In this document: piece after piece, positions 1-64,000 of the stretch
How positions within the stretch are numbered: position 1 is the stretch's first letter
How the letters are laid out: the number at the start of each line of letters is the position of its first letter
IMG/VR virus record: IMGVR_UViG_651053022_000004
Span: 1-64,000 of that record
Length of the DNA: 64,000 bases
Direction: 5' to 3' (one strand)
Source: a virus
Lineage: Duplodnaviria > Heunggongvirae > Uroviricota > Caudoviricetes
Notes under the pieces: generated by a model
What the model saw: the letters and a program-made list of their open reading frames with translations, nothing else
Told to the model about the DNA's origin: nothing
Database searches by the model: none
Position numbers and translations under genes: made by a program

Positions 1-1143
1 CTATGCTGTTTTGATATCTACGATAATCCAGTCTTTACCACGATCATCATTGTATCGGTCGGTCATTTTTCTGGATTTATGGCCTAACAACTTTTGCGTA
101 TCCAGACCCTGTTCCCGATATAACCGTTCTGACAGAGATCGCTGCTCATGAAATGTGGGCGCAGTTCCTTGCTCCCATTTTATGCCACATTTTTCCCGGG
201 CCTTTTTAAAAGCCGTTGTCAGAGTATTTGCAGAAACCTGGTCTCCTCTGTTTGCTTGAGAGGTAGTGTGACGGTAATGGACCAGATATTTACTAACAAC
301 AGCATCCCTGCACTGAGATATAACTTCACGAAGGGTAATATTCAGAGCATCGCATTTCAGGTTAAGCGGAATAGCAAGTTTTGAACCGGTTTTTTCCTGA
401 GTAATGTGCAACATGTCGTCCCATATATCAGAGAATTTCAAATTGCAGATATCGCCTAAACGTTGTCCAGTAACAAGAGCAAGTAGCATGCCGCATTTTA
501 AATAGGGCTGCCGTCTGCTTACGCTGTCAAATATTGCCTGCCATTCGGGCAGTGACAATCTTTGGCGGTTTACTCGATTTCGCGGTTGTTTTGTTGCCTG
601 CGCTGGGTTAAATCCTGGCGGAACATGTCCTGCGTGTTGTGCTTCTTTGAAGACGTCGATCAACACCATTCTCACGACTTGCGCCATCCTGTTATGACCT
701 TCAGCCTTTACAGCATCAATTATTTCGGCAATATCAAGTGCGGTAATATCCTTGAGGTGTTGCATTCCACAATGCTCACGGAAAAGACGAATGGGTTTGC
801 CTTTTTGCCGATAGGAGTTGGGTCTTAGTTCATTATGTTGCAGCCTGTCCTCTTGGATAGAAATATATTTATCAAGCCATTCTGTCACCGTAATGTCTGA
901 GCGCCTGCCTTTCATTCTTTCCAGACGCTCATTGACGCTTAATATTTGTCTGGTACGTTGTTCAGCAATAATGGTATTTGCTTCAGTAGCAACTTGTTTT
1001 GCTTCATTCTCATCAGTTCCTAAGCTATGAAAACGACCGGATAGTGGATGTTTGTATTGCCAATATACCTTTCCGGTTCGCTTATCTAATTTGCAATATA
1101 AATTGGGTATAGAGATTTTGTGAGATCGGGGTCTAGCAGCCAT
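1..1143 (-). CDS. int: Phage integrase, tyrosine recombinase (not lambda Int)
   Basis: 380-aa ORF whose stop codon is window positions 1-3; C-terminal ...LLGHKSRKMTDRY... fits the His-x-x-Arg...Tyr catalytic arrangement; excisionase-like ORF adjacent. Confidence 0.9.
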   Translation of the reverse strand: MAARPRSHKISIPNLYCKLDKRTGKVYWQYKHPLSGRFHSLGTDENEAKQVATEANTIIAEQRTRQILSVNERLERMKGRRSDITVTEWLDKYISIQEDRLQHNELRPNSYRQKGKPIRLFREHCGMQHLKDITALDIAEIIDAVKAEGHNRMAQVVRMVLIDVFKEAQHAGHVPPGFNPAQATKQPRNRVNRQRLSLPEWQAIFDSVSRRQPYLKCGMLLALVTGQRLGDICNLKFSDIWDDMLHITQEKTGSKLAIPLNLKCDALNITLREVISQCRDAVVSKYLVHYRHTTSQANRGDQVSANTLTTAFKKAREKCGIKWEQGTAPTFHEQRSLSERLYREQGLDTQKLLGHKSRKMTDRYNDDRGKDWIIVDIKTA

Positions 1144-1369
1144 CAGCGATTATCCTTTGGAGTTTTGGGTTTGCGTTTATTGGGAGTTGCGGTTCTGCAA
1201 GCGTTCCTACAAAACGGGAATTTCGGTCAATCATCCAGTAGCGACCAACTTTTATAGCGGGTGGGGCCATCATTTTCCCTTGCGCGTATTTTTTCAGAAC
1301 TCGCTCACTTGGTGCTAAGTCCCCAAATTCTTCTTTAGCCCAGTCCTGTAAAGTGATTAGTCGAGACAT
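1133..1369 (-). CDS. xis: Excisionase-like protein
   Basis: 78-aa ORF overlapping the integrase start by 11 nt; size and position typical of lambdoid Xis. Confidence 0.6.
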   Translation of the reverse strand: MSRLITLQDWAKEEFGDLAPSERVLKKYAQGKMMAPPAIKVGRYWMIDRNSRFVGTLAEPQLPINANPKLQRIIADGC

Positions 1370-1508
1370 TTGTCCTCCTCTTAGCTGCTGAGGGAGTTTG
1401 TGACCGATATATCTGACATGATATTAAGCTCATGGCAGGTACATCTCTTGACTGGTCATAGAGATAAATTTAATGCTGAGAAATGCAGTATTGAATTTAT
1501 CAATTTTT

Positions 1509-1748
1509 CTATTTCCTGCGCATGTCACGTAACTTCTTAATGTGTTCTGCCGTTTCGATCTCTTCTGCTATCCGATCTGCATCAGCTTTATTCACAGGTT
1601 CAAAGTCATGATTAAAGCGGAACATGCTGGCGATACATGTTCTGCCTTTTCGGATGTAGTGAACTTTGTTGTGGGTAGAACGCAGGATTTTGCAGGGAGT
1701 GCCGTGGTGGTCGACGTACCAGGTGTTAGGGTCAATCACTCTGAACAT
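1509..1748 (-). CDS. Hypothetical early-left protein (DUF4222-like by recollection)
   Basis: 79-aa ORF in the int-exo accessory cluster, co-oriented with neighbours. Confidence 0.4.
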   Translation of the reverse strand: MFRVIDPNTWYVDHHGTPCKILRSTHNKVHYIRKGRTCIASMFRFNHDFEPVNKADADRIAEEIETAEHIKKLRDMRRK

Positions 1749-2061
1749 TCTTGACCTTGTGTTGTGCGGATTGATATTCAGTGCTGATATTCACCTTTAT
1801 AGCGAACACCTTTACCGGTTTATCGCCAAAGTGCGGATGTGTGATTGTCTTCACTTCATATCCGTCATACGGAACATCAATTCTGCGACTGGAATCGTCG
1901 CGCTTCGGATATCCCTTTGTGATAATCAGGCGGTCATATTCCCGGAACATAATTCGCTTATTCCAGTAGTCATTACACAAGCGATACTCTTCCGTTTTCT
2001 CTCCGCGAATCATGGCATCGAAGTATTCACTTTTAACAGCAAGTTGCAGGTTAGCCATCAC
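1732..2061 (-). CDS. ASCH-domain-like protein
   Basis: 109 aa; contains G-E-K-T-E-E-Y-R matching the GxKxxExR signature I associate with ASCH domains. Confidence 0.4.
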   Translation of the reverse strand: MMANLQLAVKSEYFDAMIRGEKTEEYRLCNDYWNKRIMFREYDRLIITKGYPKRDDSSRRIDVPYDGYEVKTITHPHFGDKPVKVFAIKVNISTEYQSAQHKVKNVQSD

Positions 2062-2279
2062 TTAATCCCCCTTTGTTTGCGGATAAGCTCCAGATCTTGC
2101 TGGCAACTGGCGCAAGTCCGACAACCCTGAACGGCCAGGCGTCTTCGTTCATCTATCGGATCGCCACACTCACAACAATGAGTGGCAGATACAGCCAGGT
2201 AGTTCAGGCGGCGCATTTTTATTGCTGTGTTGCGCTGTAATTCTTCTATTTCTGATGCTGAATCAATGATGTCTGCCAT
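2058..2279 (-). CDS. TraR/DksA-family C4 zinc-finger protein
   Basis: 73 aa with Cys-x-x-Cys ... Cys-x-x-Cys (CCECGDPI ... CRTCASC), the arrangement of phage TraR-like proteins. Confidence 0.7.
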   Translation of the reverse strand: MADIIDSASEIEELQRNTAIKMRRLNYLAVSATHCCECGDPIDERRRLAVQGCRTCASCQQDLELIRKQRGIK

Positions 2280-2330
2280 CTTTCATTAATCCCTGAACTG
2301 TTGGTTAATACGCTTGAGGGTGAATGCGAA

Positions 2331-2356
2331 CAATAAAAAAGGAGCCTGTAGCTCCC
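2331..2356 (-). terminator. Candidate rho-independent terminator within the early-left operon
   Basis: Hairpin ggagcctgtagctcc preceded on the plus strand by an A-run (U-run on the minus-strand transcript). Confidence 0.35.
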
Positions 2357-2377
2357 TGATAATTTTGCTTTTCATGT

Positions 2378-2659
2378 TCATCGTTCCTTAAAGACGCCGT
2401 TTAACATGCCGATTGCCAGGCTTAAATGAGTCGGTGTGAATCCCTTCAGCGTTACCGTTTCGCGGTGCTTCTTCAGTACGCTACGGCAAATGTCATTGAC
2501 GTTTTTATCCGGAAACTGCTGTCTGACTTTTTTGATTTCAGAATTAGCCTGACGGGCAATGCTGCGAAGGGCATTTTCTTGCTGAGGTGTCACTGAACAA
2601 GCCCCATGTCGGCAAGCATAAGCACACAGAATATGAAGCCCGCTGCCAGAAAAATGCAT
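2378..2659 (-). CDS. Hypothetical protein
   Basis: 93-aa ORF co-oriented in the early-left cluster; no recognisable motif. Confidence 0.3.
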   Translation of the reverse strand: MHFSGSGLHILCAYACRHGACSVTPQQENALRSIARQANSEIKKVRQQFPDKNVNDICRSVLKKHRETVTLKGFTPTHLSLAIGMLNGVFKER

Positions 2660-2669
2660 TCAGTGGTTG

Positions 2670-2861
2670 TCATACCTGGTCTCTCTCATCTGCTTCTGCT
2701 TTCGCCACCATCATTTCCAGCTTTTGTGAAAGGGATGTGGCTAACGTATGAAATTCTTCGTCTGTTTCTGCTGGTATTGGCACAAACCTGACTCCAATTT
2801 GAGCAAGGCTATGTGCCAAATCAATACTCGTTCTTAACTCAACAGGAGATGCTTTGTGCAT
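2670..2861 (-). CDS. Hypothetical protein
   Basis: 63-aa ORF co-oriented in the early-left cluster. Confidence 0.3.
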   Translation of the reverse strand: MHKASPVELRTSIDLAHSLAQIGVRFVPIPAETDEEFHTLATSLSQKLEMMVAKAEADERDQV

Positions 2862-3012
2862 ACCGCCCCCCGTTTATTATTTATCTCCTCAGCCAGCCGC
2901 TGGGCTTTCAGCGGATTTCGGATAACAGAAAGACCGTGAAATACCCAGCCTCGCTTTGTAACGGAGTAGACGAAAGTGATCGCGCCTACCCGGATATTAT
3001 CGTGAGGATGGG

Positions 3013-3693
3013 TCATCGCCATTGCTCTCCAAATACAAAACCAATTTCAGCCAGTGCTTCGTCCATTTTTTCGATGAACTCCGGCACCATCTCGTCAAAA
3101 CTCGCCATGTACTTTTCATCCCGCTCAACCACGACATAATGCAGGCCTTCACGCTTCATTCGTGGGTCATAGTTGGCAAAGTACCAGGCATCTTTTCGTG
3201 TCACCCACATGCTGTACTGCACCTGGGCCATGTAAGCCGACTTTATGGCCTCGAAACCACCGAGCCGGAACTTCATGAAATCCCGGGAGGTAAACGGGCA
3301 TTTCAGCTCAAGGCCATTGCCGTCACTGCATAAACCATCGGGAGAGCAGGCGGTGCGCATACTTTCGTCGCGATAGATGATCGGGGATTCAGTAACATTC
3401 ACGCCGGAAGTGAATTCAAACAGGGTTCTGGCGTCGTTCTCGTACTGTTTTCCCCACGCCAGCGCCTTAGCATTAACTTCCGGAGCCACACCGGTGCAAA
3501 CCTCAGCCAGCAGGGTGTGGAAGTAGGACATTTTCATGTCAGGCCACTTCTTTCCTGAGCGGGGCTTTGCTATCACGTTGTGAACTTCTGAAGCGGTGAT
3601 GACGCCGAGCCGTAATTTGTGCCATGCATCATCCCCCTGTTCGACAGCTCTCACGTCGATCCCGGTACGCTGCAGGATAATGTCCGGTGTCAT
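3013..3693 (-). CDS. exo: Lambda exonuclease (Red alpha)
   Basis: 226-aa translation ([43 protein letters not shown]...) matches lambda Exo as I recall it. Confidence 0.95.
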
Positions 3694-4475
3694 GCTGCCA
3701 CCTTCTGCTCAGTGGCTTTCTGTTTCAGGAATCCAAGAGCTTTCACTGCTTCGGCCTGTGTCAGTTCTGACGATGCGCGAATGTCGCGGCGAAATATCTG
3801 GGAACAGAGCGGCAATAAGTCGTCATCCCATGTTTTGTCCAGGGCAATCAGCAGAGTGTTAATCTCCTGCATGGTTTCATCGTTAACCGGAGTGATGTCG
3901 CGTTCCGGCTGACGTTCCGCAGTGTATGCAGTATTTTCGACAATGCGCTCGGCTTCATCCTTGTCATAGATACCAGCAAATCCGAAGGCCAGACGGGCAC
4001 ACTGAATCATGGCTTTATGCCGTAACATCCGTTTGGGATGCGACTGCCACGGCCCCGTGATTTCTCTGCCTTCGCGAGTTTTGAATGGTTCGCGGCGGCA
4101 TTCATCCATCCATTCGGTAACGCAGATCGGATGATTGCGGTCTTTGCGGTAAATCCGGCACGTACATGATTCATTGTCCTGCTCAAAGTCCATGCCATCA
4201 AACTGCTGGTTTTCATTGATGATGCGGGACCAGCCATCAACGCCCACCACCGGAACGATGCCGTTCTGCTTATCAGGGAAGGCGTAAATTTCTTTCGTCC
4301 ACGGATTAAGGCCGTACTGGTTGGCGACGATCAGCAATGCGATGAACTGCGCATCGCTGGCATCACCTTTAAATGCCGTCTGACGAAGAGTGGTGATCAG
4401 TTCCTGTGGGTCGACAGAATCCATGCCGACACGTTCAGCCAGCTTCCCAGCCAGCGTTGCGAGTGCTGTACTCAT
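3690..4475 (-). CDS. bet: Bet single-strand annealing recombinase (Red beta)
   Basis: 261-aa translation ([48 protein letters not shown]...) matches lambda Bet. Confidence 0.95.
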
Positions 4476-4480
4476 CCGTT

Positions 4481-4777
4481 TTATACCTCTGAATCAATAT
4501 CAACATGGTGGTGAGCAATGGTTTCAACCATGTACCGGATGTGTTCTGCCATGCGCTCCTGAAACTCAACATCGTCATCAAACGCACGGGTAATGGCTTT
4601 TTTGCTGGCCCCGCAGCGTTGCAAATGATCGATGCAGAGTGATTCAAACAGGTGCTGTGGAAGACCTTTTTCCATGTCGTCTGCCAGTTCTGCCTCTTTC
4701 TCTTCACGGGCGATCTGCTGGTAGTGACGCGCCCAGCTTTGAGCCTCAAGACGATCCTGAATGTAATAAGCGTTCAT
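4481..4777 (-). CDS. gam: Gam, RecBCD nuclease inhibitor (short form)
   Basis: 98-aa translation ([47 protein letters not shown]...) matches lambda GamS. Confidence 0.95.
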
Positions 4778-4852
4778 GGCTGAACTCCTGAAAATGGCTG
4801 TGAAAATATCGCCTGCGAAATGCCGGGCTGATTAGGTAAACAGGAAAGGGGA

Positions 4853-5143
4853 TTAGTGATTCAGGCCGTTGCCGCGTCCGTCGAGAAAAACTTCCACGAG
4901 CAAATCACGGGTATAAGTGCGCTCGATGCCGCGATGCAGATAAAGCCGTCCGCGTAAATTAGCTGATGCAGTCCAGGTACCATCTTTGTGTTTGACCAGC
5001 ATTCCTGGCATGACCGCACCGCGATTAACGGTCTGCGTTCCGTAATGTTGATGAACCATAAAAACTCCTGCCCGTAAGCTGGGCTGCTGAACATATAGAG
5101 ACTTCTGCGCGTATTCAGGCGGTGGATGGCCGCCGGTTGTCAT
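4853..5143 (-). CDS. Hypothetical protein, first ORF downstream of the putative leftward promoter
   Basis: 96-aa ORF occupying the position of lambda kil/cIII/N but resembling none of them. Confidence 0.35.
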
Positions 5144-5340
5144 AACTAAGCCGCCTCGTTGAAGCGACTAAGGTATGAAATGTTGAGTTAATTTCAGCTG
5201 GTCACACCGACGTTCACGCGTCCGTTTCACCCCTCGCACTCCCCGAAGCCTGCTGAAATTCAAACTGCGGATCTAAGCGGTCATCGCAACGGTGAATCAG
5301 GTAGTTGCCGTATCGTTGTGTTGTTGCGATGAACTTATTT

Positions 5341-5400
5341 AAAACTATAGTTGTTTTATCGTCAACAACAAAAGTTGTTTTATTGGTTGTTTTAGATATA
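5341..5400. promoter_or_regulatory. Candidate left operator/promoter region
   Basis: 17-mer aaaactatagttgtttt is the near-exact reverse complement of a 17-mer in the cI-cro intergenic region; palindrome aacaacaaaagttgtt; repeated GTTGTT half-sites. Confidence 0.4.
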
Positions 5401-5504
5401 ACTGGTTGTATTTAGGATGGATTTATTTTGTGACTTGAATCGCATAGCGATAACTGAAGCGAGGTTATGGTGGTTTTTTTAACGGTGTGTGTGATGAGGG
5501 GAGG

Positions 5505-5534
5505 GCAAAAGAAAACCCGGCACGGTGACCGGGA
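5505..5534 (-). terminator. Candidate rho-independent terminator downstream of the repressor gene
   Basis: Hairpin cccggcacggtgaccggg preceded on the plus strand by an A-rich run. Confidence 0.4.
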
Positions 5535-5654
5535 TTCTTACGCCGTTAGGTAAAGATATTATTGCGGTGGCTTAATATTACTACCTAGAGCAAAGATAGG
5601 AATTAGTTCTTTACTGAATGAGCACAATGCCCAGTTGATAATTTTTAATTGGTA

Positions 5655-6344
5655 CTACCCATGCTTCCTATATGTCTGCGGCATGCTCCCAATAACCTTA
5701 CCGAAGATGAACACCCGGTTCATCTCGTCTTTCTCGATCGGGTCCCACGGTGAGTAGCTTTTGTTATCAGAGATGACCAGCAGCTTATCCTTCATCATTT
5801 GCAGGCGCTTTACATGGGCTGTGTCGTCGTACAGAAACGCATAGATACCATCACCGTCGAAAGATTTAACTGTGATATCAACGAACAGCAGATCACCTGG
5901 TTCGATCGTTCCTGACATGCTGTCACCACGCACGTTAATGATGCGGATATTTTCCGCCTTCCTACCATCGAACATGTGACGAGCATCGTCAAACGAGTAC
6001 TCAACCGAGCGTAGAACTTCTACAAACTCACGGTTGATGACTCCCGGCCCAGCACTGACTTCTATATCAAGAACGTCAATCTTGAAGTATTTGGAATGGC
6101 TGACAGTTGATTGTATTGGTTGCACTGTACTGTCTGACATATTTCCAACGCCAGAAGATAACCATTCTGCGCGCACACCCAAAGCGTTCGCGATCTCCAC
6201 GATTTTAGTTGTTTGATTAGCTTTCCCTGTTTCGATTTTCTGAATAGCAGCCTGGCTAACCCCGACCAAATCCCCAAGCGCCTTTTGTGTAAGGCCTCGC
6301 GCTAATCTGGCTTCTTTAAGTCTTTCTGAGAGTGTTGTTTTCAT
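5655..6344 (-). CDS. CI-like prophage repressor (HTH plus LexA-like S24 peptidase domain); start at internal ATG
   Basis: N-terminal HTH (LTQKALGDLVGVSQAAIQKIETGK), C-terminal VRGDSMSGTIEPGDLL with a downstream Lys as in LexA/CI autocleavage domains; divergent from a Cro-like gene. Confidence 0.85.
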   Translation of the reverse strand: MKTTLSERLKEARLARGLTQKALGDLVGVSQAAIQKIETGKANQTTKIVEIANALGVRAEWLSSGVGNMSDSTVQPIQSTVSHSKYFKIDVLDIEVSAGPGVINREFVEVLRSVEYSFDDARHMFDGRKAENIRIINVRGDSMSGTIEPGDLLFVDITVKSFDGDGIYAFLYDDTAHVKRLQMMKDKLLVISDNKSYSPWDPIEKDEMNRVFIFGKVIGSMPQTYRKHG

Positions 6345-6382
6345 AGTCCAAATGTACAACCAAGGTTTTATTCCATCAAACG

Positions 6383-6418
6383 AAAATGGTTGTTGACTAA
6401 AAACAACCATAGTTTTAA
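6383..6418. promoter_or_regulatory. Candidate right operator between repressor and cro-like genes
   Basis: Palindrome atggttgttgactaaaaacaaccat and 17-mer aaaacaaccatagtttt shared in reverse complement with the left region. Confidence 0.5.
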
Positions 6419-6448
6419 TCTTGATTCAAATTAACCACGGAGGTTGTT

Positions 6449-6679
6449 ATGAACCCAGCTATCAAAACAGCGATCAATATCGTTGGTTCACAAAAGAAAC
6501 TGGGCGCTGCTTGCGAAGTTTCACAGCAGGCCGTCTATAAGTGGCTTCACAACAAAGCAAAGGTATCCCCTGAACATGTCGGCAGCATTGTTACGGCTAC
6601 TGGTGGAGTAGTGAAGGCATACCAGATTCGCCCGGATCTTCCGAAGTTGTTTCCACACACCGAAAAGAACGCAGCTTAA
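6449..6679 (+). CDS. Cro-like HTH regulator (YdaS-type)
   Basis: 76-aa ORF divergent from the repressor gene; HTH-like segment KKLGAACEVSQQAVYKW. Confidence 0.7.
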   Translation: MNPAIKTAINIVGSQKKLGAACEVSQQAVYKWLHNKAKVSPEHVGSIVTATGGVVKAYQIRPDLPKLFPHTEKNAA

Positions 6680-6748
6680 ATTTCCATTTCACGCTCTTTA
6701 ACAATAAGCAATCAACTTAACAGTCAATTCAAACTAAAGGAGTCAATT

Positions 6749-7288
6749 ATGCAACCACTTACATACCAACAGACTAGCGGATTTAGCCCGACTGCGGTGA
6801 TAAATCGTTCTCAAACAAAACAGGTGCCAGGCCACGAAAAAATCCGTGATGCCGTCCGCGCCTGGTCGGCTGTAGATAATCAGGATGTCGTTGCCACACT
6901 CATTGTGAATGAGTATCTGGAGCAGGGCGGCGGCACCATCGATTTCCCTGATGATGTCAGCCGTGCACGCCAGAAGCTGTTCCGCTTCCTCGATAACAAA
7001 TTCGATTCTGAAAAATACCGAAATAACGTGCGTGAACTGACCCCGGCAATTCTGGCGGTACTACCGCTGGAATATCGCGGTTACCTGGTTGAGCAGGATA
7101 GCTTCATGGCTAGGTTGGCTGAAATGGAAAAGGAACTCAGTGAGGCAAAACAGGCTGTCATTCTCAACGCACCACGCCACCAGAAACTGAAGGAAATTAG
7201 TGAAGGTATTGTGTCGATGTTTCGTGTGGACCCAGATCTGGCTGGTCCATTGATGGCGATGGTTACTACCATGCTGGGGGCGATATGA
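6749..7288 (+). CDS. YdaT-like / CII-position regulatory protein
   Basis: 179-aa ORF between cro-like and O; assignment by position and recollection of the YdaS/YdaT pairing in lambdoid prophages. Confidence 0.4.
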   Translation: MQPLTYQQTSGFSPTAVINRSQTKQVPGHEKIRDAVRAWSAVDNQDVVATLIVNEYLEQGGGTIDFPDDVSRARQKLFRFLDNKFDSEKYRNNVRELTPAILAVLPLEYRGYLVEQDSFMARLAEMEKELSEAKQAVILNAPRHQKLKEISEGIVSMFRVDPDLAGPLMAMVTTMLGAI

Positions 7289-7374
7289 CAGGTTCAGAAA
7301 TGGCGAAAGCCGGTCTGCTGGAACAGAACCGACTTTCAGGTGCAAATCGTAACACACTCATTGCGGGAGGAATT

Positions 7375-8304
7375 ATGGCAAACACTGCTGAGATATTCAA
7401 TTTTCCAGTGCCGGATGCGGCACAAAAGGAGCCGCGCGTGGCAGATCTCGATGATGGTTATACGCGCATTGCAAATGAGTTGCTGGAAGCTGTGATGCTG
7501 GCCGGATTAACACAGCACCAGCTTCTGGTCTTTCTGGCTGTCATGCGCAAAACATATGGCTTTAATAAAAAACTGGATTGGGTTAGCAACGAGCAACTTT
7601 CCGAATTAACCGGGATATTGCCGCACAAGTGTTCTGCTGCAAAAAGTGTTCTGGTAAAGCGTGGGATTTTTATTCAGAGCGGGCGGAATACCGGCATTAA
7701 TAATGTGGTCAGTGAATGGTCAACATTACCCGAATCAGGTAAGAAAAATAAAGTTTACCTGAAAGAGGTAAATTTACCTGAATCAGGTAAAAAAAGTTTA
7801 CCCAAATCAGGTAAAGGCGTTTACCCGAATCAGGTAAACACAAAAGACAAACTAACAAAAGACAATATAAAACCTTTTTCGTCCGAGAATTCTGGCGAAT
7901 CCTCTGACCAACCAGAAAACGATCTTCCTGTGGTGAAACCGGATGCTGCAATTCAGAGCGGCAGCAAGTGGGGGACAGCAGAAGACCTGACCGCCGCAGA
8001 GTGGATGTTTGACATGGTGAAGACCATCGCGCCATCAGCCAGAAAACCGAATTTTGCAGGGTGGGCTAACGATATCCGCCTGATGCGTGAACGTGACGGA
8101 CGTAACCACCGCGACATGTGCGTGCTGTTCCGCTGGGCATGCCAGGACAACTTCTGGTCCGGTAACGTGCTAAGTCCGGCCAAACTCCGCGACAAGTGGA
8201 CCCAACTCGAAATCAACCGTAACAAGCAACAGGCAGGCGTGACAGCTAGCAAACCAAAACTCGACCTGACAAACACAGACTGGATTTACGGGGTGGATCT
8301 ATGA
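7375..8304 (+). CDS. O: Replication initiator O (start at internal ATG after a GGAGG motif)
   Basis: Translation from MANTAEIFNF... aligns with lambda O (VADLDDGY..., LRKTYG...); origin iterons embedded in the coding sequence. Confidence 0.9.
   Translation: MANTAEIFNFPVPDAAQKEPRVADLDDGYTRIANELLEAVMLAGLTQHQLLVFLAVMRKTYGFNKKLDWVSNEQLSELTGILPHKCSAAKSVLVKRGIFIQSGRNTGINNVVSEWSTLPESGKKNKVYLKEVNLPESGKKSLPKSGKGVYPNQVNTKDKLTKDNIKPFSSENSGESSDQPENDLPVVKPDAAIQSGSKWGTAEDLTAAEWMFDMVKTIAPSARKPNFAGWANDIRLMRERDGRNHRDMCVLFRWACQDNFWSGNVLSPAKLRDKWTQLEINRNKQQAGVTASKPKLDLTNTDWIYGVDL
7727..7875. repeat. Replication origin: five ~17-bp iterons plus an A-rich flank inside the O gene
   Basis: ttacccgaatcaggtaa, ttacctgaaagaggtaa, ttacctgaatcaggtaa, ttacccaaatcaggtaa, ttacccgaatcaggtaa at ~23-bp spacing, followed by acaaaagacaaactaacaaaagacaatataaaa. 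Confidence 0.8.
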
Positions 8305-9002
8305 AAAACATCGCCGCACAGATGATTAACTTTGACCGTGAGCAGATGCGTCGGATCGCCAACAACATGCCGGAACAGTACGACGAAAAGCCGCAGGTAC
8401 AGCAGGTAGCGCAGATAATCAACGGTGTATTCAGCCAGTTACTGGCAACTTTCCCGGCGAGCCTGGCTAATCGTGACCAGAACGAACTGAACGAAATCCG
8501 CCGCCAGTGGGTTCTGGCTTTCCGGGAAAACGGGATCACCACGATGGAGCAGGTGAGCGACGGAATGCGTGTTGCCCGTCGGCAGAATAGACCATTTCTG
8601 CCATCACCCGGGCAGTTTGTTGCATGGTGCCGGGAAGAAGCATCCGTTACCGCCGGGCTGCCAAACGTCAGCGAGCTGGTTGATATGGTTTACGAGTATT
8701 GCCGGAAGCGTGGTCTGTATCCGGATGCAGAGTCTTATCCGTGGAAATCAAACGCGCACTACTGGCTGGTTACCAACCTGTATCAGAACATGCGGGCCAA
8801 TGCGTTGACTGACGCGGAATTACGGCGCAAGGCTGCCGATGAACTGGCCTGTATGACCGCGCGAATTAACCGTGGTGAGGCTATACCTGAACCAGTAAAA
8901 CAACTTCCTGTCATGGGCGGTAGGCCTCTAAATCGTGCACAGGCTCTGGCGAAGATCGCAGAAATCAAAGCTAAGTTCGGGCTGAAAGGAGCGATGAAAT
9001 AG
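8301..9002 (+). CDS. P: Replication protein P (DnaB helicase loader)
   Basis: 233-aa translation (MKNIAAQMINFDREQMRRIANNMPEQYDEKPQVQQVAQIINGVF...) matches lambda P. Confidence 0.95.
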   Translation: MKNIAAQMINFDREQMRRIANNMPEQYDEKPQVQQVAQIINGVFSQLLATFPASLANRDQNELNEIRRQWVLAFRENGITTMEQVSDGMRVARRQNRPFLPSPGQFVAWCREEASVTAGLPNVSELVDMVYEYCRKRGLYPDAESYPWKSNAHYWLVTNLYQNMRANALTDAELRRKAADELACMTARINRGEAIPEPVKQLPVMGGRPLNRAQALAKIAEIKAKFGLKGAMK

Positions 9003-9220
9003 AGCTAAAGTATTAGCTTAAAAATAAAGTATACCTAGCGAATATAATCTAGGACTAGTTGTAACGCCCGAAATGATTGATTGCGTGAGCAACAAAATTT
9101 TTCTTCCATTGTTGTGAAATCATTTAGCCATAAAGTTTATGCAGAGATTTTATTTTATTTTTGAGTTGATTTTTTTGTAACGAGCTGTGAACATAAAACA
9201 CTATCAGTAAGTTGGAGTCA

Positions 9221-9607
9221 TTACCCAGGAATTGTTCTGTATTCTACAGCGGCCACAACAAAACCAGCTTCTGCCAGAGCCATTCTCATTTCAATAAATT
9301 TGTCATGTTCAGAAGACATGAATCCGCCGCCGGGATAATAAATAATGGCTGGTTTTAAATCATTTGTTCGCGGGACAAGAACTGACATGTGAAGCTGTCT
9401 GACAGAACGAGTTCCTTTTATCTGGGAATAAACAACATCACCAATGAGATCGACCTGGTTTCTGGTCGGTGAAACACTAATGATATCTGCACCCGGGGTG
9501 TAACCAGGAAGATTAGTCTGGACAGGTGTTGCACAACTCCCGACCGACATGGCCATTGACATACCATACAATAGTGTTGCAGATGATAATATCTTGTTAA
9601 TTTTCAT
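9221..9607 (-). pseudogene. N-terminal fragment of a lipoprotein-type alpha/beta hydrolase (esterase-like), probable remnant
   Basis: Signal peptide with ...SVGSC lipobox, oxyanion-hole-like YYPGGGF and VEYR motif, but the ORF stops before any nucleophile G-x-S-x-G motif; set in an AT-rich island. Confidence 0.4.
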
Positions 9608-23120: not shown

Positions 23121-23474
23121 GTGGCTGATTTCGATAACCTGTTCGATGCTGCCATTGTCCGCGCCGATGAAACGATACGCGGGTACATGGGAACGTCAGC
23201 CACCATGACATCCGGTGAGCAGTCCGGCGCAGTAATACGTGGTGTTTTTGATGACCCTGAAAATATCAGCTATGCCGGACAGGGCGTGCGCGTTGAAGGC
23301 TCCAGCCCGTCCCTGTTTGTCCGGACTGATGATGTGCGGCAGCTGCGGCGCGGCGACACGCTGACCATCGGTGAGGAAAACTTCTGGATAGACCGGATTT
23401 CGACGGATGATGGCGGAAGCTGTCATCTCTGGCTTGGGCGTGGCGTGCCGCCTGCCGTTAACCGTCGTCGCTGA
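23121..23474 (+). CDS. FII: Head-tail connector protein FII
   Basis: 117-aa translation (MADFDNLFDAAIVRADETIRGYMGTSATMTSGEQSGAV...) matches lambda FII. Confidence 0.95.
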   Translation: MADFDNLFDAAIVRADETIRGYMGTSATMTSGEQSGAVIRGVFDDPENISYAGQGVRVEGSSPSLFVRTDDVRQLRRGDTLTIGEENFWIDRISTDDGGSCHLWLGRGVPPAVNRRR

Positions 23475-23485
23475 AGGGGGGATGT

Positions 23486-24064
23486 ATGGCCATAAAAGGT
23501 CTTGAGCAGGCCGTTGAAAACCTCAGCCGTATCAGCAGAACGGCGGTGCCCGGTGCCGCCGCAATGGCCATTAACCGCGTTGCTTCATCCGCGATATCGC
23601 AGTCGGCGTCACAGGTTGCCCGTGAGACAAAGGTACGCCGGAAACTGGTAAAGGAAAGGGCCAGGCTGAAAAGGGCCACGGTCAAAAATCCGCAGGCCAG
23701 AATCAAGGTTAACCGGGGGGATTTGCCCGTAATCAGGCTGGGTAACGCGCGGGTTGTCCTGTCCCGACGCAGGCGTCGTAAAAAGGGGCAGCGTTCATCC
23801 CTGAAAGGTGGCGACAGCGTGCTTGTGGTGGGAAACCGTCGTATTCCCGGCGCGTTTATTCAGCAACTGAAAAATGGCCGATGGCATGTCATGCAGCGTG
23901 TGGCCGGGAAAAACCGTTACCCCATTGATGTGGTGAAAATCCCGATGGCAGTGCCGCTGACCACGGCGTTTAAACAGAATATTGAGCGGATACGGCGTGA
24001 ACGTCTTCCGAAAGAGCTGGGCTATGCGCTGCAGCATCAACTGAGGATGGTAATAAAGCGATGA
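23486..24064 (+). CDS. Z: Tail terminator/completion protein Z
   Basis: 192-aa translation (MAIKGLEQAVENLSRISRTAVPGAAAMAINRVASSAISQ...) matches lambda Z. Confidence 0.95.
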   Translation: MAIKGLEQAVENLSRISRTAVPGAAAMAINRVASSAISQSASQVARETKVRRKLVKERARLKRATVKNPQARIKVNRGDLPVIRLGNARVVLSRRRRRKKGQRSSLKGGDSVLVVGNRRIPGAFIQQLKNGRWHVMQRVAGKNRYPIDVVKIPMAVPLTTAFKQNIERIRRERLPKELGYALQHQLRMVIKR

Positions 24065-24456
24065 AACATACAGAACTCCGTGCAGCCGTACTGGATGCAC
24101 TGGAAAAACATGACACCGGGGCGACGCTTTTTGATGGTCGCCCCGCTGTTTTTGATGAGGAGGATTTTCCGGCAGTTGCCGTTTATCTCACCGGCGCTGA
24201 ATACACGGGCGAAGAGCTGGACAGCGATACCTGGCAGGCGGAGCTGCATATTGAAGTTTTCCTGCCTGCTCAGGTGCCGGATTCAGAGCTGGATTCGTGG
24301 ATGGAGTCCCGGATTTATCCGGTGATGAGCGATGTCCCGGCACTGTCAGATTTGATCACCAGTATGGTGGCCAGTGGCTATGACTACCGGCGCGACGATG
24401 ATGCGGGCCTGTGGAGTTCAGCCGATCTGACTTATGTCATTACCTATGAAATGTGA
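24061..24456 (+). CDS. U: Tail tube terminator U
   Basis: 131-aa translation ([43 protein letters not shown]...) matches lambda U. Confidence 0.95.
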
Positions 24457-24463
24457 GGACGAT

Positions 24464-25204
24464 ATGCCTGTACCAAATCCAGTAATGCCGGTGAAAGGGG
24501 CCGGGACCACCCTGTGGGTTTATAAGGGGAACGGTGACCCTTATGCGAACCCGCTTTCAGACGTTGACTGGTCGCGTCTGGCTAAAGTTAAAGACCTGAC
24601 GCCCGGCGAACTGAGCGCTGAGTCCTATGACGACAGCTATCTCGATGATGAAGATGCGGACTGGACTGCGACCGGGCAGGGGCAGAAATCTGCCGGAGAT
24701 ACCAGCTTCACGCTGGCGTGGATGCCCGGAGAGCAGGGGCAGCAGGCGCTGCTGGCGTGGTTTAATGAAGGGGATACCCGTGCCTATAAAATCCGCTTCC
24801 CGAACGGCACGGTCGATGTGTTCCGCGGCTGGGTCAGCAGTATCGGTAAGGCGGTGACGGCGAAGGAAGTGATCACCCGCACGGTGAAAGTCACCAACGT
24901 GGGACGTCCGTCGATGGCAGAAGATCGCAGCACGGTGACGGCGACAACCGGCATGACGGTGACACCCGCCAGTGCTTCCGTAGTGAAAGGGCAGAGCACT
25001 ACGCTGACCGTGGCATTCCAGCCGGAGGGCGCAACCGACAAGAGCTTCCGTGCGGTGTCTGCGGATAAAACAAAAGCCACCGTGTCGGTCAGCGGTATGA
25101 CCATCACCGTGAACGGCGTTGCTGCAGGCAAGGTCAACATTCCGGTTGTATCCGGTAATGGTGAGTTTGCTGCGGTTGCAGAAATCACCGTCACCGCCAG
25201 TTAA
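24464..25204 (+). CDS. V: Major tail tube protein V
   Basis: Translation from [42 protein letters not shown]... matches lambda V. Confidence 0.95.
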
Positions 25205-25219
25205 TCCGGAGAGTCAGCG

Positions 25220-25642
25220 ATGTTCCTGAAAACCGAATCATTTGAATATAACGGCGTGACCGTCACGCTTTCTGAACTGTCAGCCCTGCAGCGTATTGAG
25301 CATCTTGCCCTGATGAAACGGCAGGCAGAACCGGCGGGATCCGACAGCAACCGGCAGGTTACTGTGGAAGACGTCATCAGAACCGGCGCGTTTCTGGTGG
25401 CGATGTCCCTGTGGCATAACCATCCGAAGAAGACGCAGATGCCGTCCATGAATGAAGCCGTTAAACAGATTGAGCAGGAAGTGCTTACCACCTGGCCCAC
25501 AGAGGCAATTTCTCATGCTGAAAACGTGGTGTACCGGCTGTCCGGTATGTATGAGTTTGTGGTGAATAATGCCCCCGAACAGGCAGAGGACGCCGGGCCT
25601 GCAGAGCCTGTTTCTGCGGGAAAGTGTTCGACGGTGAGCTGA
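25220..25642 (+). CDS. G: Tail assembly chaperone G
   Basis: 140-aa translation (MFLKTESFEYNGVTVTLSELSALQRIEHLALMKRQAEPAGSD...) matches lambda G. Confidence 0.95.
   Translation: MFLKTESFEYNGVTVTLSELSALQRIEHLALMKRQAEPAGSDSNRQVTVEDVIRTGAFLVAMSLWHNHPKKTQMPSMNEAVKQIEQEVLTTWPTEAISHAENVVYRLSGMYEFVVNNAPEQAEDAGPAEPVSAGKCSTVS
25618..25624 (+). other. Programmed -1 frameshift slippery heptamer G GGA AAG for G-T fusion
   Basis: Heptamer gggaaag near the 3' end of G; the -1 frame continues as the T ORF. Confidence 0.85.
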
Positions 25643-26058
25643 GTTTTGCCCTGAAACTGGCGCGTGAGATGGGGCGACCCGACTGGCGTGCCATGCTTGC
25701 CGGGATGTCATCCACGGAGTATGCCGACTGGCACCGCTTTTACAGTACCCATTATTTTCATGATGTTCTGCTGGATATGCACTTTTCCGGGCTGACGTAC
25801 ACCGTGCTCAGCCTGTTTTTCAGCGATCCGGATATGCATCCGCTGGATTTCAGTCTGCTGAACCGGCGCGAGGCTGACGAAGAGCCTGAAGATGATGTGC
25901 TGATGCAGAAAGCGGCAGGGCTTGCCGGAGGTGTCCGCTTTGGCCCGGACGGGAATGAAGTTATCCCCGCTTCCCCGGATGTGGCGGACATGACGGAGGA
26001 TGACGTAATGCTGATGACAGTATCAGAAGGGATCGCAGGAGGAGTCCGGTATGGCTGA
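25624..26058 (+). CDS. T: T segment of the G-T tail assembly chaperone (made by -1 frameshift from G)
   Basis: -1-frame ORF (…FDGELSFALKLAREMGRPDWRAMLAGMSSTEYADWHRFYS...) matches lambda T. Confidence 0.9.
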   Translation: MFDGELSFALKLAREMGRPDWRAMLAGMSSTEYADWHRFYSTHYFHDVLLDMHFSGLTYTVLSLFFSDPDMHPLDFSLLNRREADEEPEDDVLMQKAAGLAGGVRFGPDGNEVIPASPDVADMTEDDVMLMTVSEGIAGGVRYG

Positions 26059-28612
26059 ACCGGTAGGCGATCTGGTCGTTGATTTGAGTCTGGATGCGGC
26101 CAGATTTGACGAGCAGATGGCCAGAGTCAGGCGTCATTTTTCCGGTACGGAAAGTGATGCGAAAAAAACAGCGGCAGTCGTTGAACAGTCGCTGAGCCGA
26201 CAGGCGCTGGCTGCACAGAAAGCGGGGATTTCCGTCGGGCAGTATAAAGCCGCCATGCGTATGCTGCCTGCACAGTTCACCGACGTGGCCACGCAGCTTG
26301 CAGGCGGGCAAAGTCCGTGGCTGATCCTGCTGCAACAGGGGGGGCAGGTGAAGGACTCCTTCGGCGGGATGATCCCCATGTTCAGGGGGCTTGCCGGTGC
26401 GATCACCCTGCCGATGGTGGGGGCCACCTCGCTGGCGGTGGCGACCGGTGCGCTGGCGTATGCCTGGTATCAGGGCAACTCAACCCTGTCCGATTTCAAC
26501 AAAACGCTGGTCCTTTCCGGCAATCAGGCGGGTCTGACGGCAGATCGTATGCTGGTCCTGTCCAGAGCCGGGCAGGCGGCAGGGCTGACGTTTAACCAGA
26601 CCAGCGAGTCACTCAGCGCACTGGTTAAGGCGGGGGTAAGCGGTGAGGCTCAGATTGCGTCCATCAGCCAGAGTGTGGCGCGTTTCTCCTCTGCATCCGG
26701 CGTGGAGGTGGACAAGGTCGCTGAAGCCTTCGGGAAGCTGACCACAGACCCGACGTCGGGGCTGACGGCGATGGCACGCCAGTTCCATAACGTGACGGCG
26801 GAGCAGATTGCGTATGTTGCTCAGTTGCAGCGTTCCGGCGATGAAGCCGGGGCATTGCAGGCGGCGAACGAGGCCGCAACGAAAGGGTTTGATGACCAGA
26901 CCCGCCGCCTGAAAGAGAACATGGGCACGCTGGAGACCTGGGCAGACAGGACTGCGCGGGCATTCAAATCCATGTGGGATGCGGTGCTGGATATTGGTCG
27001 TCCTGATACCGCGCAGGAGATGCTGATTAAGGCAGAGGCTGCGTTTAAGAAAGCAGACGACATCTGGAATCTGCGCAAGGATGATTATTTTGTTAACGAT
27101 GAAGCGCGGGCGCGTTACTGGGATGATCGTGAAAAGGCCCGTCTTGCGCTTGAAGCCGCCCGAAAGAAGGCTGAACAGCAGAGTCAACAGGACAAAAATG
27201 CGCAGCAGCAGAGCGATACCGAAGCGTCACGGCTGAAATATACCGAAGAGGCGCAGAAGGCTTACGAACGGCTGCAGACGCCGCTGGAGAAATATGCCGC
27301 CCGTCAGGAAGAACTGAATAAGGCCCTGAAAGACGGAAAAATCCTGCAGGCAGATTACAACACGCTGATGGCGGCAGCGAAAAAGGACTATGAAACGACA
27401 CTGAAAAAGCCGAAGCAGTCCGGCGTGAAGGTGTCTGCGGGCGATCGTCAGGAAGACAGTGCTCATGCTGCCCTGCTGACGCTTCAGGCTGAACTCCGGA
27501 CGCTGGAGAAGCATGCCGGAGCAAATGAGAAAATCAGCCAGCAGCGCCGGGATTTGTGGAAGGCGGAGAGTCAGTTCGCGGTACTGGAGGAGGCGGCGCA
27601 ACGTCGCCAGCTGTCTGTACAGGAGAAATCCCTGCTGGCGCATAAAGATGAGACGCTGGAGTACAAACGCCAGCTGGCTGCACTTGGCGACAAGGTTACG
27701 TATCAGGAGCGCCTGAACGCGCTGGCGCAGCAGGCGGATAAATTCGCACAGCAGCAACGGGCAAAACGGGCCGCCATTGATGCGAAAAGCCGGGGGCTGA
27801 CTGACCGGCAGGCAGAACGGGAAGCCACGGAACAGCGCCTGAAGGAACAGTATGGCGATAATCCGCTGGCGCTGAATAACGTCATGTCAGAGCAGAAAAA
27901 GACCTGGGCGGCTGAAGACCAGCTTCGCGGGAACTGGATGGCAGGCCTGAAGTCCGGCTGGAGTGAGTGGGAAGAGAGCGCCACGGACAGTATGTCGCAG
28001 GTAAAAAGTGCAGCCACGCAGACCTTTGATGGTATTGCACAGAATATGGCGGCGATGCTGACCGGCAGTGAGCAGAACTGGCGCAGCTTCACCCGTTCCG
28101 TGCTGTCCATGATGACAGAAATTCTGCTTAAGCAGGCAATGGTGGGGATTGTCGGGAGTATCGGCAGCGCCATTGGCGGGGCTGTTGGTGGCGGCGCATC
28201 CGCGTCAGGCGGTACAGCCATTCAGGCCGCTGCGGCGAAATTCCATTTTGCAACCGGAGGATTTACGGGAACCGGCGGCAAATATGAGCCAGCGGGGATT
28301 GTTCACCGTGGTGAGTTTGTCTTCACGAAGGAGGCAACCAGCCGGATTGGCGTGGGGAATCTTTACCGGCTGATGCGCGGCTATGCCACCGGCGGTTATG
28401 TCGGTACACCGGGCAGCATGGCAGACAGCCGGTCGCAGGCGTCCGGGACGTTTGAGCAGAATAACCATGTGGTGATTAACAACGACGGCACGAACGGGCA
28501 GATAGGTCCGGCTGCTCTGAAGGCGGTGTATGACATGGCCCGCAAGGGTGCCCGTGATGAAATTCAGACACAGATGCGTGATGGTGGCCTGTTCTCCGGA
28601 GGTGGACGATGA
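26051..28612 (+). CDS. H: Tape measure protein H
   Basis: 853-aa translation (MAEPVGDLVVDLSLDAARFDEQMARVRRHFSGTESDAKK...) matches lambda H. Confidence 0.97.
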   Translation: MAEPVGDLVVDLSLDAARFDEQMARVRRHFSGTESDAKKTAAVVEQSLSRQALAAQKAGISVGQYKAAMRMLPAQFTDVATQLAGGQSPWLILLQQGGQVKDSFGGMIPMFRGLAGAITLPMVGATSLAVATGALAYAWYQGNSTLSDFNKTLVLSGNQAGLTADRMLVLSRAGQAAGLTFNQTSESLSALVKAGVSGEAQIASISQSVARFSSASGVEVDKVAEAFGKLTTDPTSGLTAMARQFHNVTAEQIAYVAQLQRSGDEAGALQAANEAATKGFDDQTRRLKENMGTLETWADRTARAFKSMWDAVLDIGRPDTAQEMLIKAEAAFKKADDIWNLRKDDYFVNDEARARYWDDREKARLALEAARKKAEQQSQQDKNAQQQSDTEASRLKYTEEAQKAYERLQTPLEKYAARQEELNKALKDGKILQADYNTLMAAAKKDYETTLKKPKQSGVKVSAGDRQEDSAHAALLTLQAELRTLEKHAGANEKISQQRRDLWKAESQFAVLEEAAQRRQLSVQEKSLLAHKDETLEYKRQLAALGDKVTYQERLNALAQQADKFAQQQRAKRAAIDAKSRGLTDRQAEREATEQRLKEQYGDNPLALNNVMSEQKKTWAAEDQLRGNWMAGLKSGWSEWEESATDSMSQVKSAATQTFDGIAQNMAAMLTGSEQNWRSFTRSVLSMMTEILLKQAMVGIVGSIGSAIGGAVGGGASASGGTAIQAAAAKFHFATGGFTGTGGKYEPAGIVHRGEFVFTKEATSRIGVGNLYRLMRGYATGGYVGTPGSMADSRSQASGTFEQNNHVVINNDGTNGQIGPAALKAVYDMARKGARDEIQTQMRDGGLFSGGGR

Positions 28613-28938
28613 AGACCTTCCGCTGGAAAGTGAAACCCGGTATGGATGTGGCTTCGGTCCCTTCTGTAAGAAAGGTGCGCTTTGGTGATGGCTATTCTCA
28701 GCGAGCGCCTGCCGGGCTGAATGCCAACCTGAAAACGTACAGCGTGACGCTTTCTGTCCCCCGTGAGGAGGCCACGGTACTGGAGTCGTTTCTGGAAGAG
28801 CACGGGGGCTGGAAATCCTTTCTGTGGACGCCGCCTTATGAGTGGCAGCAGATAAAGGTGACCTGCGCAAAATGGTCGTCGCGGGTCAGTATGCTGCGTG
28901 TTGAGTTCAGCGCAGAGTTTGAACAGGTGGTGAACTGA
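28609..28938 (+). CDS. M: Minor tail protein M
   Basis: 109-aa translation (MKTFRWKVKPGMDVASVPSVRKVRFGDGYSQRAPAGLNANLKTY...) matches lambda M. Confidence 0.95.
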   Translation: MKTFRWKVKPGMDVASVPSVRKVRFGDGYSQRAPAGLNANLKTYSVTLSVPREEATVLESFLEEHGGWKSFLWTPPYEWQQIKVTCAKWSSRVSMLRVEFSAEFEQVVN

Positions 28939-29636
28939 TGCAGGATATCCGGCAGGAAACACTGAATGAATGCACCCGTGCGGAGCAGTCGGCCAGCGTG
29001 GTGCTCTGGGAAATCGACCTGACAGAGGTCGGTGGAGAACGTTATTTTTTCTGTAATGAGCAGAACGAAAAAGGTGAGCCGGTCACCTGGCAGGGGCGAC
29101 AGTATCAGCCGTATCCCATTCAGGGGAGCGGTTTTGAACTGAATGGCAAAGGCACCAGTACGCGCCCCACGCTGACGGTTTCTAACCTGTACGGTATGGT
29201 CACCGGGATGGCGGAAGATCTGCAGAGTCTGGTCGGCGGAACGGTGGTCCGGCGTAAGGTTTACGCCCGTTTTCTGGATGCGGTGAACTTCGTCAACGGA
29301 AACAGTTATGCCGATCCGGAGCAGGAGGTGATCAGCCGCTGGCGCATTGAGCAGTGCAGCGAACTGAGCGCGGTGAGTGCCTCCTTTGTACTGTCCACGC
29401 CGACGGAAACGGATGGCGCTGTTTTTCCGGGACGTATCATGCTGGCCAACACCTGCACCTGGACCTATCGCGGTGACGAGTGCGGTTATAGCGGTCCGGC
29501 TGTCGCGGATGAATATGACCAGCCAACGTCCGATATCACGAAGGATAAATGCAGCAAATGCCTGAGCGGTTGTAAGTTCCGCAATAACGTCGGCAACTTT
29601 GGCGGCTTCCTTTCCATTAACAAACTTTCGCAGTAA
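28938..29636 (+). CDS. L: Minor tail protein L
   Basis: 232-aa translation (MQDIRQETLNECTRAEQSASVVLWEIDLTEVGGERYFFCNE...) matches lambda L. Confidence 0.95.
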   Translation: MQDIRQETLNECTRAEQSASVVLWEIDLTEVGGERYFFCNEQNEKGEPVTWQGRQYQPYPIQGSGFELNGKGTSTRPTLTVSNLYGMVTGMAEDLQSLVGGTVVRRKVYARFLDAVNFVNGNSYADPEQEVISRWRIEQCSELSAVSASFVLSTPTETDGAVFPGRIMLANTCTWTYRGDECGYSGPAVADEYDQPTSDITKDKCSKCLSGCKFRNNVGNFGGFLSINKLSQ

Positions 29637-29640
29637 TCCC

Positions 29641-30069
29641 ATGACACAGACAGAATCAGCGATTCTGGCGCACGCCCGGCGATGTGCGCCAGCGGAGTCG
29701 TGTGGCTTCGTGGTGAGAACGCCGAAGGGGGAAAGATATTTTCCCTGCGTGAATATCTCCGGTGAGCCGGAGGCGTATTTCCGGATGTCGCCGGAGGACT
29801 GGCTGCGGGCAGAGATGCAGGGTGAGATTGTGGCGCTGGTCCACAGCCACCCCGGTGGTCTGCCCTGGCTGAGTGAGGCTGACAGGCGGCTGCAGGTGCA
29901 GAGTGATTTGCCGTGGTGGCTGGTCTGCCGGGGGGCGATTCATAAGTTCCGCTGTGTGCCGCATCTTACCGGGCGGCGCTTTGAGCACGGGGTGACGGAC
30001 TGTTACACGCTGTTCCGGGATGCTTATCATCTGGCGGGGATAAACCATAGAGCAGAATTATTTTTCTGA
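29641..30069 (+). pseudogene. K: Tail tip assembly protein K, truncated at a junction after codon ~133
   Basis: Product matches the full-length K paralogue at 49661-50404 up to ...TLFRDAYHLAG, then diverges to INHRAELFF-stop in AT-rich sequence. Confidence 0.85.
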
Positions 30070-30237
30070 TGTTGTTTATTGTTTATTTAAATGCAGGGTG
30101 GTTTATATCTCGTCTTGTAGTTTATCCATGCATATCTGCTTGATAATCAGGTTTTTATTTAAGGTATGGTTTTGTGTTTTTTCTGTATTACATGTCAGGT
30201 ATTTTAAAGAATCATTTTTCAGATGGTGGAAAGAACC

Positions 30238-30426
30238 ATGGCATTTAAACACTATGATGTTGTCAGGGCGGCGTCGCCGTCAGATCTTGCGGAAAAGCTG
30301 ACACATAAACTGAAAGAGGGCTGGCAGCCGTTTGGTAGTCCGGTGGCCATAACCCCTTATACCCTGATGCAGGCGATTGCAGCAGAAGGTGATGTGGTGG
30401 TCAGTGGTGCAACTGAGCCGGAGTGA
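30238..30426 (+). CDS. DUF1737-like small protein typical of lambdoid late regions
   Basis: 62-aa product MAFKHYDVVRAASPSDLAEKLTHKLKEGWQPFGSPVAITPYTLMQAIAAEGDVVVSGATEPE; assignment from recollection of proteins encoded upstream of holins. Confidence 0.45.
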   Translation: MAFKHYDVVRAASPSDLAEKLTHKLKEGWQPFGSPVAITPYTLMQAIAAEGDVVVSGATEPE

Positions 30427-30669
30427 TACTACGTCATCGTACTGGCCCGGCATTCTAGGCCATAAAGGACAGTCTGGCAGTGGGACTAAATGCACTGACG
30501 CTGACGGATATTACCAAAAATGCAACGTATGGCGTTGAGATAGAAAGTCTGGTGCTGGAGATAAATGTACCGGCATCATCATAAAAAGTGAGCCAGTCAA
30601 ATGGAAGGTATCGTTAAACTCACCGGTAGTGTCAGTGGGTCGTCTGAGATGCCTGCATGAGTTATCAGA

Positions 30670-30699
30670 GCCATCAGTACTTAACTGGTGGCTTTTTTT
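30670..30699 (+). terminator. Candidate late-leader terminator upstream of the holin
   Basis: Hairpin gccatcagtacttaactggtggc followed by a T-run. Confidence 0.45.
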
Positions 30700-30734
30700 A
30701 TTGTTGTCAGCTTCCGGATAACGGGAGACGGGGT

Positions 30735-30950
30735 ATGGACCAGATGGAAAAAATCACAACAGGTGTGTCATACACCACGTCAGCGGTGGGAACGGGCTAC
30801 TGGTTCCTGCAGTTGCTGGACAGGGTTTCCCCGTCTCAGTGGGCGGCAATAGGCGTGCTGGGGAGTCTGCTGTTTGGGCTGCTGACATATCTGACTAACC
30901 TGTATTTCAAAATCAGAGAGGACCGTCGTAAGGCGGCACGGGGAGAGTAA
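30735..30950 (+). CDS. Class II holin, S21-like pinholin (start at internal ATG)
   Basis: 71-aa product [71 protein letters not shown], two TM segments; resembles phage 21 S as I recall it. Confidence 0.8.
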
Positions 30951-30954
30951 TTCA

Positions 30955-31305
30955 ATGACTCAAAACTATGAACTGATTGTGAAAGGGATCCGCAATTTTG
31001 AGAATAAAGTTACGGTAACTTTAGCGTTACGGGACAAAAAACGCTTTGACGGTGAAATTTTTGACCTGGACATCTCGCTGGACCGTGTTGAAGGTGCCGC
31101 GCTGGAGTTTTATGAGGCAGCAGCCAGAAGGAGCATCAGACAGGTCTTCCTGGATGTTGCTGCCGCGTTATGTGAAGGGGATGAGCAGTCGCCGGAAAAG
31201 CGCCCCGTAATTTTAGAGGCGCAGAATGTATGGATAACCTACAAAGGAAAGCTACCGGGAAGAATTACTGGTTCTCTGAAGACTCCTCCGGAATCACAAC
31301 CTTAA
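30955..31305 (+). CDS. Chimeric ORF: YdfR-like (DUF1327-like) N-terminus fused to a duplicated segment
   Basis: 116 aa; N-terminal ~73 aa resemble the small protein found between holin and endolysin in some lambdoid prophages; the last ~39 codons are the segment repeated at 32087-32205. Confidence 0.4.
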   Translation: MTQNYELIVKGIRNFENKVTVTLALRDKKRFDGEIFDLDISLDRVEGAALEFYEAAARRSIRQVFLDVAAALCEGDEQSPEKRPVILEAQNVWITYKGKLPGRITGSLKTPPESQP

Positions 31306-31339
31306 GTCACTGACCGGAACAGATAAACCTGTCCGTGGG

Positions 31340-31867
31340 GCAAAAATCAGATACGGCCTGTCGGCTGCCGTTCTGGCACTGATTGCCGTCGGTGCGCCCG
31401 CGCCTGATATTCTCGACCAGTTTCTGGATGAAAAAGAAGGTAACCACACAACGGCATACCGCGATGGGTCCGGCATCTGGACCATCTGTCGGGGGGCCAC
31501 GATGGTGGATGGAAAACCCGTTTTTCCCGGTATGAAACTGTCGAAGGAAAAATGCGACCAGGTCAACGCCATTGAGCGTGATAAGGCGCTGGCATGGGTG
31601 GAGCGCAATATTAAAGTACCACTGACCGAACCACAAAAAGCGGGTATAGCGTCATTCTGTCCCTATAACATTGGCCCCGGTAAGTGTTTCCCGTCGACGT
31701 TTTATAAGCGGCTGAATGCCGGTGATCGTAAGGGCGCATGCGAGGCGATTCGCTGGTGGATAAAAGATGGTGGGCGCGATTGCCGCATACGTTCAAATAA
31801 CTGCTATGGACAGGTTATTCGTCGTGACCAGGAAAGCGCATTAGCCTGTTGGGGGATAGAGCAGTGA
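31340..31867 (+). pseudogene. SAR-endolysin (lysozyme-like) copy A lacking a start codon
   Basis: Colinear with the intact copy at 32547-33080 from its third codon on, but the upstream in-frame sequence has no ATG/GTG/TTG before the catalytic region; only an internal ATG at 31502. Confidence 0.65.
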
Positions 31868-32268
31868 GCAGAGTCGCCGCGATTATTTATGCTTTGGTTA
31901 TCTGCATCATCGTCTGCCTGTCGTGGGCGGTCAATCATTACCGTGATAACGCCATCGCCTACAAAGAACAGCGTGATAAAAAAGTCAGTGAGCTGAAGCA
32001 GTCGATCGCCACCATCGCTGACATGCAGCAGCGTCAGCGTGATGTTGCTGCACTCGATGCAAAGTACTCGAGAGAATTAGCCAATGCGAAAGTCGCCGGA
32101 AAAGCGCCCCGTAATTTTAGAGGCGCAGGATGTGTTGATAACCTACAGAGGAAAACTACCGGGAATAATTACGGGTTCTCTGAAGAGTCCGCCGAAATGG
32201 TAATTTTACCAGCATATTTTTCATCCAGTAATACAGCAAGCCGCCTGAAAGAGTCTTGTTGTTCCTGA
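31864..32268 (+). pseudogene. Rz-like spanin 5' fragment (about 75 codons) fused to the duplicated segment
   Basis: [40 protein letters not shown]... is Rz-like up to ...ELANAK, then continues into the 32087-32205 repeat in an unrelated frame. Confidence 0.6.
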
Positions 32269-32441
32269 GACCATTTGGGATTGCATGATTCAAACTGGAT
32301 TGATGCCAGCGTTGATTGCATCTGTTCCCTTGGAATTGAGAATGCCAGATATGAGAAGGCGACGGTAAGGGTATTCACGTCTTCCCGAAGCCTGGAAATG
32401 CTGTCGAGCAACTCCTGTAGAGAAATGGTGTTATTGTCCAT
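32169..32441 (-). CDS. Hypothetical protein
   Basis: 90-aa minus-strand ORF between the duplicated segment and endolysin copy B; its last ~12 codons lie in the repeat. Confidence 0.3.
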
Positions 32442-32546
32442 AAATAATCCTCATGATTGTATTGACCTGTTAGCAGCCTGAGGCAACAGGCTGGAACTGA
32501 TAAACATATCCAGGGCTCAGAAACCGATAAATCCTGATAAATATCC

Positions 32547-33080
32547 ATGAACGCAAAAATCAGATACGGCCTGTCGGCTGCCGTTCTGGCGCTGATTGCC
32601 GCTGGTGCGCCTGCGCCTGACATTCTCGACCAGTTTCTGGATGAAAAGGAAGGTAACCACACCACGGCATACCGTGATGGCGCGGGTATCTGGACCATCT
32701 GCCGCGGTGCCATCCTGGTGGATGGCAAACCTGTCGTTCCGGGCATGAAGTTGTCGAAGGAAAAATGCGACCGGGTTAACGCCATTGAGCGTGATAAGGC
32801 GCTGGCATGGGTGGAGAAAAACATCAAAGTGCCATTGACCGAACCCCAGAAAGCGGGGATCGCGTCATTCTGTCCGTACAACATTGGTCCCGGTAAGTGT
32901 TTCCCGTCGACGTTTTACAGACGAATTAATGCAGGTGATCGCAGGGGAGCATGCGAAGCGATTCGCTGGTGGATTAAGGACGGTGGCAGAGACTGCCGTA
33001 TTCGCTCAAATAACTGTTACGGTCAGGTATTCCGTCGTGACCAGGAGAGCGCGCTGGCGTGCTGGGGAATCGACAGATAA
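32547..33080 (+). CDS. SAR endolysin (lysozyme-like), intact copy B
   Basis: 177 aa with N-terminal signal-anchor-release-like segment (MNAKIRYGLSAAVLALIAAGAPAP) and E...D...T catalytic-triad spacing (DEKEGNHTTAYRDGAGIWTI). Confidence 0.8.
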   Translation: MNAKIRYGLSAAVLALIAAGAPAPDILDQFLDEKEGNHTTAYRDGAGIWTICRGAILVDGKPVVPGMKLSKEKCDRVNAIERDKALAWVEKNIKVPLTEPQKAGIASFCPYNIGPGKCFPSTFYRRINAGDRRGACEAIRWWIKDGGRDCRIRSNNCYGQVFRRDQESALACWGIDR

Positions 33081-33172
33081 GCAGAATATTTTGCTGAAAA
33101 ATGAGGTTGGCCAACGCGGGCGGATAACACGAAGTCCTGTGAACTGGCAAAACCTAAGTGAATAAAAGTAAA

Positions 33173-33210
33173 AACCCCGTTTGTTGGCAGCAAGCGGGGT
33201 TTTGTTTTTA
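33173..33210 (+). terminator. Candidate terminator downstream of endolysin copy B
   Basis: Hairpin ccccgtttg...caagcgggg followed by ttttgttttt. Confidence 0.5.
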
Positions 33211-33274
33211 TGGCAGTAAGCTATGGGAGGCTGCCTTGATTGATTTTAGCAAACTGATTAGGGAGTTGCGACTC

Positions 33275-33370
33275 ATGATTAGTCAATTACCAAACTGGAA
33301 ATTTTTGCTGGTCTGGAGCATCCCTTTTTTATGGGTAGTATCCCAGTTAATTGTGGCAATTAAGGGGTAG
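33275..33370 (+). CDS. Small hydrophobic peptide ORF 1
   Basis: 31 codons (MISQLPNWKFLLVWSIPFLWVVSQLIVAIKG), one predicted TM helix. Confidence 0.3.
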   Translation: MISQLPNWKFLLVWSIPFLWVVSQLIVAIKG

Positions 33371-33372
33371 CT

Positions 33373-33504
33373 ATGTCAGACAAACTCATAACGCCGGCAA
33401 AGGTCCTGTGTGTGATTGTCGGTATTTCATTTTCACTAATGCTGGTTGCTCTTTTTCTGTCCCTCGCCTGGGTGATGTTGTCTTCGTCGGGGCTGCTGGG
33501 GTGA
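33373..33504 (+). CDS. Small hydrophobic peptide ORF 2
   Basis: 43 codons (MSDKLITPAKVLCVIVGISFSLMLVALFLSLAWVMLSSSGLLG); GGGG motif 7 nt upstream of the ATG. Confidence 0.4.
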   Translation: MSDKLITPAKVLCVIVGISFSLMLVALFLSLAWVMLSSSGLLG

Positions 33505-33623
33505 CAGTGACTGATGACATCAGCAGAGCGCTGGCTTTTGCTATTAAGTGGGTGGCTGTTGGTATTGCTGTGTCTCCGATGCTGTATGGGCTGGCAAAAC
33601 TGGTCATTGCGCTGAAATCGTGA
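33501..33623 (+). CDS. Small hydrophobic peptide ORF 3 (GTG start assumed)
   Basis: 40 codons (…DDISRALAFAIKWVAVGIAVSPMLYGLAKLVIALKS); shares an RA(L/M)AFAI(K/R) motif with ORF 4. Confidence 0.35.
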   Translation: MTVTDDISRALAFAIKWVAVGIAVSPMLYGLAKLVIALKS

Positions 33624-33634
33624 ACTTTAAAAAG

Positions 33635-33721
33635 ATGAGTGCTGAACTTATTCGGGCAATGGCATTTGCCATTCGTATTGTGGCCATTGCTGTTCTGGTC
33701 TGGGCAATCCGTTGGTGGTGA
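33635..33721 (+). CDS. Small hydrophobic peptide ORF 4
   Basis: 28 codons ([28 protein letters not shown]); paralogous to ORF 3 with synonymous-site differences. Confidence 0.35.
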
Positions 33722-33722
33722 T

Positions 33723-34217
33723 ATGAACCGTGTTCTGTGTGTGGTGATTATTGTCATGCTGGTAGCCTGTGGTGTGCTTAGTCTGGGGCTGAATCATTAC
33801 CGCGATAACGCCATCACCTACAAAGCGCAGCGCGATAAAAAAGTCAGTGAGCTGAAACTGGCGAATGCCACTATTACTGACATGCAGCAGCGCCAGCGAG
33901 ATGTCGCTGCGCTTGATGCCAGATACACGAAGGAATTAGCCGATGCGAGAGCTGAAAATGAAACTCTGCGCGCTGATGTTGCCGCTGGTCGTAAGCGCCT
34001 GCGGGTCAACGCCACCTGCCCCGGTACCGTGCGTGAAGCCACCGGCACCTCCAGCGTGGATAATGCAACCGGCCCCCGACTGGCAGACACCGCTGAACGG
34101 GATTATTTCATCCTCAGAGAACGGTTGATGACAATGCAGAAGCAGCTGGAAGGGGCGCAGGAATATATCCGCACTCAGTGCACTAAGCTGGCTTTTTATT
34201 ATCCGGAGGATACATGA
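33723..34217 (+). CDS. Rz-like inner-membrane spanin, copy B (intact)
   Basis: Start at [21 protein letters not shown]...; Rz-like coiled-coil region; contains an embedded Rz1-like ORF. Confidence 0.8.
33943..34128 (+). CDS. Rz1-like outer-membrane lipoprotein spanin, copy B
   Basis: 61-aa ORF ([39 protein letters not shown]...) embedded in Rz in the +1 frame. Confidence 0.8.
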
Positions 34218-34429
34218 AGAAATTACGGGTAACCGTAGAACCTTTTCAGGGAACAATTCCGTTCCGTATTTTGCAGCGTGGTCGTGTTCTTGTTGAAGGT
34301 TCGTTCAGTGGTAAATGTACGCAATTACACTCCCGGACCTTTCAGGTGAATGCCACGAATGAAGAGCTAACCGTGGAGTGTACGATGAATGCCGCTAAAT
34401 GCCGCATGGTATTACAGCCAGTGTGTTGA
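34214..34429 (+). CDS. Hypothetical protein
   Basis: 71-aa ORF overlapping the Rz stop; no recognisable motif. Confidence 0.25.
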
Positions 34430-34450
34430 GCGACCTTATTATCCATGCGC

Positions 34451-34621
34451 GGTATTGTCGCCGTATTCCTGCATTAACAGAGACCGCAGCCCGACAGGGA
34501 GACTCCTCTGCGCGAGTGTGCGGGGATAATCAAAAACGATACACACCGGGGTTTACCGCGTTAACGGAGCGCGGCGTTGTCCCCTCATAGTCGCCTGTCC
34601 GGTGCGATGGTGGAAGAAACC
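34451..34621. repeat. Repeat R2, copy B
   Basis: Aligns with 14126-14281; nested stems conserved with compensatory changes. Confidence 0.75.
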
Positions 34622-34627
34622 GAACGT

Positions 34628-34828
34628 TCATTTCTCGTTATTTGTCATGCTGGCCGGGCGCAGATGCGTTGCATCTGTTGCCAGCCTTCTCCTGCAGGCT
34701 TCAATAACCCACGCTGAAAAGTTACCGGACCCTTTATGCTCAAGGGCGATGTTGATCTGTTCAATTATGTGATTGGGGAAACGGATATTGCGGGTTGTGG
34801 TTCTGCGGGTCCGGTTTTTCGATGACAT
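34628..34828 (-). CDS. Ribbon-helix-helix (Arc/CopG-like) DNA-binding protein (start at internal ATG)
   Basis: 66-aa product MSSKNRTRRTTTRNIRFPNHIIEQINIALEHKGSGNFSAWVIEACRRRL...; basic N-terminus followed by strand-helix-helix-like pattern. Confidence 0.45.
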   Translation of the reverse strand: MSSKNRTRRTTTRNIRFPNHIIEQINIALEHKGSGNFSAWVIEACRRRLATDATHLRPASMTNNEK

Positions 34829-34869
34829 ATTTATTTCCTTTACTGATTGCCATATGACGGGGATTTTAC

Positions 34870-35235
34870 ATGGCTGAGCTTCGTACACTCCAGAGCAGAA
34901 TCAAAACACTGAATACCCGACGGGTGAATATTCTGAAGGGGGAGCAGCGTCGTGTCAGTGGCAGTGCACGTGTTTCCCTCAAGCGTCATATCTGGCTGAG
35001 GGACGCCGGGCAGTGCTGTATCTGTGGTCGTGTGGTTGACCTCTGTGACAGTGAACTCGATCACCGAATTGCACTTCAGTTCGGTGGTGGTAATGAGGAG
35101 ACGAATCTTTGGACGCTCTGTGCCGAATGCCATCGACAAAAGTCTGCTCGTGAAGCGGCGAGTGGTATGCCGGACCCGACGCTGCCGGAGGTGTCCGGAG
35201 GTAGTGGCAGAGAGGACGACATCATCGGACTGTAA
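34870..35235 (+). CDS. HNH endonuclease upstream of a terminase small-subunit gene
   Basis: 121 aa with Cys-x-x-Cys ... DHRIALQFGG ... N ... CAECH motif arrangement typical of phage HNH nucleases. Confidence 0.8.
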   Translation: MAELRTLQSRIKTLNTRRVNILKGEQRRVSGSARVSLKRHIWLRDAGQCCICGRVVDLCDSELDHRIALQFGGGNEETNLWTLCAECHRQKSAREAASGMPDPTLPEVSGGSGREDDIIGL

Positions 35236-35326
35236 CCCAACCCGGGGGGGGTATCATCCGGCGTAAAAAACGATCGCTTTGGACACCGCGCCCCCTCTCA
35301 CGCAGAGAAAAAATTCCCGTTTCAGG

Positions 35327-35455
35327 GCAGTTAACATGTTAACTGGCTGCCCGGGCATTTTTGCGGTTTTTATCTTTATTATTCAGTTTGTTGTGCGGAA
35401 AAAATGTTAACAGGCTTTTTCAGCAAATGTTAACCAGGCAGCAGTTAACATTTGC
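35327..35455. promoter_or_regulatory. Cluster of five ATGTTAAC/GTTAACAT octamers upstream of terS (candidate terminase recognition site)
   Basis: gcagttaacatgttaactggc, aaaatgttaacagg, caaatgttaaccagg, gcagttaacatttgc within ~130 bp. Confidence 0.4.
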
Positions 35456-35525
35456 GGCATGAGACGCCGGGAAAAATGGGCTGAACCATACCCGGCTGAG
35501 TGCGTTCTGGACCCGGGAGGAGGCT

Positions 35526-36089
35526 GTGCTGACAACGCAAAAACGAAAATTTGCGCTGGCGCTCATGTCCGGGAAAAACAAAACAGCGTCAGCCATTGCC
35601 GCCGGTTATTCGGCGAAGACCGCCAGGGTTAAAGGCTCGCAGCTGGCAAAAGATCCTGAGGTGCTTGCGTTTATAGCCCGTAAACAATGCGAGACGGTGG
35701 AGGTGGATGAGGTTCCTGTTTACCGGCAGAAAAAATCAGAGCAGGAGGATAAACCCCGTCGCCGTGAGGCGGCTGCAATACCACAGCCGGACGAAAACAA
35801 TCTGGAGATGCCACCGTCCGCGGTGATGTCTCCTGGTATTGAATATATGGAGGATGGTCTTCCCGATCCGGTGAAAGCCATGGGGCGGATCCTGGTGGAA
35901 AACCTCTGCATTGATCCGAAACTGGCACTGGATGCGGCCTGGCGTCTGGCGCAGTTCACGCACCATAAAAAAGGGGATACCGGGAAAAAATCGGCAAAAG
36001 GTGATGCCGCGAAAAAAGCGGCTAACCGTTTTGCGGTGCCACCGCCCCCCCGACTGGTGGTGAATAACGATAATGAGGGCAACGGATGA
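35526..36089 (+). CDS. Terminase small subunit
   Basis: 187-aa ORF directly upstream of and overlapping the large terminase gene; N-terminal HTH-like region. Confidence 0.75.
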   Translation: MLTTQKRKFALALMSGKNKTASAIAAGYSAKTARVKGSQLAKDPEVLAFIARKQCETVEVDEVPVYRQKKSEQEDKPRRREAAAIPQPDENNLEMPPSAVMSPGIEYMEDGLPDPVKAMGRILVENLCIDPKLALDAAWRLAQFTHHKKGDTGKKSAKGDAAKKAANRFAVPPPPRLVVNNDNEGNG

Positions 36090-37747
36090 TACCTGTATGG
36101 AGCACAGCCTGCCCGGACTGGGCAGAGCGCCTGAAAAAGGGGCTGTCGATTATTCCGGATCCGATTTATCCGGACGAGGCCGCACATGCCCTGGCGATTT
36201 TTAAACAACTGCGGATTGTGGATGCACCTGGTAGCCCTACGTTCGGGGAGTCCTGTGCACCGTGGGTGTTTGACCTGGTGGCGGCCCTGTTTGGCTCCTA
36301 CGATGCGCAGACCGGTGTACGCCATATCAAGGAAGTTTTTATCCTTATCCCCAAGAAAAACTCGAAGTCCACGCTGGCCGCGGGGATCATGATGACTGCA
36401 CTGTTACTGAACTGGCGGCAGGCGGCGGGTTACACGATTCTGGCCCCGACTGTGGAGGTGGCGGCCAACGCCTTCAACCCTGCCCGGGATATGGTACGAC
36501 GTGACGATGATCTGGATGACCTCTGCCAGGTACAGACCCATATCCGGACCATCACCCACCGAGTGACGGACACCACCCTGAAGGTGGTGGCAGCCGATCC
36601 GAATACGGTGTCCGGTATCAAGTCCGTGGGTACGCTGATTGATGAGTTGTGGCTGTTTGGCAAGCAGTGCAAGGCGGAGGACATGTTACGTGAAGCCATA
36701 GGCGGCCTTGCCTCCCGCCCGGAAGGGTTTGTGGTGTATACGACCACCCAGTCGAATGAACCGCCCGCCGGGGTGTTCAGACAGAAACTGCAGTACGCCC
36801 GGGATGTGCGCGACGGCAAAATTCATGATCCGCACTTTCTGCCGGTGATATTTGAACACCCTCCTGAAATGGTGGAAAGCGGGACTAACCTGCTGATGGA
36901 AAACCTCGCCATGGTCAATCCGAATCTCGGCTATTCAGTGGATGAGGCCTTTCTGTACCGGGAGTACCGTAAAGCCCGGGAAGCCGGTGAAGAGACATTC
37001 CGGGGGTTCATGTCAAAACACGCCAATGTGGAAATTGGTCTTGCCCTGCGCTCTGACCGCTGGGCGGGGGCTGATTTCTGGGAAGAGCAGGGCCGTTGTA
37101 TCAGCCTGGACGATATCCTGCGTCGTGCTGATGTGGTGACGGTGGGGATTGACGGCGGAGGGCTGGATGATCTGCTGGGGATGTATGTGATTGGGCGTGA
37201 CCGGGAGACCCGCGAATGGCTGGGCTGGGGCCATGCCTGGGCGCATGAAACCGCGGTGGTCCGACGGAAGAGCGAGGCGTCCCGGTTTCAGGATCTTGTT
37301 GCCTGTGGAGATATGACCATTGTCCGGCGTGTCGGGGATGACACGGCGGAAGTGGCGGAATATGTGCGTCGCATTCATGAGGCTGAGTTACTGGACCATA
37401 TCGGTATTGACCCGTCAGGGGTGGGGCAGATTCTGGATTCACTGGCGGAAGCCGGGATCCCCGACGGAATTGTGGTGGGGATAAGCCAGGGCTGGAAACT
37501 GGGCGGGGCCATTAAAACCACCGAGCGCAAACTGGCTGAAGGGGTGCTGGTGCATGGTGACCAGCCCCTGATGGCCTGGTGTGTCGGCAATGCCCGGGTG
37601 GAGCCTAAAGGTAACGCCATTCTTATCACCAAACAGGCCAGTGGACGGGGAAAAATTGACCCGCTGATGGCGCTGTTCAATGCGGTCTCCCTGATGTCCC
37701 TTAACCCGGAACCGAAAAAGAAAGAATATGCGGTTTTTTTCATATAA
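36086..37747 (+). CDS. Terminase large subunit
   Basis: 553 aa; Walker-A-like ILIPKKNSKST; size and position typical. Confidence 0.85.
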   Translation: MIPVWSTACPDWAERLKKGLSIIPDPIYPDEAAHALAIFKQLRIVDAPGSPTFGESCAPWVFDLVAALFGSYDAQTGVRHIKEVFILIPKKNSKSTLAAGIMMTALLLNWRQAAGYTILAPTVEVAANAFNPARDMVRRDDDLDDLCQVQTHIRTITHRVTDTTLKVVAADPNTVSGIKSVGTLIDELWLFGKQCKAEDMLREAIGGLASRPEGFVVYTTTQSNEPPAGVFRQKLQYARDVRDGKIHDPHFLPVIFEHPPEMVESGTNLLMENLAMVNPNLGYSVDEAFLYREYRKAREAGEETFRGFMSKHANVEIGLALRSDRWAGADFWEEQGRCISLDDILRRADVVTVGIDGGGLDDLLGMYVIGRDRETREWLGWGHAWAHETAVVRRKSEASRFQDLVACGDMTIVRRVGDDTAEVAEYVRRIHEAELLDHIGIDPSGVGQILDSLAEAGIPDGIVVGISQGWKLGGAIKTTERKLAEGVLVHGDQPLMAWCVGNARVEPKGNAILITKQASGRGKIDPLMALFNAVSLMSLNPEPKKKEYAVFFI

Positions 37748-37770
37748 CCCTGTTCACACTGTAACCATCA

Positions 37771-37795
37771 CGAACCGCTCCGGCGGTTTTTTTAT
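37771..37795 (+). terminator. Hairpin plus U-tract immediately upstream of the capsid-fusion gene RBS
   Basis: ccgctccggcgg followed by tttttttattttcaggagg. Confidence 0.4.
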
Positions 37796-37810
37796 TTTCA
37801 GGAGGCTGAT

Positions 37811-39748
37811 GTGACTCTTAAACGGGCCTGTTCCCTGCTGACGGTGAAATCCTTCAGTGAGGATGAACGGGTGATCACCGGGATTGCGTCAACGCCTTCT
37901 CCGGATCGGGATGGTGACATCCTGGAGCCGGAGGGCGCGGAGTTTGGCAGTGCGATCCCGTTTCTCTGGCAGCATGACCATTCCCGCCCGGTGGGGCAGT
38001 GTACGGTGCGCCGGGTCAGCGAAGGGCTGGAAATCACGGCAACACTGGTGAAGCCCGTACCGGATATGCCGTCGCAACTGGCTGCCCGGCTGGATGAGGT
38101 CTGGGCGGCCATTAAGACCGGGCTGGTCAGGGGGCTGTCCGTGGGCTTCCGTCCCCATGAATACACCTTTCTGGACGGAGGCGGACTGCATTTTCTGCGC
38201 TGGGAACTGATGGAGGTGTCTGCCGTCACCGTGCCCGCGAATGCGGAATGCACCATCCGGACCATTAAATCTTACGACCGCCCGTTTTCTGCCGCGTCCG
38301 GCAACCGGAAACCGGTGGTGAAAATCGCATCTTCTGCCGGCGCTGCGGCACAGTCAACAACCGTTTTTCATAAGGAAAAGACCATAATGAATATTGGCGA
38401 ACAGATTAAAAGTTTTGAAAACAAGCGTGCAGCGCTGGCAGCCTCCCTTGAGGAGGTCATGACCAAAGCCGCAGAGGAAGGGCGCACGCTGGATGTGGAG
38501 GAGGAAGAGCATTACGACAACACCGCAGCGGAAATCCGTCAGGTGGATGCGCACCTGAAGCGCCTGCGTGAACTGGAAGCCGGTAAGGCCGCCACGGCGC
38601 AGCCGGTGAAACAGGCCGGTAACGGGAATGTGGCCGCGGTGGCTTCTGCGCCGGTGATCCGTGTGGAGCAGAAACTGGATAAGGGGATTGGCTTCGCCCG
38701 CTTTGCCAAATCGCTGGCTGCGGCTAAAGGCGTCCGATCTGAAGCCCTGGAAGTGGCCCGTCGTCAGTATCCGGATGACAGTCGTCTGCATCATGTCCTG
38801 AAATCGGCAGTGGGCGCGGGGACCACCACGGATCCGCAGTGGGCAGGCAGCCTGTCTGAATATCAGGAATACGCACAGGACTTTATTGATTACCTGCGTC
38901 CGCAGACCATTATCGGGCGATTTGGTCAGGGCGGGATCCCTGCACTTCGTCAGGTGCCATTCAATATCCGTGTGCACGCCCAGGTGTCCGGCGGTGCTGC
39001 CGGCTGGGTGGGTGAGGGTAAGGCAAAACCCCTGACGAAGTTTGATTTTGAATCCATCACCTTCAGTCATGCGAAGGTGTCGGCCATTGCGGTACTGACG
39101 GAAGAATTGATCCGTTTTTCCAGTCCGGCTGCTGATGCACTGGTCCGTAATGCGCTGGCGGAAGCGGTGGTGGCGCGTCTGGATACAGACTTTGTGGACC
39201 CGAAAAAAGCCGCAGTGGCAGATGTCTCCCCGGCGTCCATCACCCATGATGTGAAGGGCACGGCATCAACCGGTAACCCGGATGCGGATGCAGAGGCTGC
39301 GTTTGGACAGTTTGTGGCAGCAAACCTGCAGCCCACCGGTGCGGTCTGGCTGATGTCCAGCACCAATGCCCTGGCACTGTCCATGCGTAAAAATGCGCTG
39401 GGTCAGAAGGAATACCCGGACATGACCCTGCTGGGTGGCTCCTTCCAGGGGCTGCCGGTGATTGTCTCCCAGTACGTGGGTGACCAGCTGGTGCTGGTGA
39501 ATGCCCCGGATATTTATCTGGCGGATGACGGCGGCGTGGCAGTGGATATGTCCCGCGAGGCATCACTGGAAATGCAGTCTGAGCCGACCGGCGACAGTAC
39601 CACGCCGTCCCCGGTGGAGCTGGTTTCCATGTTCCAGACAGGCAGCGTGGCCATCCGTGCGGAGCGCTGGATCAACTGGCGTCGTCGCCGTACTGCGGCG
39701 GTGGCGGTGATCACCGGAGTGAACTACGGCAGTGCGTCCGGCGGCTGA
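37811..39748 (+). CDS. Prohead protease - scaffold-like linker - HK97-fold major capsid protein fusion
   Basis: 645 aa; N-terminus (…GIASTPSPDRDGDILEP…) protease-like, central coiled-coil-like acidic segment, C-terminus capsid-like; paralogous to the separate protease and capsid of the third module. Confidence 0.75.
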   Translation: MTLKRACSLLTVKSFSEDERVITGIASTPSPDRDGDILEPEGAEFGSAIPFLWQHDHSRPVGQCTVRRVSEGLEITATLVKPVPDMPSQLAARLDEVWAAIKTGLVRGLSVGFRPHEYTFLDGGGLHFLRWELMEVSAVTVPANAECTIRTIKSYDRPFSAASGNRKPVVKIASSAGAAAQSTTVFHKEKTIMNIGEQIKSFENKRAALAASLEEVMTKAAEEGRTLDVEEEEHYDNTAAEIRQVDAHLKRLRELEAGKAATAQPVKQAGNGNVAAVASAPVIRVEQKLDKGIGFARFAKSLAAAKGVRSEALEVARRQYPDDSRLHHVLKSAVGAGTTTDPQWAGSLSEYQEYAQDFIDYLRPQTIIGRFGQGGIPALRQVPFNIRVHAQVSGGAAGWVGEGKAKPLTKFDFESITFSHAKVSAIAVLTEELIRFSSPAADALVRNALAEAVVARLDTDFVDPKKAAVADVSPASITHDVKGTASTGNPDADAEAAFGQFVAANLQPTGAVWLMSSTNALALSMRKNALGQKEYPDMTLLGGSFQGLPVIVSQYVGDQLVLVNAPDIYLADDGGVAVDMSREASLEMQSEPTGDSTTPSPVELVSMFQTGSVAIRAERWINWRRRRTAAVAVITGVNYGSASGG

Positions 39749-39792
39749 GTCTGATAAGGAGGACGGGAGGCGTGCGCCTCCCGTAACAGGTT

Positions 39793-40014
39793 ATGGCAAA
39801 GATCCGATATCTGCAGGGCACGCATGATGCCCGGGCCGGGGATATCCGTGATGTGGCACAGCCGTGTGCGGAGGTGCTGGTTCGCCTGGGAAAGGCGGAG
39901 TACATCACGGTGCGACGTCCGGCAGGTCAGAAAAAGAAACGTGATGCGGAGCATGGCGAATGTGGAACCTTTTACGGCGAACCCGAAAAAACCAGAAATC
40001 AGGACGTGACGTAA
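39793..40014 (+). CDS. Hypothetical small protein between capsid and portal genes
   Basis: 73-aa ORF after a GGGAGGCGtgCGCCTCCC hairpin; overlaps the portal start. Confidence 0.3.
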   Translation: MAKIRYLQGTHDARAGDIRDVAQPCAEVLVRLGKAEYITVRRPAGQKKKRDAEHGECGTFYGEPEKTRNQDVT

Positions 40015-41636
40015 GAGAGGCGGGCTGGACCAGCCTGTTTCAGGCGGTGGCTGAGCCCTTTTCCGGCGCCTGGCAGCAGGGCGTGAAAGCCGATCCTGAA
40101 GCCGTCCTCTCCTTTCATGCGGTGTTTGCATGTATTTCGCTGATATCCCGGGATATCGCCAAAATGCGGCTGCGTCTTATGCAGACGGATGCGCATGGGA
40201 TACGCAGGGAAACGCGCCGGGGGGATATTGCCCGCCTCTGTCGTCGTCCCAACGCCCAGCAGAACCGCATCCAGTTTTTTGAACTGTGGCTGAACGCCAA
40301 ACTGCGTCATGGCAATACGGTGGTGCTGAAAATCCGTAATGCCCGGGGGCAGATCAAAGAACTGCGTATTCTGGACTGGAGCCGGGTTGAACCTCTGGTG
40401 GCGGATGACGGCGAGGTGTTCTACCGCATCACGCCGGACCGGAACTGCGGGATCACGGAGGCGGTGACGGTGCCTGCCCGGGAAGTGATCCACGACCGGT
40501 TTAACTGTTTTTTTCATCCGCTTATAGGATTGCCGCCGGTGTATGCCGCCGGGCTGGCGGCCACGCAGGGGCATCATATTCAGGAAAATTCGACGTCTTT
40601 TTTCAGAAATGGCGGCAGGCCGTCCGGGGTGATTGAGATCCCCGGCAGTATTACGGAAGAAAATGCGAAAAAACTGAAGAGCAACTGGGACAGCGGGTAT
40701 ACAGGCGAAAATGCGGGGAAAACGGCCATTCTGAGCAACGGGGCAAAATACAACCCCACGACGTTTTCACCTGTGGATGCGCAGACGGTGGAACAACTGA
40801 AGATGACCGCTGAAATTGTCTGTTCGGTGTTCCGTGTCCCGGCCTACAAGATTGGCGTGGGACAACCGCCTTCCAGTGACAACGTGGAGGCGCTGGAGCA
40901 GCAGTATTATTCCCAGTGCCTGCAGACGCTGATTGAGTCCATTGAACTGTTACTGGATGAGGCGCTGGAAACGGGGGAAAACGAGAGTACAGAATTTGAT
41001 GTCACCACGCTGCTGAGAATGGACAGTGAGCGGCGCATGAAAACGCTGGGGGATGCGGTGAAAAATACGCTTCTCACGCCCAATGAGGCCCGTAAACGGG
41101 AGAACCTGCCGCCCCTGGCCGGCGGTGATGCACTGTATCTTCAGCAGCAGAACTACAGTCTGGAGGCGCTGTCCCGTCGTGATGCCCGTGAGGATCCGTT
41201 CGCGTCTGCCGGGAAAACAGTTTCATCACAGCTGCCTGACGGCGCATCTGACGGTAATAAGGCAATCAGTGAAACAGAGCATGATGCGGTGAAAGCGATG
41301 TTCAGGGGGGATACTGAGAAAATGACGGAACGGGAACTGTCCATTATTCGTGCACTGGGAGAAGAATTCTCCACAGTGCTGGCGGATTTACAGCGCACAT
41401 TTGAGGGGAAGATGGCCTCGCAGGCACAAGCGTTTGAAGAGAAACTGACTTCCCTGTCGGCGGTATTACAGAAGCATGTGACGGTGGATGAGGTGCGTCC
41501 GGTTCTGCAGGCGATGGTGGATGACGCTGTGGGGGCCATTCCGGTACCGCGTGATGGTCGTGATTATGATCCGGATGTACTGCAGCATGGTGAAGGAGGC
41601 TGTAAGCCATATCCCTGTTCCGCGCGACGGTCGTGA
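39960..41636 (+). CDS. Portal protein (3' end enters a tandem-repeat region; start uncertain)
   Basis: 558 aa; colinear with the third-module portal (…FF(R)NGG…, …FNVPA/FRVPAYKIG…); its C-terminus carries the first PVPRDGRDYDPDVLQ unit. Confidence 0.7.
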   Translation: MWNLLRRTRKNQKSGRDVREAGWTSLFQAVAEPFSGAWQQGVKADPEAVLSFHAVFACISLISRDIAKMRLRLMQTDAHGIRRETRRGDIARLCRRPNAQQNRIQFFELWLNAKLRHGNTVVLKIRNARGQIKELRILDWSRVEPLVADDGEVFYRITPDRNCGITEAVTVPAREVIHDRFNCFFHPLIGLPPVYAAGLAATQGHHIQENSTSFFRNGGRPSGVIEIPGSITEENAKKLKSNWDSGYTGENAGKTAILSNGAKYNPTTFSPVDAQTVEQLKMTAEIVCSVFRVPAYKIGVGQPPSSDNVEALEQQYYSQCLQTLIESIELLLDEALETGENESTEFDVTTLLRMDSERRMKTLGDAVKNTLLTPNEARKRENLPPLAGGDALYLQQQNYSLEALSRRDAREDPFASAGKTVSSQLPDGASDGNKAISETEHDAVKAMFRGDTEKMTERELSIIRALGEEFSTVLADLQRTFEGKMASQAQAFEEKLTSLSAVLQKHVTVDEVRPVLQAMVDDAVGAIPVPRDGRDYDPDVLQHGEGGCKPYPCSARRS

Positions 41637-41910
41637 CTATGATCCCGATGTTCTGCAGAAGGCGGTGAATGATGCGGTCGCAAATATTCCGCAGCCGGCG
41701 GACGGTAAAAGTCTCACCCCGGATGATGTGCGTCCGATGCTTGAACAGATGGTGAAGGAGGCTGTAAGCCATATCCCTGTTCCGCGTGATGGTCGTGACT
41801 ACGATCCGGAAGTAGATGTGCGTCCGATGCTTGAACAGATGGTGAAGGAGGCGGTAAGCCATATTCATGTTCCGCGTGATGGTCGTGACTACGATCCGGA
41901 TGTTCTGCAG
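41539..41910 (+). repeat. Tandem coding repeats with PVPRDGRDYDPD units, including a perfect 90-nt tandem pair
   Basis: Units at ~41539, 41612, 41773 and 41863; 41731-41820 and 41821-41910 near-identical. Confidence 0.8.
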
Positions 41911-42384
41911 AAGGCGGTTCTGGATGCGGTGAGTGCCCTGCCGGCTCCGCAGGACGGGCGTGATGCCACGGCTCTGGAAATACTCCCCGCCATTGACGAT
42001 CAAAAATCCTTTCCCCGGGGCACGTATGCCACACACCAGGGCGGACTCTGGCGGGCGTATGAAAAAACGCACGGGATGCGGGGATGGGAATGCCTGGTTG
42101 ACGGGGTGGCGGATATTGACGTCAGCATGACGGGTGAGCGGTTGTTCTCTGTGGTGGTCCGGCAGAGCAGTGGCCAGCGTACGGAAAAAACATTTTCCCT
42201 GCCGGTGATGCTCTACCGCGGTGTGTTCAGAGCCGGTGAAACCTACCACCCCGGCGATACGGTGACGTGGGGGGGCTCGCTGTGGCACTGCAACAGTATG
42301 ACCGAAGATAAACCCGGAGAAGCTCATTCATCAGCCTGGACCCTGGCTGCAAAACGTGGGCGGGATGCAGGAGGCGGAAAATGA
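41587..42384 (+). CDS. Repeat-containing protein of unknown function (possibly once contiguous with the portal ORF)
   Basis: 266 aa starting MVKEAVSHIPVPRDGRDYDPDVLQKAV...; frame differs by one nucleotide from the portal ORF at ~41586. Confidence 0.45.
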   Translation: MVKEAVSHIPVPRDGRDYDPDVLQKAVNDAVANIPQPADGKSLTPDDVRPMLEQMVKEAVSHIPVPRDGRDYDPEVDVRPMLEQMVKEAVSHIHVPRDGRDYDPDVLQKAVLDAVSALPAPQDGRDATALEILPAIDDQKSFPRGTYATHQGGLWRAYEKTHGMRGWECLVDGVADIDVSMTGERLFSVVVRQSSGQRTEKTFSLPVMLYRGVFRAGETYHPGDTVTWGGSLWHCNSMTEDKPGEAHSSAWTLAAKRGRDAGGGK

Positions 42385-42707
42385 CGGCATTACTGACACT
42401 GGAAGAGATCAAGGCACATCTGCGTGTCGACCATGACGCGGATGATGACATGCTGATGGACAAGGTTCGTCAGGCTACCGCCGTGCTGCTGGCCTACATT
42501 CAGGGCAGCCGGGATAAAGTGATCCGTGAGGACGGTGAACTGATCCCGGGCGAGGCATTAACCCGGATGAAGGGGGCTGCCATGCGACTGACCGGGATGC
42601 TGTACCGGAATCCGGATCTTGCGGAGCGGGAAGAACTGCTTCAGGGGGAGCTGCCGTTTTCTGTTTCCGTGCTGATTTACGATTTGCGTTGTCCGACGGT
42701 GTTATGA
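42381..42707 (+). CDS. Head-tail connector (gp6-like)
   Basis: 108 aa; paralogue of 59996-60313; position after head genes. Confidence 0.6.
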   Translation: MTALLTLEEIKAHLRVDHDADDDMLMDKVRQATAVLLAYIQGSRDKVIREDGELIPGEALTRMKGAAMRLTGMLYRNPDLAEREELLQGELPFSVSVLIYDLRCPTVL

Positions 42708-42716
42708 GGAGGGGGA

Positions 42717-43067
42717 ATGGCAATATCTGCAGGTCGTCTGACACAGATGATAAGTGTTCTGAACCCGGTGTTAACCCGTAACGCTGCCGGAGAAATGACG
42801 GAAGAATGGGTGTCATGCGGGAAAATTCATGCGGATATCCGAGGCAGGAGCAGCCGGGAGCGGATGCAGTCCGGTGCGGAAATGGCGCAGGCGGAAATCC
42901 GCATCTGGGTGCGCGGTCAGTCCGGTCGGGAAATCACGGCAGCGTCACGACTTCATGTGCTGAGTGGTCCATGGCGTGACCGGATCCTGAACGTTGTCGG
43001 GCTGCCCGTGCCGGATGCGACCGGCGGGCGTCTGGAAATTCTCTGTCGGCTGGGAGGGGAAAAATGA
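42717..43067 (+). CDS. Head closure / head-tail adaptor protein
   Basis: 116 aa; paralogue of 60322-60660. Confidence 0.6.
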   Translation: MAISAGRLTQMISVLNPVLTRNAAGEMTEEWVSCGKIHADIRGRSSRERMQSGAEMAQAEIRIWVRGQSGREITAASRLHVLSGPWRDRILNVVGLPVPDATGGRLEILCRLGGEK

Positions 43068-43510
43068 TCGAAACCCTGCTGGATTTTTCGGGGCTGGAGG
43101 ACATCAGCCGCGATTTGCAGCTTCTGAGTGGTGCGGAAAATAACCGGGTGCTGCGTGAGGCAACCCGTGCGGGTGCGAATGTGCTGAAAGAAGAAGTGGT
43201 GTCACGGGCACCGGTACGCAGGGGAAAACTGCGCCGCAATGTGGTGGTCCTTTCCCGGCGCTCCCGCGATGGCGGGATGGAATCCGGTGTCCATATCCGT
43301 GGTGTTAATCCGGACACCGGTAACAGCGATAACACCATGAAGGCGGATAACCCGCGCAATGCTTTCTACTGGCGGTTTGTGGAAATGGGGACCGTGAATA
43401 TGCCACCGCACCCGTTTGTGCGCCCGGCGTTTGATGTGCGCAGTGAACAGGCAGCTCAGGTGGCGATTGCGCGGATGAACCGGGCCATTGATGAGGTACT
43501 GAGACGATGA
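43064..43510 (+). CDS. Tail-neck component (HK97 gp10-like)
   Basis: 148 aa; paralogue of 60657-61106. Confidence 0.55.
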   Translation: MIETLLDFSGLEDISRDLQLLSGAENNRVLREATRAGANVLKEEVVSRAPVRRGKLRRNVVVLSRRSRDGGMESGVHIRGVNPDTGNSDNTMKADNPRNAFYWRFVEMGTVNMPPHPFVRPAFDVRSEQAAQVAIARMNRAIDEVLRR

Positions 43511-43851
43511 CGGAGGCGGATTTGTATCCTCATCTGGCGCATCTTGCCGGCGGGCAGGTGTACCCGTATGTGGTCCCCCTGCTGGATGGCAGGCCGTCGG
43601 TGGCGCTTCCGTGGGTGGTTTTCAGCCTGATTTCATCGGTGTCTGCGGACGTGATGGGCGGGCAGGCGGAGTCCTCAGTGTCGGTGCAGATAGACGTTTA
43701 TGCCGGGACTGTGACGCAGGCGCGTCAGATACGTCAGGACGCCCGTGAAGCCATAATGCTGCTGGCCCCGGGATCCGTCAGTGAAATGCAGGACTATATT
43801 CCGGAAAACCGCTGTTACCGTGCAACCCTGGAGTTTCAGGTCACGGTGTGA
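43507..43851 (+). CDS. Tail completion protein (gp11-like)
   Basis: 114 aa; paralogue of 61103-61447. Confidence 0.55.
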   Translation: MTEADLYPHLAHLAGGQVYPYVVPLLDGRPSVALPWVVFSLISSVSADVMGGQAESSVSVQIDVYAGTVTQARQIRQDAREAIMLLAPGSVSEMQDYIPENRCYRATLEFQVTV

Positions 43852-43878
43852 CTTTTTCTTTTTTTCTACAAAACCCAT

Positions 43879-43903
43879 ACCCCGCCGCGTGCGGGTTTTT
43901 TAT
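43879..43903 (+). terminator. Hairpin plus U-tract immediately upstream of the major tail gene RBS
   Basis: cccgccgcgtgcggg followed by ttttttattatcaggagg. Confidence 0.4.
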
Positions 43904-43917
43904 TATCAGGAGGCAGA

Positions 43918-44634
43918 ATGTCTGCTTTGTATGAACGCTCACAGCTGACGCAGGTGATGATTTCATCTGCCCCGGCGACTGCTGAAACTATGGATAAGGC
44001 GGAATATCTGCGCCTGGACTGCACCATCAAGGAAGTCCAGTTCACCGCTGGTCAGAAACAGGATATTGATGTGACCACGCTCTGCTCCACCGAGCAGGAG
44101 AACATCAACGGTCTGGGGGCGTCGTCTGAGATTTCCATGTCGGGTAATTTTTATCTGAATCAGGCCCAGAACGCCCTGCGTGATGCCTATGACAATGACG
44201 CGTTGTATGCGTTTAAGGTGCTGTTTCCGTCCGGTAAGGGCTTTAAGTTCCTGGCGGAAGTGCGTCAGCACACCTGGTCATCCGGTACCAACGGCGTGGT
44301 GGCAGCAACGTTTTCACTGCGTATGAAAGGCAAACCGGTGTCCTTTGTGGTACCGCTGGCGTTTGTGAAAAATCTGGATAAAACACTTACCGTGAATACA
44401 GGTGCGCTGCTGACAATGTCAGTCAGTGCCAACGGGGGAACGCCGCCGTATAAATACGCCTGGAAGAAGGATGGTCAGCCGGTTGACGGGCAGACGACAG
44501 ACACCTTCAGTAAGCCAGGTGCGCAGTCCGCTGATGCGGGGAAATATACCTGCGTGGTGACCGATTCGGCAGAGAAAGCACAGAGTGTGACGTCTGTTGA
44601 ATGCACCGTGACAGTGAGCGCAGCCGCCGGATAA
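43918..44634 (+). CDS. Major tail protein with C-terminal Ig-like domain
   Basis: 238 aa; position before the G/T chaperone pair; C-terminus (…PPYKYAWKKDGQPVDGQTTDTFSKPGAQSADAGKYTCVVTD…) looks Ig-like. Confidence 0.75.
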   Translation: MSALYERSQLTQVMISSAPATAETMDKAEYLRLDCTIKEVQFTAGQKQDIDVTTLCSTEQENINGLGASSEISMSGNFYLNQAQNALRDAYDNDALYAFKVLFPSGKGFKFLAEVRQHTWSSGTNGVVAATFSLRMKGKPVSFVVPLAFVKNLDKTLTVNTGALLTMSVSANGGTPPYKYAWKKDGQPVDGQTTDTFSKPGAQSADAGKYTCVVTDSAEKAQSVTSVECTVTVSAAAG

Positions 44635-44648
44635 GGGGATGGGTCATC

Positions 44649-45023
44649 ATGAAAAAGGATCTGAAAACGCTGGCGCTGGCCAGACTGTCAGGGTTTCGTC
44701 ATAAAACGGTGAAGGTGCCGGAATGGGGTAATGTCAGCGTGGTGCTGCGGGAGCCTTCGGCAGAGGCCTGGTATCTGTGGCAGGAAGTGCTCAATGGTGA
44801 TGGAGAGGATGACGATACCCTGTCGGTGGTGGCGAAAACCCGCCGTAACCTAGAAGCGGATGTGACGCTGTTCTGCGATGTCCTGTGTGATACGGATCTG
44901 CAGCGGGTGTTCGCTCCGGACGACCGTGAGCAGGTGCTGGCCGTCTATGGTCCGGTACATGCCCGGTTGCTGCGTCAGGCACTGGAACTGATCGCTGATG
45001 CAGAGTCGGCCAGAAAAAAGTAG
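44649..45023 (+). CDS. Tail assembly chaperone (G-like)
   Basis: Start at MKKDLKTLALARLSGFRHKTV...; ends at a slippery site before the tape measure gene. Confidence 0.7.
   Translation: MKKDLKTLALARLSGFRHKTVKVPEWGNVSVVLREPSAEAWYLWQEVLNGDGEDDDTLSVVAKTRRNLEADVTLFCDVLCDTDLQRVFAPDDREQVLAVYGPVHARLLRQALELIADAESARKK
45014..45020 (+). other. Programmed -1 frameshift slippery heptamer A AAA AAG (G-T-type fusion)
   Basis: aaaaaag at the 3' end of the chaperone ORF; the -1 frame is open into 45047-45328. Confidence 0.75.
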
Positions 45024-45046
45024 CCCGCCCGGAAATTCGCTTTCTG

Positions 45047-45328
45047 ATGCGACTTGCGCTCCGTCTGGGGCGCACCTTATCCGAACTGCGGCACAGCCTG
45101 AGTGTGAGCGAGGCGATGATGTGGATGGAGTTCGACAGGGTATCCCCGCTGGGTGATGAGCGCGGGGATATCCGTAATGCACAGATCGTGAAAGCGGTTT
45201 TTGGGGCACAGGGGATGAATGTTGCACTGAAGGACGCCATGCTCTGCTGGGGCGAGGATGAGGATAAGCCGGAGGTGGATCCGTTTGCGGCGCTGGAAGA
45301 CGCGCTGAGCTTCGCAGCACAGTCATGA
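45047..45328 (+). CDS. T-like segment of the tail assembly chaperone (reached by -1 frameshift)
   Basis: -1-frame ORF between the chaperone and tape measure genes. Confidence 0.7.
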   Translation: MRLALRLGRTLSELRHSLSVSEAMMWMEFDRVSPLGDERGDIRNAQIVKAVFGAQGMNVALKDAMLCWGEDEDKPEVDPFAALEDALSFAAQS

Positions 45329-45336
45329 ATGATGAG

Positions 45337-45357
45337 AACCGCTGAGGCGGTTTTTTT
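45337..45357 (+). terminator. Hairpin plus U-tract upstream of the tape measure gene
   Basis: ccgctgaggcgg followed by tttttttacgcccggag. Confidence 0.35.
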
Positions 45358-45375
45358 ACGCCCGGAGAAAGGTGA

Positions 45376-48300
45376 ATGGCGACGTTACGTGAACTGATTA
45401 TCAAAATTTCGGCAAATTCGCAGTCATTCCAGTCGGAGATCCAGCGGGCTTCCCGCATGGGCAGTGAATATTACCGGACCCTGCAGAATGGCGGGCGTCA
45501 GGCTGCCGCAGTCGCCCGGGTGCAGCGACGCGCCCTGGCTGAGCTGAACAGCCAGTTGACGGAAATCCGCGCTTCAGCTGCCGGAACGGCGGGGGCATTT
45601 GCAGGTGCCTTTGCCACCGGACACCTGATTTCTCTGGCCGATGAATGGAGTTCCGTGAATGCCCGACTGAAACAGGCGTCGCAGTCATCCGATGAATTTT
45701 CGTCATCACAGAAAGTGCTGATGGATATCAGCCAGCGGACGGGCACGGCATTTTCAGATAATGCGGCCCTGTTTGCCCGCTCGGCAGCCTCAATGCGTGA
45801 ATATGGTTACAGTGCTGATGATGTGCTGAAGGTGACGGAGGCCATTTCCACGGGGCTGAAAATCTCCGGTGCCAGTACGGCAGAGGCGGGCTCGGTGATC
45901 ACCCAGTTCAGCCAGGCGCTGGCACAGGGTGTGTTACGCGGTGAGGAATTTAATTCGGTCAATGAAAGCGGAGACCGGATCGTACGTGCACTGGCTGCGG
46001 GTATGGGCGTGGCCCGTAAAGACCTTAAGGCGATGGCGGACGACGGCAAACTGACGGCGGATAAAGTCGTTCCTGCGTTAATCAGCCAGCTGGGGGTATT
46101 GCGTGATGAATATGCCGCCATGCCGGAAACGGTCTCTGACGGGATCACAAAGGTGGAAAACGCCTTTATGGCCTGGGTGGGTGGCGCGAATGAAGCCAGC
46201 GGAGCGACGAAAACGCTCTCCGGCGTGCTGAACGGTGTTGCCGGTAATATTGATAATGTGGCAACAGCCGCGGGGGCGCTGGTTGCCGTCGGGGTTGCCC
46301 GGTACTTTGGCAATATGGCCTCCGGAGCGGTGTCTGCCACGGCAGGACTTGTGACGGCAGCACGTAATGAAGTGGCACTGGCGGAAGCACAGCTCAGGGG
46401 GACGCAGATTGCCACGGCGCGGGCAAGGGCAGCCGTGTACCGTGCACAGCAGGCTGTGGCGGCAGCCCGCGGGACGGAGATGCAGATTGCTGCAGAAGCC
46501 CGTCTGGCGGCCACACAGGAACGCCTGAACAGAAATATTGCTGCCAGAACCGCAGCCCAGAATGAGCTGAACAGTACAACGGCGGTGGGCTCACGTCTGA
46601 TGACTGGTGCGTTGGGACTGGTTGGTGGCGTACCCGGACTGGTGATGCTGGGGGCAGCAGCATGGTATACGCTGTACCAGAATCAGGAGCAGGCCAGGGA
46701 GTCAGCGCGCCAGTATGCACTGACGATAGATGAAATCGCGCATAAAACGCCGTCAATGTCTTTGCCTGAAGCCTCAGATAATGAAGGACGAACACGGGCG
46801 GCGCTGGCAGAGCAGAACCGGCTGATTGATGAACAGGCCAGCCGGGTGAAATCCCTGCAGGAAAAAATCGCTGGATATCAGTATGTTCTGGCTAACCCTG
46901 GCTGGACAACCGGTGACGGATTCATGATAAACCATCTGACATCGGTGAAGACCGTGACGGAAGGGCTTTCTCAGGCAACAGAGCAGCTTGCCGTTGAGCA
47001 GTCCCGTCTGGCACAGATGCAGGAAAAAGCGCAGTCCATTCAGGATGTGCTTGCCGGGCTGGAAGACCGTCGTGTGGCGTTAATTCGTCAGCAGGCGGCA
47101 GAGCAGAATAAGGTGTACCAGTCCATGCTGGTTATGAACGGTCAGCATACGGAATTCAACCGTCTGCTGGGGCTGGGGAATGAACTGCTTCAGCAGCGTC
47201 AGGGACTGGTGAATGTACCGTTACGGCTGCCGCAGGCCACCCTGGATGATAAACAGCAGAGCGCCCTGACAAAAACAGAACGTGAGCTGGCCCTGTCCCG
47301 ACTGAAGGGGGAGGAAAAAGAGCGTGCCCGGCTGGGGTATGCGGCGGATGACCTTGGTTTTGTGGGGGATTCGTATCAGGAGGCGAGACAGCGTTATATC
47401 AGTAATGCTCTGGAAGCCTGGCGTAATAACGAGGCGAACAAACCTAAATCCCGGGGTGGAAAATCAGAGACGGAAAAAGCGGAAGACAGTTTTTCCCGGC
47501 TACTGAAGCAGCAGAAAGAGCAACTGGCACTGGCGGGTCAGAATACAGAGCTGGCGAAGCTGAAGTACCAGACTGCGCAGGGCGAACTGAAAACCCTGAC
47601 GGAGATGCAGAAGCAGGAACTGCTGCGTAACGCGGCCCTGATTGACCAGCAAAAAATCCGGGAACAGTTGCGATCCCGGGAAGAGACCCTGAAGAATGAT
47701 AATGTGGCTGCGCGTGCATCAAATGAAGCTGAACTGCTGGGATACGGGCAGGGAGAACGAGCCAGGGAACGCATGCGGGAGTTGCAGCAGATCCGTGACA
47801 GCTTCCGCCAGAAGGATGCGGACCTTCAGTCTCAGTATCAGACCGGGGATATCAGTGAGGATTTTTACAGACAGGCACGGGCACAGAACGCGCAGTATCT
47901 GAGCGAACGCCTTAAGGACCAGGCAGCCTTTTATGCCGAATCGGATGCGCAGCGTGCGGACTGGCAGAAAGGCTTGCAGGAGGGGCTCAGTAACTGGGTG
48001 GACAATGCATCCGATTACGCCTCACAGGCAGCACAGCTTGCGACGGAGGGTATCTCAGGGATGGTGAATAACATCACGGAGATGCTGAACGGAAACAAAG
48101 TGGAATGGCGCAACTGGGCCTCATCCGTACTGCAGGAAATCTCAAAAGTTCTTATGAATGCTGCGATTGTCAACGGAATTAAGACGGCGGCAAACGGTAT
48201 GTCCGGTGCGGGAGGATTTATTGGCAGCATTGGTGACTGGCTGGGCGGTGCGGTGGCCAATGCAAAAGGCGGCGTGTATACCTCGGCAAACCTGAGTGCG

Positions 48301-48618
48301 TACAGCAACAGCATTGTGGACACGCCCACGTACTTTGCGTTTGCAAAAGGGGCCGGGCTGATGGGGGAAGCCGGACCTGAAGCCATTATGCCCCTGACCC
48401 GGGCGGCGGATGGCTCGCTGGGCGTACGCGCGGTGGGCAGTATGAACGGCAGTGCCGGTCTGGTGTATTCCCCGGTCTACCACATCGCCATTCAGAATGA
48501 CGGGGCTAACGGACAGATAGGGGCGGAGGCGGCAGGCAGTCTTGTGCAGCTGATTGACCAGCGGGTGCAGGCGGTGATGCTGTCCATGCGACGTGACGGA
48601 GGAATGCTGAGTGGCTGA
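45376..48618 (+). CDS. Tape measure protein
   Basis: 1080 aa; long coiled-coil-rich ORF in the canonical position; N-terminus paralogous to the partial ORF at 62941. Confidence 0.9.
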   Translation: MATLRELIIKISANSQSFQSEIQRASRMGSEYYRTLQNGGRQAAAVARVQRRALAELNSQLTEIRASAAGTAGAFAGAFATGHLISLADEWSSVNARLKQASQSSDEFSSSQKVLMDISQRTGTAFSDNAALFARSAASMREYGYSADDVLKVTEAISTGLKISGASTAEAGSVITQFSQALAQGVLRGEEFNSVNESGDRIVRALAAGMGVARKDLKAMADDGKLTADKVVPALISQLGVLRDEYAAMPETVSDGITKVENAFMAWVGGANEASGATKTLSGVLNGVAGNIDNVATAAGALVAVGVARYFGNMASGAVSATAGLVTAARNEVALAEAQLRGTQIATARARAAVYRAQQAVAAARGTEMQIAAEARLAATQERLNRNIAARTAAQNELNSTTAVGSRLMTGALGLVGGVPGLVMLGAAAWYTLYQNQEQARESARQYALTIDEIAHKTPSMSLPEASDNEGRTRAALAEQNRLIDEQASRVKSLQEKIAGYQYVLANPGWTTGDGFMINHLTSVKTVTEGLSQATEQLAVEQSRLAQMQEKAQSIQDVLAGLEDRRVALIRQQAAEQNKVYQSMLVMNGQHTEFNRLLGLGNELLQQRQGLVNVPLRLPQATLDDKQQSALTKTERELALSRLKGEEKERARLGYAADDLGFVGDSYQEARQRYISNALEAWRNNEANKPKSRGGKSETEKAEDSFSRLLKQQKEQLALAGQNTELAKLKYQTAQGELKTLTEMQKQELLRNAALIDQQKIREQLRSREETLKNDNVAARASNEAELLGYGQGERARERMRELQQIRDSFRQKDADLQSQYQTGDISEDFYRQARAQNAQYLSERLKDQAAFYAESDAQRADWQKGLQEGLSNWVDNASDYASQAAQLATEGISGMVNNITEMLNGNKVEWRNWASSVLQEISKVLMNAAIVNGIKTAANGMSGAGGFIGSIGDWLGGAVANAKGGVYTSANLSAYSNSIVDTPTYFAFAKGAGLMGEAGPEAIMPLTRAADGSLGVRAVGSMNGSAGLVYSPVYHIAIQNDGANGQIGAEAAGSLVQLIDQRVQAVMLSMRRDGGMLSG

Positions 48619-48952
48619 GATAAAAACGCTGCATCTGGTCCCGCGTGAAGGGATGCAGGTGAGTGAGAAACCGTCGGTGGTGAGGGTTCGGTTTGGTGAC
48701 GGTTATGAACAGCGCCGACCGACGGGACTTAATGCCAGACTGAAGACGTTTCAGGCGGTGTTCCGGGTGACGGATGAACCAACCCGGCGCTGGCTGGATG
48801 AATTTTTATCGTGGCATGGTGGTTACCGTGCCTTTTTGTGGCGACCGCCGAAACATAACCTGACGGTGAGGGTGGTGTGCCGGGAGTGGAGCGTCACAGA
48901 TAACGCCAGGCACAGTGATTTCAGTTGTACGATTGAGCAGGTGGTGAACTGA
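48611..48952 (+). CDS. M: Minor tail protein M-like
   Basis: 113 aa; similar to the lambda-type M at 28609-28938 (…VRFGDGY…R…GLNA…LKT…). Confidence 0.85.
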   Translation: MAEIKTLHLVPREGMQVSEKPSVVRVRFGDGYEQRRPTGLNARLKTFQAVFRVTDEPTRRWLDEFLSWHGGYRAFLWRPPKHNLTVRVVCREWSVTDNARHSDFSCTIEQVVN

Positions 48953-49650
48953 TGCAGGATATTCGCGAAGAAAGTCTGAACGAGTCGGTTAAGTCAGAGC
49001 AGTCACCGCGGGTGGTACTCTGGGAAATCGACCTGACGGTACAGGGCGGTGAGCGGTATTTTTTCTGTAATGAGCTGAATGAAAAAGGGGAGCCGGTCAC
49101 CTGGCAGGGGCGGCAATATCAGGCATACCCGATTGACGGCAGCGGTTTTGAGATGAGCGGGAAGGGCAGCAGTGCCAGACCGTCGCTGACGGTGTCCAAT
49201 CTGTTCGGTCTGGTCACCGGGATGGCGGAAGACCTGCAGAGTCTGGTGGGGGCCACGGTGGTCCGCCGCCGGGTGTATGCCCGTTTTCTGGATGCGGTGA
49301 ATTTCGTTGCGGGCAATCCGGAGGCGGACCCGGAGCAGGAGCTGAGTGACCGCTGGGTGGTGGAGCAGATGTCGCAGCTGACAGCCATGACGGCCTCGTT
49401 TGTGCTGGCTACACCGACCGAGACGGATGGGGCGCTGTTTCCCGGTCGCATCATGCTGGCGAACACCTGTATGTGGGATTACCGGGGAGATGAATGCGGG
49501 TATAACGGTCCTGCGGTGGCGGATGAGTTCGACAACCCCACCACGGATATCCGTAAGGACAGATGCAGCAAGTGCATGCGCGGGTGTGAACTGCGCAGGA
49601 ATGTCGGCAATTTTGGCGGTTTCCTTTCCATTAATAAACTTTCGCAGTAA
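48952..49650 (+). CDS. L: Minor tail protein L-like
   Basis: 232 aa; similar to the lambda-type L at 28938-29636. Confidence 0.9.
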   Translation: MQDIREESLNESVKSEQSPRVVLWEIDLTVQGGERYFFCNELNEKGEPVTWQGRQYQAYPIDGSGFEMSGKGSSARPSLTVSNLFGLVTGMAEDLQSLVGATVVRRRVYARFLDAVNFVAGNPEADPEQELSDRWVVEQMSQLTAMTASFVLATPTETDGALFPGRIMLANTCMWDYRGDECGYNGPAVADEFDNPTTDIRKDRCSKCMRGCELRRNVGNFGGFLSINKLSQ

Positions 49651-49660
49651 ATCCCGGTTT

Positions 49661-50404
49661 ATGACACAGACTGAATCAGCGATTCTGGCGCATGCCCGGC
49701 GGTGTGCGCCTGCGGAGTCGTGCGGCTTCGTGATAAGCACGTCGGAGGGGGAGTGGTATATCCCTTGTGTGAATATTTCTGCAGAGCCGGAGGCGTATTT
49801 TCGTATCGCACCGGAAGACTGGCTGCGGGCAGAGATGCAGGGGGAGATTGTGGCACTGGTCCACAGTCATCCCGGTGGGCTGCCCTGGCTGAGCGAGGCT
49901 GACCGGCGGCTGCAGATAAAAAGCGCACTGCCCTGGTGGCTGGTCTGCCGGGGTGACATTCACAAATTCCGCTGTGTGCCACATCTGACAGGACGGCGCT
50001 TTGAGCACGGGGTGACGGACTGTTACACGCTGTTCCGGGATGCTTATCATCTGGCGGGGACTGAAATGCCGGATTTTCATCGCGAGGATGACTGGTGGCG
50101 CAACGGTCAGAACCTTTACCTGGACAATATGGCGGTCACCGGCTTTTACCGGGTGCCCCTGTCCTCTGCACAGGCGGGCGATATTCTGCTGTGCTGCTTT
50201 GGTGCTTCGGTACCGAACCATGCCGCCATTTACTGCGGCAACGGTGAGCTGCTTCACCATCTGCCTGAACAACTGAGTAAACGGGAGAGGTATTCCGAAA
50301 AATGGCAACGACGAACGCATTCTGTCTGGCGTCACCGCCACTGGCACGCATCTGCCTTCACGGGGATTTACAACGATTTGGCCGCCGCCTCAGCCTGTAT
50401 GTGA
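49661..50404 (+). CDS. K: Tail tip assembly protein K-like (full length)
   Basis: 247-aa product MTQTESAILAHARRCAPAESCGFV...; full-length counterpart of the truncated K at 29641. Confidence 0.9.
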   Translation: MTQTESAILAHARRCAPAESCGFVISTSEGEWYIPCVNISAEPEAYFRIAPEDWLRAEMQGEIVALVHSHPGGLPWLSEADRRLQIKSALPWWLVCRGDIHKFRCVPHLTGRRFEHGVTDCYTLFRDAYHLAGTEMPDFHREDDWWRNGQNLYLDNMAVTGFYRVPLSSAQAGDILLCCFGASVPNHAAIYCGNGELLHHLPEQLSKRERYSEKWQRRTHSVWRHRHWHASAFTGIYNDLAAASACM

Positions 50405-50982
50405 ACACGGCAGCGGAAGCCATCCGGGCGCTGTCGTTACAGGTGCCGGGCTTTCGCCGTCAGATGAACGAAGGCTGGTACCAGATACGTATTGCCGGTT
50501 ATGACACGGCACCGGAGGCGGTGTACGCCCGTCTTCACGAACAGCTGGGTGAGGGAACGGTCATCCATATTGTGCCGCGACTGGCCGGGGCCGGAAAGGG
50601 TGGACTGCAGATTGTGCTGGGGGCGGCAGCCATCGTGGGCTCTTTCTTCACTGCCGGGGCATCAATGGCGTTATGGGGTTCAGCCCTGGCAGCCGGTGGT
50701 TTTTCTGCCACCACGATGCTGTTTTCACTTGGAGCCAGCATGATTCTGGGCGGTGTGGCCCAGATGCTGGCCCCGAAGGCAAAAACACCGGATTACCGCG
50801 CAACGGATAACGGCAGACAGAACACGTACTTTTCCTCGCTGGATAACATGATTGCCCAGGGGAACCCGATGCCGGTGCCTTACGGGGAAATGCTGGTTGG
50901 CTCCCGCCGTATATCCCAGGACATCAGCACCCGTGATGAAGGCGGGGGCGGAACGGTCGTGGTTATCGGGCGACAGGGATAA
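50302..50982 (+). CDS. I: Tail assembly protein I-like
   Basis: 226-aa translation (…ARICLHGDLQRFGRR…, …GASMILGGVAQMLAPKAKTP…) matches lambda I as I recall it. Confidence 0.9.
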   Translation: MATTNAFCLASPPLARICLHGDLQRFGRRLSLYVNTAAEAIRALSLQVPGFRRQMNEGWYQIRIAGYDTAPEAVYARLHEQLGEGTVIHIVPRLAGAGKGGLQIVLGAAAIVGSFFTAGASMALWGSALAAGGFSATTMLFSLGASMILGGVAQMLAPKAKTPDYRATDNGRQNTYFSSLDNMIAQGNPMPVPYGEMLVGSRRISQDISTRDEGGGGTVVVIGRQG

Positions 50983-50983
50983 A

Positions 50984-51021
50984 ACATAAAAAAATCCCGC
51001 AGTGATCGCGGAGCTGCGGGG
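50984..51021 (-). terminator. Candidate terminator at the left edge of the I-J intergenic insert
   Basis: Hairpin cccgcagtgatcgcggagctgcggg flanked by an A-run on the plus strand. Confidence 0.4.
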
Positions 51022-51189
51022 ACAGACAAATGAAGATCAATGTTAAGGAGTTGTTTTTGTTACTCGGGCAAAAAAACACTAACGCAGCGAAATTATAAGC
51101 GCCACAGTCAGTGTGTGAAAATGTGAAGATATTCAGAATTTTTATGCCATTACCGGTTTTAACCAACAGGATTATCGGTGGGCATGAAA

Positions 51190-51228
51190 GAAAACCCCGG
51201 TATCTGCTGATACCGGGGTTTCTCTTTA
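51190..51228 (+). terminator. Candidate terminator (10-bp perfect stem) in the I-J intergenic insert
   Basis: ccccggtatc-tgct-gataccgggg followed by tttctcttt, with A-run upstream (possibly bidirectional). Confidence 0.55.
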
Positions 51229-51324
51229 GCATGGCAGAAATGTGTTTCATGCTTTTCGGGCGAAGGATATCCGACTTCTGTACGGAATGGCAAGTGGCGG
51301 TTAATTTATTCAGGGGAAGGCTGT

Positions 51325-53517
51325 ATGGGAAAAGGTGGCGGTAAGGCACACACGCCTCGTGAGGCGAAGGATAATCTCAAATCCACGCAGATGATGAGCG
51401 TGATTGATGCGATTGGTGAGGGACCGATAGAAGGTCCGGTGAAGGGACTGCAGAGTATTCTGGTGAACAAAACCCCACTGACGGACACGGACGGCAATCC
51501 CGTGATACACGGTGTGACGGCGGTCTGGCGCGCCGGGGAGCAGGAGCAGACACCACCGGAAGGCTTTGAGTCCTCCGGAGCTGAAACCGGACTGGGCGTG
51601 GAAGTGACGAAGGCAAAACCGGTGACGCGCACCATTACGTCCGCGAACATTGACCGCCTGCGGGTTACCTTCGGGGTGCAGTCACTGGTGGAGACCACCT
51701 CAAAGGGTGACCGTAACCCGGCATCCGTCCGCCTGCTGATTCAGTTACAGCGTAACGGTAACTGGGTGACAGAAAAGGACGTCACCATTAACGGCAAGAC
51801 CACCTCACAGTTCCTGGCCTCGGTGATTCTGGATAATCTGCCTCCCCGGCCCTTTAACATCCGGATGGTCAGGGAGACGGCGGACAGCACCACGGACCAG
51901 CTGCAGAATAAGACGCTGTGGTCGTCATACACCGAAATCATCGATGTGAAACAGTGCTACCCGAACACGGCCATTGTGGGGCTGCAGGTGGATGCGGAGC
52001 AGTTCGGCGGCCAGCAGATGACGGTGAACTACCATATCCGCGGTCGCATCATCCAGGTGCCGTCAAACTATGACCCGGAAAAACGCACGTATAGTGGTAT
52101 CTGGGACGGCAGTCTGAAACCGGCATACAGCAACAACCCGGCCTGGTGTCTGTGGGACATGCTGACTCACCCGCGCTACGGCATGGGAAAACGTCTGGGG
52201 GCGGCGGATGTGGACAAGTGGGCGCTGTATGCCATCGGGCAGTACTGCGACCAGACGGTCCCGGATGGTTTCGGGGGGACCGAGCCGCGGATGACCTTTA
52301 ATGCGTACCTGGCACAACAGCGTAAGGCGTGGGACGTTCTCAGTGATTTCTGCTCTGCGATGCGCTGTATGCCGGTATGGAACGGTCAGACGCTGACGTT
52401 CGTTCAGGACCGCCCGTCGGATGTGGTGTGGCCGTACACCAACAGCGATGTGGTGGTGGATGATAACGGCGTGGGATTCCGCTACAGCTTCAGTGCCCTG
52501 AAGGACCGGCACACGGCGGTGGAGGTGAATTACACCGACCCGCAGAACGGCTGGCAGACCTCCACGGAACTGGTGGAAGACCCGGAAGCCATACTGCGCT
52601 ACGGACGCAACCTGCTGAAGATGGACGCGTTCGGCTGTACCAGCCGCGGTCAGGCCCACCGTGCCGGACTGTGGGTGATAAAGACCGAACTGCTGGAAAC
52701 GCAGACGGTGGATTTCACGCTCGGGTCTCAGGGGCTGCGGCACACACCCGGTGACATTATTGAAATCTGTGATAATGACTATGCCGGGACCCTGACCGGC
52801 GGACGTGTCCTGTCCATTGATGCTGCCACCCGCACCCTGACGCTGGACCGTGAGGTTACCCTGCCGGAGACAGGTACATCGGCGGTGAACCTGATTAACG
52901 GCAGCGGTAAGCCGGTGAGTGTGGACATCACCGCACACCCCGCGCCGGACCGGATACAGGTCAGTACCCTGCCTGATGGTGTGGAGACATACGGGGTGTG
53001 GGGACTCTCCCTGCCGTCACTGCGCCGTCGCCTGTTCCGCTGTGTCTCCATCCGGGAAAACACGGACGGCACCTTTGCCATCACGGCGGTGCAGCACGTA
53101 CCGGAAAAAGAAGCCATCGTGGATAACGGTGCCCGCTTTGAGCCGCAGTCAGGTTCCCTGAACAGCGTCATCCCACCGGCAGTGCAGCACCTGACGGTGG
53201 AGGTGAGCGCAGCTGACGGCCAGTATCTGGCGCAGGCGAAATGGGACACGCCGCGGGTGGTGAAGGGTGTGCGCTTCAGTCTGCGCCTGACCAGTGGTAA
53301 GGGAACGGATGCCAGACTGGTGACCACCGCCATCACCGCAGACACGGAGCACCGTTTCAGCGGCCTGCCGCTCGGGGAATACACCCTGACGGTGCGGGCG
53401 ATAAACAGCTATGGCCAGCAGGGTGAACCTGCCACCACCACCTTCCGGATTGCCGCACCGGCAGCACCGTCGCGGATTGAGCTGACGCCGGGCTATTTTC
53501 AGATAACTAAACGATAG
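51325..53517 (+). CDS. J: Host specificity/tail tip protein J, C-terminally truncated
   Basis: 730-aa product colinear with lambda J as I recall it up to …APAAPSRIELTPGYFQIT, then two codons and a stop supplied by repeat R1; the C-terminal third is absent. Confidence 0.85.
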   Translation: MGKGGGKAHTPREAKDNLKSTQMMSVIDAIGEGPIEGPVKGLQSILVNKTPLTDTDGNPVIHGVTAVWRAGEQEQTPPEGFESSGAETGLGVEVTKAKPVTRTITSANIDRLRVTFGVQSLVETTSKGDRNPASVRLLIQLQRNGNWVTEKDVTINGKTTSQFLASVILDNLPPRPFNIRMVRETADSTTDQLQNKTLWSSYTEIIDVKQCYPNTAIVGLQVDAEQFGGQQMTVNYHIRGRIIQVPSNYDPEKRTYSGIWDGSLKPAYSNNPAWCLWDMLTHPRYGMGKRLGAADVDKWALYAIGQYCDQTVPDGFGGTEPRMTFNAYLAQQRKAWDVLSDFCSAMRCMPVWNGQTLTFVQDRPSDVVWPYTNSDVVVDDNGVGFRYSFSALKDRHTAVEVNYTDPQNGWQTSTELVEDPEAILRYGRNLLKMDAFGCTSRGQAHRAGLWVIKTELLETQTVDFTLGSQGLRHTPGDIIEICDNDYAGTLTGGRVLSIDAATRTLTLDREVTLPETGTSAVNLINGSGKPVSVDITAHPAPDRIQVSTLPDGVETYGVWGLSLPSLRRRLFRCVSIRENTDGTFAITAVQHVPEKEAIVDNGARFEPQSGSLNSVIPPAVQHLTVEVSAADGQYLAQAKWDTPRVVKGVRFSLRLTSGKGTDARLVTTAITADTEHRFSGLPLGEYTLTVRAINSYGQQGEPATTTFRIAAPAAPSRIELTPGYFQITKR

Positions 53518-53582
53518 TTAAATGGATTGATGAAAATTAAAACTATATAGGTGGATGCTCAGCCTATCGGAGGTAGTCAGGA
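53508..53582. repeat. Repeat R1, copy B, forming the J truncation junction
   Basis: taaacgatagttaaatggattgatgaaaattaaaacta identical to 13990-14027. Confidence 0.8.
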
Positions 53583-53841
53583 TTTGAATGTCAGTCTGTT
53601 GTCGGCATTCTGGCAATGCAATTTGGATAAAGCGGGGATTAAAAAGATAGAGGCGAGCCGGTCAGGTAGAAATGAATCAGGCTCAAAGTGAAGCGGAAAA
53701 GGTCTGTGGCACAAGCTGATGCAGCCATAATTACAGCCTGATGATTTGTGGAATGAAACATGTTGAACCTCCTTAATTGATGTTATTCGAGTGATGAAGG
53801 CATTCTGTCCTTCTATAGTGTCCAGTAAATCAAACAGGAAA

Positions 53842-53863
53842 CTTGTCCAACGTGTTGGACAAG
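53842..53863. promoter_or_regulatory. Perfect 10-bp inverted repeat cttgtccaac-gt-gttggacaag (candidate protein-binding site)
   Basis: Palindrome in the noncoding junction between truncated J and the HNH gene. Confidence 0.35.
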
Positions 53864-53983
53864 CCTCTCCATTAGTGAGTTGTATTGATCACAACTCTAC
53901 AAAGAATTCATTACTGGGTAGATGAAAATAGTTTCACTATGAATGGAGGAGGCTATGTCGGTGGCTTCTTCATTGGAGTACAT

Positions 53984-54334
53984 ATGCCCCCACGAATCCC
54001 ACGCGCCTGCCGTAAGCGTGGATGTGCAGGTACAACCACAGACAGTTCTGGTTACTGCGATAAACATCGTGGCGAAGGATGGGTACAGCATCAACGCGGA
54101 CTGAGCCGCCACCAGCGTGGCTATGGCTCGAAATGGGATGCCATACGTGCGCGCATACTGAAGCGTGATAATCATCTGTGTCAGAACTGCCTGCGCAATG
54201 GGAGAGCCGTTGAAGCCAGAACTGTGGACCACATCATTCCGAAAGCTCATGGTGGCACGGATGCAGACAGTAACCTGCAGAGTCTGTGCTGGCCCTGTCA
54301 TAAAGCAAAAACAGCGCGCGAACGCATCAATTGA
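53984..54334 (+). CDS. HNH endonuclease (start at internal ATG) upstream of terS
   Basis: Product MPPRIPRACRKRGCAGTTTDSSGYCDKHRGEG... with …DHIIPKAHGG…N…CWPCH… motif arrangement. Confidence 0.8.
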   Translation: MPPRIPRACRKRGCAGTTTDSSGYCDKHRGEGWVQHQRGLSRHQRGYGSKWDAIRARILKRDNHLCQNCLRNGRAVEARTVDHIIPKAHGGTDADSNLQSLCWPCHKAKTARERIN

Positions 54335-54481
54335 TAACAGTTCCCATCTGTAGGGGAGGGGCAGGCCAAATCTCTGCAACCCTGGCTGCTCAGTACCGCC
54401 GCCTGACCTTTCCTCGCATCGCCGCAGGTTCGAAAACTTTTTTTTGGAATGTGATTAAATGATTGATAGGTAAAACCGATT

Positions 54482-54964
54482 ATGTCTGGACCCCCGAAAA
54501 CCCCGCCACGCCTGCATTTGATACGAGGCAACCCCTCAAAGCGGCCAGTTAAAGACCTCAAAAAAACCGCTAAAAAGGATGAAAAAGGTCTCCCTAAAAT
54601 TCCGCAACATTTAGGGGCGCAGGGGAAGTACTGGTTCAGGCGAATGGCGGAAGAGCTGAATGCGGAAGGGATCATTTCTCAGCTTGATGCGCGTGCGCTT
54701 GAGCTACTGGTGGAAGCCTATACCGAATACCGGCATCACTGCGAAACACTCGATGTTGAGGGGTACACCTACCGCTCGAAAACGCAGAACGGTGATGTGC
54801 TGATTAAGGCACACCCGGCTGCTGCGATGAAAGCGGATGCCTGGAAGCGGATCCGGGCGATGCTTGCAGAATTTGGTATGTCACCGGCAAGCCGGGCAAA
54901 AGTAAATACCGCCGGACCGGATAATGTTGATCCGCTGGCAGAGCTTTTAAAAGCGAGAGACTGA
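54482..54964 (+). CDS. Terminase small subunit (P27-like)
   Basis: 160-aa ORF directly upstream of and abutting the large terminase gene. Confidence 0.75.
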   Translation: MSGPPKTPPRLHLIRGNPSKRPVKDLKKTAKKDEKGLPKIPQHLGAQGKYWFRRMAEELNAEGIISQLDARALELLVEAYTEYRHHCETLDVEGYTYRSKTQNGDVLIKAHPAAAMKADAWKRIRAMLAEFGMSPASRAKVNTAGPDNVDPLAELLKARD

Positions 54965-56721
54965 TGGCAAAAGTGGCTGACGGGATCCGCTACGCCGAAC
55001 GTGTTGTTGCAGGAGAAATTGTTGCTGGCGAATTTGTCCGCCTGGCCTGCCAGCGTTTTCTTGATGATCTGAAGTACGGCGAAAAGCGGGGGATTTATTT
55101 CAGTGAACCCCGTGCGCAGCACATCCTGAATTTCTACAAATTTGTGCCTCATGTAAAAGGGGCACTGGCAGGCCAGCCCATTGAGTTGATGGACTGGCAT
55201 GTATTTATCCTCATTAATATTTTTGGTTTTGTCATTCCGCTGGTCAATGAAGAAACCGGGGAAGTTGTCATGCGCAGCGATGGCAGCGGACGTCCGGTGA
55301 TGGTGCGCCGGTTCCGGACGGCGTACAACGAAGTCGCCCGTAAAAACGCAAAATCAACCCTGTCATCGGGTATCGGCCTGTATATGACGGGGGCAGATAG
55401 TGAAGGCGGAGCTGAGGTGTATTCAGCCGCAACCACGCGTGACCAGGCCAGAATCGTGTTTGAAGACGCCAAAAATATGGTCAGAAAAGCCCGGTCGACA
55501 CTCGGGCGGTTGTTTGATTTCAACAAGCTGGCGATTTACCAGGAGCAGAGCGCATCAAAATTTGAACCGCTTTCCTCGGATGCAAACAACCTGGACGGTC
55601 TGAACATCCACTGCGCCATTATTGATGAGCTGCATGCACATAAAACCCGCGACGTGTGGGACGTTCTGGAAACGGCAACCGGTGCCCGTCTGCAGTCCCT
55701 GTTATTTGGTATCACCACGGCTGGCTTTAACAAGGAAGGGATTTGTTACGAGCAGCGTGATTACGCCATCAAGGTATTGCGAGGCTATAACAGCGACGTG
55801 GAGGGCGCTGTAAAAGACGACTCTTACTTTGCGATCATTTACACGCTTGATGAGGGAGATGATCCGTTTGATGAAACGGTCTGGCAGAAAGCGAATCCTG
55901 GCCTGGGCATCTGTAAACGCTGGGATGATCTGCGTCGTCTGGCGAAAAAAGCGAAGGAGCAGGTCTCTGCGCGGGTGAATTTTTTTACCAAACACATGAA
56001 TGTGTGGGTCACTGCCGAATCTGCCTGGATGGATATGATTAAGTGGGAGAAGTGCGAATACATTGCTCCACAACATGAGCTGAAAACATATCCCATGTGG
56101 GTCGGCGTCGACCTTGCTCATAAGATTGATATCTGTGCGGCGGCAAAACTCTGGCGAACCGATAACGGACATGTTCATGCTGATTTTAAATTCTGGCTTC
56201 CGGAAGGACGGCTGGAACGATGCTCGCGGCAGCAGGCAGAACTTTACCGGAAGTGGGCGGAGATGGATAAGCTCATCCTGACGGATGGTGATGTTATCGA
56301 TCATGCTCAGATAAAAAGTGACTTACTGGAATGGATTGGCGGTGAAAACCTCAGGGAACTGGGATTTGACCCGTGGAGCGCAATGCAGTTCAGTCTGGCA
56401 CTGGCTGAAGAAGGGATACCGCTGGTGGAGGTTCCGCAGACGGTCCGCAATCTGTCAGAGGCCATGAAGGAAACGGAATCACTGGTTTATGCCGGGCGTT
56501 TCCATCACAGCAATCATCCGGTCATGAACTGGATGATGTCTAACGTTACTGTAAAACCGGACAAAAACGACAACATCTTCCCGAATAAATCCACGCCGGA
56601 AGCCAAAATCGACGGCCCTGTTGCGCTTTTTACAGCCATGAGCCGCTTTCTGGTAAATGGCGGGGGCGTGAATGACTTTCTGTCCACGCTTGATCCTGAT
56701 GAGGACCTGTTAATTCTGTGA
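54964..56721 (+). CDS. Terminase large subunit
   Basis: 585 aa; Walker-A-like VARKNAKST; followed by the portal gene. Confidence 0.85.
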   Translation: MAKVADGIRYAERVVAGEIVAGEFVRLACQRFLDDLKYGEKRGIYFSEPRAQHILNFYKFVPHVKGALAGQPIELMDWHVFILINIFGFVIPLVNEETGEVVMRSDGSGRPVMVRRFRTAYNEVARKNAKSTLSSGIGLYMTGADSEGGAEVYSAATTRDQARIVFEDAKNMVRKARSTLGRLFDFNKLAIYQEQSASKFEPLSSDANNLDGLNIHCAIIDELHAHKTRDVWDVLETATGARLQSLLFGITTAGFNKEGICYEQRDYAIKVLRGYNSDVEGAVKDDSYFAIIYTLDEGDDPFDETVWQKANPGLGICKRWDDLRRLAKKAKEQVSARVNFFTKHMNVWVTAESAWMDMIKWEKCEYIAPQHELKTYPMWVGVDLAHKIDICAAAKLWRTDNGHVHADFKFWLPEGRLERCSRQQAELYRKWAEMDKLILTDGDVIDHAQIKSDLLEWIGGENLRELGFDPWSAMQFSLALAEEGIPLVEVPQTVRNLSEAMKETESLVYAGRFHHSNHPVMNWMMSNVTVKPDKNDNIFPNKSTPEAKIDGPVALFTAMSRFLVNGGGVNDFLSTLDPDEDLLIL

Positions 56722-56879
56722 AACAGCTTATTACTGATATGACCGGGCTGATCGGTTTCGGTCTGCTCACTGCTGGCGTTTATCTGTATGCAGGTCTGCC
56801 AGCGTCTCTGATGCTGTCTGGCTGTTTGTTGCTGCTTTATGCACTGGTGGTGTCCATGAGGAGAAAACATGCTTCTTGA
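56718..56879 (+). CDS. Small membrane protein (tentative)
   Basis: 53-codon ORF (GTG start) VKQLITDMTGLIGFGLLTAGVYLYAGLPASLMLSGCLLLLYALVVSMRRKHAS between terL and portal. Confidence 0.25.
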   Translation: MKQLITDMTGLIGFGLLTAGVYLYAGLPASLMLSGCLLLLYALVVSMRRKHAS

Positions 56880-58095
56880 TGCTCTGTTTCGCAGTGAGCC
56901 TCTGGAAAATCCCTCGGTTCCGGTAACCGGAGAGGCCGCAGAGACGGATAATATTTTTGCCCGGGATGTGTATGTCAGTCCGGAAACGTCCATGAGGCTG
57001 GCTGCTGTCTATGCCTGTATTTATGTTATTTCATCCAGTGTGGCTCAGATGCCCCTGCATGTGATGCGAAAAACGAATGAGCATGTTCAGCCGGCACGCG
57101 ATCACCCGTTGTTCTGGCTCGTTCATGATGAACCGAATGCCTGGCAGACCAGCTATAAGTGGCGGGAACTGAAGCAGCGTCATGTGCTGGGGTGGGGCAA
57201 TGGTTATACGTGGGTGAAACGTAATCGTCGTGGCGAGGTTACCAGTCTTGAATGCTGTATGCCATGGGAAACCACGTTACTTAACACCGGAGGGCGTCAT
57301 ACCTACGGTGTGTATAACGAAGAGGGTGCATTTGCGGTAAGTCCGGACGACATGATCCATATCAGGGCGCTGGGAAACAATCAGAAAATGGGACTGAGTC
57401 CGATCATGCAGCATGCTGAAACCATTGGTATGGGAATGAGTGGTCAGCAGTATACCAGTGCTTTTTTTAACGGTAATGCCCGTCCTGCCGGGATTATTTC
57501 TGTGAAAAATGAACTGAACGAACAGAGTTGGAGCAGGCTCAAGAATATGTGGCAGCGGGCGGTGACAGCGCTTCGCAGCCAGGAAAATAAAACCATGTTG
57601 CTGCCTGCGCAACTGGATTACCGCGCTCTGACAGTTTCTCCGGTGGATGCTCAGATCATTGATATGACCAAGCTGAACCGGTCGATGATTGCCGGGATTT
57701 TTAATGTCCCGGCGCACATGATTAATGACCTGGAAAAAGCCACATTTTCGAATATTACGCAGCAGGCGATTCAGTTTGTTCGCTACACGATGATGCCCTG
57801 GGTTGCGAACTGGGAGCAGGAGCTTAACCGTCGCCTGTTTACCCGTACAGAACGGGCTGCCGGGTATTACGTTCGTTTCAACCTCACGGGGTTGCTCCGT
57901 GGGACCCCACAGGAGCGTGCGCAGTTCTATCACTTTGCCATTACAGATGGCTGGATGAGTCGGAATGAAGCCAGGGCATTTGAGGATATGAACCCGGTTG
58001 ACGGTCTGGATGAAATGCTGGTCAGCGTAAATGCAGCAAATCCGTTGAATAACTTTAAAGATACGAAAGGCAAAGAGGAAAAGAACGATGAATGA
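56869..58095 (+). CDS. Portal protein (HK97-type)
   Basis: 408 aa; position after terL and before the prohead protease. Confidence 0.85.
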   Translation: MLLDALFRSEPLENPSVPVTGEAAETDNIFARDVYVSPETSMRLAAVYACIYVISSSVAQMPLHVMRKTNEHVQPARDHPLFWLVHDEPNAWQTSYKWRELKQRHVLGWGNGYTWVKRNRRGEVTSLECCMPWETTLLNTGGRHTYGVYNEEGAFAVSPDDMIHIRALGNNQKMGLSPIMQHAETIGMGMSGQQYTSAFFNGNARPAGIISVKNELNEQSWSRLKNMWQRAVTALRSQENKTMLLPAQLDYRALTVSPVDAQIIDMTKLNRSMIAGIFNVPAHMINDLEKATFSNITQQAIQFVRYTMMPWVANWEQELNRRLFTRTERAAGYYVRFNLTGLLRGTPQERAQFYHFAITDGWMSRNEARAFEDMNPVDGLDEMLVSVNAANPLNNFKDTKGKEEKNDE

Positions 58096-58687
58096 CCGTG
58101 AAACGCGCTGTTACAGCGGGGAGGTGCGGGCGGAACAATATGATAATGCCCCGACCCACATTCTGGGCTATGGCTCGGTATTTAACAGTCGTTCAGAACC
58201 TCTGTGGGGATTTCGTGAAATCATCAAGCCGGGGGCTTTTGATGATGTACTGAATGATGATGTACGTGGCTTGTTTAATCATGATCCTAATTTCATTCTC
58301 GGACGAAGTTCTGCCGGCACGTTGTCATTGTCGGTGGATGAACGCGGTTTACGTTATGACATTGTTGCACCGGATACTCCGACTATTTGTGACCTGGTGC
58401 TATCTCCAATGTTGCGTGGTGACATTAATCAGTCCTCGTTCGCGTTTCGTGTCGCCCGTGACGGAGAGAGCTGGTATGAAGACGACGAGGGGATTGTTAT
58501 CCGGGAAATCACGCGCATTTCTCGTCTGTATGACGTCAGCCCGGTGACATATCCGGCCTATCAGGACGCAGACTCTGGTGTCCGCTCAATGAAAGCCTGG
58601 CAGGAAGCGCGGGCGAGTGGTGCGCTGAAGAAAGCTGTTAACGAACGAATGGCGCGTGAGCGTCTTTTGACCCTTCTTAATGCATAA
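58088..58687 (+). CDS. Prohead protease (HK97-type)
   Basis: 199 aa between portal and capsid genes; similar to the N-terminal domain of the fusion ORF at 37811. Confidence 0.8.
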   Translation: MNDRETRCYSGEVRAEQYDNAPTHILGYGSVFNSRSEPLWGFREIIKPGAFDDVLNDDVRGLFNHDPNFILGRSSAGTLSLSVDERGLRYDIVAPDTPTICDLVLSPMLRGDINQSSFAFRVARDGESWYEDDEGIVIREITRISRLYDVSPVTYPAYQDADSGVRSMKAWQEARASGALKKAVNERMARERLLTLLNA

Positions 58688-58701
58688 GGATACTACTGAC
58701 G

Positions 58702-59919
58702 ATGAAACTTCATGAGATGAAGCAAAAACGAAACACCATTGCAAAGGATATGCGTGCACTGCATGAAAAAATTGGTGATAACGCATGGACTGATGAGCAA
58801 CGGGCAGAGTGGAACAGGGCGAAAGCTGAGCTGGATGCGCTGGATGAGCAAATCGCCCGTGAAGAAGAGTTGCGCCGTCAGGATCAGGCATATGTGGATG
58901 AGTCCGGGCCGGAAGAGCGCCAGAATAATGAGGCGGAGAACGGGAAAAAGGCGGTGGAAGAGAAGCGCGCTGCGGCATTTAACCGTTTTCTGCGTGCCGG
59001 ATTTGCAGAACTGAATGCTGAAGAGCGTAATCTGATGCGTGAACTGCGGGCTCAGAGTGTAACAACGGATTCTCAGGGCGGATATACGGTGCCCACGCAG
59101 ATGCGTAACAAAATCATTGACACCATGAAGGCTTATGGCGGGATTGCCAGTGTGGCGCAACTTCTGACCACATCAACCGGGCAGGATATCACCTGGTCAA
59201 CGTCTGATGGCACGACTGAAGAGGGCGAACTGCTGGCGGAAAATACAGCCGCAACGGAACAGGATGTGACGTTCGGGACCGCTATTCTGGGGGCTAAAAA
59301 GCTGTCATCAAAAATAATTCGTGTGTCCAATGAGCTGCTCCAGGACAGTGGGGTGGATATTGAATCTTATCTGGCAAACCGTATTGCCCAGCGTATTGGT
59401 CGTGGAGAGGCAAAATATCTGGTTCAGGGGACCGGAACGGGATCACCGTTACAGCCAAAAGGGCTGGCAGCGTCGGTGACGGGAACCATCCAGACTGTAG
59501 CCTCTGCCGCTTTCACCTGGAAAGAAATGAATGCCCTGAAACATGCCATTGATCCGGCATATCGTGGTGGGCCGAAATACCGCTGGGCATTCAATGATGC
59601 CACATTGCAGACTATTGAAGAGATGGAGGATGGACAGAAACGCCCGTTATGGCTGCCGGATATTGCAGGCGGTACGCCGGCTACTGTGCTGGGGATCCCT
59701 TATGTTATTGATCAGGCTATTGACGGGATTGGTACCGGAAAAAAATTCATTTTCCTGGGGGATTTCAACCGCTTTATCATTCGCCGCGTTACTTATATGG
59801 AACTGAAACGTCTGGTTGAGCGTTATGCTGAGTTTGATCAGGTGGCATTTCTGGCTTTCCATCGTTTTGACTGTGTGCTGGAAGATGTGGCAGCCATCAA
59901 GGCGCTCACTGGCAAATAA
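58702..59919 (+). CDS. Major capsid protein (HK97-fold) with N-terminal scaffold-like delta domain
   Basis: 405 aa; coiled-coil N-terminus (…RAEWNRAKAELDALDEQIAREEELRRQ…), position after protease. Confidence 0.85.
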   Translation: MKLHEMKQKRNTIAKDMRALHEKIGDNAWTDEQRAEWNRAKAELDALDEQIAREEELRRQDQAYVDESGPEERQNNEAENGKKAVEEKRAAAFNRFLRAGFAELNAEERNLMRELRAQSVTTDSQGGYTVPTQMRNKIIDTMKAYGGIASVAQLLTTSTGQDITWSTSDGTTEEGELLAENTAATEQDVTFGTAILGAKKLSSKIIRVSNELLQDSGVDIESYLANRIAQRIGRGEAKYLVQGTGTGSPLQPKGLAASVTGTIQTVASAAFTWKEMNALKHAIDPAYRGGPKYRWAFNDATLQTIEEMEDGQKRPLWLPDIAGGTPATVLGIPYVIDQAIDGIGTGKKFIFLGDFNRFIIRRVTYMELKRLVERYAEFDQVAFLAFHRFDCVLEDVAAIKALTGK

Positions 59920-59941
59920 CCACTCGTTGTTCAGTTACAGA

Positions 59942-59963
59942 CCGCGCCGACGCGGTTTTTTTA
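59942..59963 (+). terminator. Terminator/attenuator downstream of the capsid gene
   Basis: Hairpin ccgcgccgacgcgg followed by a T-run. Confidence 0.5.
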
Positions 59964-59995
59964 TGCCCGCACAGTGTTGCGGGCAGGAGTTTCTG

Positions 59996-60313
59996 ATGGC
60001 AGCAATAGTGGAAAAACTCAGGGCGCAGTGCCGTATTGATACAGATGATGCAACTGATGATGAGTTACTGATGCTGTATTTCCGGGCTGCCTGCCGCAAG
60101 GCAGAAAATTTTATCAACCGTAAGCTTTATGAGGAGACGGTGCCGGAAGGTGATCCTGAAGGGGTGCTTATAGCTGATGATGTTTTGCTGGCGCTCATGT
60201 TGCTGGTCGGGCACTGGTACGAAAACCGGGAAAATTCCTCAGATGTCAGCAAGGCACCAGTCCCGTTTGGTTTTTCTTCTCTGCTGGAGCCTTATCGTTT
60301 TATTCCTTTGTAG
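59996..60313 (+). CDS. Head-tail connector (gp6-like), start at internal ATG
   Basis: 105-aa product MAAIVEKLRAQCRIDTDDATDDELLMLYF...; caggag motif upstream. Confidence 0.6.
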   Translation: MAAIVEKLRAQCRIDTDDATDDELLMLYFRAACRKAENFINRKLYEETVPEGDPEGVLIADDVLLALMLLVGHWYENRENSSDVSKAPVPFGFSSLLEPYRFIPL

Positions 60314-60321
60314 GAGGAGAC

Positions 60322-60660
60322 ATGCAGGCGGGCAGATTACGTGATCGCGTAATTATTCTGAATGTCACCACCGCCCGCTCTCCGTCAGGGCATCCGGTGG
60401 AGACGGTGACGGAGGGAGCTACCGTATGGGCAGAAGTTAAGGGTATCAGCGGGAGGGAGATAATCTCAGGCGGAGCAGAAACCGCTCAGGCTACGGTCAG
60501 AGTCTGGATGAGATTCCGGCGCGATGTGACAGCGACTTCACGTCTGAAAGTGCTGACCGGTGCATTTAAAGGGGCCATTCTGGGTATAGAAGGTCCACCA
60601 ATACCGGATGCACGCGCTACCCGGCTTGAAATACTCTGCAGCCTGAAGGGGAATGTGTGA
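60322..60660 (+). CDS. Head closure / head-tail adaptor protein
   Basis: 112 aa; paralogue of 42717-43067. Confidence 0.6.
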   Translation: MQAGRLRDRVIILNVTTARSPSGHPVETVTEGATVWAEVKGISGREIISGGAETAQATVRVWMRFRRDVTATSRLKVLTGAFKGAILGIEGPPIPDARATRLEILCSLKGNV

Positions 60661-61106
60661 TGGATTTCAGTCTTGATTTTTCCGGCCTGGCGGATATTGC
60701 ACGGGATTTGGAGACGCTCAGCAGGGCAGAAAACAATAAGGTTCTGCGCGATGCCACCCGTGCCGGTGCTGAAGTTATGCGGGATGCAGTTGTTGAACGT
60801 GCGCCGGAGCGAACCGGGAAACTGAAGAAAAATGTGGTTGTTCTCACTCAGCGTTCAAAGCGTCGGGGGGAAATTATCTCGGGTGTCCACATTCGCGGAC
60901 GGAACCTGCGAACCGGAAACAGTGATAACAGCATGAAAGCCAGCGATCCCCGAAATGCATTTTACTGGCGCTTTGTGGAGCTGGGAACGATAAACATGCC
61001 CGCGCATCCATTCATTCGCCCGGCTTTCGATACGACAGAGGAACTGGCAGCACGGATTGCCATACAGCGAATGAATCAGGCTATTGATGAGGTCTTAAGT
61101 AAATGA
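60657..61106 (+). CDS. Tail-neck component (HK97 gp10-like)
   Basis: 149 aa; paralogue of 43064-43510. Confidence 0.55.
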   Translation: MMDFSLDFSGLADIARDLETLSRAENNKVLRDATRAGAEVMRDAVVERAPERTGKLKKNVVVLTQRSKRRGEIISGVHIRGRNLRTGNSDNSMKASDPRNAFYWRFVELGTINMPAHPFIRPAFDTTEELAARIAIQRMNQAIDEVLSK

Positions 61107-61447
61107 GAGAGGCCACACTGTATTCCCTGTTGTCTCAGCTGGCCGGAGGACAGGTTTATCCTTATGTGGTCCCACTGACGGAGGGAAAGCCTGCGGTATC
61201 TCCGCCGTGGCTGGTGTTTTCTGTGGTGTCTGACACGGCATCTGATGTGCTTGATGGGCAGGCTGAATCCAGAATTACCGTGCAGATCGATGTCTGGGCG
61301 ACAGTACCTGATGACGCAGATAATATTCGTGAGCAGGCGCTTGATGCGGTAAGAAAACTGGCACCCTCCGTTATTTCTAAAACGCAGGGTTATGATCCTG
61401 ACTCCCGTCTGAGCAGAGCCACGCTTGAATTTCAGGTAATAGCCTGA
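61103..61447 (+). CDS. Tail completion protein (gp11-like)
   Basis: 114 aa; paralogue of 43507-43851. Confidence 0.55.
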   Translation: MREATLYSLLSQLAGGQVYPYVVPLTEGKPAVSPPWLVFSVVSDTASDVLDGQAESRITVQIDVWATVPDDADNIREQALDAVRKLAPSVISKTQGYDPDSRLSRATLEFQVIA

Positions 61448-61465
61448 GGTCATTAATGATTTTAC

Positions 61466-64000: not shown

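Follow-up and report, generated by a model that had tools for sequence, protein, structure and literature searches.

In phage 434 the operator consensus is ACAA-N6-TTGT (14 bp), OR is tripartite, and the phage has an N gene as well as nut sites. The immC region of the P22-like phage BTP1 includes a gp24-type N, operators of the AATAGC type, and nutL and nutR sites that each consist of a boxA and a boxB with a GACAA loop; a slot for defence cargo, occupied by BstA, follows the repressor gene. In CP-933P and Rac, the repressor gene is divergent from the gene for a YdaS-family Cro, which is followed by that for a YdaT-family CII analogue; palindromic operators are repeated at OR and at a distant PL, the repressor mRNA is of the leaderless type, a cargo slot lies downstream of the repressor gene and there is no N gene (PMC8630535, PMC9986795). 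HK022 is a lambdoid phage without the N antiterminator, and a conserved non-coding RNA (put) is found at the 5' end of its PL transcript (PMC9378689).

We analysed positions 1 to 64,000 of the IMG/VR virus record IMGVR_UViG_651053022_000004, and refer to this whole stretch as the window. Here a non-lambda module (4860-7837) has lambda-like Red genes on one side and lambda-like O/P on the other. As the original prediction had stated for both flanks, the match to lambda is close, with 96.6% identity between window 2068-4859 and lambda 30402-33193 (orf61 to gam), and 94.9% between window 7838-8992 and lambda O/P. The module has the CI/YdaS/YdaT immunity layout of CP-933P and Rac, with a repressor divergent from a YdaS-family Cro and then a YdaT-family protein (Pfam PF00717+PF01381, PF15943 and PF06254; Table 1). 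We favor the view, to which we assign a probability of roughly 0.6, that this part of the window serves a functional lambdoid phage, independent of N, as its module for immunity and early control, with a 434-class CI, a YdaS Cro and a YdaT CII.

Table 1. Features of the module and of the transcripts leaving it (window coordinates; operators are given without strand)
Feature	Coordinates	Strand	Basis or details
First strong leftward intrinsic terminator	2339..2357	-	8-bp stem + UUUUUUAUU, -10.2 kcal/mol
kil, 68-aa Kil/KilR-family FtsZ inhibitor, first PL-operon gene	4853..5059	-	PHROG 294, NF008465, PGAP
Conserved kil-upstream element	5118..5177	-	CAUACC + hairpin HP1 + 28-mer UUAUGACAACCGGCGGCCAUCCACCGCC
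PL leader RNA conserved core, ~105 nt	5185..5289	-	two hairpin domains
PL promoter	5337..5365	-	TTGACG (5365-5360), 17 nt, TTAAAT (5342-5337); sequence; predicted start ~5330
OL1 operator	5340..5355	.	TAAAACTATAGTTGTT; overlaps PL spacer and -10
OL2 operator	5364..5379	.	AACAACAAAAGTTGTT, perfect palindrome; overlaps PL -35
Repressor-transcript intrinsic terminator	5516..5533	-	6-bp GC stem + U run, -12.4 kcal/mol
CI-type repressor, 229 aa	5655..6344	-	HTH_3 + Peptidase_S24 (Pfam PF01381+PF00717)
PRM promoter, candidate	6351..6379	-	TTGATG (6379-6374), 17 nt, TACATT (6356-6351); sequence only
OR3-equivalent operator	6355..6370	.	TACAACCAAGGTTTTA; over PRM -10 and spacer
OR2-equivalent operator	6379..6394	.	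AACGAAAATGGTTGTT; abuts PRM -35, reaches PR -35
PR promoter	6393..6421	+	TTGACT, 17 nt, TAATCT; sequence
OR1-equivalent operator	6402..6417	.	AACAACCATAGTTTTA; over PR spacer and -10
Possible fourth OR site	6433..6448	.	AACCACGGAGGTTGTT; one mismatch; over cro SD and start codon
Cro analogue, YdaS family, 76 aa	6449..6679	+	PF15943 E=4e-17; PHROG 35
Orphan boxA, nutR position	6692..6704	+	CGCTCTTTAACAA; between cro and cII analogue
Candidate YdaT-binding, PRE-like region	6710..6746	-	TTGATT + two TTGACT half-sites; sequence only
CII analogue, YdaT family, 179 aa	6749..7288	+	PF06254 E=9e-30

None of the repressor, the Cro-like protein and the YdaT-family protein is lambda cI, cro or cII; the first two had been called non-lambda at the outset, and their Pfam families bear this out. 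The DNA-binding domain of the repressor resembles that of the 434 repressor (PDB 1per, E=4.5e-9), with a recognition helix that reads SQAAIQK against TQQSIEQ in 434. The repressor is also 75% identical to that of BTP1, and those of ST104 and ST160 are equally similar. Residues ~86-229 are identical to those of a 4A7-type repressor, although the DNA-binding domain differs. Given its S24 domain, the repressor is presumably RecA-inducible. The combination of this domain with a 434-like DNA-binding domain sets the window apart from Rac, as RacR (158 aa by its annotated coordinates) is too short for such a C-terminal domain. The Cro analogue belongs to the YdaS family and is not a 434 Cro; BTP1 has a Cro homologue of the same family, and the N-terminal halves appear similar by eye, no identity value having been computed. 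In our working model the YdaS-family protein would take the role of Cro and the YdaT-family protein that of CII. In CP-933P, YdaT has a binding site, TTGATT-N6-AATCAA, where ydaS and ydaT adjoin (PMC9986795), and a candidate PRE-like region occupies the corresponding interval of the window.

Each predicted operator is a 16-bp palindrome of the form AACAAC-N4-GTTGTT; two are located at PL and three or four at PR/PRM, and as in CP-933P and Rac the repeated sites overlap PR/PRM and a distant PL. They fit the geometry of the 434 operator, with a half-site that extends to AACAAC, and they differ from the GTTTAGTAA-type repeats of CP-933P and from the BTP1 type. When the 64 kb were scanned for ACAACNNNNGTTGT with at most one mismatch, all five matches fell in 5341-5378 or 6356-6447, compared with 1.7 expected anywhere in the window, and OL2 was the only match with no mismatch; five sites likewise fit ACAAC-N4-GTTGT with at most one mismatch. 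Furthermore, the half-sites covary with the DNA-binding domain of the repressor: sister phages in which this domain is swapped (4A7 type) have AATAGC-N4-GCTATT at the same OL positions, AATAGCAATAGCTATT being the sequence homologous to OL1. The proposal that GTTGTT/AACAAC palindromes serve as operators thus gained support, as did the observation of related 17-mers in both intergenic regions, given that the motif occurs above chance and that 5343-5359 and 5367-5383 are 88% alike, and 6356-6373 and 6403-6420 83% alike. In addition, the 19-nt stretch 5339-5357 (at OL1) is 95% complementary to 6400-6418 (at the OR1-equivalent). The possible fourth OR site may in part be a by-product of the SD sequence.

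PL and PR have one common architecture. A 434-class CI would bind the AACAAC-N4-GTTGTT sites, three of which lie 23-24 bp apart in OR over PR and a leaderless-type PRM, and two in OL over PL; the promoter starts, and the order in which the operators would be occupied, are predictions. Only 6 nt separate the -10 of PRM from ATG 6344, and the repressor mRNA would therefore be leaderless or nearly so, by analogy with lambda cI and CP-933P paaR2 (PMC8630535). The 5533-5516 terminator, at which transcription of the repressor gene would halt, comes directly after that gene, and OL comes next; rexAB is missing, as had been claimed. The corresponding cargo slot, from the repressor gene to OL, is empty here, whereas it holds paaA2-parE2 in CP-933P and either SIR2 or ASCH+ORF cargo in relatives.

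The leftward operon had been said to begin with an unrecognised 96-aa ORF. This has to be revised: the ORF does stay open in frame to ATG 5143, which yields the 96-aa reading, but the gene is the distal 68 aa, with a GGAG SD 5 nt upstream of ATG 5059, and by family membership its product is a Kil/KilR-type FtsZ inhibitor. It matched PHROG 294 over its full length (E=1.3e-37), and PGAP names it 'phage encoded cell division inhibitor protein' (WP_000233576.1). The match to NCBIfam NF008465 (E=1.8e-17) reached 63 bits, which is under the 92-bit cut-off, and we therefore consider the protein related to Rac KilR but not its equivalog. The homology search thus identified a known lambdoid/Rac early-left gene, an outcome that the original prediction had itself named as counting against it. 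Similarity to lambda Kil or cIII was not found in the window by tblastn, and the Rac sRNA KilS, located upstream of kilR, showed no homology to anything here.

With regard to N, its predicted absence was confirmed. No ORF between PL and the first gene fits an N-like protein; tblastn with lambda N, HK022 Nun, phi80 'N' and the BTP1 gp24-like N gave no match in the window (all E>0.4); the early ORFs scanned had no PHROG or Pfam match to an N family; and in an identical E. coli copy PGAP names the other early ORFs as non-N proteins. Searching the leader for nut-like elements gave no nutL, as the minus strand of 5060-5330 contains no boxA match with three or fewer mismatches and the best boxA-like 12-mer matches at 8/12 positions. 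A put covariance model (R1), built from 33 putL/putR sequences and run over the whole window with filters off, had its best match (11 bits, E=0.64) inside the O gene and none in the PL leader or after cro, and blastn with the leader and put regions detected neither a second copy of the leader nor similarity to HK022 put in the window. A 'GAACGG' motif common to putL and the leader was suggestive and was rejected by the same model. Compared with BTP1, then, the window is without N, nutL and boxB; compared with HK022, it is without a put-model match, a second copy downstream of PR and Nun.

The original prediction asked how early-left antitermination is achieved. The question is legitimate, but it is not new, as N-less lambdoid phages are already acknowledged in the literature (PMC12315714). 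A plausible scenario is that the PL transcript runs through a ~270-nt leader, then the KilR-type FtsZ inhibitor gene and then lambda Gam-Bet-Exo; there is no strong intrinsic terminator from PL to 2357, and Kil and Red could be expressed without processive antitermination. The first strong leftward terminator, which is inside the lambda-homologous segment, is located downstream of kil-gam-bet-exo-orf61 and upstream of a TraR-like gene, xis and int. Since the Kil and Red genes are upstream of this terminator, N is probably unnecessary for them. The same terminator divides Red from xis/int, and no factor was identified here that would carry polymerase through it. The leader itself (186-270 nt) is a potential Rho target. 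In the rightward direction there is no strong intrinsic terminator before Q; a weaker hairpin followed by U7 is present at ~9994-10020, before ninB, and a stretch of ~1 kb (9003-10054) without a rightward ORF of at least 60 aa would invite Rho.

The leader contains a conserved core, diverged homologues of which were found at three loci (L098, L350 and, in Scandinavium, L329). Complementarity between a loop and the 3' tail of the core could allow a pseudoknot to form. A scan of 185,579 species genomes yielded one match only, in Scandinavium, and a metagenome scan only a few further variants; with so few extra homologues, the structural evidence for the leader is modest. Polymorphisms hinted at a long-range pairing of 5264 with 5225, which we rejected as many sequences have the C-A combination. 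Were the leader a mere spacer, its conservation and apparent structure would be unexplained.

One explanation for processivity from PL would be that the leader core is a cis-acting antiterminator RNA, functionally put-like and unrelated to put in sequence, with the result that PL resists Rho and the 2357-2339 terminator. Consistent with this idea: (i) leader homology among phages of different immunity starts at ~5330, the predicted PL start, and the core is nearly invariant behind at least three different OL types; (ii) its two hairpins are kept in the diverged homologues through compensatory changes (4 pairs versus 0.9 in shuffles; 0/500); (iii) among phages that have the downstream kil element in common, the slot after PL is occupied by this leader at 43 loci, by a phi80-type leader with a boxA-like sequence at 34 and by put at 22; and (iv) an intrinsic terminator remains in the downstream operon. 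Nevertheless, the put model has no match, the core is single-copy in the window (a leader-core model, R2, matched 5185-5289 only) with no rightward partner, and the whole 275-nt leader folds with the same stability as shuffled sequence (z=0.05). Moreover, the structure is backed by about three independent lineages and was derived from those same sequences, and the positional argument is one of analogy. We consider an antiterminator function of the leader core unlikely on this balance. Scarcely credible is a small unannotated N-like protein encoded in the leader, either by a 31-aa ORF starting with TTG (5263-5168) or by a 28-aa N-terminal extension of Kil (from ATG 5143). The 31-aa product (RLRGVRGVKRTRERR) resembles an arginine-rich motif, but in the diverged homologues stop codons break up its frame (codon 6 is TGA in L098, and codon 13 is TAA in L329), and it has neither an SD nor a family match, on which grounds it was rejected as N. 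ATG 5143 does lie within highly conserved sequence; after MTTGGHPPP, however, the small ORF varies among phages in frame, length and stop, and nucleotide blocks are kept in different frames.

On the rightward side the orphan boxA has to be accounted for. It matches the phage/rrn consensus at 13/13 positions (12/12 for GCTCTTTAACAA), the only perfect match in 64 kb, and BTP1 also has a boxA (CGCTCTTTA) after cro. It is not followed by a boxB hairpin, as the spacer lacks any GC hairpin and its folding is weak (-3.6 kcal/mol). The boxA might accordingly be what is left of a P22-type nutR, or else a loading site for NusB/NusE that damps Rho termination without N. In the latter case it would load NusB/NusE (with NusA, NusG and SuhB) on PR transcripts and suppress Rho as far as Q. 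Precedent for boxA-only antitermination without N comes from rrn and from Salmonella CRISPR arrays (PMC7665894, PMC5725501), the site is correctly positioned, and the ORF-poor stretch at 9003-10054 lies downstream of it. On the other hand, sister N-less phages (4A7 type and O157 type) have no boxA after cro, and the association of boxA with boxB and N in the related BTP1 makes a relic possible. This cro was located in 69 IMG/VR loci, and in all of these except one the boxA occupies the same position, +243 relative to the start of cro, but all copies of the cro module are near-identical and their conservation is uninformative on constraint. A functional boxA is in our opinion a possibility, though a doubtful one. 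The relic look of a boxA without boxB, together with a frameshift of ydaS in some O157 copies, could also be indicative of a decaying prophage remnant that has lost N and nutL by deletion and does not properly express its early-left operon. The distribution of the module makes decay very improbable. It is identical or at least 99% identical in ~1030 complete E. coli genomes, about a fifth of such genomes, and the N-less leader is retained in three immunity types as well as in a second genus. Unlike CP-933P and Rac, the module is present not only in cryptic prophages, as it also occurs, at 99.4-99.6% identity, in PhiR34_1 (host K-12) and Turner, two phage genome records whose listed hosts are laboratory E. 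coli. Its presence in these two records makes N-lessness compatible with viability, and its identity across isolated phages and over 1000 E. coli genomes argues that N-lessness is functional rather than a sign of decay. We therefore retain the reading of a functional, N-independent lambdoid phage.

We also identified a conserved element upstream of kil. Its hairpin HP1 has 9 bp (5169-5161 pairing with 5157-5149) and its 28-mer (5145-5118) is near-invariant. In HP1, 97.7% of cells are paired, with compensatory changes in six of the nine pairs; covariation was 0.506, compared with 0.183 in shuffles (0/500) and at most 0.09 in slid controls. Of 5426 complete E. coli genomes, 2227 (~41%) contain the element, which is annotated in none of them. 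A full-text literature search for the 28-mer core returned no paper, and an Rfam scan of 4400-7000 (E<=10) returned noise only, with no match to the leader or to the kil-upstream element. The idea that the class of HP1 tracks the adjacent upstream gene, as expected for a cognate protein-RNA pair, was rejected, there being no association across more than 35 unrelated upstream ORF clusters. A broader scheme would combine an undescribed cis-RNA (the leader core) for early-left processivity, a stand-alone boxA acting with host Nus factors rightward, and the kil-upstream hairpin and 28-mer as a cis-regulatory RNA, both new and widespread, that belongs to the lambdoid recombination operon. Taken as a whole, this scheme is speculative and its odds are poor.

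As the on/off switch of a lambda-like E. coli phage that is common and viable, the module is ordinary in kind. With N, nutL and put excluded, the question of antitermination is sharpened to three candidates that can be mutated, namely the core of the PL leader, the orphan boxA and the hairpin element upstream of kil. A clean natural pair for operator recognition is formed by the repressors of the window type and the 4A7 type, in which the C-terminal domains are identical and the DNA-binding domains and half-sites swapped. Finally, control of this module bears on prophage induction, Kil toxicity and Red-mediated recombination in many clinical lineages.

A lambdoid prophage occupies the start of the window. 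Since homology to lambda is limited to 2068-4859 (96.6% identity to lambda 30402-33193) and 7838-8992 (94.9% identity to lambda O/P), the immunity region between them, 4860-7837, is a non-lambda cassette spliced into a lambda-like backbone, and the lambda-like Red and O/P flanks of the original prediction are confirmed. The same holds for its non-lambda repressor and Cro, which domain assignment places in the HTH_3/Peptidase_S24 class and the YdaS family, respectively. Among named phages, the P22-like BTP1, ST104 and ST160 have the repressors most similar to this one (75% identity), and its DNA-binding domain is homologous to that of the 434 repressor (PDB 1per, E=4.5e-9). The gene after the Cro-like gene belongs to the YdaT family; YdaT is the CII analogue in CP-933P (PMC9986795, PMC8630535).

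Features of the prophage and its control regions in the window
Feature	Position	Strand	Remarks
int	1-1143	minus	
xis and several small ORFs		minus	
exo, bet, gam (lambda-like)	3013-4777	minus	
kil-upstream element	5177-5118	minus	CAUACC, 9-bp hairpin, near-invariant 28-mer UUAUGACAACCGGCGGCCAUCCACCGCC
PL leader core	5289-5185	minus	about 105 nt, two hairpin domains
OL1	5340-5355		predicted operator
OL2	5364-5379		predicted operator, perfect palindrome
PL (predicted)	5365-5337		TTGACG, 17 nt, TTAAAT
Intrinsic terminator after repressor gene	5533-5516		-12.4 kcal/mol; OL comes next
Repressor	5655-6344		229 aa from ATG 6344; HTH_3 and Peptidase_S24
PRM candidate			TTGATG, 17 nt, TACATT; ends 6 nt before repressor ATG
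OR3	6355-6370		predicted operator
OR2	6379-6394		predicted operator
PR (predicted)	6393-6421		TTGACT, 17 nt, TAATCT
OR1	6402-6417		predicted operator
Possible fourth operator	6433-6448		over cro SD
Cro-like gene	from 6449	plus	followed by O, P and nin-region genes
Q antiterminator	11456-12145	plus	

The related 17-mers and GTTGTT/AACAAC palindromes noted earlier in both intergenic regions resolve into 16-bp palindromes, AACAAC-N4-GTTGTT, that fit the geometry of the 434 operator consensus, ACAA-N6-TTGT. When the 64 kb were searched for ACAACNNNNGTTGT with at most one mismatch, all five matches fell within the two control regions (1.7 were expected window-wide). The operators are spaced 23-24 bp centre-to-centre and overlap three predicted promoters, PL, PR and the PRM candidate. 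The strongest support for this predicted operator assignment comes from a natural swap: in phages of the 4A7 type the repressor is identical to that of the window from about residue 86 to the C-terminal end but has a different helix-turn-helix, and AATAGC-N4-GCTATT stands at the homologous OL positions, such that helix-turn-helix and OL half-sites change together.

The absence of N, also part of the original prediction, was upheld. The interval from the predicted PL start (~5330) to kil, the first gene of the PL operon, contains no plausible gene, and tblastn of the whole window found no match to lambda N, HK022 Nun, phi80 'N' or BTP1 gp24-type N. A search of the PL leader for nut elements found no boxA (the best 12-mer matches at 8/12). 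Similarly, a covariance model of put, the cis-acting antiterminator RNA of HK022, built from 33 putL/putR sequences and run on the window with filters off, found nothing; its best match (11 bits, E=0.64) lies inside the O gene. Because a near-identical module is present in phages PhiR34_1 (host K-12 MG1655) and Turner (99.4-99.6% identity to 4780-6460) and, at 99% identity or more, in 1029 complete E. coli genomes (at least 80% of the segment is covered in 1049), the absence of N is a working design.

The sole perfect boxA in the 64 kb, CGCTCTTTAACAA, occupies 6692-6704, in the interval separating cro from the ydaT-like gene, and no boxB hairpin follows it. As BTP1, the repressor relative, encodes N and has nutL and nutR sites that each combine boxA with a GACAA-loop boxB, the boxA of the window may either be left over from a nutR or serve by itself as a Nus-factor site; stand-alone boxA sites are documented in CRISPR arrays and suhB (PMC7665894, PMC5725501). 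Its distance from the cro start is +243 in 68 of the 69 IMG/VR loci where this cro was located, but these loci are near-identical and its conservation is thus uninformative. Sister N-less phages lack it. The 4A7-type cro-cII spacer (L003 6765-6800) has no boxA and carries a hairpin, GCCGCCUAAUCUGCGGC, closely resembling the moron-slot terminator hairpins described below.

The 96-aa ORF said to be unrecognised at the start of the leftward operon proved to be a known gene, which overturns that part of the prediction. It corresponds to a 68-aa FtsZ inhibitor of the Kil/KilR family (4853-5059, with its own SD), matching PHROG 294 (E=1.3e-37) and the NCBIfam model for 'FtsZ inhibitor protein', NF008465 (E=1.8e-17, a score below the cut-off of that model). 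Its PGAP product name is 'phage encoded cell division inhibitor protein', and it shows no relationship to lambda Kil. The predicted lack of rexAB stands, as a terminator and then OL lie directly behind the repressor gene and the slot is empty. In phages whose repressor is either this one or a sister of it, other cargo fills the slot: a SIR2-family protein in O157:H7 (L210 1438-3039), ASCH and a 1-kb ORF in phage 4A7 (L003 4256-5672), BstA in BTP1 (L328 2973-3896) and insertions of ~0.8-1.4 kb in many IMG/VR loci.

Whether antitermination is needed depends on the terminators. Leftward of PL the only convincing intrinsic terminator (2357-2339; 8-bp stem and U run, -10.2 kcal/mol) is downstream of kil-gam-bet-exo-orf61 and upstream of a TraR-like gene, xis and int. 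It lies within the lambda-homologous segment at ~30.67 kb of lambda, presumably near the tL3 map position. Rightward to Q no strong intrinsic terminator was seen; at ~9994-10020 a hairpin precedes U7, but it is weak. Because no strong terminator intervenes, kil and Red can, as judged from terminator predictions, be reached without N, and Q probably can as well; this does not account for how PL would express xis and int. The ~1 kb from P to ninB (9003-10054) lacks rightward ORFs of at least 60 aa. It contains a minus-strand 128-aa ORF (9221-9607). In strain 4/1-1, what comes after P is instead an inverse autotransporter gene. At 9873-9890 is a perfect TTGATTATGAATAATCAA, the sole perfect match in 64 kb and an exact match to the published CP-933P YdaT operator motif TTGATT-N6-AATCAA, overlapping a promoter-like TTGATT-17-CATAAT directed toward ninB.

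A candidate for early-left control is the PL leader itself. Among 49 distinct sequences with this leader, the operator region (5395-5331) is of three unrelated types, and the leader is nearly invariant from ~5330 (~5292 in the O157 type) to kil. Its core is single-copy in the window, has no Rfam entry and is nearly restricted to prophages of E. coli, with one further occurrence in Scandinavium (an S. hiltneri prophage, L329 6928-7032, the sole match among 185,579 species genomes); diverged homologues occur on metagenomic or viral contigs (L098 8532-8636 and L350). RNAalifold returned two hairpin domains, with compensatory changes at 4 pairs versus 0.9 in shuffles (0/500) and lower values in slid controls. 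Complementarity of a loop, AAUUUCAG(C), with the 3' tail, (G)CUGAAAUU, would allow a pseudoknot; it shows no sequence variation. Across phages sharing the kil-upstream element, the position immediately behind PL is taken by the window-type leader (43 loci), by a phi80-type leader with boxA-like UGCUUUUUAACAA (34) or by put (22), and none of these loci showed an N of the lambda or P22 type. This positional equivalence to put, an analogy that carries no evidence of function, is the basis for suggesting that the leader may be a new early-left processivity RNA. The phi80-type leader, common to the minus strands of phi80 (L004 ~1100-900), HK225 (L005 ~3830-3600) and Klebsiella KO-TP1 (L008 ~3270-3030), differs from that of the window; its ~230 nt are highly conserved behind different operators and contain G-rich repeats GAGAACGG besides the boxA-like sequence. 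This leader may represent a third type of early-left processivity element.

The kil-upstream element is more widespread, occurring in phi80 (L004 355-413), HK225 (L005 2501-2563), Enterobacter and Klebsiella phages (also L007, L008 and L009-L127), at least 119 IMG/VR contigs and 2227 of 5426 complete E. coli genomes (~41%). It is annotated in none of these genomes and has no Rfam entry. At least seven sequence classes of its hairpin were distinguished, with 97.7% of cells paired, compensatory changes at 6 of 9 pairs and a covariation score of 0.506 versus 0.183 in shuffles (0/500). Antitermination was rejected as its function because it co-occurs with put, phi80-type and window-type leaders alike. 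Small ORFs start at the ATG inside the 28-mer, and they differ between phages in frame, length and stop; because the nucleotide blocks downstream are kept in different frames, constraint is on RNA (or DNA) and not on peptide beyond MTTGGHPPP. Our best guess is a 5' element that regulates, in cis, how the kil-Red mRNA is translated or how stable it is. In most phages it lies directly 3' of an intrinsic terminator that ends a hypervariable 'moron' gene; small ORFs of over 35 unrelated families fill this slot in L009-L127, and the window has no gene there. These ORFs each end in a GC hairpin and U-run terminator, often GCCGCCTAACCAGCGGC, and in phi80, ENT1 and KO-TP1, read directly, a conserved 5' cassette, GCATTTCTCCCGCATCAGCGGGTAACGACAGAGGGTAAGG, precedes the slot. 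Hairpin class does not track the moron gene, and a tie between them was rejected. Upstream of kilR in Rac (E. coli K-12, L209 2906-3003) is the annotated sRNA KilS, which has no homology to either the leader or the kil-upstream element of the window; nevertheless, long regulated leaders seem to recur ahead of kil genes.

A literature search found no paper on the immunity specificity of this module, its PL leader or the kil-upstream element. The module is ordinary in kind and adds one more member to the CI/YdaS/YdaT, 434-class family. The early-left antitermination puzzle raised in the original prediction is a real question, but one already recognised for N-less lambdoid phages, for which put has been offered as a guess (PMC12315714). 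Exclusion of N, nut and put narrows it here, as does the naming of three testable candidates: the PL leader core, the boxA after cro and the kil-upstream element.

Follow-up and report, generated by a model that had tools for sequence, protein, structure and literature searches.

A ydfR 3' segment present twice between two prophage lysis cassettes very probably marks a short-read assembly seam

Why should one short segment of a prophage sequence form the ends of two different open reading frames? The window analyzed here is the whole stretch of 64,000 nt given by positions 1 to 64,000 of the IMG/VR record IMGVR_UViG_651053022_000004. A preliminary description had reported a segment present twice in it, at 31188-31305 and 32087-32205, and had taken this segment for a junction or duplicated fragment supplying the C-termini of two chimeric ORFs. 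The repeat is real, and its coordinates had been placed correctly within a few bases. A repeat search and our own count gave 98 identical positions of 108 (91%) in an ungapped alignment of 31187-31294 (copy A) with 32091-32198 (copy B). When this nucleotide alignment, which had been proposed as a check, is stretched to 31304 and 32208, 103 of 118 positions are identical. By chance alone, 64 kb of sequence would be expected to contain about 1e-37 matches of this quality. Both copies open with the same 38 nt (31187-31224 and 32091-32128), and all ten mismatches fall within the other 70 nt; the maximal exact match at 31187/32091 is exactly 38 nt and extends to neither side. As had been described, the frame of ydfR (30955-31305) runs through copy A, and copy B, in another frame, forms the tail of the ORF at 31864-32268 that begins with a truncated Rz gene (Rz').

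The ORF containing copy A is an intact gene of the ydfR family (30955-31305, plus strand; 116 AA), which is referred to as the Y allele below. Its residues 1-112 match profile positions 1-92 of 93 of Pfam PF07041 (DUF1327) with E = 7e-43 and a score of 145 bits, compared to a gathering cut-off of 25, which places the protein in this family; in phrog_406, positions 1-113 of 114 are covered. About 1,000 contigs carry a record of the identical protein, named 'YdfR family protein'. The gene is located between a class II (P21-type) holin gene at 30735-30950 (plus strand; Pfam Phage_holin_2_1, E = 9e-33) and a lysozyme gene starting at 31340, i.e., in its usual cassette position, and the order holin-ydfR-lysozyme-Rz is also annotated in E. 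coli 4/0 and M24. The 3' part of ydfR plus the downstream spacer (31150-31339) is 100% identical to strain 4/0. Copy A (31187-31294, plus strand) is the native 3' end of this gene, covering codons 79-114 of 116, with weak similarity on to 31304. In 83 phage genomes, the segment was found once per genome, and the annotated matches are ydfR/DUF1327-type or hypothetical genes. The claim that the first of the two ORFs is chimeric does not hold; the ORF is full-length and probably seemed chimeric because the tail of the K-12 YdfR protein differs from about residue 70 onwards.

In the YdfR family, the N-terminal 70-77 residues are conserved, and the C-terminal tails come in alternative forms; PHROG matches cover residues 1-77, 1-86 or 1-113. 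Two PHROG profiles (183 and 296 positions) are far longer than YdfR, and our guess is that lysozyme read-through fusions have been included. Among the literature matches listed, nothing was found on the function of ydfR/DUF1327, and DUF1327 is mentioned in none of those. Most of the top matches concern an unrelated melanoma cell line, and one paper on RNase E partners in E. coli mentions ydfR often.

A homology search for an intact parental gene, the second check that had been proposed, returned ydfR for both copies: they are the 3' ends of two different alleles. Copy B (32091-32198, plus strand) consists of the last 36 codons of a second allele, Z, and forms the first bases of a block of Z-type DNA. 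In the ST131 strains AR_451 and IPCEC48, the Z allele encodes 114 AA and overlaps an antisense gene tail to tail, followed by a lysozyme gene, small ORFs and Rz/Rz1. Starting at 32091, 8,059 nt of the window (a 38-nt seed and an 8,021-nt extension) agree with IPCEC48 without a mismatch, and AR_451 is also identical. Examined as a DUF1327/YdfR gene, 32091-32203 holds residues 79-114 of the Z allele only, and the conserved N-terminal 77 residues are missing.

Upstream of 32091 lie the 5' 227 nt of the Rz gene of the type found in strain 4/0. This Rz' fragment (31864-32090, plus strand) stems from the i-spanin gene of the Y type and ends at the last Y-specific base. It matches positions 1-53 of 126 only of the Pfam family Phage_lysis, and the Rz1 frame comprises three codons before the joint, hence, no Rz/Rz1 spanin pair with a full Phage_lysis domain and an embedded Rz1 is present at 31864-32090. 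Two ORFs cross the joint. The longer one (31864-32268, plus strand; 134 AA) is composed of Rz', copy B read out of frame and sequence of the antisense gene, and is regarded as artefactual. The shorter one (32084-32203, plus strand; 39 codons) joins three codons of the Rz1 frame in frame with YdfR residues 79-114 of the Z allele; it begins with the ATG of the Rz1 frame, as judged by comparison with the Rz1 starts at 13452 and 33943. In an exact look-up, neither the K' fusion nor either of the two start variants of the Rz' fusion was recorded as a gene. A homology search of about 15 billion public proteins retrieved a single record of the Rz' fusion protein, UniParc UPI0002185775 via MetaClust. 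The earlier reading of the segment as a junction stands for copy B, where a truncated Rz gene runs into the final 36 codons of ydfR. Its second part, that the segment is not a conserved domain, fails: the segment is native to the DUF1327/YdfR domain, of which the ORF at 30955-31305 covers the full profile.

A local duplication of about 900 bp inside one prophage, after which the copies diverged, would also yield two related segments at a short distance. Similar spacings could be taken as a trace of such an event, since the ydfR tail recurs after 904 nt, lysozyme after 1,213 nt and Rz after 1,859 nt. These spacings are, however, unequal, and the copies are only 83-91% identical. Moreover, the two copies correspond, with 100% identity, to two distinct widespread alleles, which reside in separate prophages in other genomes, and the antisense ORF as well as the small ORFs between lysozyme and Rz are present in one cassette only. 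Distinct alleles and one-sided ORFs indicate that two lineages have been juxtaposed, which makes duplication followed by drift an explanation with next to nothing in its favor. As each copy matches a different prophage allele, the difference of 9% reflects allelic divergence between prophage lineages and not drift after a duplication.

The segment might instead be a functional module, i.e., the end of a mobile cassette, a regulatory RNA or a terminator, reused to provide alternative C-termini. The tails of the YdfR family are indeed alternative, K-12 YdfR diverges at about residue 70, the PHROG matches end at residue 77, 86 or 113, and the segment overlaps the end of the antisense gene. Yet no Rfam match with E ≤ 1 was obtained in the region 30000-35000, the segment contains no terminator-like site, and a scan for promoters and terminators gave nothing within it above shuffled expectation. 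Among the E. coli matches listed, the left flank is always the body of ydfR, with no sign of independent mobility. A reused module is hardly credible for these reasons.

The antisense gene (32169-32441, minus strand) is conserved, encodes 90 AA of unknown function and matches phrog_2411 over positions 1-90 of 90. As previously noted, it terminates within copy B, where its last 12 codons and the stop codon are located. AR_451 and IPCEC48 carry an annotated CDS of 273 nt (WP_000369850.1) at the equivalent tail-to-tail position, and the exact protein is recorded on about 1,000 contigs. The tail-to-tail overlap of this phrog_2411 gene (Ybl58 in one source) with the end of the Z-type ydfR amounts to 37 nt. 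The Y cassette is without this gene, and a vestige of its last 12 codons plus stop is found on the reverse strand of copy A at 31265-31304; this vestige suggests that the Y-type cassette may have been derived by a deletion of about 270 nt. The remaining part of the Z cassette contains an intact lysozyme gene (32547-33080, plus strand; Pfam Phage_lysozyme, annotated as lysozyme in IPCEC48) and an intact Rz gene (33723-34217, plus strand; Pfam Phage_lysis positions 1-125 of 126), in which Rz1, an ORF with a lipobox, is embedded at 33943-34128. Between lysozyme and Rz lie small ORFs, two of which, at 33158-33370 (phrog_6632) and 33351-33623 (phrog_3246), match phage families of unknown function; for the interval matching 33158-33623, three short hypothetical proteins are annotated in IPCEC48.

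The window is built of four blocks, and for each of them a prophage with 99.9-100% identity exists in finished ST131 genomes. The first block (1-30040) is a lambda-like prophage X with integrase, O, Q, S/R/Rz/Bor, terminase, the tail genes to L and a truncated K. The second (30041-32090) is a piece of 2 kb from prophage Y with a DUF1737 ORF, holin, ydfR, a start-less lysozyme and Rz'. The third (32091-53507) represents the late region of prophage Z from the middle of ydfR to a gene J truncated at codon 728 and is, one repeat array excepted, 99.98% identical to IPCEC48. The fourth (53508-64000) again stems from Y and is 100% identical to EC958, M24 and others. In M24, the sequences of the second and fourth block are part of one prophage, with 604 bp (the 3' half of Rz and iss) between them. 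As can be seen directly in finished ST131 genomes, X, Y and Z occupy separate positions, 0.1-0.9 Mb apart: strain 4/0 has X at 1.28 Mb and Y at 2.16 Mb, and in IPCEC48, Y is located at 2.07 Mb and Z at 2.76-2.78 Mb.

Besides the joint at 32090/32091, two further seams separate the blocks. At 30040/30041, the truncated tail gene K of X abuts, by alignment, a Y/Z region upstream of the DUF1737 ORF. Position 30040 is the final base of a run of 63-67 nt common to the K genes of X, Y and Z, and 30041 is the first base of a run common to Y and Z upstream of DUF1737. At 53507/53508, the truncated Z-type tail gene J (codon 728) abuts Y-type DNA, 47 nt upstream of the expected start of iss. Position 53507 lies 38 nt past the last difference between Z and X in J, within a shared run of 47 nt. 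The J gene of Y was considered as the paralogue that determines the end of the Z block and was rejected, as only 14 nt are shared; the X-type J of strain 4/0 fits exactly.

The first 104 nt of the second block (30041-30144) are identical to the Z-type upstream region of AR_451 and IPCEC48 and match the Y-type sequence of M24 and 4/0 up to 30092 only, which fits a collapsed repeat node of Y and Z. The first bases to the right of the seams at 30040/30041 and 53507/53508 are TAAACCATAG and TAAACGATAG. The motif TAAAC[C/G]ATAG occurs three times in the window (30041-30050, 53508-53517 and 13990-13999), compared to 0.11 expected occurrences. A site-specific element was considered for this motif and dropped, as the third copy (13990) is ordinary DNA upstream of bor and an assembly word length of k = 39 predicts both seam positions. 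The likeness of the two 10-mers at the seams is treated as a coincidence; the k = 39 model leaves their resemblance unexplained.

The positions of the seams follow a rule that can be observed directly in the sequence. The joint at 32091 lies exactly 38 nt before 32129, the first base unlike copy A. Likewise, the block starting at 53508 runs together with the bor-upstream copy at 13990 for exactly 38 nt before the two diverge, and the sequence from 31340 does so for exactly 38 nt with the Z lysozyme, which is matched at 32553. Besides 32091, 31340 and 53508, positions 41749 and 41815 also have exact matches of 38 nt; starts k-1 nt ahead of the first distinguishing base are what contigs of a de Bruijn assembly would show. 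The left-hand ends are similarly constrained. Position 32090 is the last Y-specific base, and the next base opens a run of 43 nt common to the true Y and Z Rz genes. At 32090, 53507, 30040 and 31339, blocks end at the edges of shared runs, and the stretch missing at 31339/31340 equals the length of the shared run minus (k-1).

A seam inside the second block illustrates the latter relation. At 31339/31340, alignment to strain 4/0 reveals that 35 nt with the ribosome-binding site and the ATG of the Y lysozyme are gone. These 35 nt are also absent relative to M24, and they are present in all ten of the best-matching complete E. coli genomes listed. The true Y and Z sequences share exactly 73 nt at this position, and 73 - 38 = 35. 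The remaining Y-type lysozyme gene (31340-31867, plus strand; Pfam Phage_lysozyme) is without its first two codons, ATG included, and without ribosome-binding site; no ATG, GTG or TTG occurs in its frame ahead of 31502. Apart from this, 31340-32092 is identical to M24 and 4/0. From its match to the shared run, the 35-nt loss looks like a skipped repeat node and not like a real pseudogene mutation. An N-terminally truncated lysozyme ORF of 121 AA (31502-31867) is recorded on 13 other contigs, some of them labelled 'partial'; given these records, other short-read assemblies may break at the same 73-nt repeat.

The spectrum of exact repeats is likewise unusual for three related prophages. All maximal exact repeats of at least 20 nt in the window were listed. 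Five of them are 38 nt long and two are 39 nt long, and a single one reaches at least 40 nt, namely a repeat of 67 nt which ends at the seam 30040/30041. A control of the same size, composed of X, Y and Z from the finished genomes of 4/0, M24 and IPCEC48, contains 60 exact repeats of at least 40 nt, up to 427 nt in length. Hence, repeats above the word length are depleted in the window compared to finished genomes (1 vs. 60 of at least 40 nt). The two 39-nt repeats (13578/34072 and 31565/32778) lie inside blocks; as they persist there, the model requires that the assembler resolved single shared k-mers.

In the third block, the portal gene contains an array of repeats of about 89 nt. Inside this array, 41588-41814 comprises 227 nt in the window, compared to 64 nt in IPCEC48; the gene is thereby split into two ORFs (39960-41636 and 41488-42384), and exact 38-nt matches at 41587/41749 and 41725/41815 flank the extra DNA. 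The arrangement of these matches suggests that the extra DNA in the portal gene would be the same kind of assembly artefact.

Based on this geometry, the joint of Rz' and ydfR, and with it the duplicated segment, is very probably an assembly artefact. A block start 38 nt ahead of an allelic difference at several independent sites has no reason in biological recombination, which argues for an assembler seam. The window would be a pseudo-molecule composed of contigs from a short-read de Bruijn assembly; a Velvet-like assembler and k = 39 are inferred from the lengths of the overlaps. Its source would be an E. coli ST131-type genome with at least three lambdoid prophages: the lambda-like X, prophage Y with the order holin-ydfR-lysozyme-Rz-iss-HNH-P27 terminase, and prophage Z with the order holin-ydfR-antisense ORF-lysozyme-Rz-HNH-terminase. 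Wherever the prophages share at least 39 identical bases, the graph would collapse and the contig break, and the pieces would later have been joined in a row. Unique nodes would keep an overlap of k-1, and where a short repeat node was skipped, as many bases would be missing as its length exceeds k-1. In the case of the segment studied here, the contig carrying the Z-type ydfR would open with its 38-base (k-1) overlap to the Y allele (32091-32128, plus strand; identical to 31187-31224) and would have been set right after the Y contig ending in Rz. Contig concatenation would then account for the chimeric ORFs as well as for the lysozyme gene without a start and the incomplete genes Rz, K and J, and the real chromosome most likely contains one complete ydfR and one complete lysis cassette per prophage. 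The preliminary description had missed this geometry, which indicates that the junction it proposed is most likely not a product of biological recombination.

The only serious alternative to an artefact is a genuine hybrid prophage, in which illegitimate recombination joined the Y-type Rz after codon 76 to the Z-type ydfR at codon 79; the result would be a partial tandem duplication of the lysis cassette, of which the redundant lysozyme later decayed by a deletion of 35 bp. We consider this unlikely. It would account for a joint between non-homologous positions, and the 2-nt overlap 'AG' at 32091-32092 can be read as microhomology. Holin, one intact lysozyme and an intact Rz/Rz1 pair have been kept, so that, judging from the genes, lysis could still work, and a difference of 9% between copies which are each identical to a known allele is what two phage lineages would show. 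On the other hand, recombination offers no reason for starts exactly 38 nt ahead of an allelic difference at three joints, would not remove just as many bases as a shared run has beyond 38, and does not explain why exact repeats of at least 40 nt, which are normal between three related prophages, are lacking in the window. In addition, the truncation of the tail genes K and J implies that the composite is not viable as a phage. The 'AG' was dropped as a candidate for microhomology, as the 38-nt rule already explains the position of the joint; under the assembly model, it is a coincidence.

A natural mosaic should recur in independent isolates or phages, and all three joints are private to the sequence of the window. 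Among 5,426 complete E. coli genomes, not one spans the joint at 30040/30041, 32090/32091 or 53507/53508, and the Rz'/ydfR joint is absent from 50,697 phage records; both absences were observed directly. Patterns of 38 nt and 24 nt across the latter joint had no match in genome, viral and metagenome contig collections, and the fusion protein appears in one public record. That the joint is nevertheless real, i.e., a newly formed mosaic boundary with redundant partial genes, and that the 38-nt coincidences are accidental, is quite improbable.

If the assembly explanation is correct, the repeat has no biological meaning and is of practical use. It would then be wrong to interpret the split portal gene, the incomplete tail genes K and J, the lysozyme gene without a start or the Rz'-YdfR fusion ORF as pseudogenes, recombination scars or new proteins; the fusion ORF, at least, has already entered public protein databases. 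Exact repeats of a fixed length at the starts of blocks, combined with few longer ones, provide a quick and reusable check to flag pseudo-molecules built from short reads. Should the joint be real, it would be only a modest case of the mosaicism known from lambdoid phages. In the model associated with Hendrix and Juhala, mosaics of lambdoid phages reportedly form novel joints by illegitimate recombination. The window resembles such joints in the abrupt transition from one lysis cassette to another at non-homologous positions, with partial genes remaining there; it differs by the 38-nt assembler geometry, by the single record and by the other seams, which truncate essential tail genes.

A closer likeness is found in the 'complete' genome of the ST131 strain NA114, which was obtained from 54-bp Illumina reads by a Velvet assembly whose contigs were ordered on SE15 and concatenated (Forde et al. 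2014, PMC4134206). Its prophage differences were judged to be misassembly in the same study (Forde et al. 2014, PMC4134206). As would be expected from a concatenation of Velvet contigs, ST131 prophage fragments which are far apart in finished genomes adjoin in the window. Similarly, the window breaks at repeats between prophages and is almost without repeats longer than k. The overlaps of k-1 = 38 nt correspond to k = 39, an odd number, as Velvet requires. The 38-nt signature was measured in the window and is not taken from PMC4134206, and a link between the window and NA114 is a lead only.

The individual cassettes correspond to a known module. The cryptic prophage Qin of E. coli K-12 carries essQ-ydfR-rrrQ-rzpQ, i.e., a class II holin, DUF1327/YdfR, lysozyme and Rz/Rz1 in the same order. 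The first 70 residues of Qin YdfR and of the ORF at 30955-31305 are highly conserved, with 63% identity overall. YdfR of K-12 has 103 AA and another C-terminal tail, and its gene overlaps rrrQ directly; in contrast, the Y allele encodes 116 AA and is followed by a spacer of 63 nt, and the Z allele encodes 114 AA and overlaps the 90-AA antisense gene. The module of holin, ydfR, lysozyme and Rz is also present in Stx phages and other lambdoid phages.

Follow-up and report, generated by a model that had tools for sequence, protein, structure and literature searches.

The lysis cassettes of phages infecting Gram-negative bacteria are usually taught as a set of three functions, holin, endolysin and spanin. 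One described system with an additional gene is that of phage P2, in which lysA, a late gene for a membrane protein annotated as 'nonessential; affects timing of lysis', occupies the slot between the endolysin gene K and the i-spanin gene lysB. LysA, releasin (the gp25 protein of phage Mu; PMC9239132) and the 65-aa Lcc6 of the Shewanella phage LambdaSo (bioRxiv 10.1101/2024.01.23.576932) are earlier examples of a small membrane protein serving as an additional lysis factor; the latter two are single-TMD proteins at the cytoplasmic membrane, needed beyond the (pin)holin/SAR-endolysin/spanin set, demonstrating that such additions can be essential for lysis. HK97 gp15, a YebO-like superinfection exclusion protein, is a 62-aa single-TM moron product of the inner membrane that blocks DNA entry (PMC3594210), and its gene is a short insertion between late structural genes. 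Type I toxins such as Hok, Ldr, Ibs and TisB, some of them prophage-borne, are small, hydrophobic membrane peptides as well.

The locus analysed here lies in a window of 64,000 nucleotides (positions 1 to 64,000 of IMG/VR record IMGVR_UViG_651053022_000004) from an Escherichia coli lambdoid prophage, and comprises four short ORFs, all on the plus strand like their neighbours. Upstream is the endolysin gene R (32547-33080), encoding a lysozyme (PF00959, E=9e-24; phrog_7, endolysin) with an Ala/Gly-rich, signal-anchor-like N-terminal segment, labelled rrrQ lysozyme in the identical RefSeq copy of the locus, and followed 3' by a terminator-like GC-rich hairpin with a 15-pair stem and a T-tract (33171-33213). 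Downstream, as the partner of the module, is the i-spanin gene Rz (33723-34217; PF03245, E=4e-51; phrog_13), with the o-spanin ORF Rz1, carrying a lipobox-like LVVSAC, embedded in it (33943-34128). The sequence-only reading had placed the cluster after a terminator and before Rz, and this placement holds. The ORFs and Rz are tightly packed, with successive spacings of +2, -4, +11 and +1 nt, and each peptide has a hydrophobic stretch (best 19-residue Kyte-Doolittle means of 1.9-2.9). Chains of at least four hydrophobic ORFs, and equal coverage, arose in dinucleotide-preserving shuffles (n=1000) with P=0.015 and P=0.007, respectively. The profile search for small proteins that had been proposed proved productive, as three PHROG families, all of 'unknown function', cover the four ORFs: phrog_6632 (family A, ORF1), phrog_4906 (family B, ORF2) and phrog_1115/4493 (family C, ORF3 and ORF4). 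In A, B and C alike, synonymous differences make up the largest fraction, and substitutions are mildest, in the annotated frame, in agreement with the earlier suggestion of selection on the peptides, the constraint being only moderate, not strong. The four ORFs are thus more than chance, and the genes are real and conserved as reading frames in homologous regions. A 123-aa antisense ORF (33386-33757) was considered as the real gene and rejected, as synonymous fractions are higher and substitutions milder in the forward frames and the gene order that produces the antisense frame varies among relatives. Literature searches on the peptides of the three families (accessions, PHROG identifiers, lysis-cassette and small-protein papers) returned nothing, and the supplements of the Sakai Ribo-seq paper contain nothing on them. 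The region is highly mosaic among relatives, and the window also holds a broken duplicate lysis cassette.

ORF1 (33236-33370) most likely starts at the TTG at 33236, encoding 44 aa, rather than at the ATG that gives 31 aa (33275-33370): the longer form aligns with positions 1-43 of 45 in phrog_6632 (E=1e-13), versus positions 14-43 only for the shorter one (E=6e-5), and a Shine-Dalgarno sequence, GGGAGG, is found at 33225-33230, 5' of the TTG. The claim of four ORFs with one transmembrane helix each therefore stands as to their positions and the hydrophobicity of all four products, while ORF1 is probably longer than proposed and the helix of ORF4 is less certain (see below). The ORF1 product consists of a conserved N-terminal segment, DFSKLIRELR, and one hydrophobic helix, and this segment is invariant across genera among the 45-aa homologues from E. 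coli, Enterobacter, Citrobacter, Salmonella and Cronobacter; the synonymous fraction is 0.35 in its frame versus 0.12-0.28 in the others. Across 75 diverse loci, family A is followed directly by an Rz-like spanin gene in 44, with a 1-nt gap in 36 of these, in the company of endolysins of the PF00959, GH19, M15_4, CHAP and transglycosylase types and of spanins of the phrog_13, 214, 1026/1275 and DUF2570+LysC types. Another 22 loci have A between baseplate spike and baseplate wedge genes, unlike P2, in which V abuts W. The 117-aa gene found 3' of A in these P2-like loci is a baseplate wedge subunit by PHROG, with no similarity to P2 gpW detectable by BLASTP.

ORF2 (33373-33504; 43 aa, single helix; WP_001280935.1) is the core member of the cluster. 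It matches phrog_4906 over positions 7-49 of 49 (E=4.5e-21), and AlphaFold2 models it as one helix over residues 3-38 (pLDDT 85). Family B comprises more than 100 protein clusters of 60-98% identity, nearly all of 43 aa, in which G17, F20, S21, M23, V25 and W33 are kept. Its annotated frame is the best by synonymous fraction and free of stops, and pN/pS is 0.25-0.7; a simple count of variable sites per codon position (23:24:26) shows no third-position excess, the pairwise frame comparison and pN/pS being the more informative measures. The family is present in 1702 of the 5426 complete E. coli genomes (31%) and in 276 phage records, most Stx phages among them, where it lies just upstream of Rz and is mostly unannotated; in phi24B, Min27 and P13374 it is found between ant and Rz. 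All architectures among the 120 IMG/VR loci with B (R-C-B-Rz, R-A-B-C-C-Rz, R-B-Rz, R-Ant-A-B-Rz and others) place it between R and Rz. Overall, B was found in lysis cassettes only, nearly always immediately 5' of Rz, and a divergent B (60% identity) is kept as a pair with C in a different lysis cassette without Rz. An origin of B as a duplicate of the N-terminal TMD of Rz, considered for the pattern VLCV...MLVA...LSL present in both, is not supported (DNA shuffle, p=0.15; only 7 columns aligned by hhalign).

ORF3 (33501-33623; 40 aa, of the KS-ended type) and ORF4 (33635-33721; 28 aa, an RWW-ended short form; WP_032140280.1) both match phrog_4493, 3246 and 1115, and intermediate sequences connect them, so the motif and paralogy noted earlier are borne out, and on these alignments the two are true paralogues of one family. 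The matches further indicate that both are N-terminally shortened forms of a protein of about 60 aa: ORF3 covers only positions 30-67 of 67 in phrog_1115 (E=6e-25), a full-length family member covers positions 8-67 (E=1e-42), and ORF4 covers positions 24-54 of 56 in phrog_4493 (E=3.8e-6). The start of ORF3 is ambiguous (GTG at 33501 or 33507; the RefSeq model, WP_042004856.1, spans 33468-33623); the first of these GTG codons overlaps the ORF2 stop as GTGA, and a recombination junction connects ORF3, which has no Shine-Dalgarno sequence of its own, with the end of ORF2. The membrane-spanning helix of ORF4 is less certain because its hydrophobic stretch has only about 18 residues, with an Arg embedded. 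ORF4 ends CGT TGG TGG TGA, 1 nt from the Rz ATG; a full-length 37-aa counterpart in phage GER2 and a 49-aa RWW form in a Salmonella prophage remnant likewise directly precede Rz. Some alleles of the cluster peptides contain stops or frameshifts. Outside lysis cassettes, family C is found between tail tube and chaperone genes and 3' of tail-fibre genes; no relatives were found in 185,579 representative genomes (one per species). A derivation of C from pinholin TMD2, or mimicry of it, for which a resemblance (KWVAVGIAVSPMLYGL) and a holin::C chimera (P0062) were the leads, is not supported: hhalign of C with the TMD2 of S21-like holins gave 17 columns at a probability of 1.6% (P=0.03), p was 0.076 when the DNA was compared in a codon-shuffle test, no holin was among the 14 matches of a profile search over 1.84 billion representative proteins, and the chimera comes from one metagenome contig of 554 nt, its two parts meeting at a microhomology of about 10 nt.

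The hairpin at 33171-33213 aligns with hairpins 5' of A and C genes in nine other contexts, with a consensus fold of 13 pairs and compensatory changes in 5, which marks it as the predicted 5' boundary of the peptide-spanin module, homologous to the hairpins before A and C elsewhere. A and C are mobile cassettes that share their 5' module, in which a terminator-like hairpin is followed by a leader and by a strong ribosome-binding site, and they often end RWW-TGA, 1-3 nt before the ATG of the next gene. They usually sit between the genes for endolysin and i-spanin, irrespective of which endolysin or spanin family is present. This slot had been considered unusual for lysis cassettes, a view that is not supported: accessory genes are common at the R-Rz junction, which is filled in 31% of complete E. 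coli genomes, by lysA in P2, and elsewhere by an unrelated antirepressor gene. In the Qin prophage of K-12, R abuts Rz and the slot is empty. Nor is it known to be occupied in phages lambda and 21, and from these absences the peptides are dispensable.

Taken together, these data suggest that the peptides belong to late-transcribed, translationally coupled, mobile inner-membrane peptide cassettes acting as non-essential lysis modulators, a reading to which we give about an even chance. No sigma-70-like plus-strand promoter was found between the hairpin and ORF1, and synthesis of the peptides would accordingly depend on the Q-antiterminated late transcript alone, which also yields holin, endolysin and spanins. 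Translation would proceed by coupling, in a chain running into Rz; each peptide would insert into the cytoplasmic membrane by a single helix, and would modulate one of the membrane steps of lysis, be it pinholin triggering, endolysin release, or insertion or activity of the i-spanin. ORF3 and ORF4 may be weakened or decaying copies. The peptides do not qualify as known lysis proteins. No holin match was obtained in Pfam or NCBIfam, and they are not spanins, since they measure 28-44 aa, extend no more than about 10 residues past the helix and lack a lipobox, while the genuine Rz/Rz1 follow downstream. A minimal spanin composed of a small TM peptide and a lipoprotein (as in loci L086 and L224) was rejected, the periplasmic parts being too short; the lipoprotein of these loci also follows a normal Rz in another (L165). 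Like P2 LysA, the peptides occupy the slot between endolysin and i-spanin, and like it they would be non-essential membrane proteins made from late genes; unlike the 28-60-aa single-helix peptides, LysA is encoded by a much larger gene (426 bp), and no sequence relationship is detected (no Pfam match for the peptides). Lcc6 differs in being encoded far from the lysis genes and in its 43-aa cytoplasmic tail, whereas A, B and C have, compared with both Lcc6 and gp25, very short tails and also occur alongside non-SAR endolysins; Mu gp25 is a DUF2730 protein, and the peptides of the window have no DUF2730 match (Pfam, E<=1). Lysis timing, as proposed by the sequence-only reading, is the most plausible single function, in that A, B and often C lie directly upstream of i-spanin genes in cassettes with unrelated endolysin and spanin families. 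The proposal is weakened on the other side by the presence of A and C in baseplate and tail operons, which reduces the force of guilt by association with lysis, and the variety of unrelated holins, endolysins and spanins found alongside the peptides speaks against a single specific protein partner.

The same presence of A and C at several late-operon junctions (spike-wedge, tail tube-chaperone, 3' of tail fibres), together with their portable 5' module, supports a serious, if rather unlikely, rival to the lysis reading, namely that these are moron-type accessory peptides unrelated to lysis, which would act in the inner membrane to protect the lysogen or the infected cell, for instance by keeping out the DNA of superinfecting phages, or would alter the host membrane in another way, with the lysis cassette as a permissive insertion site. 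HK97 gp15, a moron product of comparable size and single TM segment, is the example for such exclusion: in one locus (L223), C, between tail tube and chaperone genes, neighbours the slot which gp15 takes in that region of the tail operon, flanked by the chaperone and tape measure genes, and C is flanked by hairpins on both sides, as gp15 likewise has a terminator 3'. The cluster is also lower in GC (46.8%) than R and Rz (54-55%), a difference explained in part by T-rich hydrophobic codons, and GC3 of ORF2 (0.59) is the same as in its neighbours. In the sense of Juhala and Hendrix, a moron is extra DNA between genes adjacent in relatives, which is what is found here (R-Rz in Qin, V-W in P2), with its own promoter and its own downstream terminator, which the window does not show: the hairpin is upstream, ORF4 abuts Rz, and L223 was the only locus with a terminator downstream. 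Expression from a repressed prophage, a defining property of morons, is thus unsupported, as no promoter is detected and a terminator lies upstream. Moreover, the TMD of gp15 is N-terminal and its C-terminus forms a cytoplasmic helix, and its gene has a promoter of its own and is expressed in the prophage, whereas A and C have the opposite predicted polarity, with a cytoplasmic N-terminus and a C-terminal TMD, and an upstream hairpin without a detectable promoter. The PADLOC defence-system search and the Pfam search for YebO (E<=1) gave no match, and B is found only inside lysis cassettes.

A second rival, and a distinctly improbable one in our judgement, is that the cluster is largely functionless recombination debris, either young or with its frames kept by delivery of ribosomes to Rz through coupling. 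The truncation of ORF3 and ORF4 relative to the full family form would fit such an origin, as would the lack of a Shine-Dalgarno sequence for ORF3 at its recombination junction, the mosaicism of the region, the disrupted alleles, the broken duplicate cassette, and the RWW-TGA end, which has the look of a re-initiation site selected for its nucleotide sequence. The conservation of residues, both in the DFSKLIRELR segment of A across genera and at the six positions kept in B, the enrichment of synonymous differences in the annotated frames and the retention of the divergent B and C as a pair without Rz all speak against it. Finally, the suggestion of type-I-toxin-like membrane peptides restrained by antisense RNA, to which the small size and hydrophobicity of the products and a weak minus-strand promoter-like match antisense to ORF1 (33379-33350) lend some appeal, is very improbable, as the number of promoter-like matches in the region agrees with chance (8 vs 6.1 +/- 2.6 expected), Rfam gives no match at E<=1 on either strand of 30000-36000 and Pfam none to toxin families at E<=1, and, unlike Hok, Ldr, Ibs and TisB, the four peptides have no transcription unit, promoter or long 5' UTR of their own but are packed and probably coupled with Rz, in a gene order that varies among relatives so that no antisense element is conserved.

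In conclusion, three uncharacterised peptide families are present at the endolysin-spanin junction, and roughly one complete E. coli genome in three carries one of them, B, as do most Stx phage records. Should they prove inert, or exclusion morons, a correction of annotation remains, for the start of ORF1, for the unannotated B of Stx phages and for the truncated copies of C. The hairpin-leader at one end and RWW-TGA at the other suggest a way of inserting a tiny gene into essential operons without polar effects. More speculatively, and in our judgement rather improbably, A, B and C may represent an unrecognised 'pre-spanin' class of membrane peptides, a working part of the lysis cassettes of Enterobacteriaceae, including those of nearly all Stx phages; these would be plug-in cassettes, bounded by the 5' hairpin-leader and the 3' RWW-TGA re-initiation site, that determine when, or how efficiently, spanin or pinholin acts, and with it the release of phage and Shiga toxin. 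If any of the peptides tunes lysis as the lysis-modulator reading proposes, then burst timing, prophage-mediated killing and the release of Shiga toxin would all be affected.

We consider the four short hydrophobic-peptide ORFs between the endolysin gene R and the i-spanin gene Rz to be real and to represent late-expressed membrane-peptide cassettes whose likeliest function is lysis modulation, a reading to which we give about an even chance. These ORFs lie within a lysis cassette, that of a lambdoid E. coli prophage, in which R (32547-33080; PF00959) is followed by a GC-rich 15-bp hairpin with a T-tract (33171-33213), by the four ORFs, all on the plus strand, and by Rz (33723-34217; PF03245), with the o-spanin ORF Rz1 embedded in it (33943-34128). 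The ORFs, namely ORF1 (33275-33370 in the ATG form of the sequence-only reading), ORF2 (33373-33504), ORF3 (33501-33623) and ORF4 (33635-33721), are separated by 2 nt (ORF1-ORF2) and 11 nt (ORF3-ORF4), with a GTGA overlap at the ORF2/ORF3 junction and a single nucleotide between ORF4 and Rz. The chain of four hydrophobic peptides, as originally proposed, is borne out (P about 0.01 in a composition-preserving shuffle test), and conservation is much stronger evidence for the ORFs than this P value. The segment 33100-33760 (661 bp) is present at 99% identity or above in 361 complete E. coli records, the top matches listed being identical; three of the four ORFs at the matching E. coli locus are already annotated in RefSeq as hypothetical proteins, and all four are annotated in one phage record. 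A 71-aa ORF (34214-34429), also a RefSeq hypothetical protein, overlaps the Rz stop through ATGA; its match to phrog_2571 (291 positions) is confined to positions 100-165, which makes it likely to be a piece of some larger gene. A 123-aa antisense ORF (minus strand, 33386-33757), which uses the frame that mirrors the peptides and covers ORF2-ORF4 as well as the beginning of Rz, exists only with the particular gene order of the window and was judged spurious.

Just upstream of this cassette lies a second, broken one (30735-32203), with an S21-like holin gene (30735-30950), a YdfR-like gene (30955-31305), a copy of R (about 31338-31867) that has no start codon in frame at the position of the intact copy's ATG, and a 5' fragment of a lambda-type Rz (from 31849), whose fusion to the 3' end of a YdfR-like gene falls at about 32084; the whole appears to be a product of unequal recombination of two cassettes. 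The window also holds two late-gene sets (16220-30069 and 36086 onward): lambda-like head and tail genes extend as far as a truncated K-like gene (about 30069), adjoining the lysis region, and a second terminase/capsid/tail set lies 3' of it. No complete E. coli genome contains at least 80% of 29000-35000 in one place.

By PHROG profile matches, the ORFs fall into three families, ORF1 matching phrog_6632 (family A), ORF2 phrog_4906 (family B), and ORF3 and ORF4 phrog_1115/3246/4493 (family C), while Pfam, NCBIfam and PADLOC searches gave no match for any of the three. The A and C genes are preceded by a common 5' module, found in lysis, baseplate and tail contexts, that consists of a GC-rich hairpin with a U-tract (AAAACCCCG...CGGGGTTTT), a leader, TTTCTG(C)ACCTTGA..A.GGCAAGGGAGAA, and then the start codon. 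The consensus fold of the hairpin keeps 13 pairs, with compensatory changes in 5, and the window hairpin is a member of this set; the window leader has diverged. The 3' ends often read ...RWW-TGA, with the next ATG, that of Rz, DUF2570 or a baseplate wedge gene, 1-3 nt off. The CGN-TGG-TGG-TGA may act as a built-in re-initiation or SD-like site, through which a cassette could join an operon and cause no polar effects. Between hairpin and start, no promoter of sigma-70-like type was found, and expression should therefore rely on late transcription that resists terminators; in lambdoid phages, Q antitermination has an established role.

Among 75 diverse IMG/VR loci, family A lies directly 5' of an Rz-like i-spanin gene in 44 (with a 1-nt gap in 36 of these), between a GpV-like baseplate spike gene and a baseplate wedge gene of P2-like phages in 22, and next to other neighbours, at contig ends or as partial copies in 9. 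The spanin-linked loci encode endolysins of unrelated types (PF00959, GH19, M15_4, CHAP, transglycosylase) and spanins of phrog_13, 214, 1026/1275 and DUF2570+LysC. At these 22 spike-wedge loci, L372 (2925-3145) and 21 similar ones, the inserted A cassette includes its terminator-like hairpin; P2 is not known to have a Q-type antiterminator. Family C occupies several further sites: it directly precedes Rz in the remnant of a Salmonella prophage, separates tail-tube from chaperone genes, follows tail-fibre or esterase genes, and lies between a GH19 endolysin and a pair of small lipoproteins. In the myovirus contig L224 (2903-4472), C57 (RWW end) comes after a GH19/PG_binding_1 endolysin and before two lipoproteins, of 59 and 54 aa, which directly precede the tail sheath gene; no i-spanin-like gene was seen in this stretch. 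A C profile search of 1.84 billion representative proteins returned only 14 relatives, and family C-seeded pattern scans of one genome per species across 185,579 species gave no matches. In a 554-nt metagenome contig (L220), an in-frame fusion links the N-terminus of a holin to the C-terminal portion of family C, with the joint at a microhomology of about 10 nt (CAGTGGGNGGC) and B-C-C downstream; this chimera either arose naturally, by a deletion running from holin TMD2 through R, or is artefactual. That A and C turn up at such varied locations favours the main rival to lysis modulation, that of a moron or exclusion peptide comparable to HK97 gp15; the missing promoter and the upstream hairpin speak against it, and we regard it as unlikely, if still a serious contender.

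The gene models bear on a second alternative. Family A homologues, of 45 aa (M(I/V)DFSKLIRELR...LPNWKF...IRWW), occur in E. coli, the Enterobacter cloacae complex, Citrobacter, Salmonella and Cronobacter, and their conserved N-terminal part is present in frame in the window, 5' of the ATG originally assigned to ORF1; this long form probably starts at TTG 33236, with GGGAGG 5 nt ahead, and at 44 aa it matches phrog_6632 along the whole profile (E=1e-13, versus 6e-5 for the 31-aa form). Full-length family C proteins, of about 60 aa, carry M-x-K-YKRILLRLTMKNGLELKAPVTDDISRA and then a hydrophobic helix, match phrog_1115 over positions 8-67 (E=1e-42), and are predicted by AlphaFold2 to form a short N-terminal helix and a 38-residue helix; long or short N-termini occur with KS or RWW C-termini in all four combinations. 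ORF3 and ORF4 had been correctly taken for paralogues, both belonging to family C; the window copies are both shortened, however. ORF3 retains only the last 38 profile positions and is joined to the end of ORF2 through what appears to be a recombination junction, and ORF4 is the short form (MSAELIRA...) of the RWW-ended subtype, a full-length 37-aa version of which lies directly 5' of Rz in the Stx-like phage GER2. Family B comprises more than 100 protein clusters, nearly all of exactly 43 aa and 60-98% identical, with G17, F20, S21, M23, V25 and W33 invariant and pN/pS of 0.25-0.7 (Nei-Gojobori; window vs IMG/VR vs Stx-phage vs divergent alleles). With alleles partly chosen for intact frames and many loci clonal, 35% of differences among 30 distinct B alleles are synonymous in the annotated frame, which is stop-free and has the mildest substitutions, versus 12-25% in other frames; the synonymous fraction for family A is 0.35 versus 0.12-0.28 in the five others, and for family C it is 0.35, where the mirror antisense frame has 0.29 and the remaining four have 0.04-0.07. 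When variable sites in family B are simply counted, third positions are not in excess, and some alleles contain stops or frameshifts. The reading frames are kept in homologues of all three families, the annotated frame having the highest synonymous fraction, and constraint on the peptide frames, as judged from these comparisons, is real but moderate. That the ORFs are debris, or serve coupling only, would fit the truncation of ORF3 and ORF4 and conflicts with residue-level conservation of families A and B; we hold it to be improbable. Type-I-toxin-like peptides, also suggested by the sequence-only reading, fail on every defining feature that could be tested, leaving that idea with very little probability.

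Of 5426 complete E. coli genomes, 1702 carry family B, with as many as 11 copies in one genome; it is also present in 276 phage records, full-length every time, most Stx1 and Stx2 phages included. In Stx phage records the gene is usually unannotated ('none' for most of the Stx matches listed). One example is presented by phi24B (2201-2329 of locus L218), Min27 (2201-2329 of L219) and P13374 (2483-2632 of L090), in which an intact, unannotated B gene occupies the ant-Rz 'gap' (153 nt), its first in-frame ATG overlapping the ant stop and its end lying 7-11 nt from Rz. Across 120 IMG/VR loci carrying B, R-C-B-Rz (about 50) and the window-type R-A-B-C-C-Rz (about 42) are accompanied by the rarer R-B-Rz, R-A-B-Rz, R-Ant-A-B-Rz and R-Ant-A-B-C-C-Rz. 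A divergent B (60% identity) is retained as a pair with C 3' of a GH108 endolysin, in a cassette with other holins and without a recognisable Rz. In the E. coli prophage loci L086-L088 (2600-3500), holin_8, holin_3_7 and a GH108 endolysin precede a terminator, after which come a protein of 65 aa with a C-terminal anchor, C38, B44 and a lipoprotein of 51-60 aa (phrog_7528); no Rz/Rz1 could be recognised ahead of the terminase genes, and this cassette is possibly spanin-less or non-canonical.

Overall, these genes have conserved frames, belong to mobile cassettes and sit in a coupled operon arrangement in which no separate promoter serves them; their preferred site is just 5' of i-spanin genes. 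Their products, predicted to be single-helix peptides, would be made late, in step with the lysis proteins, would enter the inner membrane, and may act as non-essential modulators of lysis, although that they modulate lysis specifically is a tentative proposal, somewhat short of an even chance. The same slot is occupied by LysA in P2; in Mu, the releasin gp25 is needed for SAR-endolysin release, and in LambdaSo, Lcc6 (65 aa) is needed for pinholin-dependent lysis. The peptides are so far known only as hypothetical proteins and PHROGs of unknown function, and a literature search found no paper on them. They do not amount to a new kind of system; to the extra small membrane proteins of late or lysis operons they add a variant that is widespread but unstudied and has an unusual, portable cassette design. 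If a role in spanin or pinholin control is true, it would bear on Stx release.

Follow-up and report, generated by a model that had tools for sequence, protein, structure and literature searches.

In the 64,000-nucleotide stretch of viral DNA analyzed here (hereafter the window, to whose first letter all coordinates refer), five copies of the octamer ATGTTAAC are clustered between the HNH endonuclease gene and the small terminase gene (terS) of the second packaging module, and we consider it likely that they are where the small terminase recognizes the cos site of an HNH-dependent, cos-packaging prophage, as an array with the function of a cosB. A first-pass annotation of the sequence had already read these octamers as a terminase recognition site; this reading is supported by the published ends of the phage Lys8385Vzw, by the conserved positions of the sites among relatives, by their concerted change, and by their covariation with TerS. 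As a refinement, the octamers would be a recognition array standing beside a separate cut core that is conserved in the family, and not the cut site itself. We document below the anatomy of the motif, its conservation and covariation, the fold of the TerS N-terminal domain, and, by homology, the location of the ends.

Results

Exact matches to ATGTTAAC on the two strands of the window number five, all of them inside 35330-35451 and none elsewhere (copies at 35330 on the minus strand, at 35336, 35404, and 35427 on the plus strand, and at 35444 on the minus strand), whereas dinucleotide shuffles predict ~1.42 for the whole 64 kb. When 100 sequences of 64 kb were simulated under a Markov-1 model, any 8-mer reached five copies within 130 bp only once, and a scan of all 8-mers in the window found just one other with at least five copies per 130 bp, namely TCAGGTAA, with six copies at ~7735. 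The latter copies (7733-7860) lie inside an ORF (7285-8304) for a lambda-type replication protein O (Pfam Phage_rep_O) and presumably are the origin iterons of the first prophage module; their recovery indicates that the scan detects real protein-binding arrays. The clustering of five octamers upstream of the second-module terS that had been noted in the first-pass annotation is thus confirmed, with all five copies in 35330-35451, and the frequency of the motif is not that of the background, as the shuffles, the 8-mer scan, and the simulations all give values far below the one observed.

The cluster occupies part of the 290-bp gap between the HNH gene and terS, and its last copy ends 75 bp short of the terS start (GTG, 35526). 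Copies 1 and 2 share letters and together make up the palindrome GTTAACATGTTAAC (35330-35343), with 7-mer sites at +34 and +41 as numbered from the cut described below. They are followed by an AT-rich spacer (35344-35403), in which a conserved ATTCA-N4-TGTT block is found along with T-tracts at +62, +71, +79, and +91, by copy 3 (35404-35411, plus strand, site +109), by copy 4 (35427-35434, plus strand, site +132), and by copy 5 (35444-35451, minus strand, site +148), which is inverted relative to copy 4; the two belong to a perfect inverted repeat whose 12-nt arms, GCAAATGTTAAC and GTTAACATTTGC, stand 9 nt apart. An IHF site in the AT-rich spacer was considered and rejected, as WATCAANNNNTTR has no match with one mismatch or fewer in 35236-35525; phased T-tracts are found there instead, and it is plausible that they bend the DNA of 35344-35403. 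A terminator scan of the octamer region found no intrinsic terminator, and a promoter was likewise rejected because the only promoter-like match in the region, on the minus strand, consists of the motif itself.

The HNH gene (34870-35235, plus strand; Pfam HNH PF01844, PHROG 589) encodes the accessory nuclease of HK97-type cos packaging and lies directly upstream of cos and terS in most of the relatives examined. The product of terS (35526-36089, plus strand) is a small terminase of the Terminase_2 family (Pfam PF03592, matched over residues 2-57 only, at 36.0 bits against a gathering cut-off of 26.1), and that of terL (36086-37747, plus strand; Pfam PF03354 and PF20441) is an HK97-type large terminase, comprising ATPase and nuclease, whose sole sequence match in the PDB is HK97 TerL (6z6d; E 1e-9, residues 84-534). 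A fused prohead protease-capsid gene and then a portal gene follow downstream of terL.

The N-terminal helix-turn-helix DNA-binding domain of TerS (residues 1-56, encoded at 35526-35693, plus strand) was modeled by AlphaFold2 with a pLDDT of ~95 and has helices at residues 4-14, 19-25, 33-41, and 44-56. Its top Foldseek match is the DNA-binding domain of SF6 TerS (4zc3; target-normalised TM 0.84, rmsd 1.6 Å, 30% identity), followed by 2cmp and 3zqq and then by the small terminases of PaP3 (6w7t) and NV1; a profile search with the TerS N terminus matched 4zc3, 2cmp, and 3zqp. In the model, residue 25 closes helix 2, and residues 32 and 35 form the N-cap and first turn of helix 3, which are the usual base-reading positions of helix-turn-helix proteins; it is these three residues that track the motif type (see below). 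Judging from these assignments, the second module is a chimeric packaging system, widespread among pathogenic E. coli, that combines an HK97-type TerL and HNH protein with an SF6-type TerS. TerS bodies are also mosaic among relatives, the same N-terminal domain being joined to varied linker and C-terminal segments, and in one TerS from Escherichia albertii (P0001, 202 aa) the low-confidence linker carries a 15-residue tandem duplication, DKPRRREAAAIPQPD.

The position of the cut can be taken from a published phage. Zhang et al. (2021) induced the Stx1 phage Lys8385Vzw and, using PhageTerm, found cos packaging with 3' cohesive ends CGCCCCCCCT (PMC7946995). Lys8385Vzw, a ~97%-identical phage, conserves all five octamers; its record (MT225100) begins CTCACGCAGAGAAAAAATTCCCGTTTCAGGGCAGTTAACATGTTAAC (first letters CTCACGCAGAG), which aligns from window position 35297 onward, and its final letters, GGACACCGCCCCCCCT, align up to 35296. 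Transferred by homology from this one PhageTerm analysis, the top-strand cut in the window would fall between 35296 and 35297, and we infer a bottom-strand cut between 35286 and 35287, so that the predicted 10-nt 3' overhang is 35287-35296 (CGCGCCCCCT), with one mismatch relative to Lys8385Vzw. The octamers span +34 to +155 from this cut, on its terS side, and terS starts at +230. The published ends therefore map not elsewhere but beside the cluster, 34 bp upstream of the first octamer. Among phage records, we found only Lys8385Vzw to be linearised at the second-module cos, and no second independent mapping of these termini.

Three conserved elements surround the cut. The cos cut core, GGACACCGCGCCCCCT (35281-35296, plus strand), which contains the ends of Lys8385Vzw, is conserved across genera. 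A G-run element, CCCGGGGGGGGTATCATCC (35241-35259, plus strand; -56 to -38 from the cut), is present in most relatives, including those in other genera and satellite-like loci, and may belong to a cut or termination core. Finally, the block CTCACGCAGAGAAAAAATTCCCGTT (35297-35321, plus strand; +1 to +25), which includes an A-tract, hardly varies within groups A and B or among distant relatives. In the PPompW prophages (L177; LC567826.1, PPompW_699, 1046-2504), the IS110-family element ISEc20 borders directly on the G-run that shortly precedes the cos core, at a junction equivalent to about window position 35248; the lysis and HNH genes are absent between the tRNAs downstream of Q and cos, and these prophages, without an HNH gene of their own, have yet kept cos, the array, and terS/terL.

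Relatives were examined at two distances. A species-genome scan with a single-protein query yielded no confirmed relatives, and an alignment query was needed. The distant set comprised Salmonella phage FSL SP-016 and 22 relatives in other genera of the Enterobacterales, the latter with TerS 33-49% identical. Throughout this set, one finds the conserved cos core CCGGGGGGGG ... GGACACCGCGCCCCCT, followed across the cut by CTCACGCACAGAAAAAATTCCC, and terS starts only ~40 bp past the cut. In most of these relatives the terS start is ATG-TTA-AC preceded by GT(A/T)AAC, which creates a palindrome or near-palindrome at +34/+41, just as copies 1 and 2 do in the window. At the terS start, the distant relatives have this palindrome alone, to which many add one GTAAACA upstream, and the family thus does not require five copies. 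The extra GTAAACA(T) copy (L083-L104, L178) lies ~20-30 bp upstream of the cut (e.g., gagGTAAACATcgatcg) and places motif copies on both sides of it; the equivalent in the window has degenerated to GCGTAAAAAACGATCG.

The window lineage has ~190 extra bp, carrying copies 3-5, before its actual terS start, GTG-CTG-ACA, and the Shine-Dalgarno sequence ahead of the palindrome has decayed (GGAGGG in relatives, CAGGGC in the window). Two coding explanations for the palindrome were rejected in this lineage: a small peptide gene starting at its ATG (24 aa in the window, MLTGCPGIFAVFIFIIQFVVRKKC) is not conserved, reading MLIPF* in L170 and MLTT* in L176, and a translation-start context is not its purpose, with terS beginning 190 bp downstream and the Shine-Dalgarno sequence decayed. 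Retention of the palindrome with neither a conserved ORF nor an intact Shine-Dalgarno sequence indicates that it is maintained for a reason that is neither coding nor translational. The array seems, from these comparisons, to have grown out of a single palindrome overlapping the terS start codon.

Closer relatives in E. coli (TerS 65-86% identical) have sites at +34 (minus), +41 (plus), +109 (plus), +132/133 (plus), and +148/149 (minus), and these positions are fixed in nine diverged loci of both motif types in which the intervening spacers have diverged to ~50-70% identity; three loci have one additional copy, on a 10-11-bp insertion. Given that ATGTTAAC is the terS start in most relatives from other genera, and that copies 2-4 extend to resemble ATGTTAACAGGGCAG (MLTGQ), the octamers could instead have arisen as the start of terS (ATG-TTA-AC, Met-Leu-Thr) was repeatedly duplicated and be non-functional relics, conserved merely through the youth of the lineage, and most E. 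coli copies of the region are indeed at least 95% identical. We regard this as very improbable, because relics would decay independently, whereas the five dispersed copies have held their positions and switched jointly (see below) between spacers diverged to the extent just given. In addition, eight-base repeats are too short for gene conversion, and two of the copies are inverted, which is not a product of simple tandem duplication of a gene start.

The joint switch was seen in L163, L172, L173, and L174, in which all five copies read ATGTTTAY in place of ATGTTAAC; the copies visible in the truncated loci L169 and L175 are of the same type. Motif type follows three residues of TerS (25, 32, and 35), which are A or T, T, and V with the sequence of the window (type A) and E, S, and C with ATGTTTAY (type B, of which P0023 is an example). 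The closest comparison is that of L170 (type A) with L172 (type B), where the first 60 residues of TerS differ solely at these three positions. Since the B-type N terminus is joined to several different TerS bodies, a prospective test was possible, and the motif was predicted correctly from the TerS N terminus in 4 of 4 cases (type B for P0018, P0005, and P0013 and type A for P0022). Across 77 distinct sequences, 72 with T32/V35 had only TGTTAAC and 5 with E25/S32/C35 had only TGTTTAY, with no exceptions and no mixed arrays, and a single sequence had only four 7-mer matches. These counts must be read knowing that the array and the TerS N terminus are contiguous (within 200 bp), such that some co-inheritance is expected from linkage alone, and that the A/B split may represent only one or a few evolutionary events.

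Repeats located between HNH and terS could also be recognized by something else than TerS, be it a nucleoid protein of the host, TerL, the HNH protein, or some further phage regulator, and lambda cosB does contain a host IHF site. However, L170 (TGTTAAC) and L172 (TGTTTAY) encode HNH proteins that are 100% identical, and the TerL N termini of L165 (type A) and L169 (type B) are 99% identical, so motif type is independent of both proteins; the exchangeable block contains no other gene. A host factor is made unlikely by the finding of both motif types in E. coli, as one host protein cannot explain the switch, and the region has no match to the IHF consensus at the threshold used above. We therefore judge a non-TerS factor to be decidedly unlikely. 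That the octamers would be read by the helix-turn-helix of TerS is suggested instead by the covariation with residues 25, 32, and 35 in an SF6-type fold.

A further alternative places the true TerS site in the +1 to +25 A-tract block, as in HK97, and gives the octamers another role, for example as an operator controlling terS expression. No sequence downstream of the cut is more conserved than this block, which occupies the place where HK97 TerS binds, the latter needing just +15 to +29, A-tract included; the overlap of the palindrome with the terS start codon and ribosome-binding-site spacer in other genera would, moreover, be a natural place for autoregulation. We consider this alternative unlikely. 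HK97 TerS belongs to a different family (Terminase_4) that has no helix-turn-helix, and the block is unchanged across groups A, B, and C although the DNA-binding domain of TerS changes. In the window lineage, terS starts 75-190 bp downstream of the sites, which lie within a late operon, and the promoter scan is empty apart from matches caused by the motif; an operator, furthermore, would still have TerS binding the octamers. The block may nonetheless, by analogy with HK97, be an alternative or additional recognition element beside the array that we favor.

The window contains two other packaging modules. The first has a textbook lambda cos, with GGGCGGCGACCT at 15511-15522 and CGTTTCC-type R elements (15511-15700), followed by Nu1 at 15700 and A. 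The third is of the HK97/P27 type, and 147 bp separate its HNH gene (53885-54334) from a Terminase_4 terS (54482-54964); this is the standard HK97/SfV arrangement, in which cos would be expected in 54335-54481. The first-pass annotation had contrasted the second module with the third in this respect, and the contrast holds in that the 8-mer scan found no cluster of three or more copies before the third-module terS, probably because its TerS is of the HK97-type Terminase_4 family and that of HK97 needs only one 15-bp site. At the junction of the first-module tail with the second-module lysis genes (28500-33500), the best complete E. coli genome covered 77% in IS-interrupted pieces, and no complete E. 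coli genome in the collection had at least 80% of the segment contiguously; the window resembles a string of truncated prophage modules whose arrangement is rare or absent among complete E. coli genomes.

The cut core also occurs in three satellite-like elements of E. coli. In L166 and L167, a primase and small ORFs accompany a terS (1501-1989) whose product is 47% identical to that of the window, with no adjacent terL or HNH gene; both additionally encode a 307-aa capsid homologue (2152-3075; 23% identity, E 1e-19, to the capsid half of the window's protease-capsid fusion). The third, L171, has AlpA and terS alone (terS at 1501-1974). All three have the same cos cut core and different repeats upstream of terS, namely two copies of AAAAGTTACAC in each of L166 and L167 and at least six copies of GTTACA(C) in L171. 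They look like PICI-type satellites of the second-module phage family, equipped with TerS and recognition repeats of their own.

The second module is found in many Stx1- and Stx2-converting phages and is 93-100% identical to those such as BP-4795, 2851, 1717, and YYZ-2008; vB_EcoS-569R3 and the EC958 prophage are 100% identical to the prophage of the window. Its HNH-terS intergenic region was found in 1,277 of 5,426 complete E. coli genomes and was unannotated in every case; type A arrays were present in 1,244 of these 5,426 genomes, at up to 7 copies per genome, and type B arrays in 11. In complete E. coli genomes, the copies total ~3,000. Several chromosome records (NZ_CP115324.1, NZ_CP123332.1, NZ_CM169497.1, and NZ_CP071711.1) and one phage record (PV189401.1) end ~560 bp after the intergenic match, and in NZ_CP076709.1 the match ends ~575 bp before the end of the record. 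At this distance, position 1 of the record is the start of the second-module terL, and the opening of records at this gene is probably an artefact of an automatic reorientation tool rather than biology.

Discussion

The findings above suggest the following model of packaging by the second module. TerL, with the HNH protein, would nick the cut core (about -56 to +25; 35241-35321) to generate the 10-nt 3' ends at 35287-35296. On the first-packaged side, an oligomer of TerS would read 7-8-bp sites through its N-terminal SF6-type helix-turn-helix domains, these sites being the inverted pair at +34/+41 and those at +109, +132, and +148, the last of them inverted. The spacer, rich in T-tracts, would probably bend the DNA and so gather the palindrome near the cut and the three sites beyond the spacer on a single TerS oligomer, and the resulting complex would position TerL at the cut and decide which DNA is packaged. 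The binding of TerS to the octamers, the bending of the DNA, and a role in the initiation of packaging are what we infer from sequence comparisons and a predicted fold. The array and the DNA-binding domain of TerS may further behave as a single exchangeable specificity cassette, in which TGTTAAC would be paired with T32/V35, TGTTTAY with E25/S32/C35, and GTTACAC with a third N-terminal variant found in the satellite-like elements.

A broader picture is possible but, in our judgment, somewhat short of probable. It would have an invariant cut core, shared by many enterobacterial genera and by satellites, beside a swappable array/terS cassette that sets what is packaged, with hijacking by satellites and an origin of the array in an autoregulatory palindrome. 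If this were true, the cassette would amount to a readable code, T32/V35 specifying TGTTAAC, S32/C35 (with E25) specifying TGTTTAY, and the third variant specifying GTTACAC, and in strains with up to seven copies of cos it would decide the cross-packaging of Stx prophages, defective prophages, and satellites. In that case, the hijacking route of L166, L167, and L171 would be one that has yet to be described among cos satellites of Gram-negative bacteria, the satellite keeping the cut site of the helper while supplying its own TerS, its own repeats, and, in L166 and L167, its own capsid homologue. The array itself would have evolved from an autoregulatory palindrome lying on the terS start codon.

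Sequence recognition by small terminases of the helix-turn-helix type is still poorly understood, and the pairing of two TerS residues with two bases provides a concrete and directly testable hypothesis for this class. Knowledge of the cut core and the array would let one predict which prophages, prophage remnants, and satellites a given terminase packages, and the two together would constitute the minimal element for cos plasmids or cosmids of the second-module phage family. Our literature searches found no paper containing the palindrome sequence GTTAACATGTTAAC, and neither there nor in the records did we find a description of the recognition site for the second-module cos of this E. coli/Stx phage family. 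As far as these searches show, an element of a well-known, cosB-like kind is newly described here in a very common family of E. coli and Shiga-toxin phages.

Of the known systems, HK97 shares with the second module an HNH gene directly upstream of cos and a homologous TerL, and its recognition region, like the one proposed for the window, lies downstream of the cut. Cutting in HK97 is stimulated by its HNH protein and leaves 10-nt 3' overhangs; to judge by the ends reported for the ~97%-identical Lys8385Vzw, the second module would have cohesive ends of this kind as well. HK97 is the only HNH-type cos system with a mapped site, which is a single 15-bp sequence with an A-tract at +15 to +29 (PMC11331095). 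HK97 TerS, however, is a ring without helix-turn-helix domains that threads DNA and uses this one site, whereas TerS of the window has an SF6-type helix-turn-helix and a five-site array spanning +34 to +155. The small terminases of PaP3 and of SF6 and SPP1 (G1P) have the same N-terminal DNA-binding fold as TerS of the window, and according to models for small terminases of this type, repeated sub-sites are read by helix-turn-helix domains that are neighbors in the ring (PMC7672466). In contrast to the window module, SF6 and SPP1 (pacL/pacR boxes) are headful (pac) packagers without defined cohesive ends, and the sequences they recognize are unrelated to the octamers; the module of the window would not be headful, as defined cohesive ends were reported for a near-identical phage.

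A parallel in organization is cosB of lambda and phage 21 (R3-I1-R2-R1, bound by the winged helix-turn-helix of gpNu1), where short repeats likewise lie in both orientations between the nick site and the small-terminase gene. In both lambda cosB and the array of the window, the repeats are on the first-packaged side, with a proximal site and a distal group split by a potentially bending segment. Lambda and its PICIs conserve cosN but differ in cosB, which matches the DNA-binding domain of each type of TerS (PMC6739421), and the window would appear to follow the same PICI/helper logic, with specificity residing in the array and the TerS N-terminal domain and the nick site being shared. The two systems differ in that TerS of the window belongs to Terminase_2 and not to Phage_Nu1, with no sequence or family relationship between them; in that an HNH partner would take part in generating the ends, predicted to be 10-nt 3' overhangs, as opposed to the 12-nt 5' overhangs of lambda; and in that the sites are 7-8 bp with a palindromic proximal site and no IHF consensus, as opposed to 16 bp in lambda. 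The array of the window would extend the logic of lambda cosB to a chimeric system and introduce no new principle.

Follow-up and report, generated by a model that had tools for sequence, protein, structure and literature searches.

The ORF at positions 37811..39748 of the analysed 64,000-nucleotide stretch of DNA (referred to here as the window) is very probably the gene for the head shell of a lambdoid E. coli prophage that is BP-4795-like (Marienburgvirus-type); in it a four-part reading frame carries a tethered prohead protease together with the major capsid protein and may possess a second, internal start. A fusion of this kind is already known, and protease-scaffold-capsid fusions have also been published for Arthrobacter phages and Lactococcus phage Nocturne116. 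The sole point that may be new is a conserved internal ribosome-binding site which, judging from sequence comparison, may additionally give rise to a capsid protein lacking the protease. As found, the gene itself matters little, with databases already labelling such copies, for example that of phage BP-4795 (accession AJ556162), as both head protein and prohead protease.

A reading frame of 645 aa with a GTG start was identified at exactly 37811..39748 on the plus strand, the strand on which all features of this gene and its head module described below are located. An identical ORF of 1938 nt has been called by both RefSeq and GenBank in near-identical prophages. Its Shine-Dalgarno sequence, AGGAGG (37800..37805), was read from the sequence 5 nt before the GTG, and a consensus scan identified a terminator-like hairpin (7 bp stem) with a T-run at 37772..37799, between the gene of the large terminase subunit and the fusion gene. 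The full-length ORF comprises a protease, a linker, a delta/scaffolding domain and an HK97-fold capsid protein, and was assigned to PHROG 617, the profile of which covers the fusion end to end (aa 1-639 against profile positions 7-626 of 626, E 1e-261) with both domains in one ORF. The first-pass annotation had described a single chain of 645 aa containing both protease and capsid protein, and this was confirmed by the ORF being found at these coordinates with Peptidase_S78 and Phage_capsid matches that are both above the Pfam cut-off.

The same gene (645 aa, 95-99.8% identity) is represented by ORF56 of phage BP-4795 (CAD88857), by phages YYZ-2008 and 2851, by Stx1a/Stx2c-converting phages, by WP_000173031.1 and by PHROG 617, and copies with 95-99.7% DNA identity in BP-4795, YYZ-2008, 2851 and many Stx phages are annotated as "major head protein/prohead protease". 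Records of the BP-4795 type were found to share the neighbours seen in the window (the small and large terminase subunits, the fusion, a small ORF and the portal), with the fusion differing in nothing material and its GTG start being shared; only the portal gene differs, in its number of repeats and in a frameshift. Of 5426 complete E. coli genomes, 1258 (about a quarter) carry the fusion gene. Among related clusters at 50% identity (1197 with E <= 1e-30), most members are 630-680 aa in length, and almost all of the 150 best cluster representatives fall in this range and align over aa ~3-642. In about a dozen relatives the gene order is the same but protease and capsid protein are encoded as two genes. 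The fused gene and the placement of protease and capsid protein before the portal are what is usual in this large family, which has been annotated for a long time.

The N-terminal part of the protein (aa 1-146, 37811..38248) was identified as an S78 (HK97-type) prohead protease domain on the basis of Pfam PF04586, PHROG 80, tblastn, residue conservation and an AlphaFold2 (AF2) model. The match to PF04586 (Peptidase_S78) is modest, with aa 48-152 aligning to profile positions 51-155 of 165 at 34.7 bits (gathering score 21), while the stricter equivalog TIGR01543 gave 46.5 bits, under its cut-off of 59. A stronger match was obtained to PHROG 80 (head maturation protease, E 1.9e-41), and tblastn showed the N-terminus to resemble T5-like prohead proteases (28-34% identity, E ~1e-8). 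Residues H55 (37973-37975, within LWQHD), S110 (38138-38140, within GLSVGF) and S137 were unchanged in all 113 fused homologues compared (36-78% identity), with E135 retained in 112 of them. H55 and S110 lie in motifs of the His-Asp type and the Ser-x-Gly-Phe type, and are presumably the catalytic pair of the S78 family. In the AF2 model a beta-rich domain occupies aa 11-146 (block pLDDT 85-95). The suggestion that this region is a protease survived the comparison by which it could have failed, as the S78 match lies above the Pfam gathering score.

Alignment of this domain to the stand-alone protease encoded further along the window (58088-58687) had been proposed as a check, and its outcome was mixed. 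H55, S110 and S137 line up with the H, S and S of the stand-alone protease, but direct BLASTP of the fusion against it found nothing significant, and the same was true of BLASTP against the stand-alone capsid protein (58702-59919). Using hhalign, the family profile and the single stand-alone protease sequence were aligned at the correct motifs with a probability of 2.6%. The kinship of the fusion with the stand-alone protease and capsid protein is, on these alignments, visible only at the profile level. With BLASTP being non-significant, the domain call was based on Pfam, PHROG and NCBIfam profiles together with residue conservation. No solved S78 protease turned up when the PDB was searched by sequence and by profile, and the 50 best Foldseek matches of the full-length model were all capsid proteins or whole fusions, and hence uninformative as to the fold of the protease part.

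The protease domain is followed by a disordered, hypervariable linker (aa 147-192, 38249..38386), defined from the AF2 model, with pLDDT below 50 across aa 147-188, and from the alignment, of which it is the most variable and most indel-rich part. Next is a delta/scaffolding domain (aa 193 to about 290, 38387..38680, the C-terminal boundary being approximate) supported by AF2, TIGR01554 and hhalign. This domain contains a helical hairpin at aa 195-262, with AF2 helices at 195-223 and 229-262 (pLDDT about 96); the TIGR01554 match begins at aa 204, corresponding to profile position 3, and hhalign placed residue 4 onward of the stand-alone capsid protein from residue 200 of the fusion. What had been described as a coiled-coil linker is thus correct as to the presence of a helical segment but not as to its nature, this being the normal delta domain of HK97-type capsid proteins, with the true linker being the disordered region at 147-192.

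The remainder of the protein (aa about 291-645, with the stop codon, 38681..39748) was identified as an HK97-fold major capsid domain using PF05065, TIGR01554 and Foldseek. PF05065 (Phage_capsid) matched aa 386-635 at 53.1 bits (cut-off 24.2) and TIGR01554 matched aa 204-584 on profile positions 3-355 of 385 at 78.1 bits (cut-off 27.5). In Foldseek, the C-terminal part of the model matched the capsid proteins of Bxb1 (E 8e-15), HK97 (E 7e-11 to 1e-9), D3 and T5 with a probability of 1.0, and target-normalised TM-scores against solved HK97-fold capsid proteins were 0.5-0.73. The model used was predicted by AF2 from an alignment of 113 sequences (pLDDT 84) and shows the four parts described; its best structural matches in BFVD were other full-length protease-capsid fusions. 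A model from a shallow alignment of 18 sequences (pLDDT 40.8) was discarded.

The fusion gene was found to be situated within a head module, being preceded by genes for the small terminase subunit (35526..36089; Pfam Terminase_2, E 1.3e-8, and so annotated in near-identical records) and, immediately 5' of it, the large terminase subunit (36086..37747; Pfam TerL_ATPase and TerL_nuclease, PHROG 9 with E 4.5e-145). An HK97-type portal gene with a repeat-containing C-terminal extension follows at 39960..41636 (Pfam PF04860, E 1.7e-81; TIGR01537, E 8e-105). The claim that the fusion precedes the portal gene holds, with the large terminase directly 5' and only an ORF of 73 aa between fusion and portal. 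This small, conserved ORF (39793..40014) overlaps the start of the portal gene, belongs to PHROG 829 (E 3.7e-39, unknown function), is annotated as a hypothetical protein in near-identical records and has homologues at the same place in Enterobacterales loci. A portal gene 3' of protease and capsid was identified in all 49 related proteobacterial loci inspected and in phage vB_SBP39; the order terminase, protease, capsid, portal is therefore typical of the lineage. The locus is a helpful illustration that HK97-like head modules need not follow the order portal-protease-capsid.

Burkholderia phage vB_SBP39 has the same order as the window (small and large terminase subunits, protease, capsid, small ORF and portal), and its prohead protease (XRX04423) and major capsid protein (XRX04424) share about 39% identity with the fusion over 96% of the protein. 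Unlike the fusion, they are encoded by two genes in different frames, with the protease ending in a C-terminal tail of its own. The gp4/gp5 of HK97 and pb11/pb8 of T5 resemble the product of the window in having an S78 protease and a capsid fold with an N-terminal delta domain, without a separate scaffold gene. They differ in that the protease is separate and the order is portal, protease, capsid, whereas in the window there is a covalent fusion encoded before the portal gene. Protease, scaffold and capsid protein in one ORF, as in the window, are found in ORF18 of Lactococcus phage Nocturne116 and in Q54, in Arthrobacter phages of clusters AM, AU and AN, in Rhodococcus phage RRH1 and in the NCBIfam family NF045541. 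The ORF18 product of Nocturne116 consists of protease, scaffold and capsid protein, with the mature capsid protein, the cleaved C-terminal part, starting at residue 243 (PMC13595954). However, fusions of the Nocturne116, Arthrobacter and RRH1 type are distant from that of the window, with 12-16% identity in structural alignments, and the latter scored 54 bits against NF045541 (prohead protease/major capsid protein fusion protein; cut-off 525) with only aa 48-287 aligned. The fusion of the window and these others probably arose independently.

Three other interpretations of the locus were considered against these data. That the fusion is an artefact, two separate genes having been merged by a pseudogene or by a frameshift from sequencing or assembly, might be suggested by the existence of relatives with separate protease and capsid genes and by the adjoining portal gene, which does carry a frameshift in its repeat region. 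This is hardly conceivable and is refuted by the conservation data, as the ORF of 645 aa is present in more than 1200 complete genomes and in phage isolates, the cluster at 99-100% identity contains 9916 member sequences, and conserved fusions 630-680 aa long are present in three proteobacterial classes at identities as low as 36%. It is also very unlikely that the N-terminal domain has degenerated into an inactive protease that now acts as scaffold or cargo only, with maturation performed by another protease such as that of a co-resident prophage. While scores against protease models are weak and other proteases are available in the window (that at 58088-58687 and, as a positional candidate, the ORF at 19792-21246 in module 1), the invariance of H55, S110 and S137 and the near-invariance of E135 (112 of 113 homologues) argue against loss of activity, as does the lack of a second protease gene both in the module and in BP-4795 and vB_SBP39, autonomous phages in which the module occurs.

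The third interpretation concerns the conventional module nearby. The first-pass annotation had noted a third module with separate protease and capsid genes, and Pfam verified both the protease (58088-58687, E 1.6e-40) and the capsid gene (58702-59919, E 2.5e-70). It had gone on to regard the fusion as an alternative assembly strategy sitting beside a conventional one in the same locus, and this part was not upheld, the modules belonging to different prophage lineages juxtaposed in a prophage mosaic, with the fusion and its gene order being normal for the family. It is most improbable that the fused module and its conventional neighbour work together, or compete, within a single functional locus. 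They are physically adjacent, and 596 genomes show the same junction between modules 2 and 3; however, the proteins of both modules are without detectable pairwise similarity, the terminase, portal, protease and capsid genes are separately present in each, and the fused module stands alone in autonomous phages. Nothing was found to link modules 2 and 3 functionally. The junction of modules 1 and 2 was contiguous in no complete E. coli genome.

A candidate internal translation start was identified by sequence comparison at 38372..38389, consisting of AAGGA (38372-38376), a spacer of 10 nt and the ATG of M193 (38387-38389). In relatives with split genes, the capsid gene begins at the residue aligned to M193, and the arrangement TAAGGA-10 nt-ATG is common to the window and to the start of the capsid gene of phage vB_SBP39. 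The start codon and the Shine-Dalgarno core are conserved across 35 fused loci, with two loci having TTG in place of ATG, and in 84 of the 113 fusions a methionine precedes the E197 column by 4-5 residues despite the hypervariable linker. Anti-Shine-Dalgarno pairing at position 193 has a mean of about -6.2 kcal/mol (background -2.4), ranking 16th of 638 positions, while in single genes the strength before M193 is only within the top 4-15% of positions. The glycine codon within the Shine-Dalgarno core is GGA in 20 of 26 cases, which are phylogenetically related and not independent, compared with 9% gene-wide, and in the same loci GGA makes up no more than 14% at each of 23 conserved glycine columns. 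As GGA is kept here while control glycine codons are shuffled, this points to selection at the nucleotide level. Similar sequences elsewhere in the gene (aa 45-47, 127-130, 405-407 and 579-580) are accounted for by amino-acid conservation, including that upstream of the conserved M580, which is due to a conserved Asp-Asp-Gly-Gly. The motif at the junction being a mere by-product of conserved amino acids was considered and rejected, with the hypervariable linker and the biased synonymous codon arguing otherwise. Taken together, the conserved start codon and Shine-Dalgarno core suggest internal initiation at M193.

Nested in-frame head genes are a classical arrangement, examples being lambda C/Nu3, Mu I/Z, P2 gpO and herpesvirus UL26/UL26.5. 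The gene of the window resembles the lambda C/Nu3 type in having an in-frame internal start codon with a candidate ribosome-binding site within a longer gene, and if M193 is used, it would likewise yield two products with a shared C-terminus, a long one that includes the protease and a shorter one, setting the stoichiometry of enzyme to structural or scaffold protein. A difference is that the classical pairs share the C-terminus of a scaffold, while in the window the shared part would be the capsid protein itself, both products being predicted. Whether the fused genes of the proteobacterial family are nested genes in this sense we consider an evenly balanced question; if so, the M193 start would give a protease-free capsid precursor, translation would set the amount of protease per procapsid, and repeated switching between fused and split states would be close to neutral, as either state retains the start of the capsid gene itself.

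A somewhat less probable, though still tenable, explanation is that only the protein of 645 aa is made, with each capsid subunit carrying its own protease, and that the methionine and Shine-Dalgarno sequence at the junction are a relic of two genes or reflect selection on amino acids, for example at a Lys-Gly/Glu self-cleavage site. Consistent with this, the Shine-Dalgarno sequence of the ORF itself is far stronger (AAGGAGG-type; positions 1-3 have a mean of -7.7 to -8.3 kcal/mol, compared with -6.1 for position 193), conserved Gly, Glu and Asp residues produce chance Shine-Dalgarno-like sequences elsewhere in the gene, including before M580, the conserved Lys-Gly/Glu could be selected as a cleavage site, and published accounts of such fusions speak of cleavage only. 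However, a relic would be expected to have decayed in the protein's most variable segment among relatives with 40-50% protein identity, yet the start codon persists there. The synonymous choice of GGA in 20 of 26 cases, alongside fully shuffled control glycine columns, also argues against this explanation, as does the replacement of ATG in two loci by TTG, itself a start codon. Literature searches found no paper reporting internal initiation in protease-capsid fusions, and none of relevance on the proteomic analysis of BP-4795-type virions.

If HK97, T5 and Nocturne116 are a guide, capsid subunits would be driven by their delta domains to co-assemble around the portal as a procapsid. A covalent tether, rather than recruitment via a C-terminal targeting tail, would bring the protease inside, and on closure of the shell the protease would cut off itself and the delta domain, after which the cleaved fragments would leave and the shell would expand during DNA packaging. 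The maturation cut may fall behind a basic residue somewhere from aa 262 to about 330, with K291/G292 as a candidate, G292 being invariant. The internal ribosome-binding site and the ATG at codon 193 may direct synthesis of a protease-free delta-capsid protein in the same frame, such that the two initiation sites would set the ratio of protease to capsid protein, as in nested pairs such as lambda C/Nu3. Proteolysis, the cleavage sites and the use of the internal start are all points that we infer. A genuine internal start would account for how a covalent fusion escapes packing a protease with every subunit (several hundred per shell), would add a version based on a capsid protein to the classic nested pairs of protease and scaffold genes, and would render automated annotation of these genes with a single product incomplete.

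The portal gene of the window was observed to be frameshifted inside its repeats, relative to the ORF of 861 aa in strain DSM 111506. The rest of its C-terminal extension, comprising repeats and a C-terminal domain, is encoded in another frame at 41488..42384 (PHROG 2271, positions 673-859; PHROG 1289), and the nucleotides of this segment are 100% identical to the 3' end of the intact portal gene of 861 aa.

The ORF at 37811-39748 (+ strand, 645 aa, GTG start) encodes a prohead protease and a major capsid protein in a single chain, exactly as the first-pass annotation had reported, with Pfam domains Peptidase_S78 ("Caudovirus prohead serine protease", aa 48-152, 34.7 bits) and Phage_capsid (aa 386-635, 53.1 bits) both scoring above their gathering scores (21 and 24.2, respectively). 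A strong Shine-Dalgarno (SD) sequence, AGGAGG (37800-37805), lies five bases 5' of the GTG, and the gene is directly preceded by that of the large terminase (36086-37747). Within the 63-nt gap that separates these two genes midway through the late operon lies a terminator-like hairpin with a T-run (37772-37799; 7-bp stem with 4 G-C pairs), a candidate terminator presumably read through under Q antitermination. The portal gene (from 39960; Phage_portal, E 1.7e-81) was confirmed to follow the fusion gene, the sole ORF between them being a conserved 73-aa ORF (39793-40014; PHROG 829, function unknown) that shares 55 nt with the start of the portal gene and whose homologues in Enterobacterales loci occupy the same place.

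An AlphaFold model of the fusion built on an alignment of 113 fused homologues (36-78% identity) reached a pLDDT of 84, compared to 40.8 with a shallow alignment. Four parts were identified in it: a beta-rich domain (aa ~11-146), a disordered stretch (aa 147-188), a helical hairpin of two long helices (aa 195-223 and 229-262, pLDDT about 96) and a C-terminal domain (aa ~293-645). This last part resembles solved HK97-fold capsid proteins (Foldseek, probability 1.0), namely those of Bxb1 (E 8e-15), HK97, D3, T5 and others. The match to TIGR01554 (major_cap_HK97) begins at aa 204, corresponding to profile position 3, and a family profile aligned residue 200 to residue 4 of the third morphogenesis module's stand-alone capsid protein (58702-59919; probability 95%). 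The hairpin is thus the delta/scaffolding domain usual in HK97-type capsid proteins and not a coiled-coil linker, as had been proposed; the true linker is the disordered, hypervariable segment 147-192. G292 (nt 38684-38686; motif LDKGIGFARF), one of only nine invariant columns among the 113 homologues, stands immediately ahead of the helix (aa 293-304) that opens the C-terminal capsid part, and maturation cleavage after K291, at this glycine, is our guess at a candidate site.

The protease-like nature of the N-terminal domain is supported at the sequence level by the Pfam assignment, a match to the head maturation protease profile PHROG 80 (E 1.9e-41), tblastn matches to T5-like prohead proteases (28-34% identity, E about 1e-8) and residue conservation, with H55, S110 and S137 invariant in the 113 fused homologues and E135 present in 112 of them. 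Both the stand-alone protease (58088-58687) and the capsid gene of the third module are real (Pfam E 1.6e-40 and 2.5e-70, respectively). The suggested alignment of the N-terminal domain with this protease was borne out in part: direct BLASTP gave no significant alignment, but the His and Ser of the stand-alone S78 protease align with H55 and S110, which we take to be the catalytic residues of the family. A family profile compared to the single stand-alone protease sequence gave the correct motifs at low probability. The Foldseek lists for the model were filled by capsid matches and so were uninformative on the protease fold, and a sequence search found no solved S78 protease. The domain analysis gave no grounds for rejecting the first-pass reading of this region as protease-like.

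Published examples of fused protease-capsid genes come from Arthrobacter phages (clusters AM, AU and AN) and Rhodococcus phage RRH1 (PMC5513430, PMC11953736), while ORF18 of Lactococcus phage Nocturne116 is a protease, scaffold and capsid protein with the mature capsid protein starting at residue 243 (PMC13595954). In BFVD, the structures most similar to the model were other full-length fusions at 12-16% identity, including those of Lactobacillus phage SA-C12 and Lactococcus phage Q54. The protease-scaffold-capsid architecture is of an already known kind. The NCBIfam model "prohead protease/major capsid protein fusion protein" represents another lineage, the window protein falling far under its cut-off. 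If HK97, T5 and Nocturne116 are a guide, delta domains would drive procapsid assembly on the portal and in doing so carry the tethered protease into the interior, where after assembly it would cut away itself and the delta domain, with the shell expanding upon DNA packaging.

A scan of one genome per species gave 49 loci of Enterobacterales, Alpha- and Betaproteobacteria and one from a Vicinamibacterales MAG (38-80% identity). A portal homologue was found downstream of the protease/capsid region in every locus, and a terminase homologue, where detected, upstream. Burkholderia phage vB_SBP39 shows the same order, with a small ORF in the place of the 73-aa ORF. This head-module lineage is consequently characterized by the order terminase, protease, capsid, small ORF, portal, which is not a peculiarity of the window. 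The two parts are fused in one frame in about 35 loci and are separate genes in different frames in about a dozen (vB_SBP39, Diaphorobacter, Devosia, Paraburkholderia, Qipengyuania, Gallionella and one Brucella locus), with Brucella daejeonensis carrying both the fused (L028) and the split (L041) state in a single genome. In the locus of the Arsenophonus endosymbiont of Aleurodicus floccissimus (L032, 2287-8046), TerL, protease-capsid and portal homologues are each spread over several frames, consistent with a decaying prophage in an insect endosymbiont.

Exhaustive searching of cluster representatives (E <= 1e-30) identified relatives in 1197 clusters at 50% identity, the best 150 of which are nearly all fusions of 630-680 aa. 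Three database proteins, P0001 (1079 aa), P0123 (1094 aa) and P0132 (1091 aa), have ~440 extra N-terminal residues, with a TerL_ATPase Pfam domain in P0001; these are either terminase-protease-capsid read-through fusions or gene-calling/frameshift artefacts. Many E. coli phages and prophages share the 5.7 kb around the fusion gene at 95-99.7% identity, among them BP-4795, YYZ-2008, 2851, JLK-2012 and dozens of Stx1a-, Stx2a- and Stx2c-converting phages; their records label the gene "putative major head protein/prohead protease" or "major capsid protein". Of 5426 complete E. coli genomes, 1258 contain the segment (at a median of 4 sites each), the same 645-aa ORF (RefSeq WP_000173031.1) lies within a complete lambdoid prophage of strain DSM 111506, and the 99%-identity cluster of the protein has 9916 member sequences. 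PHROG 617 ("major head protein") was matched end to end (aa 1-639 on profile 7-626/626, E 1e-261). The gene is therefore very common, with the fusion already annotated in every phage record inspected. It is a known gene and belongs to a large family of protease-scaffold-capsid fusions that has long been annotated.

A possible internal start at M193 goes beyond this annotation and is a modest lead. A few stand-alone capsid proteins among the cluster representatives start exactly at query residues 193-196. The separate capsid gene of vB_SBP39 begins MTIAEKIK, aligned to M193 of the window (MNIGEQIK), and both share TAAGGA, ten bases and ATG at this point. In 35 fused loci, the conserved [N/K/T]-[I/T]-I-A-E-Q-I motif has a start codon (mostly ATG, TTG in two) at its beginning or a few codons ahead of it, and an AAGGA, AAAGGAA or AAGGAGG core lies 6-10 nt 5' of this codon. 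A Met lies 4-5 residues ahead of the E197 column in 84 of the 113 fused proteins, and within 10 residues in 105, despite this being the most variable segment of the protein. Predicted anti-SD pairing averages -6.2 kcal/mol at the candidate start versus -2.4 over all in-frame positions, and position 193 comes 16th among the 638 aligned positions, shortly after the true start. GGA encodes the Gly within the SD core in 20 of 26 cases, versus 9% gene-wide, and its share is at most 14% at any of 23 conserved Gly columns in these loci; since this control shares the same phylogeny, the bias points to selection on nucleotides. On the other hand, the candidate SD is unexceptional within any single gene, an SD-like sequence, arising from a conserved Asp-Asp-Gly-Gly, also precedes a second conserved Met (M580), and the Lys-Gly/Glu at the junction could also be a cleavage site. 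No report of internal initiation in such fusions was found in the literature outside subscription journals. Functional initiation at M193 is given about an even chance. If real, the fusion gene would be a nested pair, comparable to lambda C/Nu3, Mu I/Z and herpesvirus UL26/UL26.5, with the capsid protein itself being the shared part.

The first-pass annotation had also viewed the fused and conventional modules as two assembly strategies in one locus. Its observation stands and its interpretation is partly supported. The window holds three tandem morphogenesis modules, at ~15.7-30 kb (taken as lambda-like from ORF order and sizes only), 35.5-53.5 kb (BP-4795-like, with the fusion gene) and 54.5-64 kb (HK97-like), and a tail-tip gene of the second (51325-53517, 730 aa) is apparently truncated beside the TerS gene of the third. 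These modules are pieces of different prophages. The junction between the second and third recurs in 596 genomes, whereas no complete E. coli genome carries that between the first and second as one contiguous stretch. No pairwise similarity was detectable between proteins of the second and third, and the fused module occurs alone in autonomous phages. Nothing suggests a functional link between the two strategies.

Past its Pfam domain, the portal ORF continues into a C-terminal extension made up of 162-nt (54-aa) tandem repeats and a terminal domain weakly matching CBM_5_12 (portal regions: window, 39960-42384; related loci L001, 23961-26546, L002, 6961-9707 and L006, 6141-8536). Portal and extension form one 861-aa ORF in strain DSM 111506. 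The window repeat block, flanked on both sides by 100% identical sequence, differs from it in length by other than a multiple of 3, thereby splitting the gene into 39960-41636 and 41488-42384, through either real slippage or assembly collapse. As the portal (451 aa) and the protein after it (347 aa; PHROG 1289, of unknown function) are encoded by distinct, overlapping genes in Kluyvera and most other Enterobacterales, the fused-capsid module of E. coli appears to include a second gene fusion.

Follow-up and report, generated by a model that had tools for sequence, protein, structure and literature searches.

The window analyzed here, a stretch of 64,000 nucleotides, contains a prophage of the E. 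coli lambdoid, Stx-phage-like type. Between positions 34000 and 53507 it shares 99.9% identity over 19.5 kb with E. coli IPCEC48, IPCEC42, and TUM9975, and the alignment to these genomes is interrupted solely at a repeat array in the portal region. The portal gene sits in a head-morphogenesis operon beside the terminase, protease/capsid, and connector genes. The ORF list and annotation place the terminase large subunit (TerL) at 36086-37747 and a prohead protease-major capsid fusion at 37811-39748; on the plus strand there follow a truncated portal ORF (39960-41636), an overlapping ORF (41587-42384), and a gp6-like head-tail connector gene (42381-42707; recognized by Pfam Phage_connect_1 and by annotation in relatives). 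On the 3' side of the connector lie head-closure, gp10-like, gp17-like, major tail protein, tape measure, and lambda-type tail tip genes.

The portal ORF, identified from the ORF list, Pfam, and PHROG, is 558 aa long. Residues 54 to 382 match the Pfam family Phage_portal (PF04860) with 274 bits (E = 1.7e-81; cut-off, 39.1 bits), the HK97-type portal model TIGR01537 scores 349 bits in an intact relative, and the window protein aligns to positions 1 to 543 of the 859 positions of phrog_2271. Its make-up is composite: an HK97-type portal domain is followed by ~88 aa of the N-terminal region of a second protein (here called the partner), by a first repeat unit, and by a 16-aa tail. This tail, HGEGGCKPYPCSARRS, is out of frame and is closed by the TGA at 41634-41636, so that the C-terminal end of the ORF reads AIPVPRDGRDYDPDVLQ-HGEGGCKPYPCSARRS*. 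The initial annotation had the first repeat unit ending the portal ORF and the frame changing after DPDVLQ; the stop comes 16 codons after DPDVLQ. The gene of IPCEC48, by comparison, is a single 753-aa ORF annotated "phage portal protein," and single long portal ORFs are also found in Ecol_AZ161 (861 aa), phage 2851 (859 aa), and the Sakai prophage Sp12 (859 aa).

The overlapping ORF, also taken from the ORF list, is shifted by +1 with respect to the portal frame and begins MVKEAVSHIPVPRDGRDYDPDVLQKAV. The initial annotation gave a 266-aa C-terminal region; the ORF is recovered here at 265 aa, or 266 codons counting the stop, with its end at 42384; an ATGA overlap links that end to the start of the gp6-like connector gene. 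It contains the remaining repeats and a conserved C-terminal domain, and it does not include the conserved N-terminal coiled-coil region. No full-length homologues starting MVKEAVSH were found, the only proteins with this start being partial ones at contig ends. The anti-Shine-Dalgarno duplex predicted at the ATG at 41587 has an energy of -4.2 kcal/mol, while those of neighboring genes (gp6-like, head-closure, gp10-like, major-tail, and capsid) range from -10.3 to -12.8 kcal/mol. Since this ATG precedes the portal stop by 50 nt, coupling by termination-reinitiation is unlikely. The ORF lacks a credible ribosome-binding site and is probably silent. Low-level expression by reinitiation may nevertheless occur, a point that we count against the explanation preferred below.

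The two ORFs share a coding repeat array that occupies 472 nt between conserved anchors (41475-41946, plus strand), as delimited by anchor distances and by alignment to intact arrays. Its canonical unit is 162 nt, or 54 aa, and consists of two 27-aa half-units, of which the first reads IPVPRDGRDYDPDVLQkAVNDAVAN and the second IPQPADGKSLTPDDVRPMLEQMVKEAVSH. A repeat search found copies of a direct repeat of ~89 nt starting at 41490, 41563, 41725, and 41815, with 74 to 100% identity. Translation shows the motif (I)PVPRDGRDYDP(D/E)V at four places and, in addition, two degenerate P-x-DG units, in agreement with the four or five recurrences counted in the initial annotation. Both the length and the similarity of the repeats are far above chance. 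The 90-nt tandem pair, previously described as perfect, was located at 41725-41900 on the plus strand (2.0 copies) and proved to be 96% identical by TRF and the repeat search.

From anchor to anchor the array measures 309 nt in IPCEC48, 633 nt in three-unit alleles, and 472 nt in the window, the last value being the canonical register plus 1 nt. In the 62 loci of our IMG/VR census and in annotated genomes, the part of the ORF past the portal domain has lengths of 245, 299, 353, 407, 461, 515, or 569 aa. Because these length classes are separated by exact 54-aa steps, the array is a coding minisatellite (VNTR), with a copy number that is polymorphic by whole units and a reading frame that is kept. 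The stalk of the partner, encoded by this array, offers a clean case of such a VNTR within a phage structural gene.

Aligned with a three-unit allele (locus L003), which served as the reference for the junctions, the window array shows two deletions. Junction 1 (41586-41587, plus strand; from the alignment) is out of frame and lacks 89 nt, about half a repeat unit, relative to L003. It reads CTGCAGC|ATGGTG, with 1 nt of microhomology, and can equivalently be described as a loss of 90 nt plus a gain of 1 nt. The frame change had been ascribed to an extra c at ~41586; the base is a c and the frame does move by +1, but what lies there is an 89-nt junction and no plain indel. A single-base insertion in an otherwise collinear gene was rejected for the same reason, given that an 89-nt structural junction is present at the site and that no relative carries an in-frame version of it. 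Junction 2 (41813-41815, plus strand; likewise from the alignment) is an in-frame loss of 72 nt. It reads GAAGTA|GATGTG at ~41814, with DPEV|DVRPMLEQ in the protein, and the 90-nt tandem pair arises from it, as a 162-nt unit from which 72 nt have been deleted. In the window the unit variants follow one another as A1, A3-type, A2-type, A4, unlike those of L003, so two deletions from a known parent do not account for the whole history of the array, a complication for the explanation preferred below. The parent allele may have been a different or a longer one, and the frame arithmetic is independent of which parent is assumed.

Neither junction was found outside this sequence in the collections searched. 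Probes of 111 to 121 nt showed junction 1 to be intact in none of 5,426 complete E. coli genomes, and junction 2 was likewise absent from them; the best matches were always in two pieces, spaced by exactly 89 nt for junction 1 and by exactly 72 nt for junction 2. Exact scans gave 0 matches to junction 1 in the GTDB species representatives, IMG/VR, and the JGI metagenomes, and 0 matches to junction 2 in the GTDB representatives and IMG/VR. IMG/VR also contained no in-frame version of junction 1, none of 74 fetched loci and 269 fetched proteins carried either junction, and a collection of 15 billion proteins contained no exact copy of the 558-, 265-, or 298-aa products.

The natural boundary between portal and partner lies upstream of the array. 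A G6 homopolymer run at 41305-41310 (plus strand), recognized by comparison across loci, joins the portal frame to that of the next gene, whose native ATG, identified from stand-alone homologues, lies at 41322-41324 on the same strand (MTERELSIIRALGEEF...). In the window this ATG is in frame within the fused ORF; in relatives with a G5 run it overlaps the portal stop as ATGA. The G-run resembles a Shine-Dalgarno sequence for this start (-10.2 kcal/mol). All stand-alone homologues, whether from Klebsiella, Pantoea, Raoultella, Serratia, Shigella, or E. coli, begin M(N/T)EREL-S-I-I-x-A-x-GEEF. On sequence comparison, then, the long "portal" is itself a portal-partner fusion. In E. coli, copies with a G5 run have two genes, the portal ending LRGILRK*, and copies with a G6 run have the frames fused; 36 IMG/VR contigs have G6 and 26 have G5, and the separate-gene state is found in about 40% of E. 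coli copies. Overlaps of 4 nt between portal and partner are annotated in seven loci (L004, L006, L007, and L009-L012). Klebsiella and Serratia prophages of the same synteny have a portal of 449 to 453 aa followed by a separate gene of 400 to 402 aa, again with a 4-nt ATGA overlap. Because the tail LRGILRK* of the G5-frame portal matches LRGLLAK* of Klebsiella and TKGLLK* of Serratia, the two-gene arrangement is taken to be the ancestral state. Fusion has a parallel in a distant portal of 1237 aa (P0146, 36% identity), in which a linker of ~27 proline-rich repeats leads from an identical fusion boundary to the same C-terminal domain; the fusion is thus either recurrent or ancient, which suggests that portal and partner work together.

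We considered whether the G5/G6 run could act as a fast phase-variation switch or contingency locus and rejected this, as its state follows lineage: the haplotypes of G5 copies and those of G6 copies fall into distinct groups that differ by 23 to 34 substitutions per 770 nt, and only two flips (L060 and L063) were seen. A conserved -1 slip at A_AAA_UGA that would produce the fusion in G5 phages was also unsupported, the Klebsiella sequence GCU AAA UGA being unable to re-pair.

Comparison with known systems places the window gene among the long portals of E. coli lambdoid and long-tailed Stx prophages (phrog_2271; for example, WP_000267294.1 with 861 aa, ECs_2248 in Sp12, and EP2851_54). It is the same gene, with the same synteny of TerL, protease-capsid fusion, small ORF, portal, and gp6-like connector, 96 to 99.9% DNA identity, and a shared 54-aa repeat and C-terminal domain, whereas in the window copy the array is rearranged and an 89-nt out-of-frame junction, private to it, interrupts the gene. 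The Stx phages in which PGAP flags the gene as "frameshifted" or lists "portal protein (x2)" (for example, O157:H7 PNUSAE146744, Stx2a_WGPS2, Lys8385Vzw, and Stx2_EH1846) also carry this gene in two ORFs. Their split, however, is at the G5 run, where a portal of 455 aa ends in an ATGA shared with the start of an ORF of 407 aa, while that of the window is 265 nt further downstream, inside the array. What these flags and split annotations mark at the G5 run is probably the ancestral, functional two-gene state. Finally, stand-alone proteins of ~350 to 402 aa (phrog_1289) from Klebsiella, Pantoea, Raoultella, Serratia, Shigella, and E. coli have the same repeats, C-terminal domain, and genomic position, and they are 55 to 86% identical to the downstream ORF of the window over 98 to 100% of its length. 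Unlike that ORF, they possess an N-terminal coiled coil of ~70 to 100 aa and a start codon of their own.

The prophage shows a further lesion. Its tail-tip gene J encodes 730 aa, compared to 1157 aa in IPCEC48, and ends exactly where similarity to IPCEC48 stops (~53508); beyond it lies an unrelated HNH-TerS-TerL-portal-capsid module of another phage. With J truncated, the prophage is defective regardless of the portal lesion. The portal gene therefore has the marks of a pseudogene, namely a disruption that is absent from a 99.9%-identical relative, accompanied by independent decay (J and the foreign module). Disrupted copies of the portal-partner gene also occur among the 62 loci of the IMG/VR census, at different positions and by different means: a nonsense codon in L025, single-base shifts in L019, L053, L073, and L022/33/46, an IS insertion in L065, and out-of-register deletions of 180 nt and 50 nt within the array in L058. 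Such scattered lesions form a pattern of sporadic pseudogenization in which the repeat array is one fragile spot.

Taken together, these results make it probable that the portal-fiber fusion gene of an already defective prophage has been inactivated by an out-of-register deletion, private to this sequence, within its coding minisatellite. The number of 162-nt units in the array would shift by unequal recombination or slippage, and out-of-register deletions would occasionally strike the same array, the one at 41586|41587 having taken 89 nt. As 89 is not a multiple of three, the portal frame meets a stop 16 codons on, and the remaining repeats and the C-terminal beta domain would be left stranded in the +1 frame with no ribosome-binding site. 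The lesion is private and the prophage is missing the distal half of J, which argues for pseudogenization under relaxed selection. The earlier suggestion that a once-longer portal has acquired a frameshift mutation or a sequencing error is upheld to the extent that relatives are uninterrupted and the junction is unique to the window.

Which of these two it is bears on the first alternative, that the true array is in register, the portal fusion is intact, and the sequence has suffered a misassembly or consensus error. Tandem units at 96 to 100% identity are hard to assemble, both junctions are unique to this sequence, and the flanks are 99.9% identical to genomes with an intact gene, all of which such an artifact would explain. 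However, collapse of repeats in a k-mer graph occurs at shared k-mers and keeps the register, in multiples of 162 nt. Junction 1, with just 1 nt of microhomology, and junction 2, which likewise departs from the register, instead look like products of illegitimate deletion. An independent locus, L058, has the same type of lesion, and the prophage, with its truncated J, is defective on separate grounds. We infer that the lesion is a real mutation, misassembly being the less likely origin and, in our estimation, an unlikely one. Far less probable is a functional split into two genes, in which the 558-aa portal would be accompanied by a 265-aa protein translated separately from the ATG at 41587. 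It is true that this ATG exists and that the partner is naturally separate in many relatives, so that an unfused pair can work; to that extent the separate repeat protein proposed in the initial annotation is real. But where it is separate it starts 265 nt upstream, at the position of 41322, and never at 41587; there it overlaps the portal by ATGA and opens with the conserved M(N/T)EREL. None of the homologues compared shows the overlap seen here. A product initiated at 41587 would begin MVKEAVSH, a start with no homologue other than contig-end partials, and would be missing its N-terminal coiled coil. Its Shine-Dalgarno duplex would amount to only -4.2 kcal/mol, the portal stop 50 nt downstream would provide no coupling, and the portal itself would bear ~88 aa of the partner and a 16-aa nonsense tail.

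The remaining alternative, and the one we find hardest to credit, is a programmed +1 (or -2) ribosomal frameshift at CAG-C-AUG that would restore the full-length portal-fiber fusion. A +1 shift at 41586 would give a continuous repeat-protein frame, and an AGGAGG-like element lies nearby, at 41593-41599. That element is, however, downstream of the site, not upstream as in prfB, where a Shine-Dalgarno-like element precedes the shift site. The codons CUG CAG CAU GGU provide neither a slippery nor a hungry-codon context, and CUG CAG C AUG GUG offers no re-pairing option for a +1 or a -2 shift. Nor is the site conserved, as all intact homologues read the region in a single frame, and the programmed shift raised in the initial annotation can be set aside on these points. 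The G/GT chaperones of lambda and the HK97-like tail chaperones resemble the window in having two overlapping ORFs in a morphogenesis operon, but their sites are conserved, slippery heptamers that direct -1 shifts, and the window has none of these features. With an out-of-register deletion as the preferred reading, the annotation that suits the locus best is that of a portal(-fusion) pseudogene, disrupted and lying within a defective prophage, and neither that of a recoding site nor that of a new overlapping gene.

We also examined the partner protein that is interrupted here. Its conserved C-terminal all-beta domain of ~145 aa, delimited by homologue alignment and AF2, is encoded at 41938-42381 (plus strand) and has 66 invariant columns across genera. 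We found 5,512 representative homologues of this domain at E <= 1e-3, nearly all of them at the C terminus of stand-alone proteins of 200 to 500 aa. AF2 predicts a confident all-beta domain over residues 131 to 259 (pLDDT, 74 to 92), while the repeat region is modeled at pLDDT below 50, with helix-loop periodicity only. Pfam and Foldseek suggest a possible CBM5/12-like tip at about 42229-42297 on the plus strand. Pfam CBM_5_12 (PF02839) scores 22.5 bits in the window ORF, under the cut-off of 26.2 bits, and 28.6 bits, above the cut-off, in the homologue P0128, in which collagen triple-helix repeats replace the 27-aa repeats. In the PDB, Foldseek retrieved Serratia marcescens ChiB and chitin-binding domains with a probability of 1.0 and weak E values of ~0.03 to 0.1 over ~53 residues, as well as short, weak similarity to phage tail fibers. 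Against the predicted viral structures of BFVD, E values went down to 4e-13, for collagen-repeat, CBM5/12, ChiC_BD, and tail proteins. NCBIfam, a PDB sequence search, and a literature search yielded no functional name for the partner, and no solved structure in the PDB matches it by sequence.

The putative layout of a coiled-coil anchor, a length-variable stalk, and a small beta tip resembles that of a fiber or decoration protein. Collagen-stalked fiber or decoration proteins with CBM5/12 tips (BFVD "Collagen triple helix repeat") likewise combine an N-terminal anchor, a variable repetitive stalk, and a beta-rich C-terminal module, and SPP1 gp12, the phi29 head fiber gp8.5, and T4 fibritin offer possible functional analogies. 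It is conceivable, although we hold this only tentatively, that the partner is a widespread virion fiber, with a coiled coil docking at the portal vertex, a minisatellite-tuned stalk (built in different lineages from 27-aa helix-loop units, Pro-rich units, or collagen), and a tip that resembles CBM5/12 and binds glycans, and that it is made either separately or fused to the portal, with a single-G toggle between the two states in E. coli phages. In solved portals the C terminus points into the capsid interior, and for this reason an external fiber is hard to reconcile with a portal fusion. If the proposal were true, HK97-like siphophages would possess a portal-vertex appendage of a new class, and the "portal" annotations of thousands of proteins would be wrong.

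Whatever its role, the partner of ~350 to 400 aa is routinely misnamed "portal" or "gp6-like connector." The PHROG families concerned, phrog_2271 and phrog_1289, offer for both the label "portal" only, which has been transferred. In individual entries, the phrog_1289 proteins go by the names "phage portal protein," "gp6-like head-tail connector protein," or "Carbohydrate binding domain."

The fusion of the portal to its fibre-like partner turns on a single homopolymeric run: the internal ATG at position 41322 of the window has a run of six G residues (G6) 11 nt upstream (run and ATG together span 41305-41324). In relatives with five (G5), the 455-aa portal and its ~407-aa partner are encoded by separate genes that overlap by ATGA, and the ~860-aa "portal" is the product of both genes joined via G6. 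PGAP marks genes in the G5 arrangement as "frameshifted"; despite this flag, cross-genus sequence comparison indicates that the two-gene state is probably the ancestral one. A stop/start overlap motif, AAAATGACGG, is common to both junctions flanking the partner gene (41318-41327 and 42377-42386).

The stand-alone partner protein is 350-402 aa long (P0026-P0093, homologues from Klebsiella, Pantoea, and Serratia; loci L009-L012, 4001-5209), and its name differs by source, being "phage portal protein," "phage gp6-like head-tail connector protein," or "Carbohydrate binding domain." Because this protein contains neither a portal domain nor a connector domain, these names seem to have been carried over during annotation from genes that are fused to it or lie next to it. 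A distant portal of 1237 aa (P0146, 36% identity) is fused to the same C-terminal beta domain at the same boundary, and its stalk consists of about 27 proline-rich repeats of ~20 aa (LPxPEPLPDIxxMVxxAVxxI) that replace the 27-aa DG repeats.

Other copies of the portal-partner gene have been inactivated, one by an IS3-family insertion (L065, IMG/VR 2728369393_000008) and another by out-of-register deletions of 180 and 50 nt within the repeat array (L058, 2534681992_000016).

Upstream of the portal gene, a single 645-aa ORF (37811-39748) joins a prohead protease (Peptidase_S78) to a major capsid protein (Phage_capsid). The placement of this ORF ahead of the portal gene, which is also kept in the Klebsiella and Serratia relatives, is the opposite of the order in HK97.

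The tail-tip gene J (51325-53517) ends at 730 aa, versus 1157 aa in the close relative E. coli IPCEC48 (99.9% identity), and its end coincides exactly with the loss of similarity to that relative (~53508). An unrelated phage module follows (53885-59919), with genes for an HNH endonuclease, TerS, a 585-aa TerL, a portal of 408 aa, and a capsid protein. The truncated J and the foreign module reflect prophages that lie in tandem or have recombined, or else a deletion.
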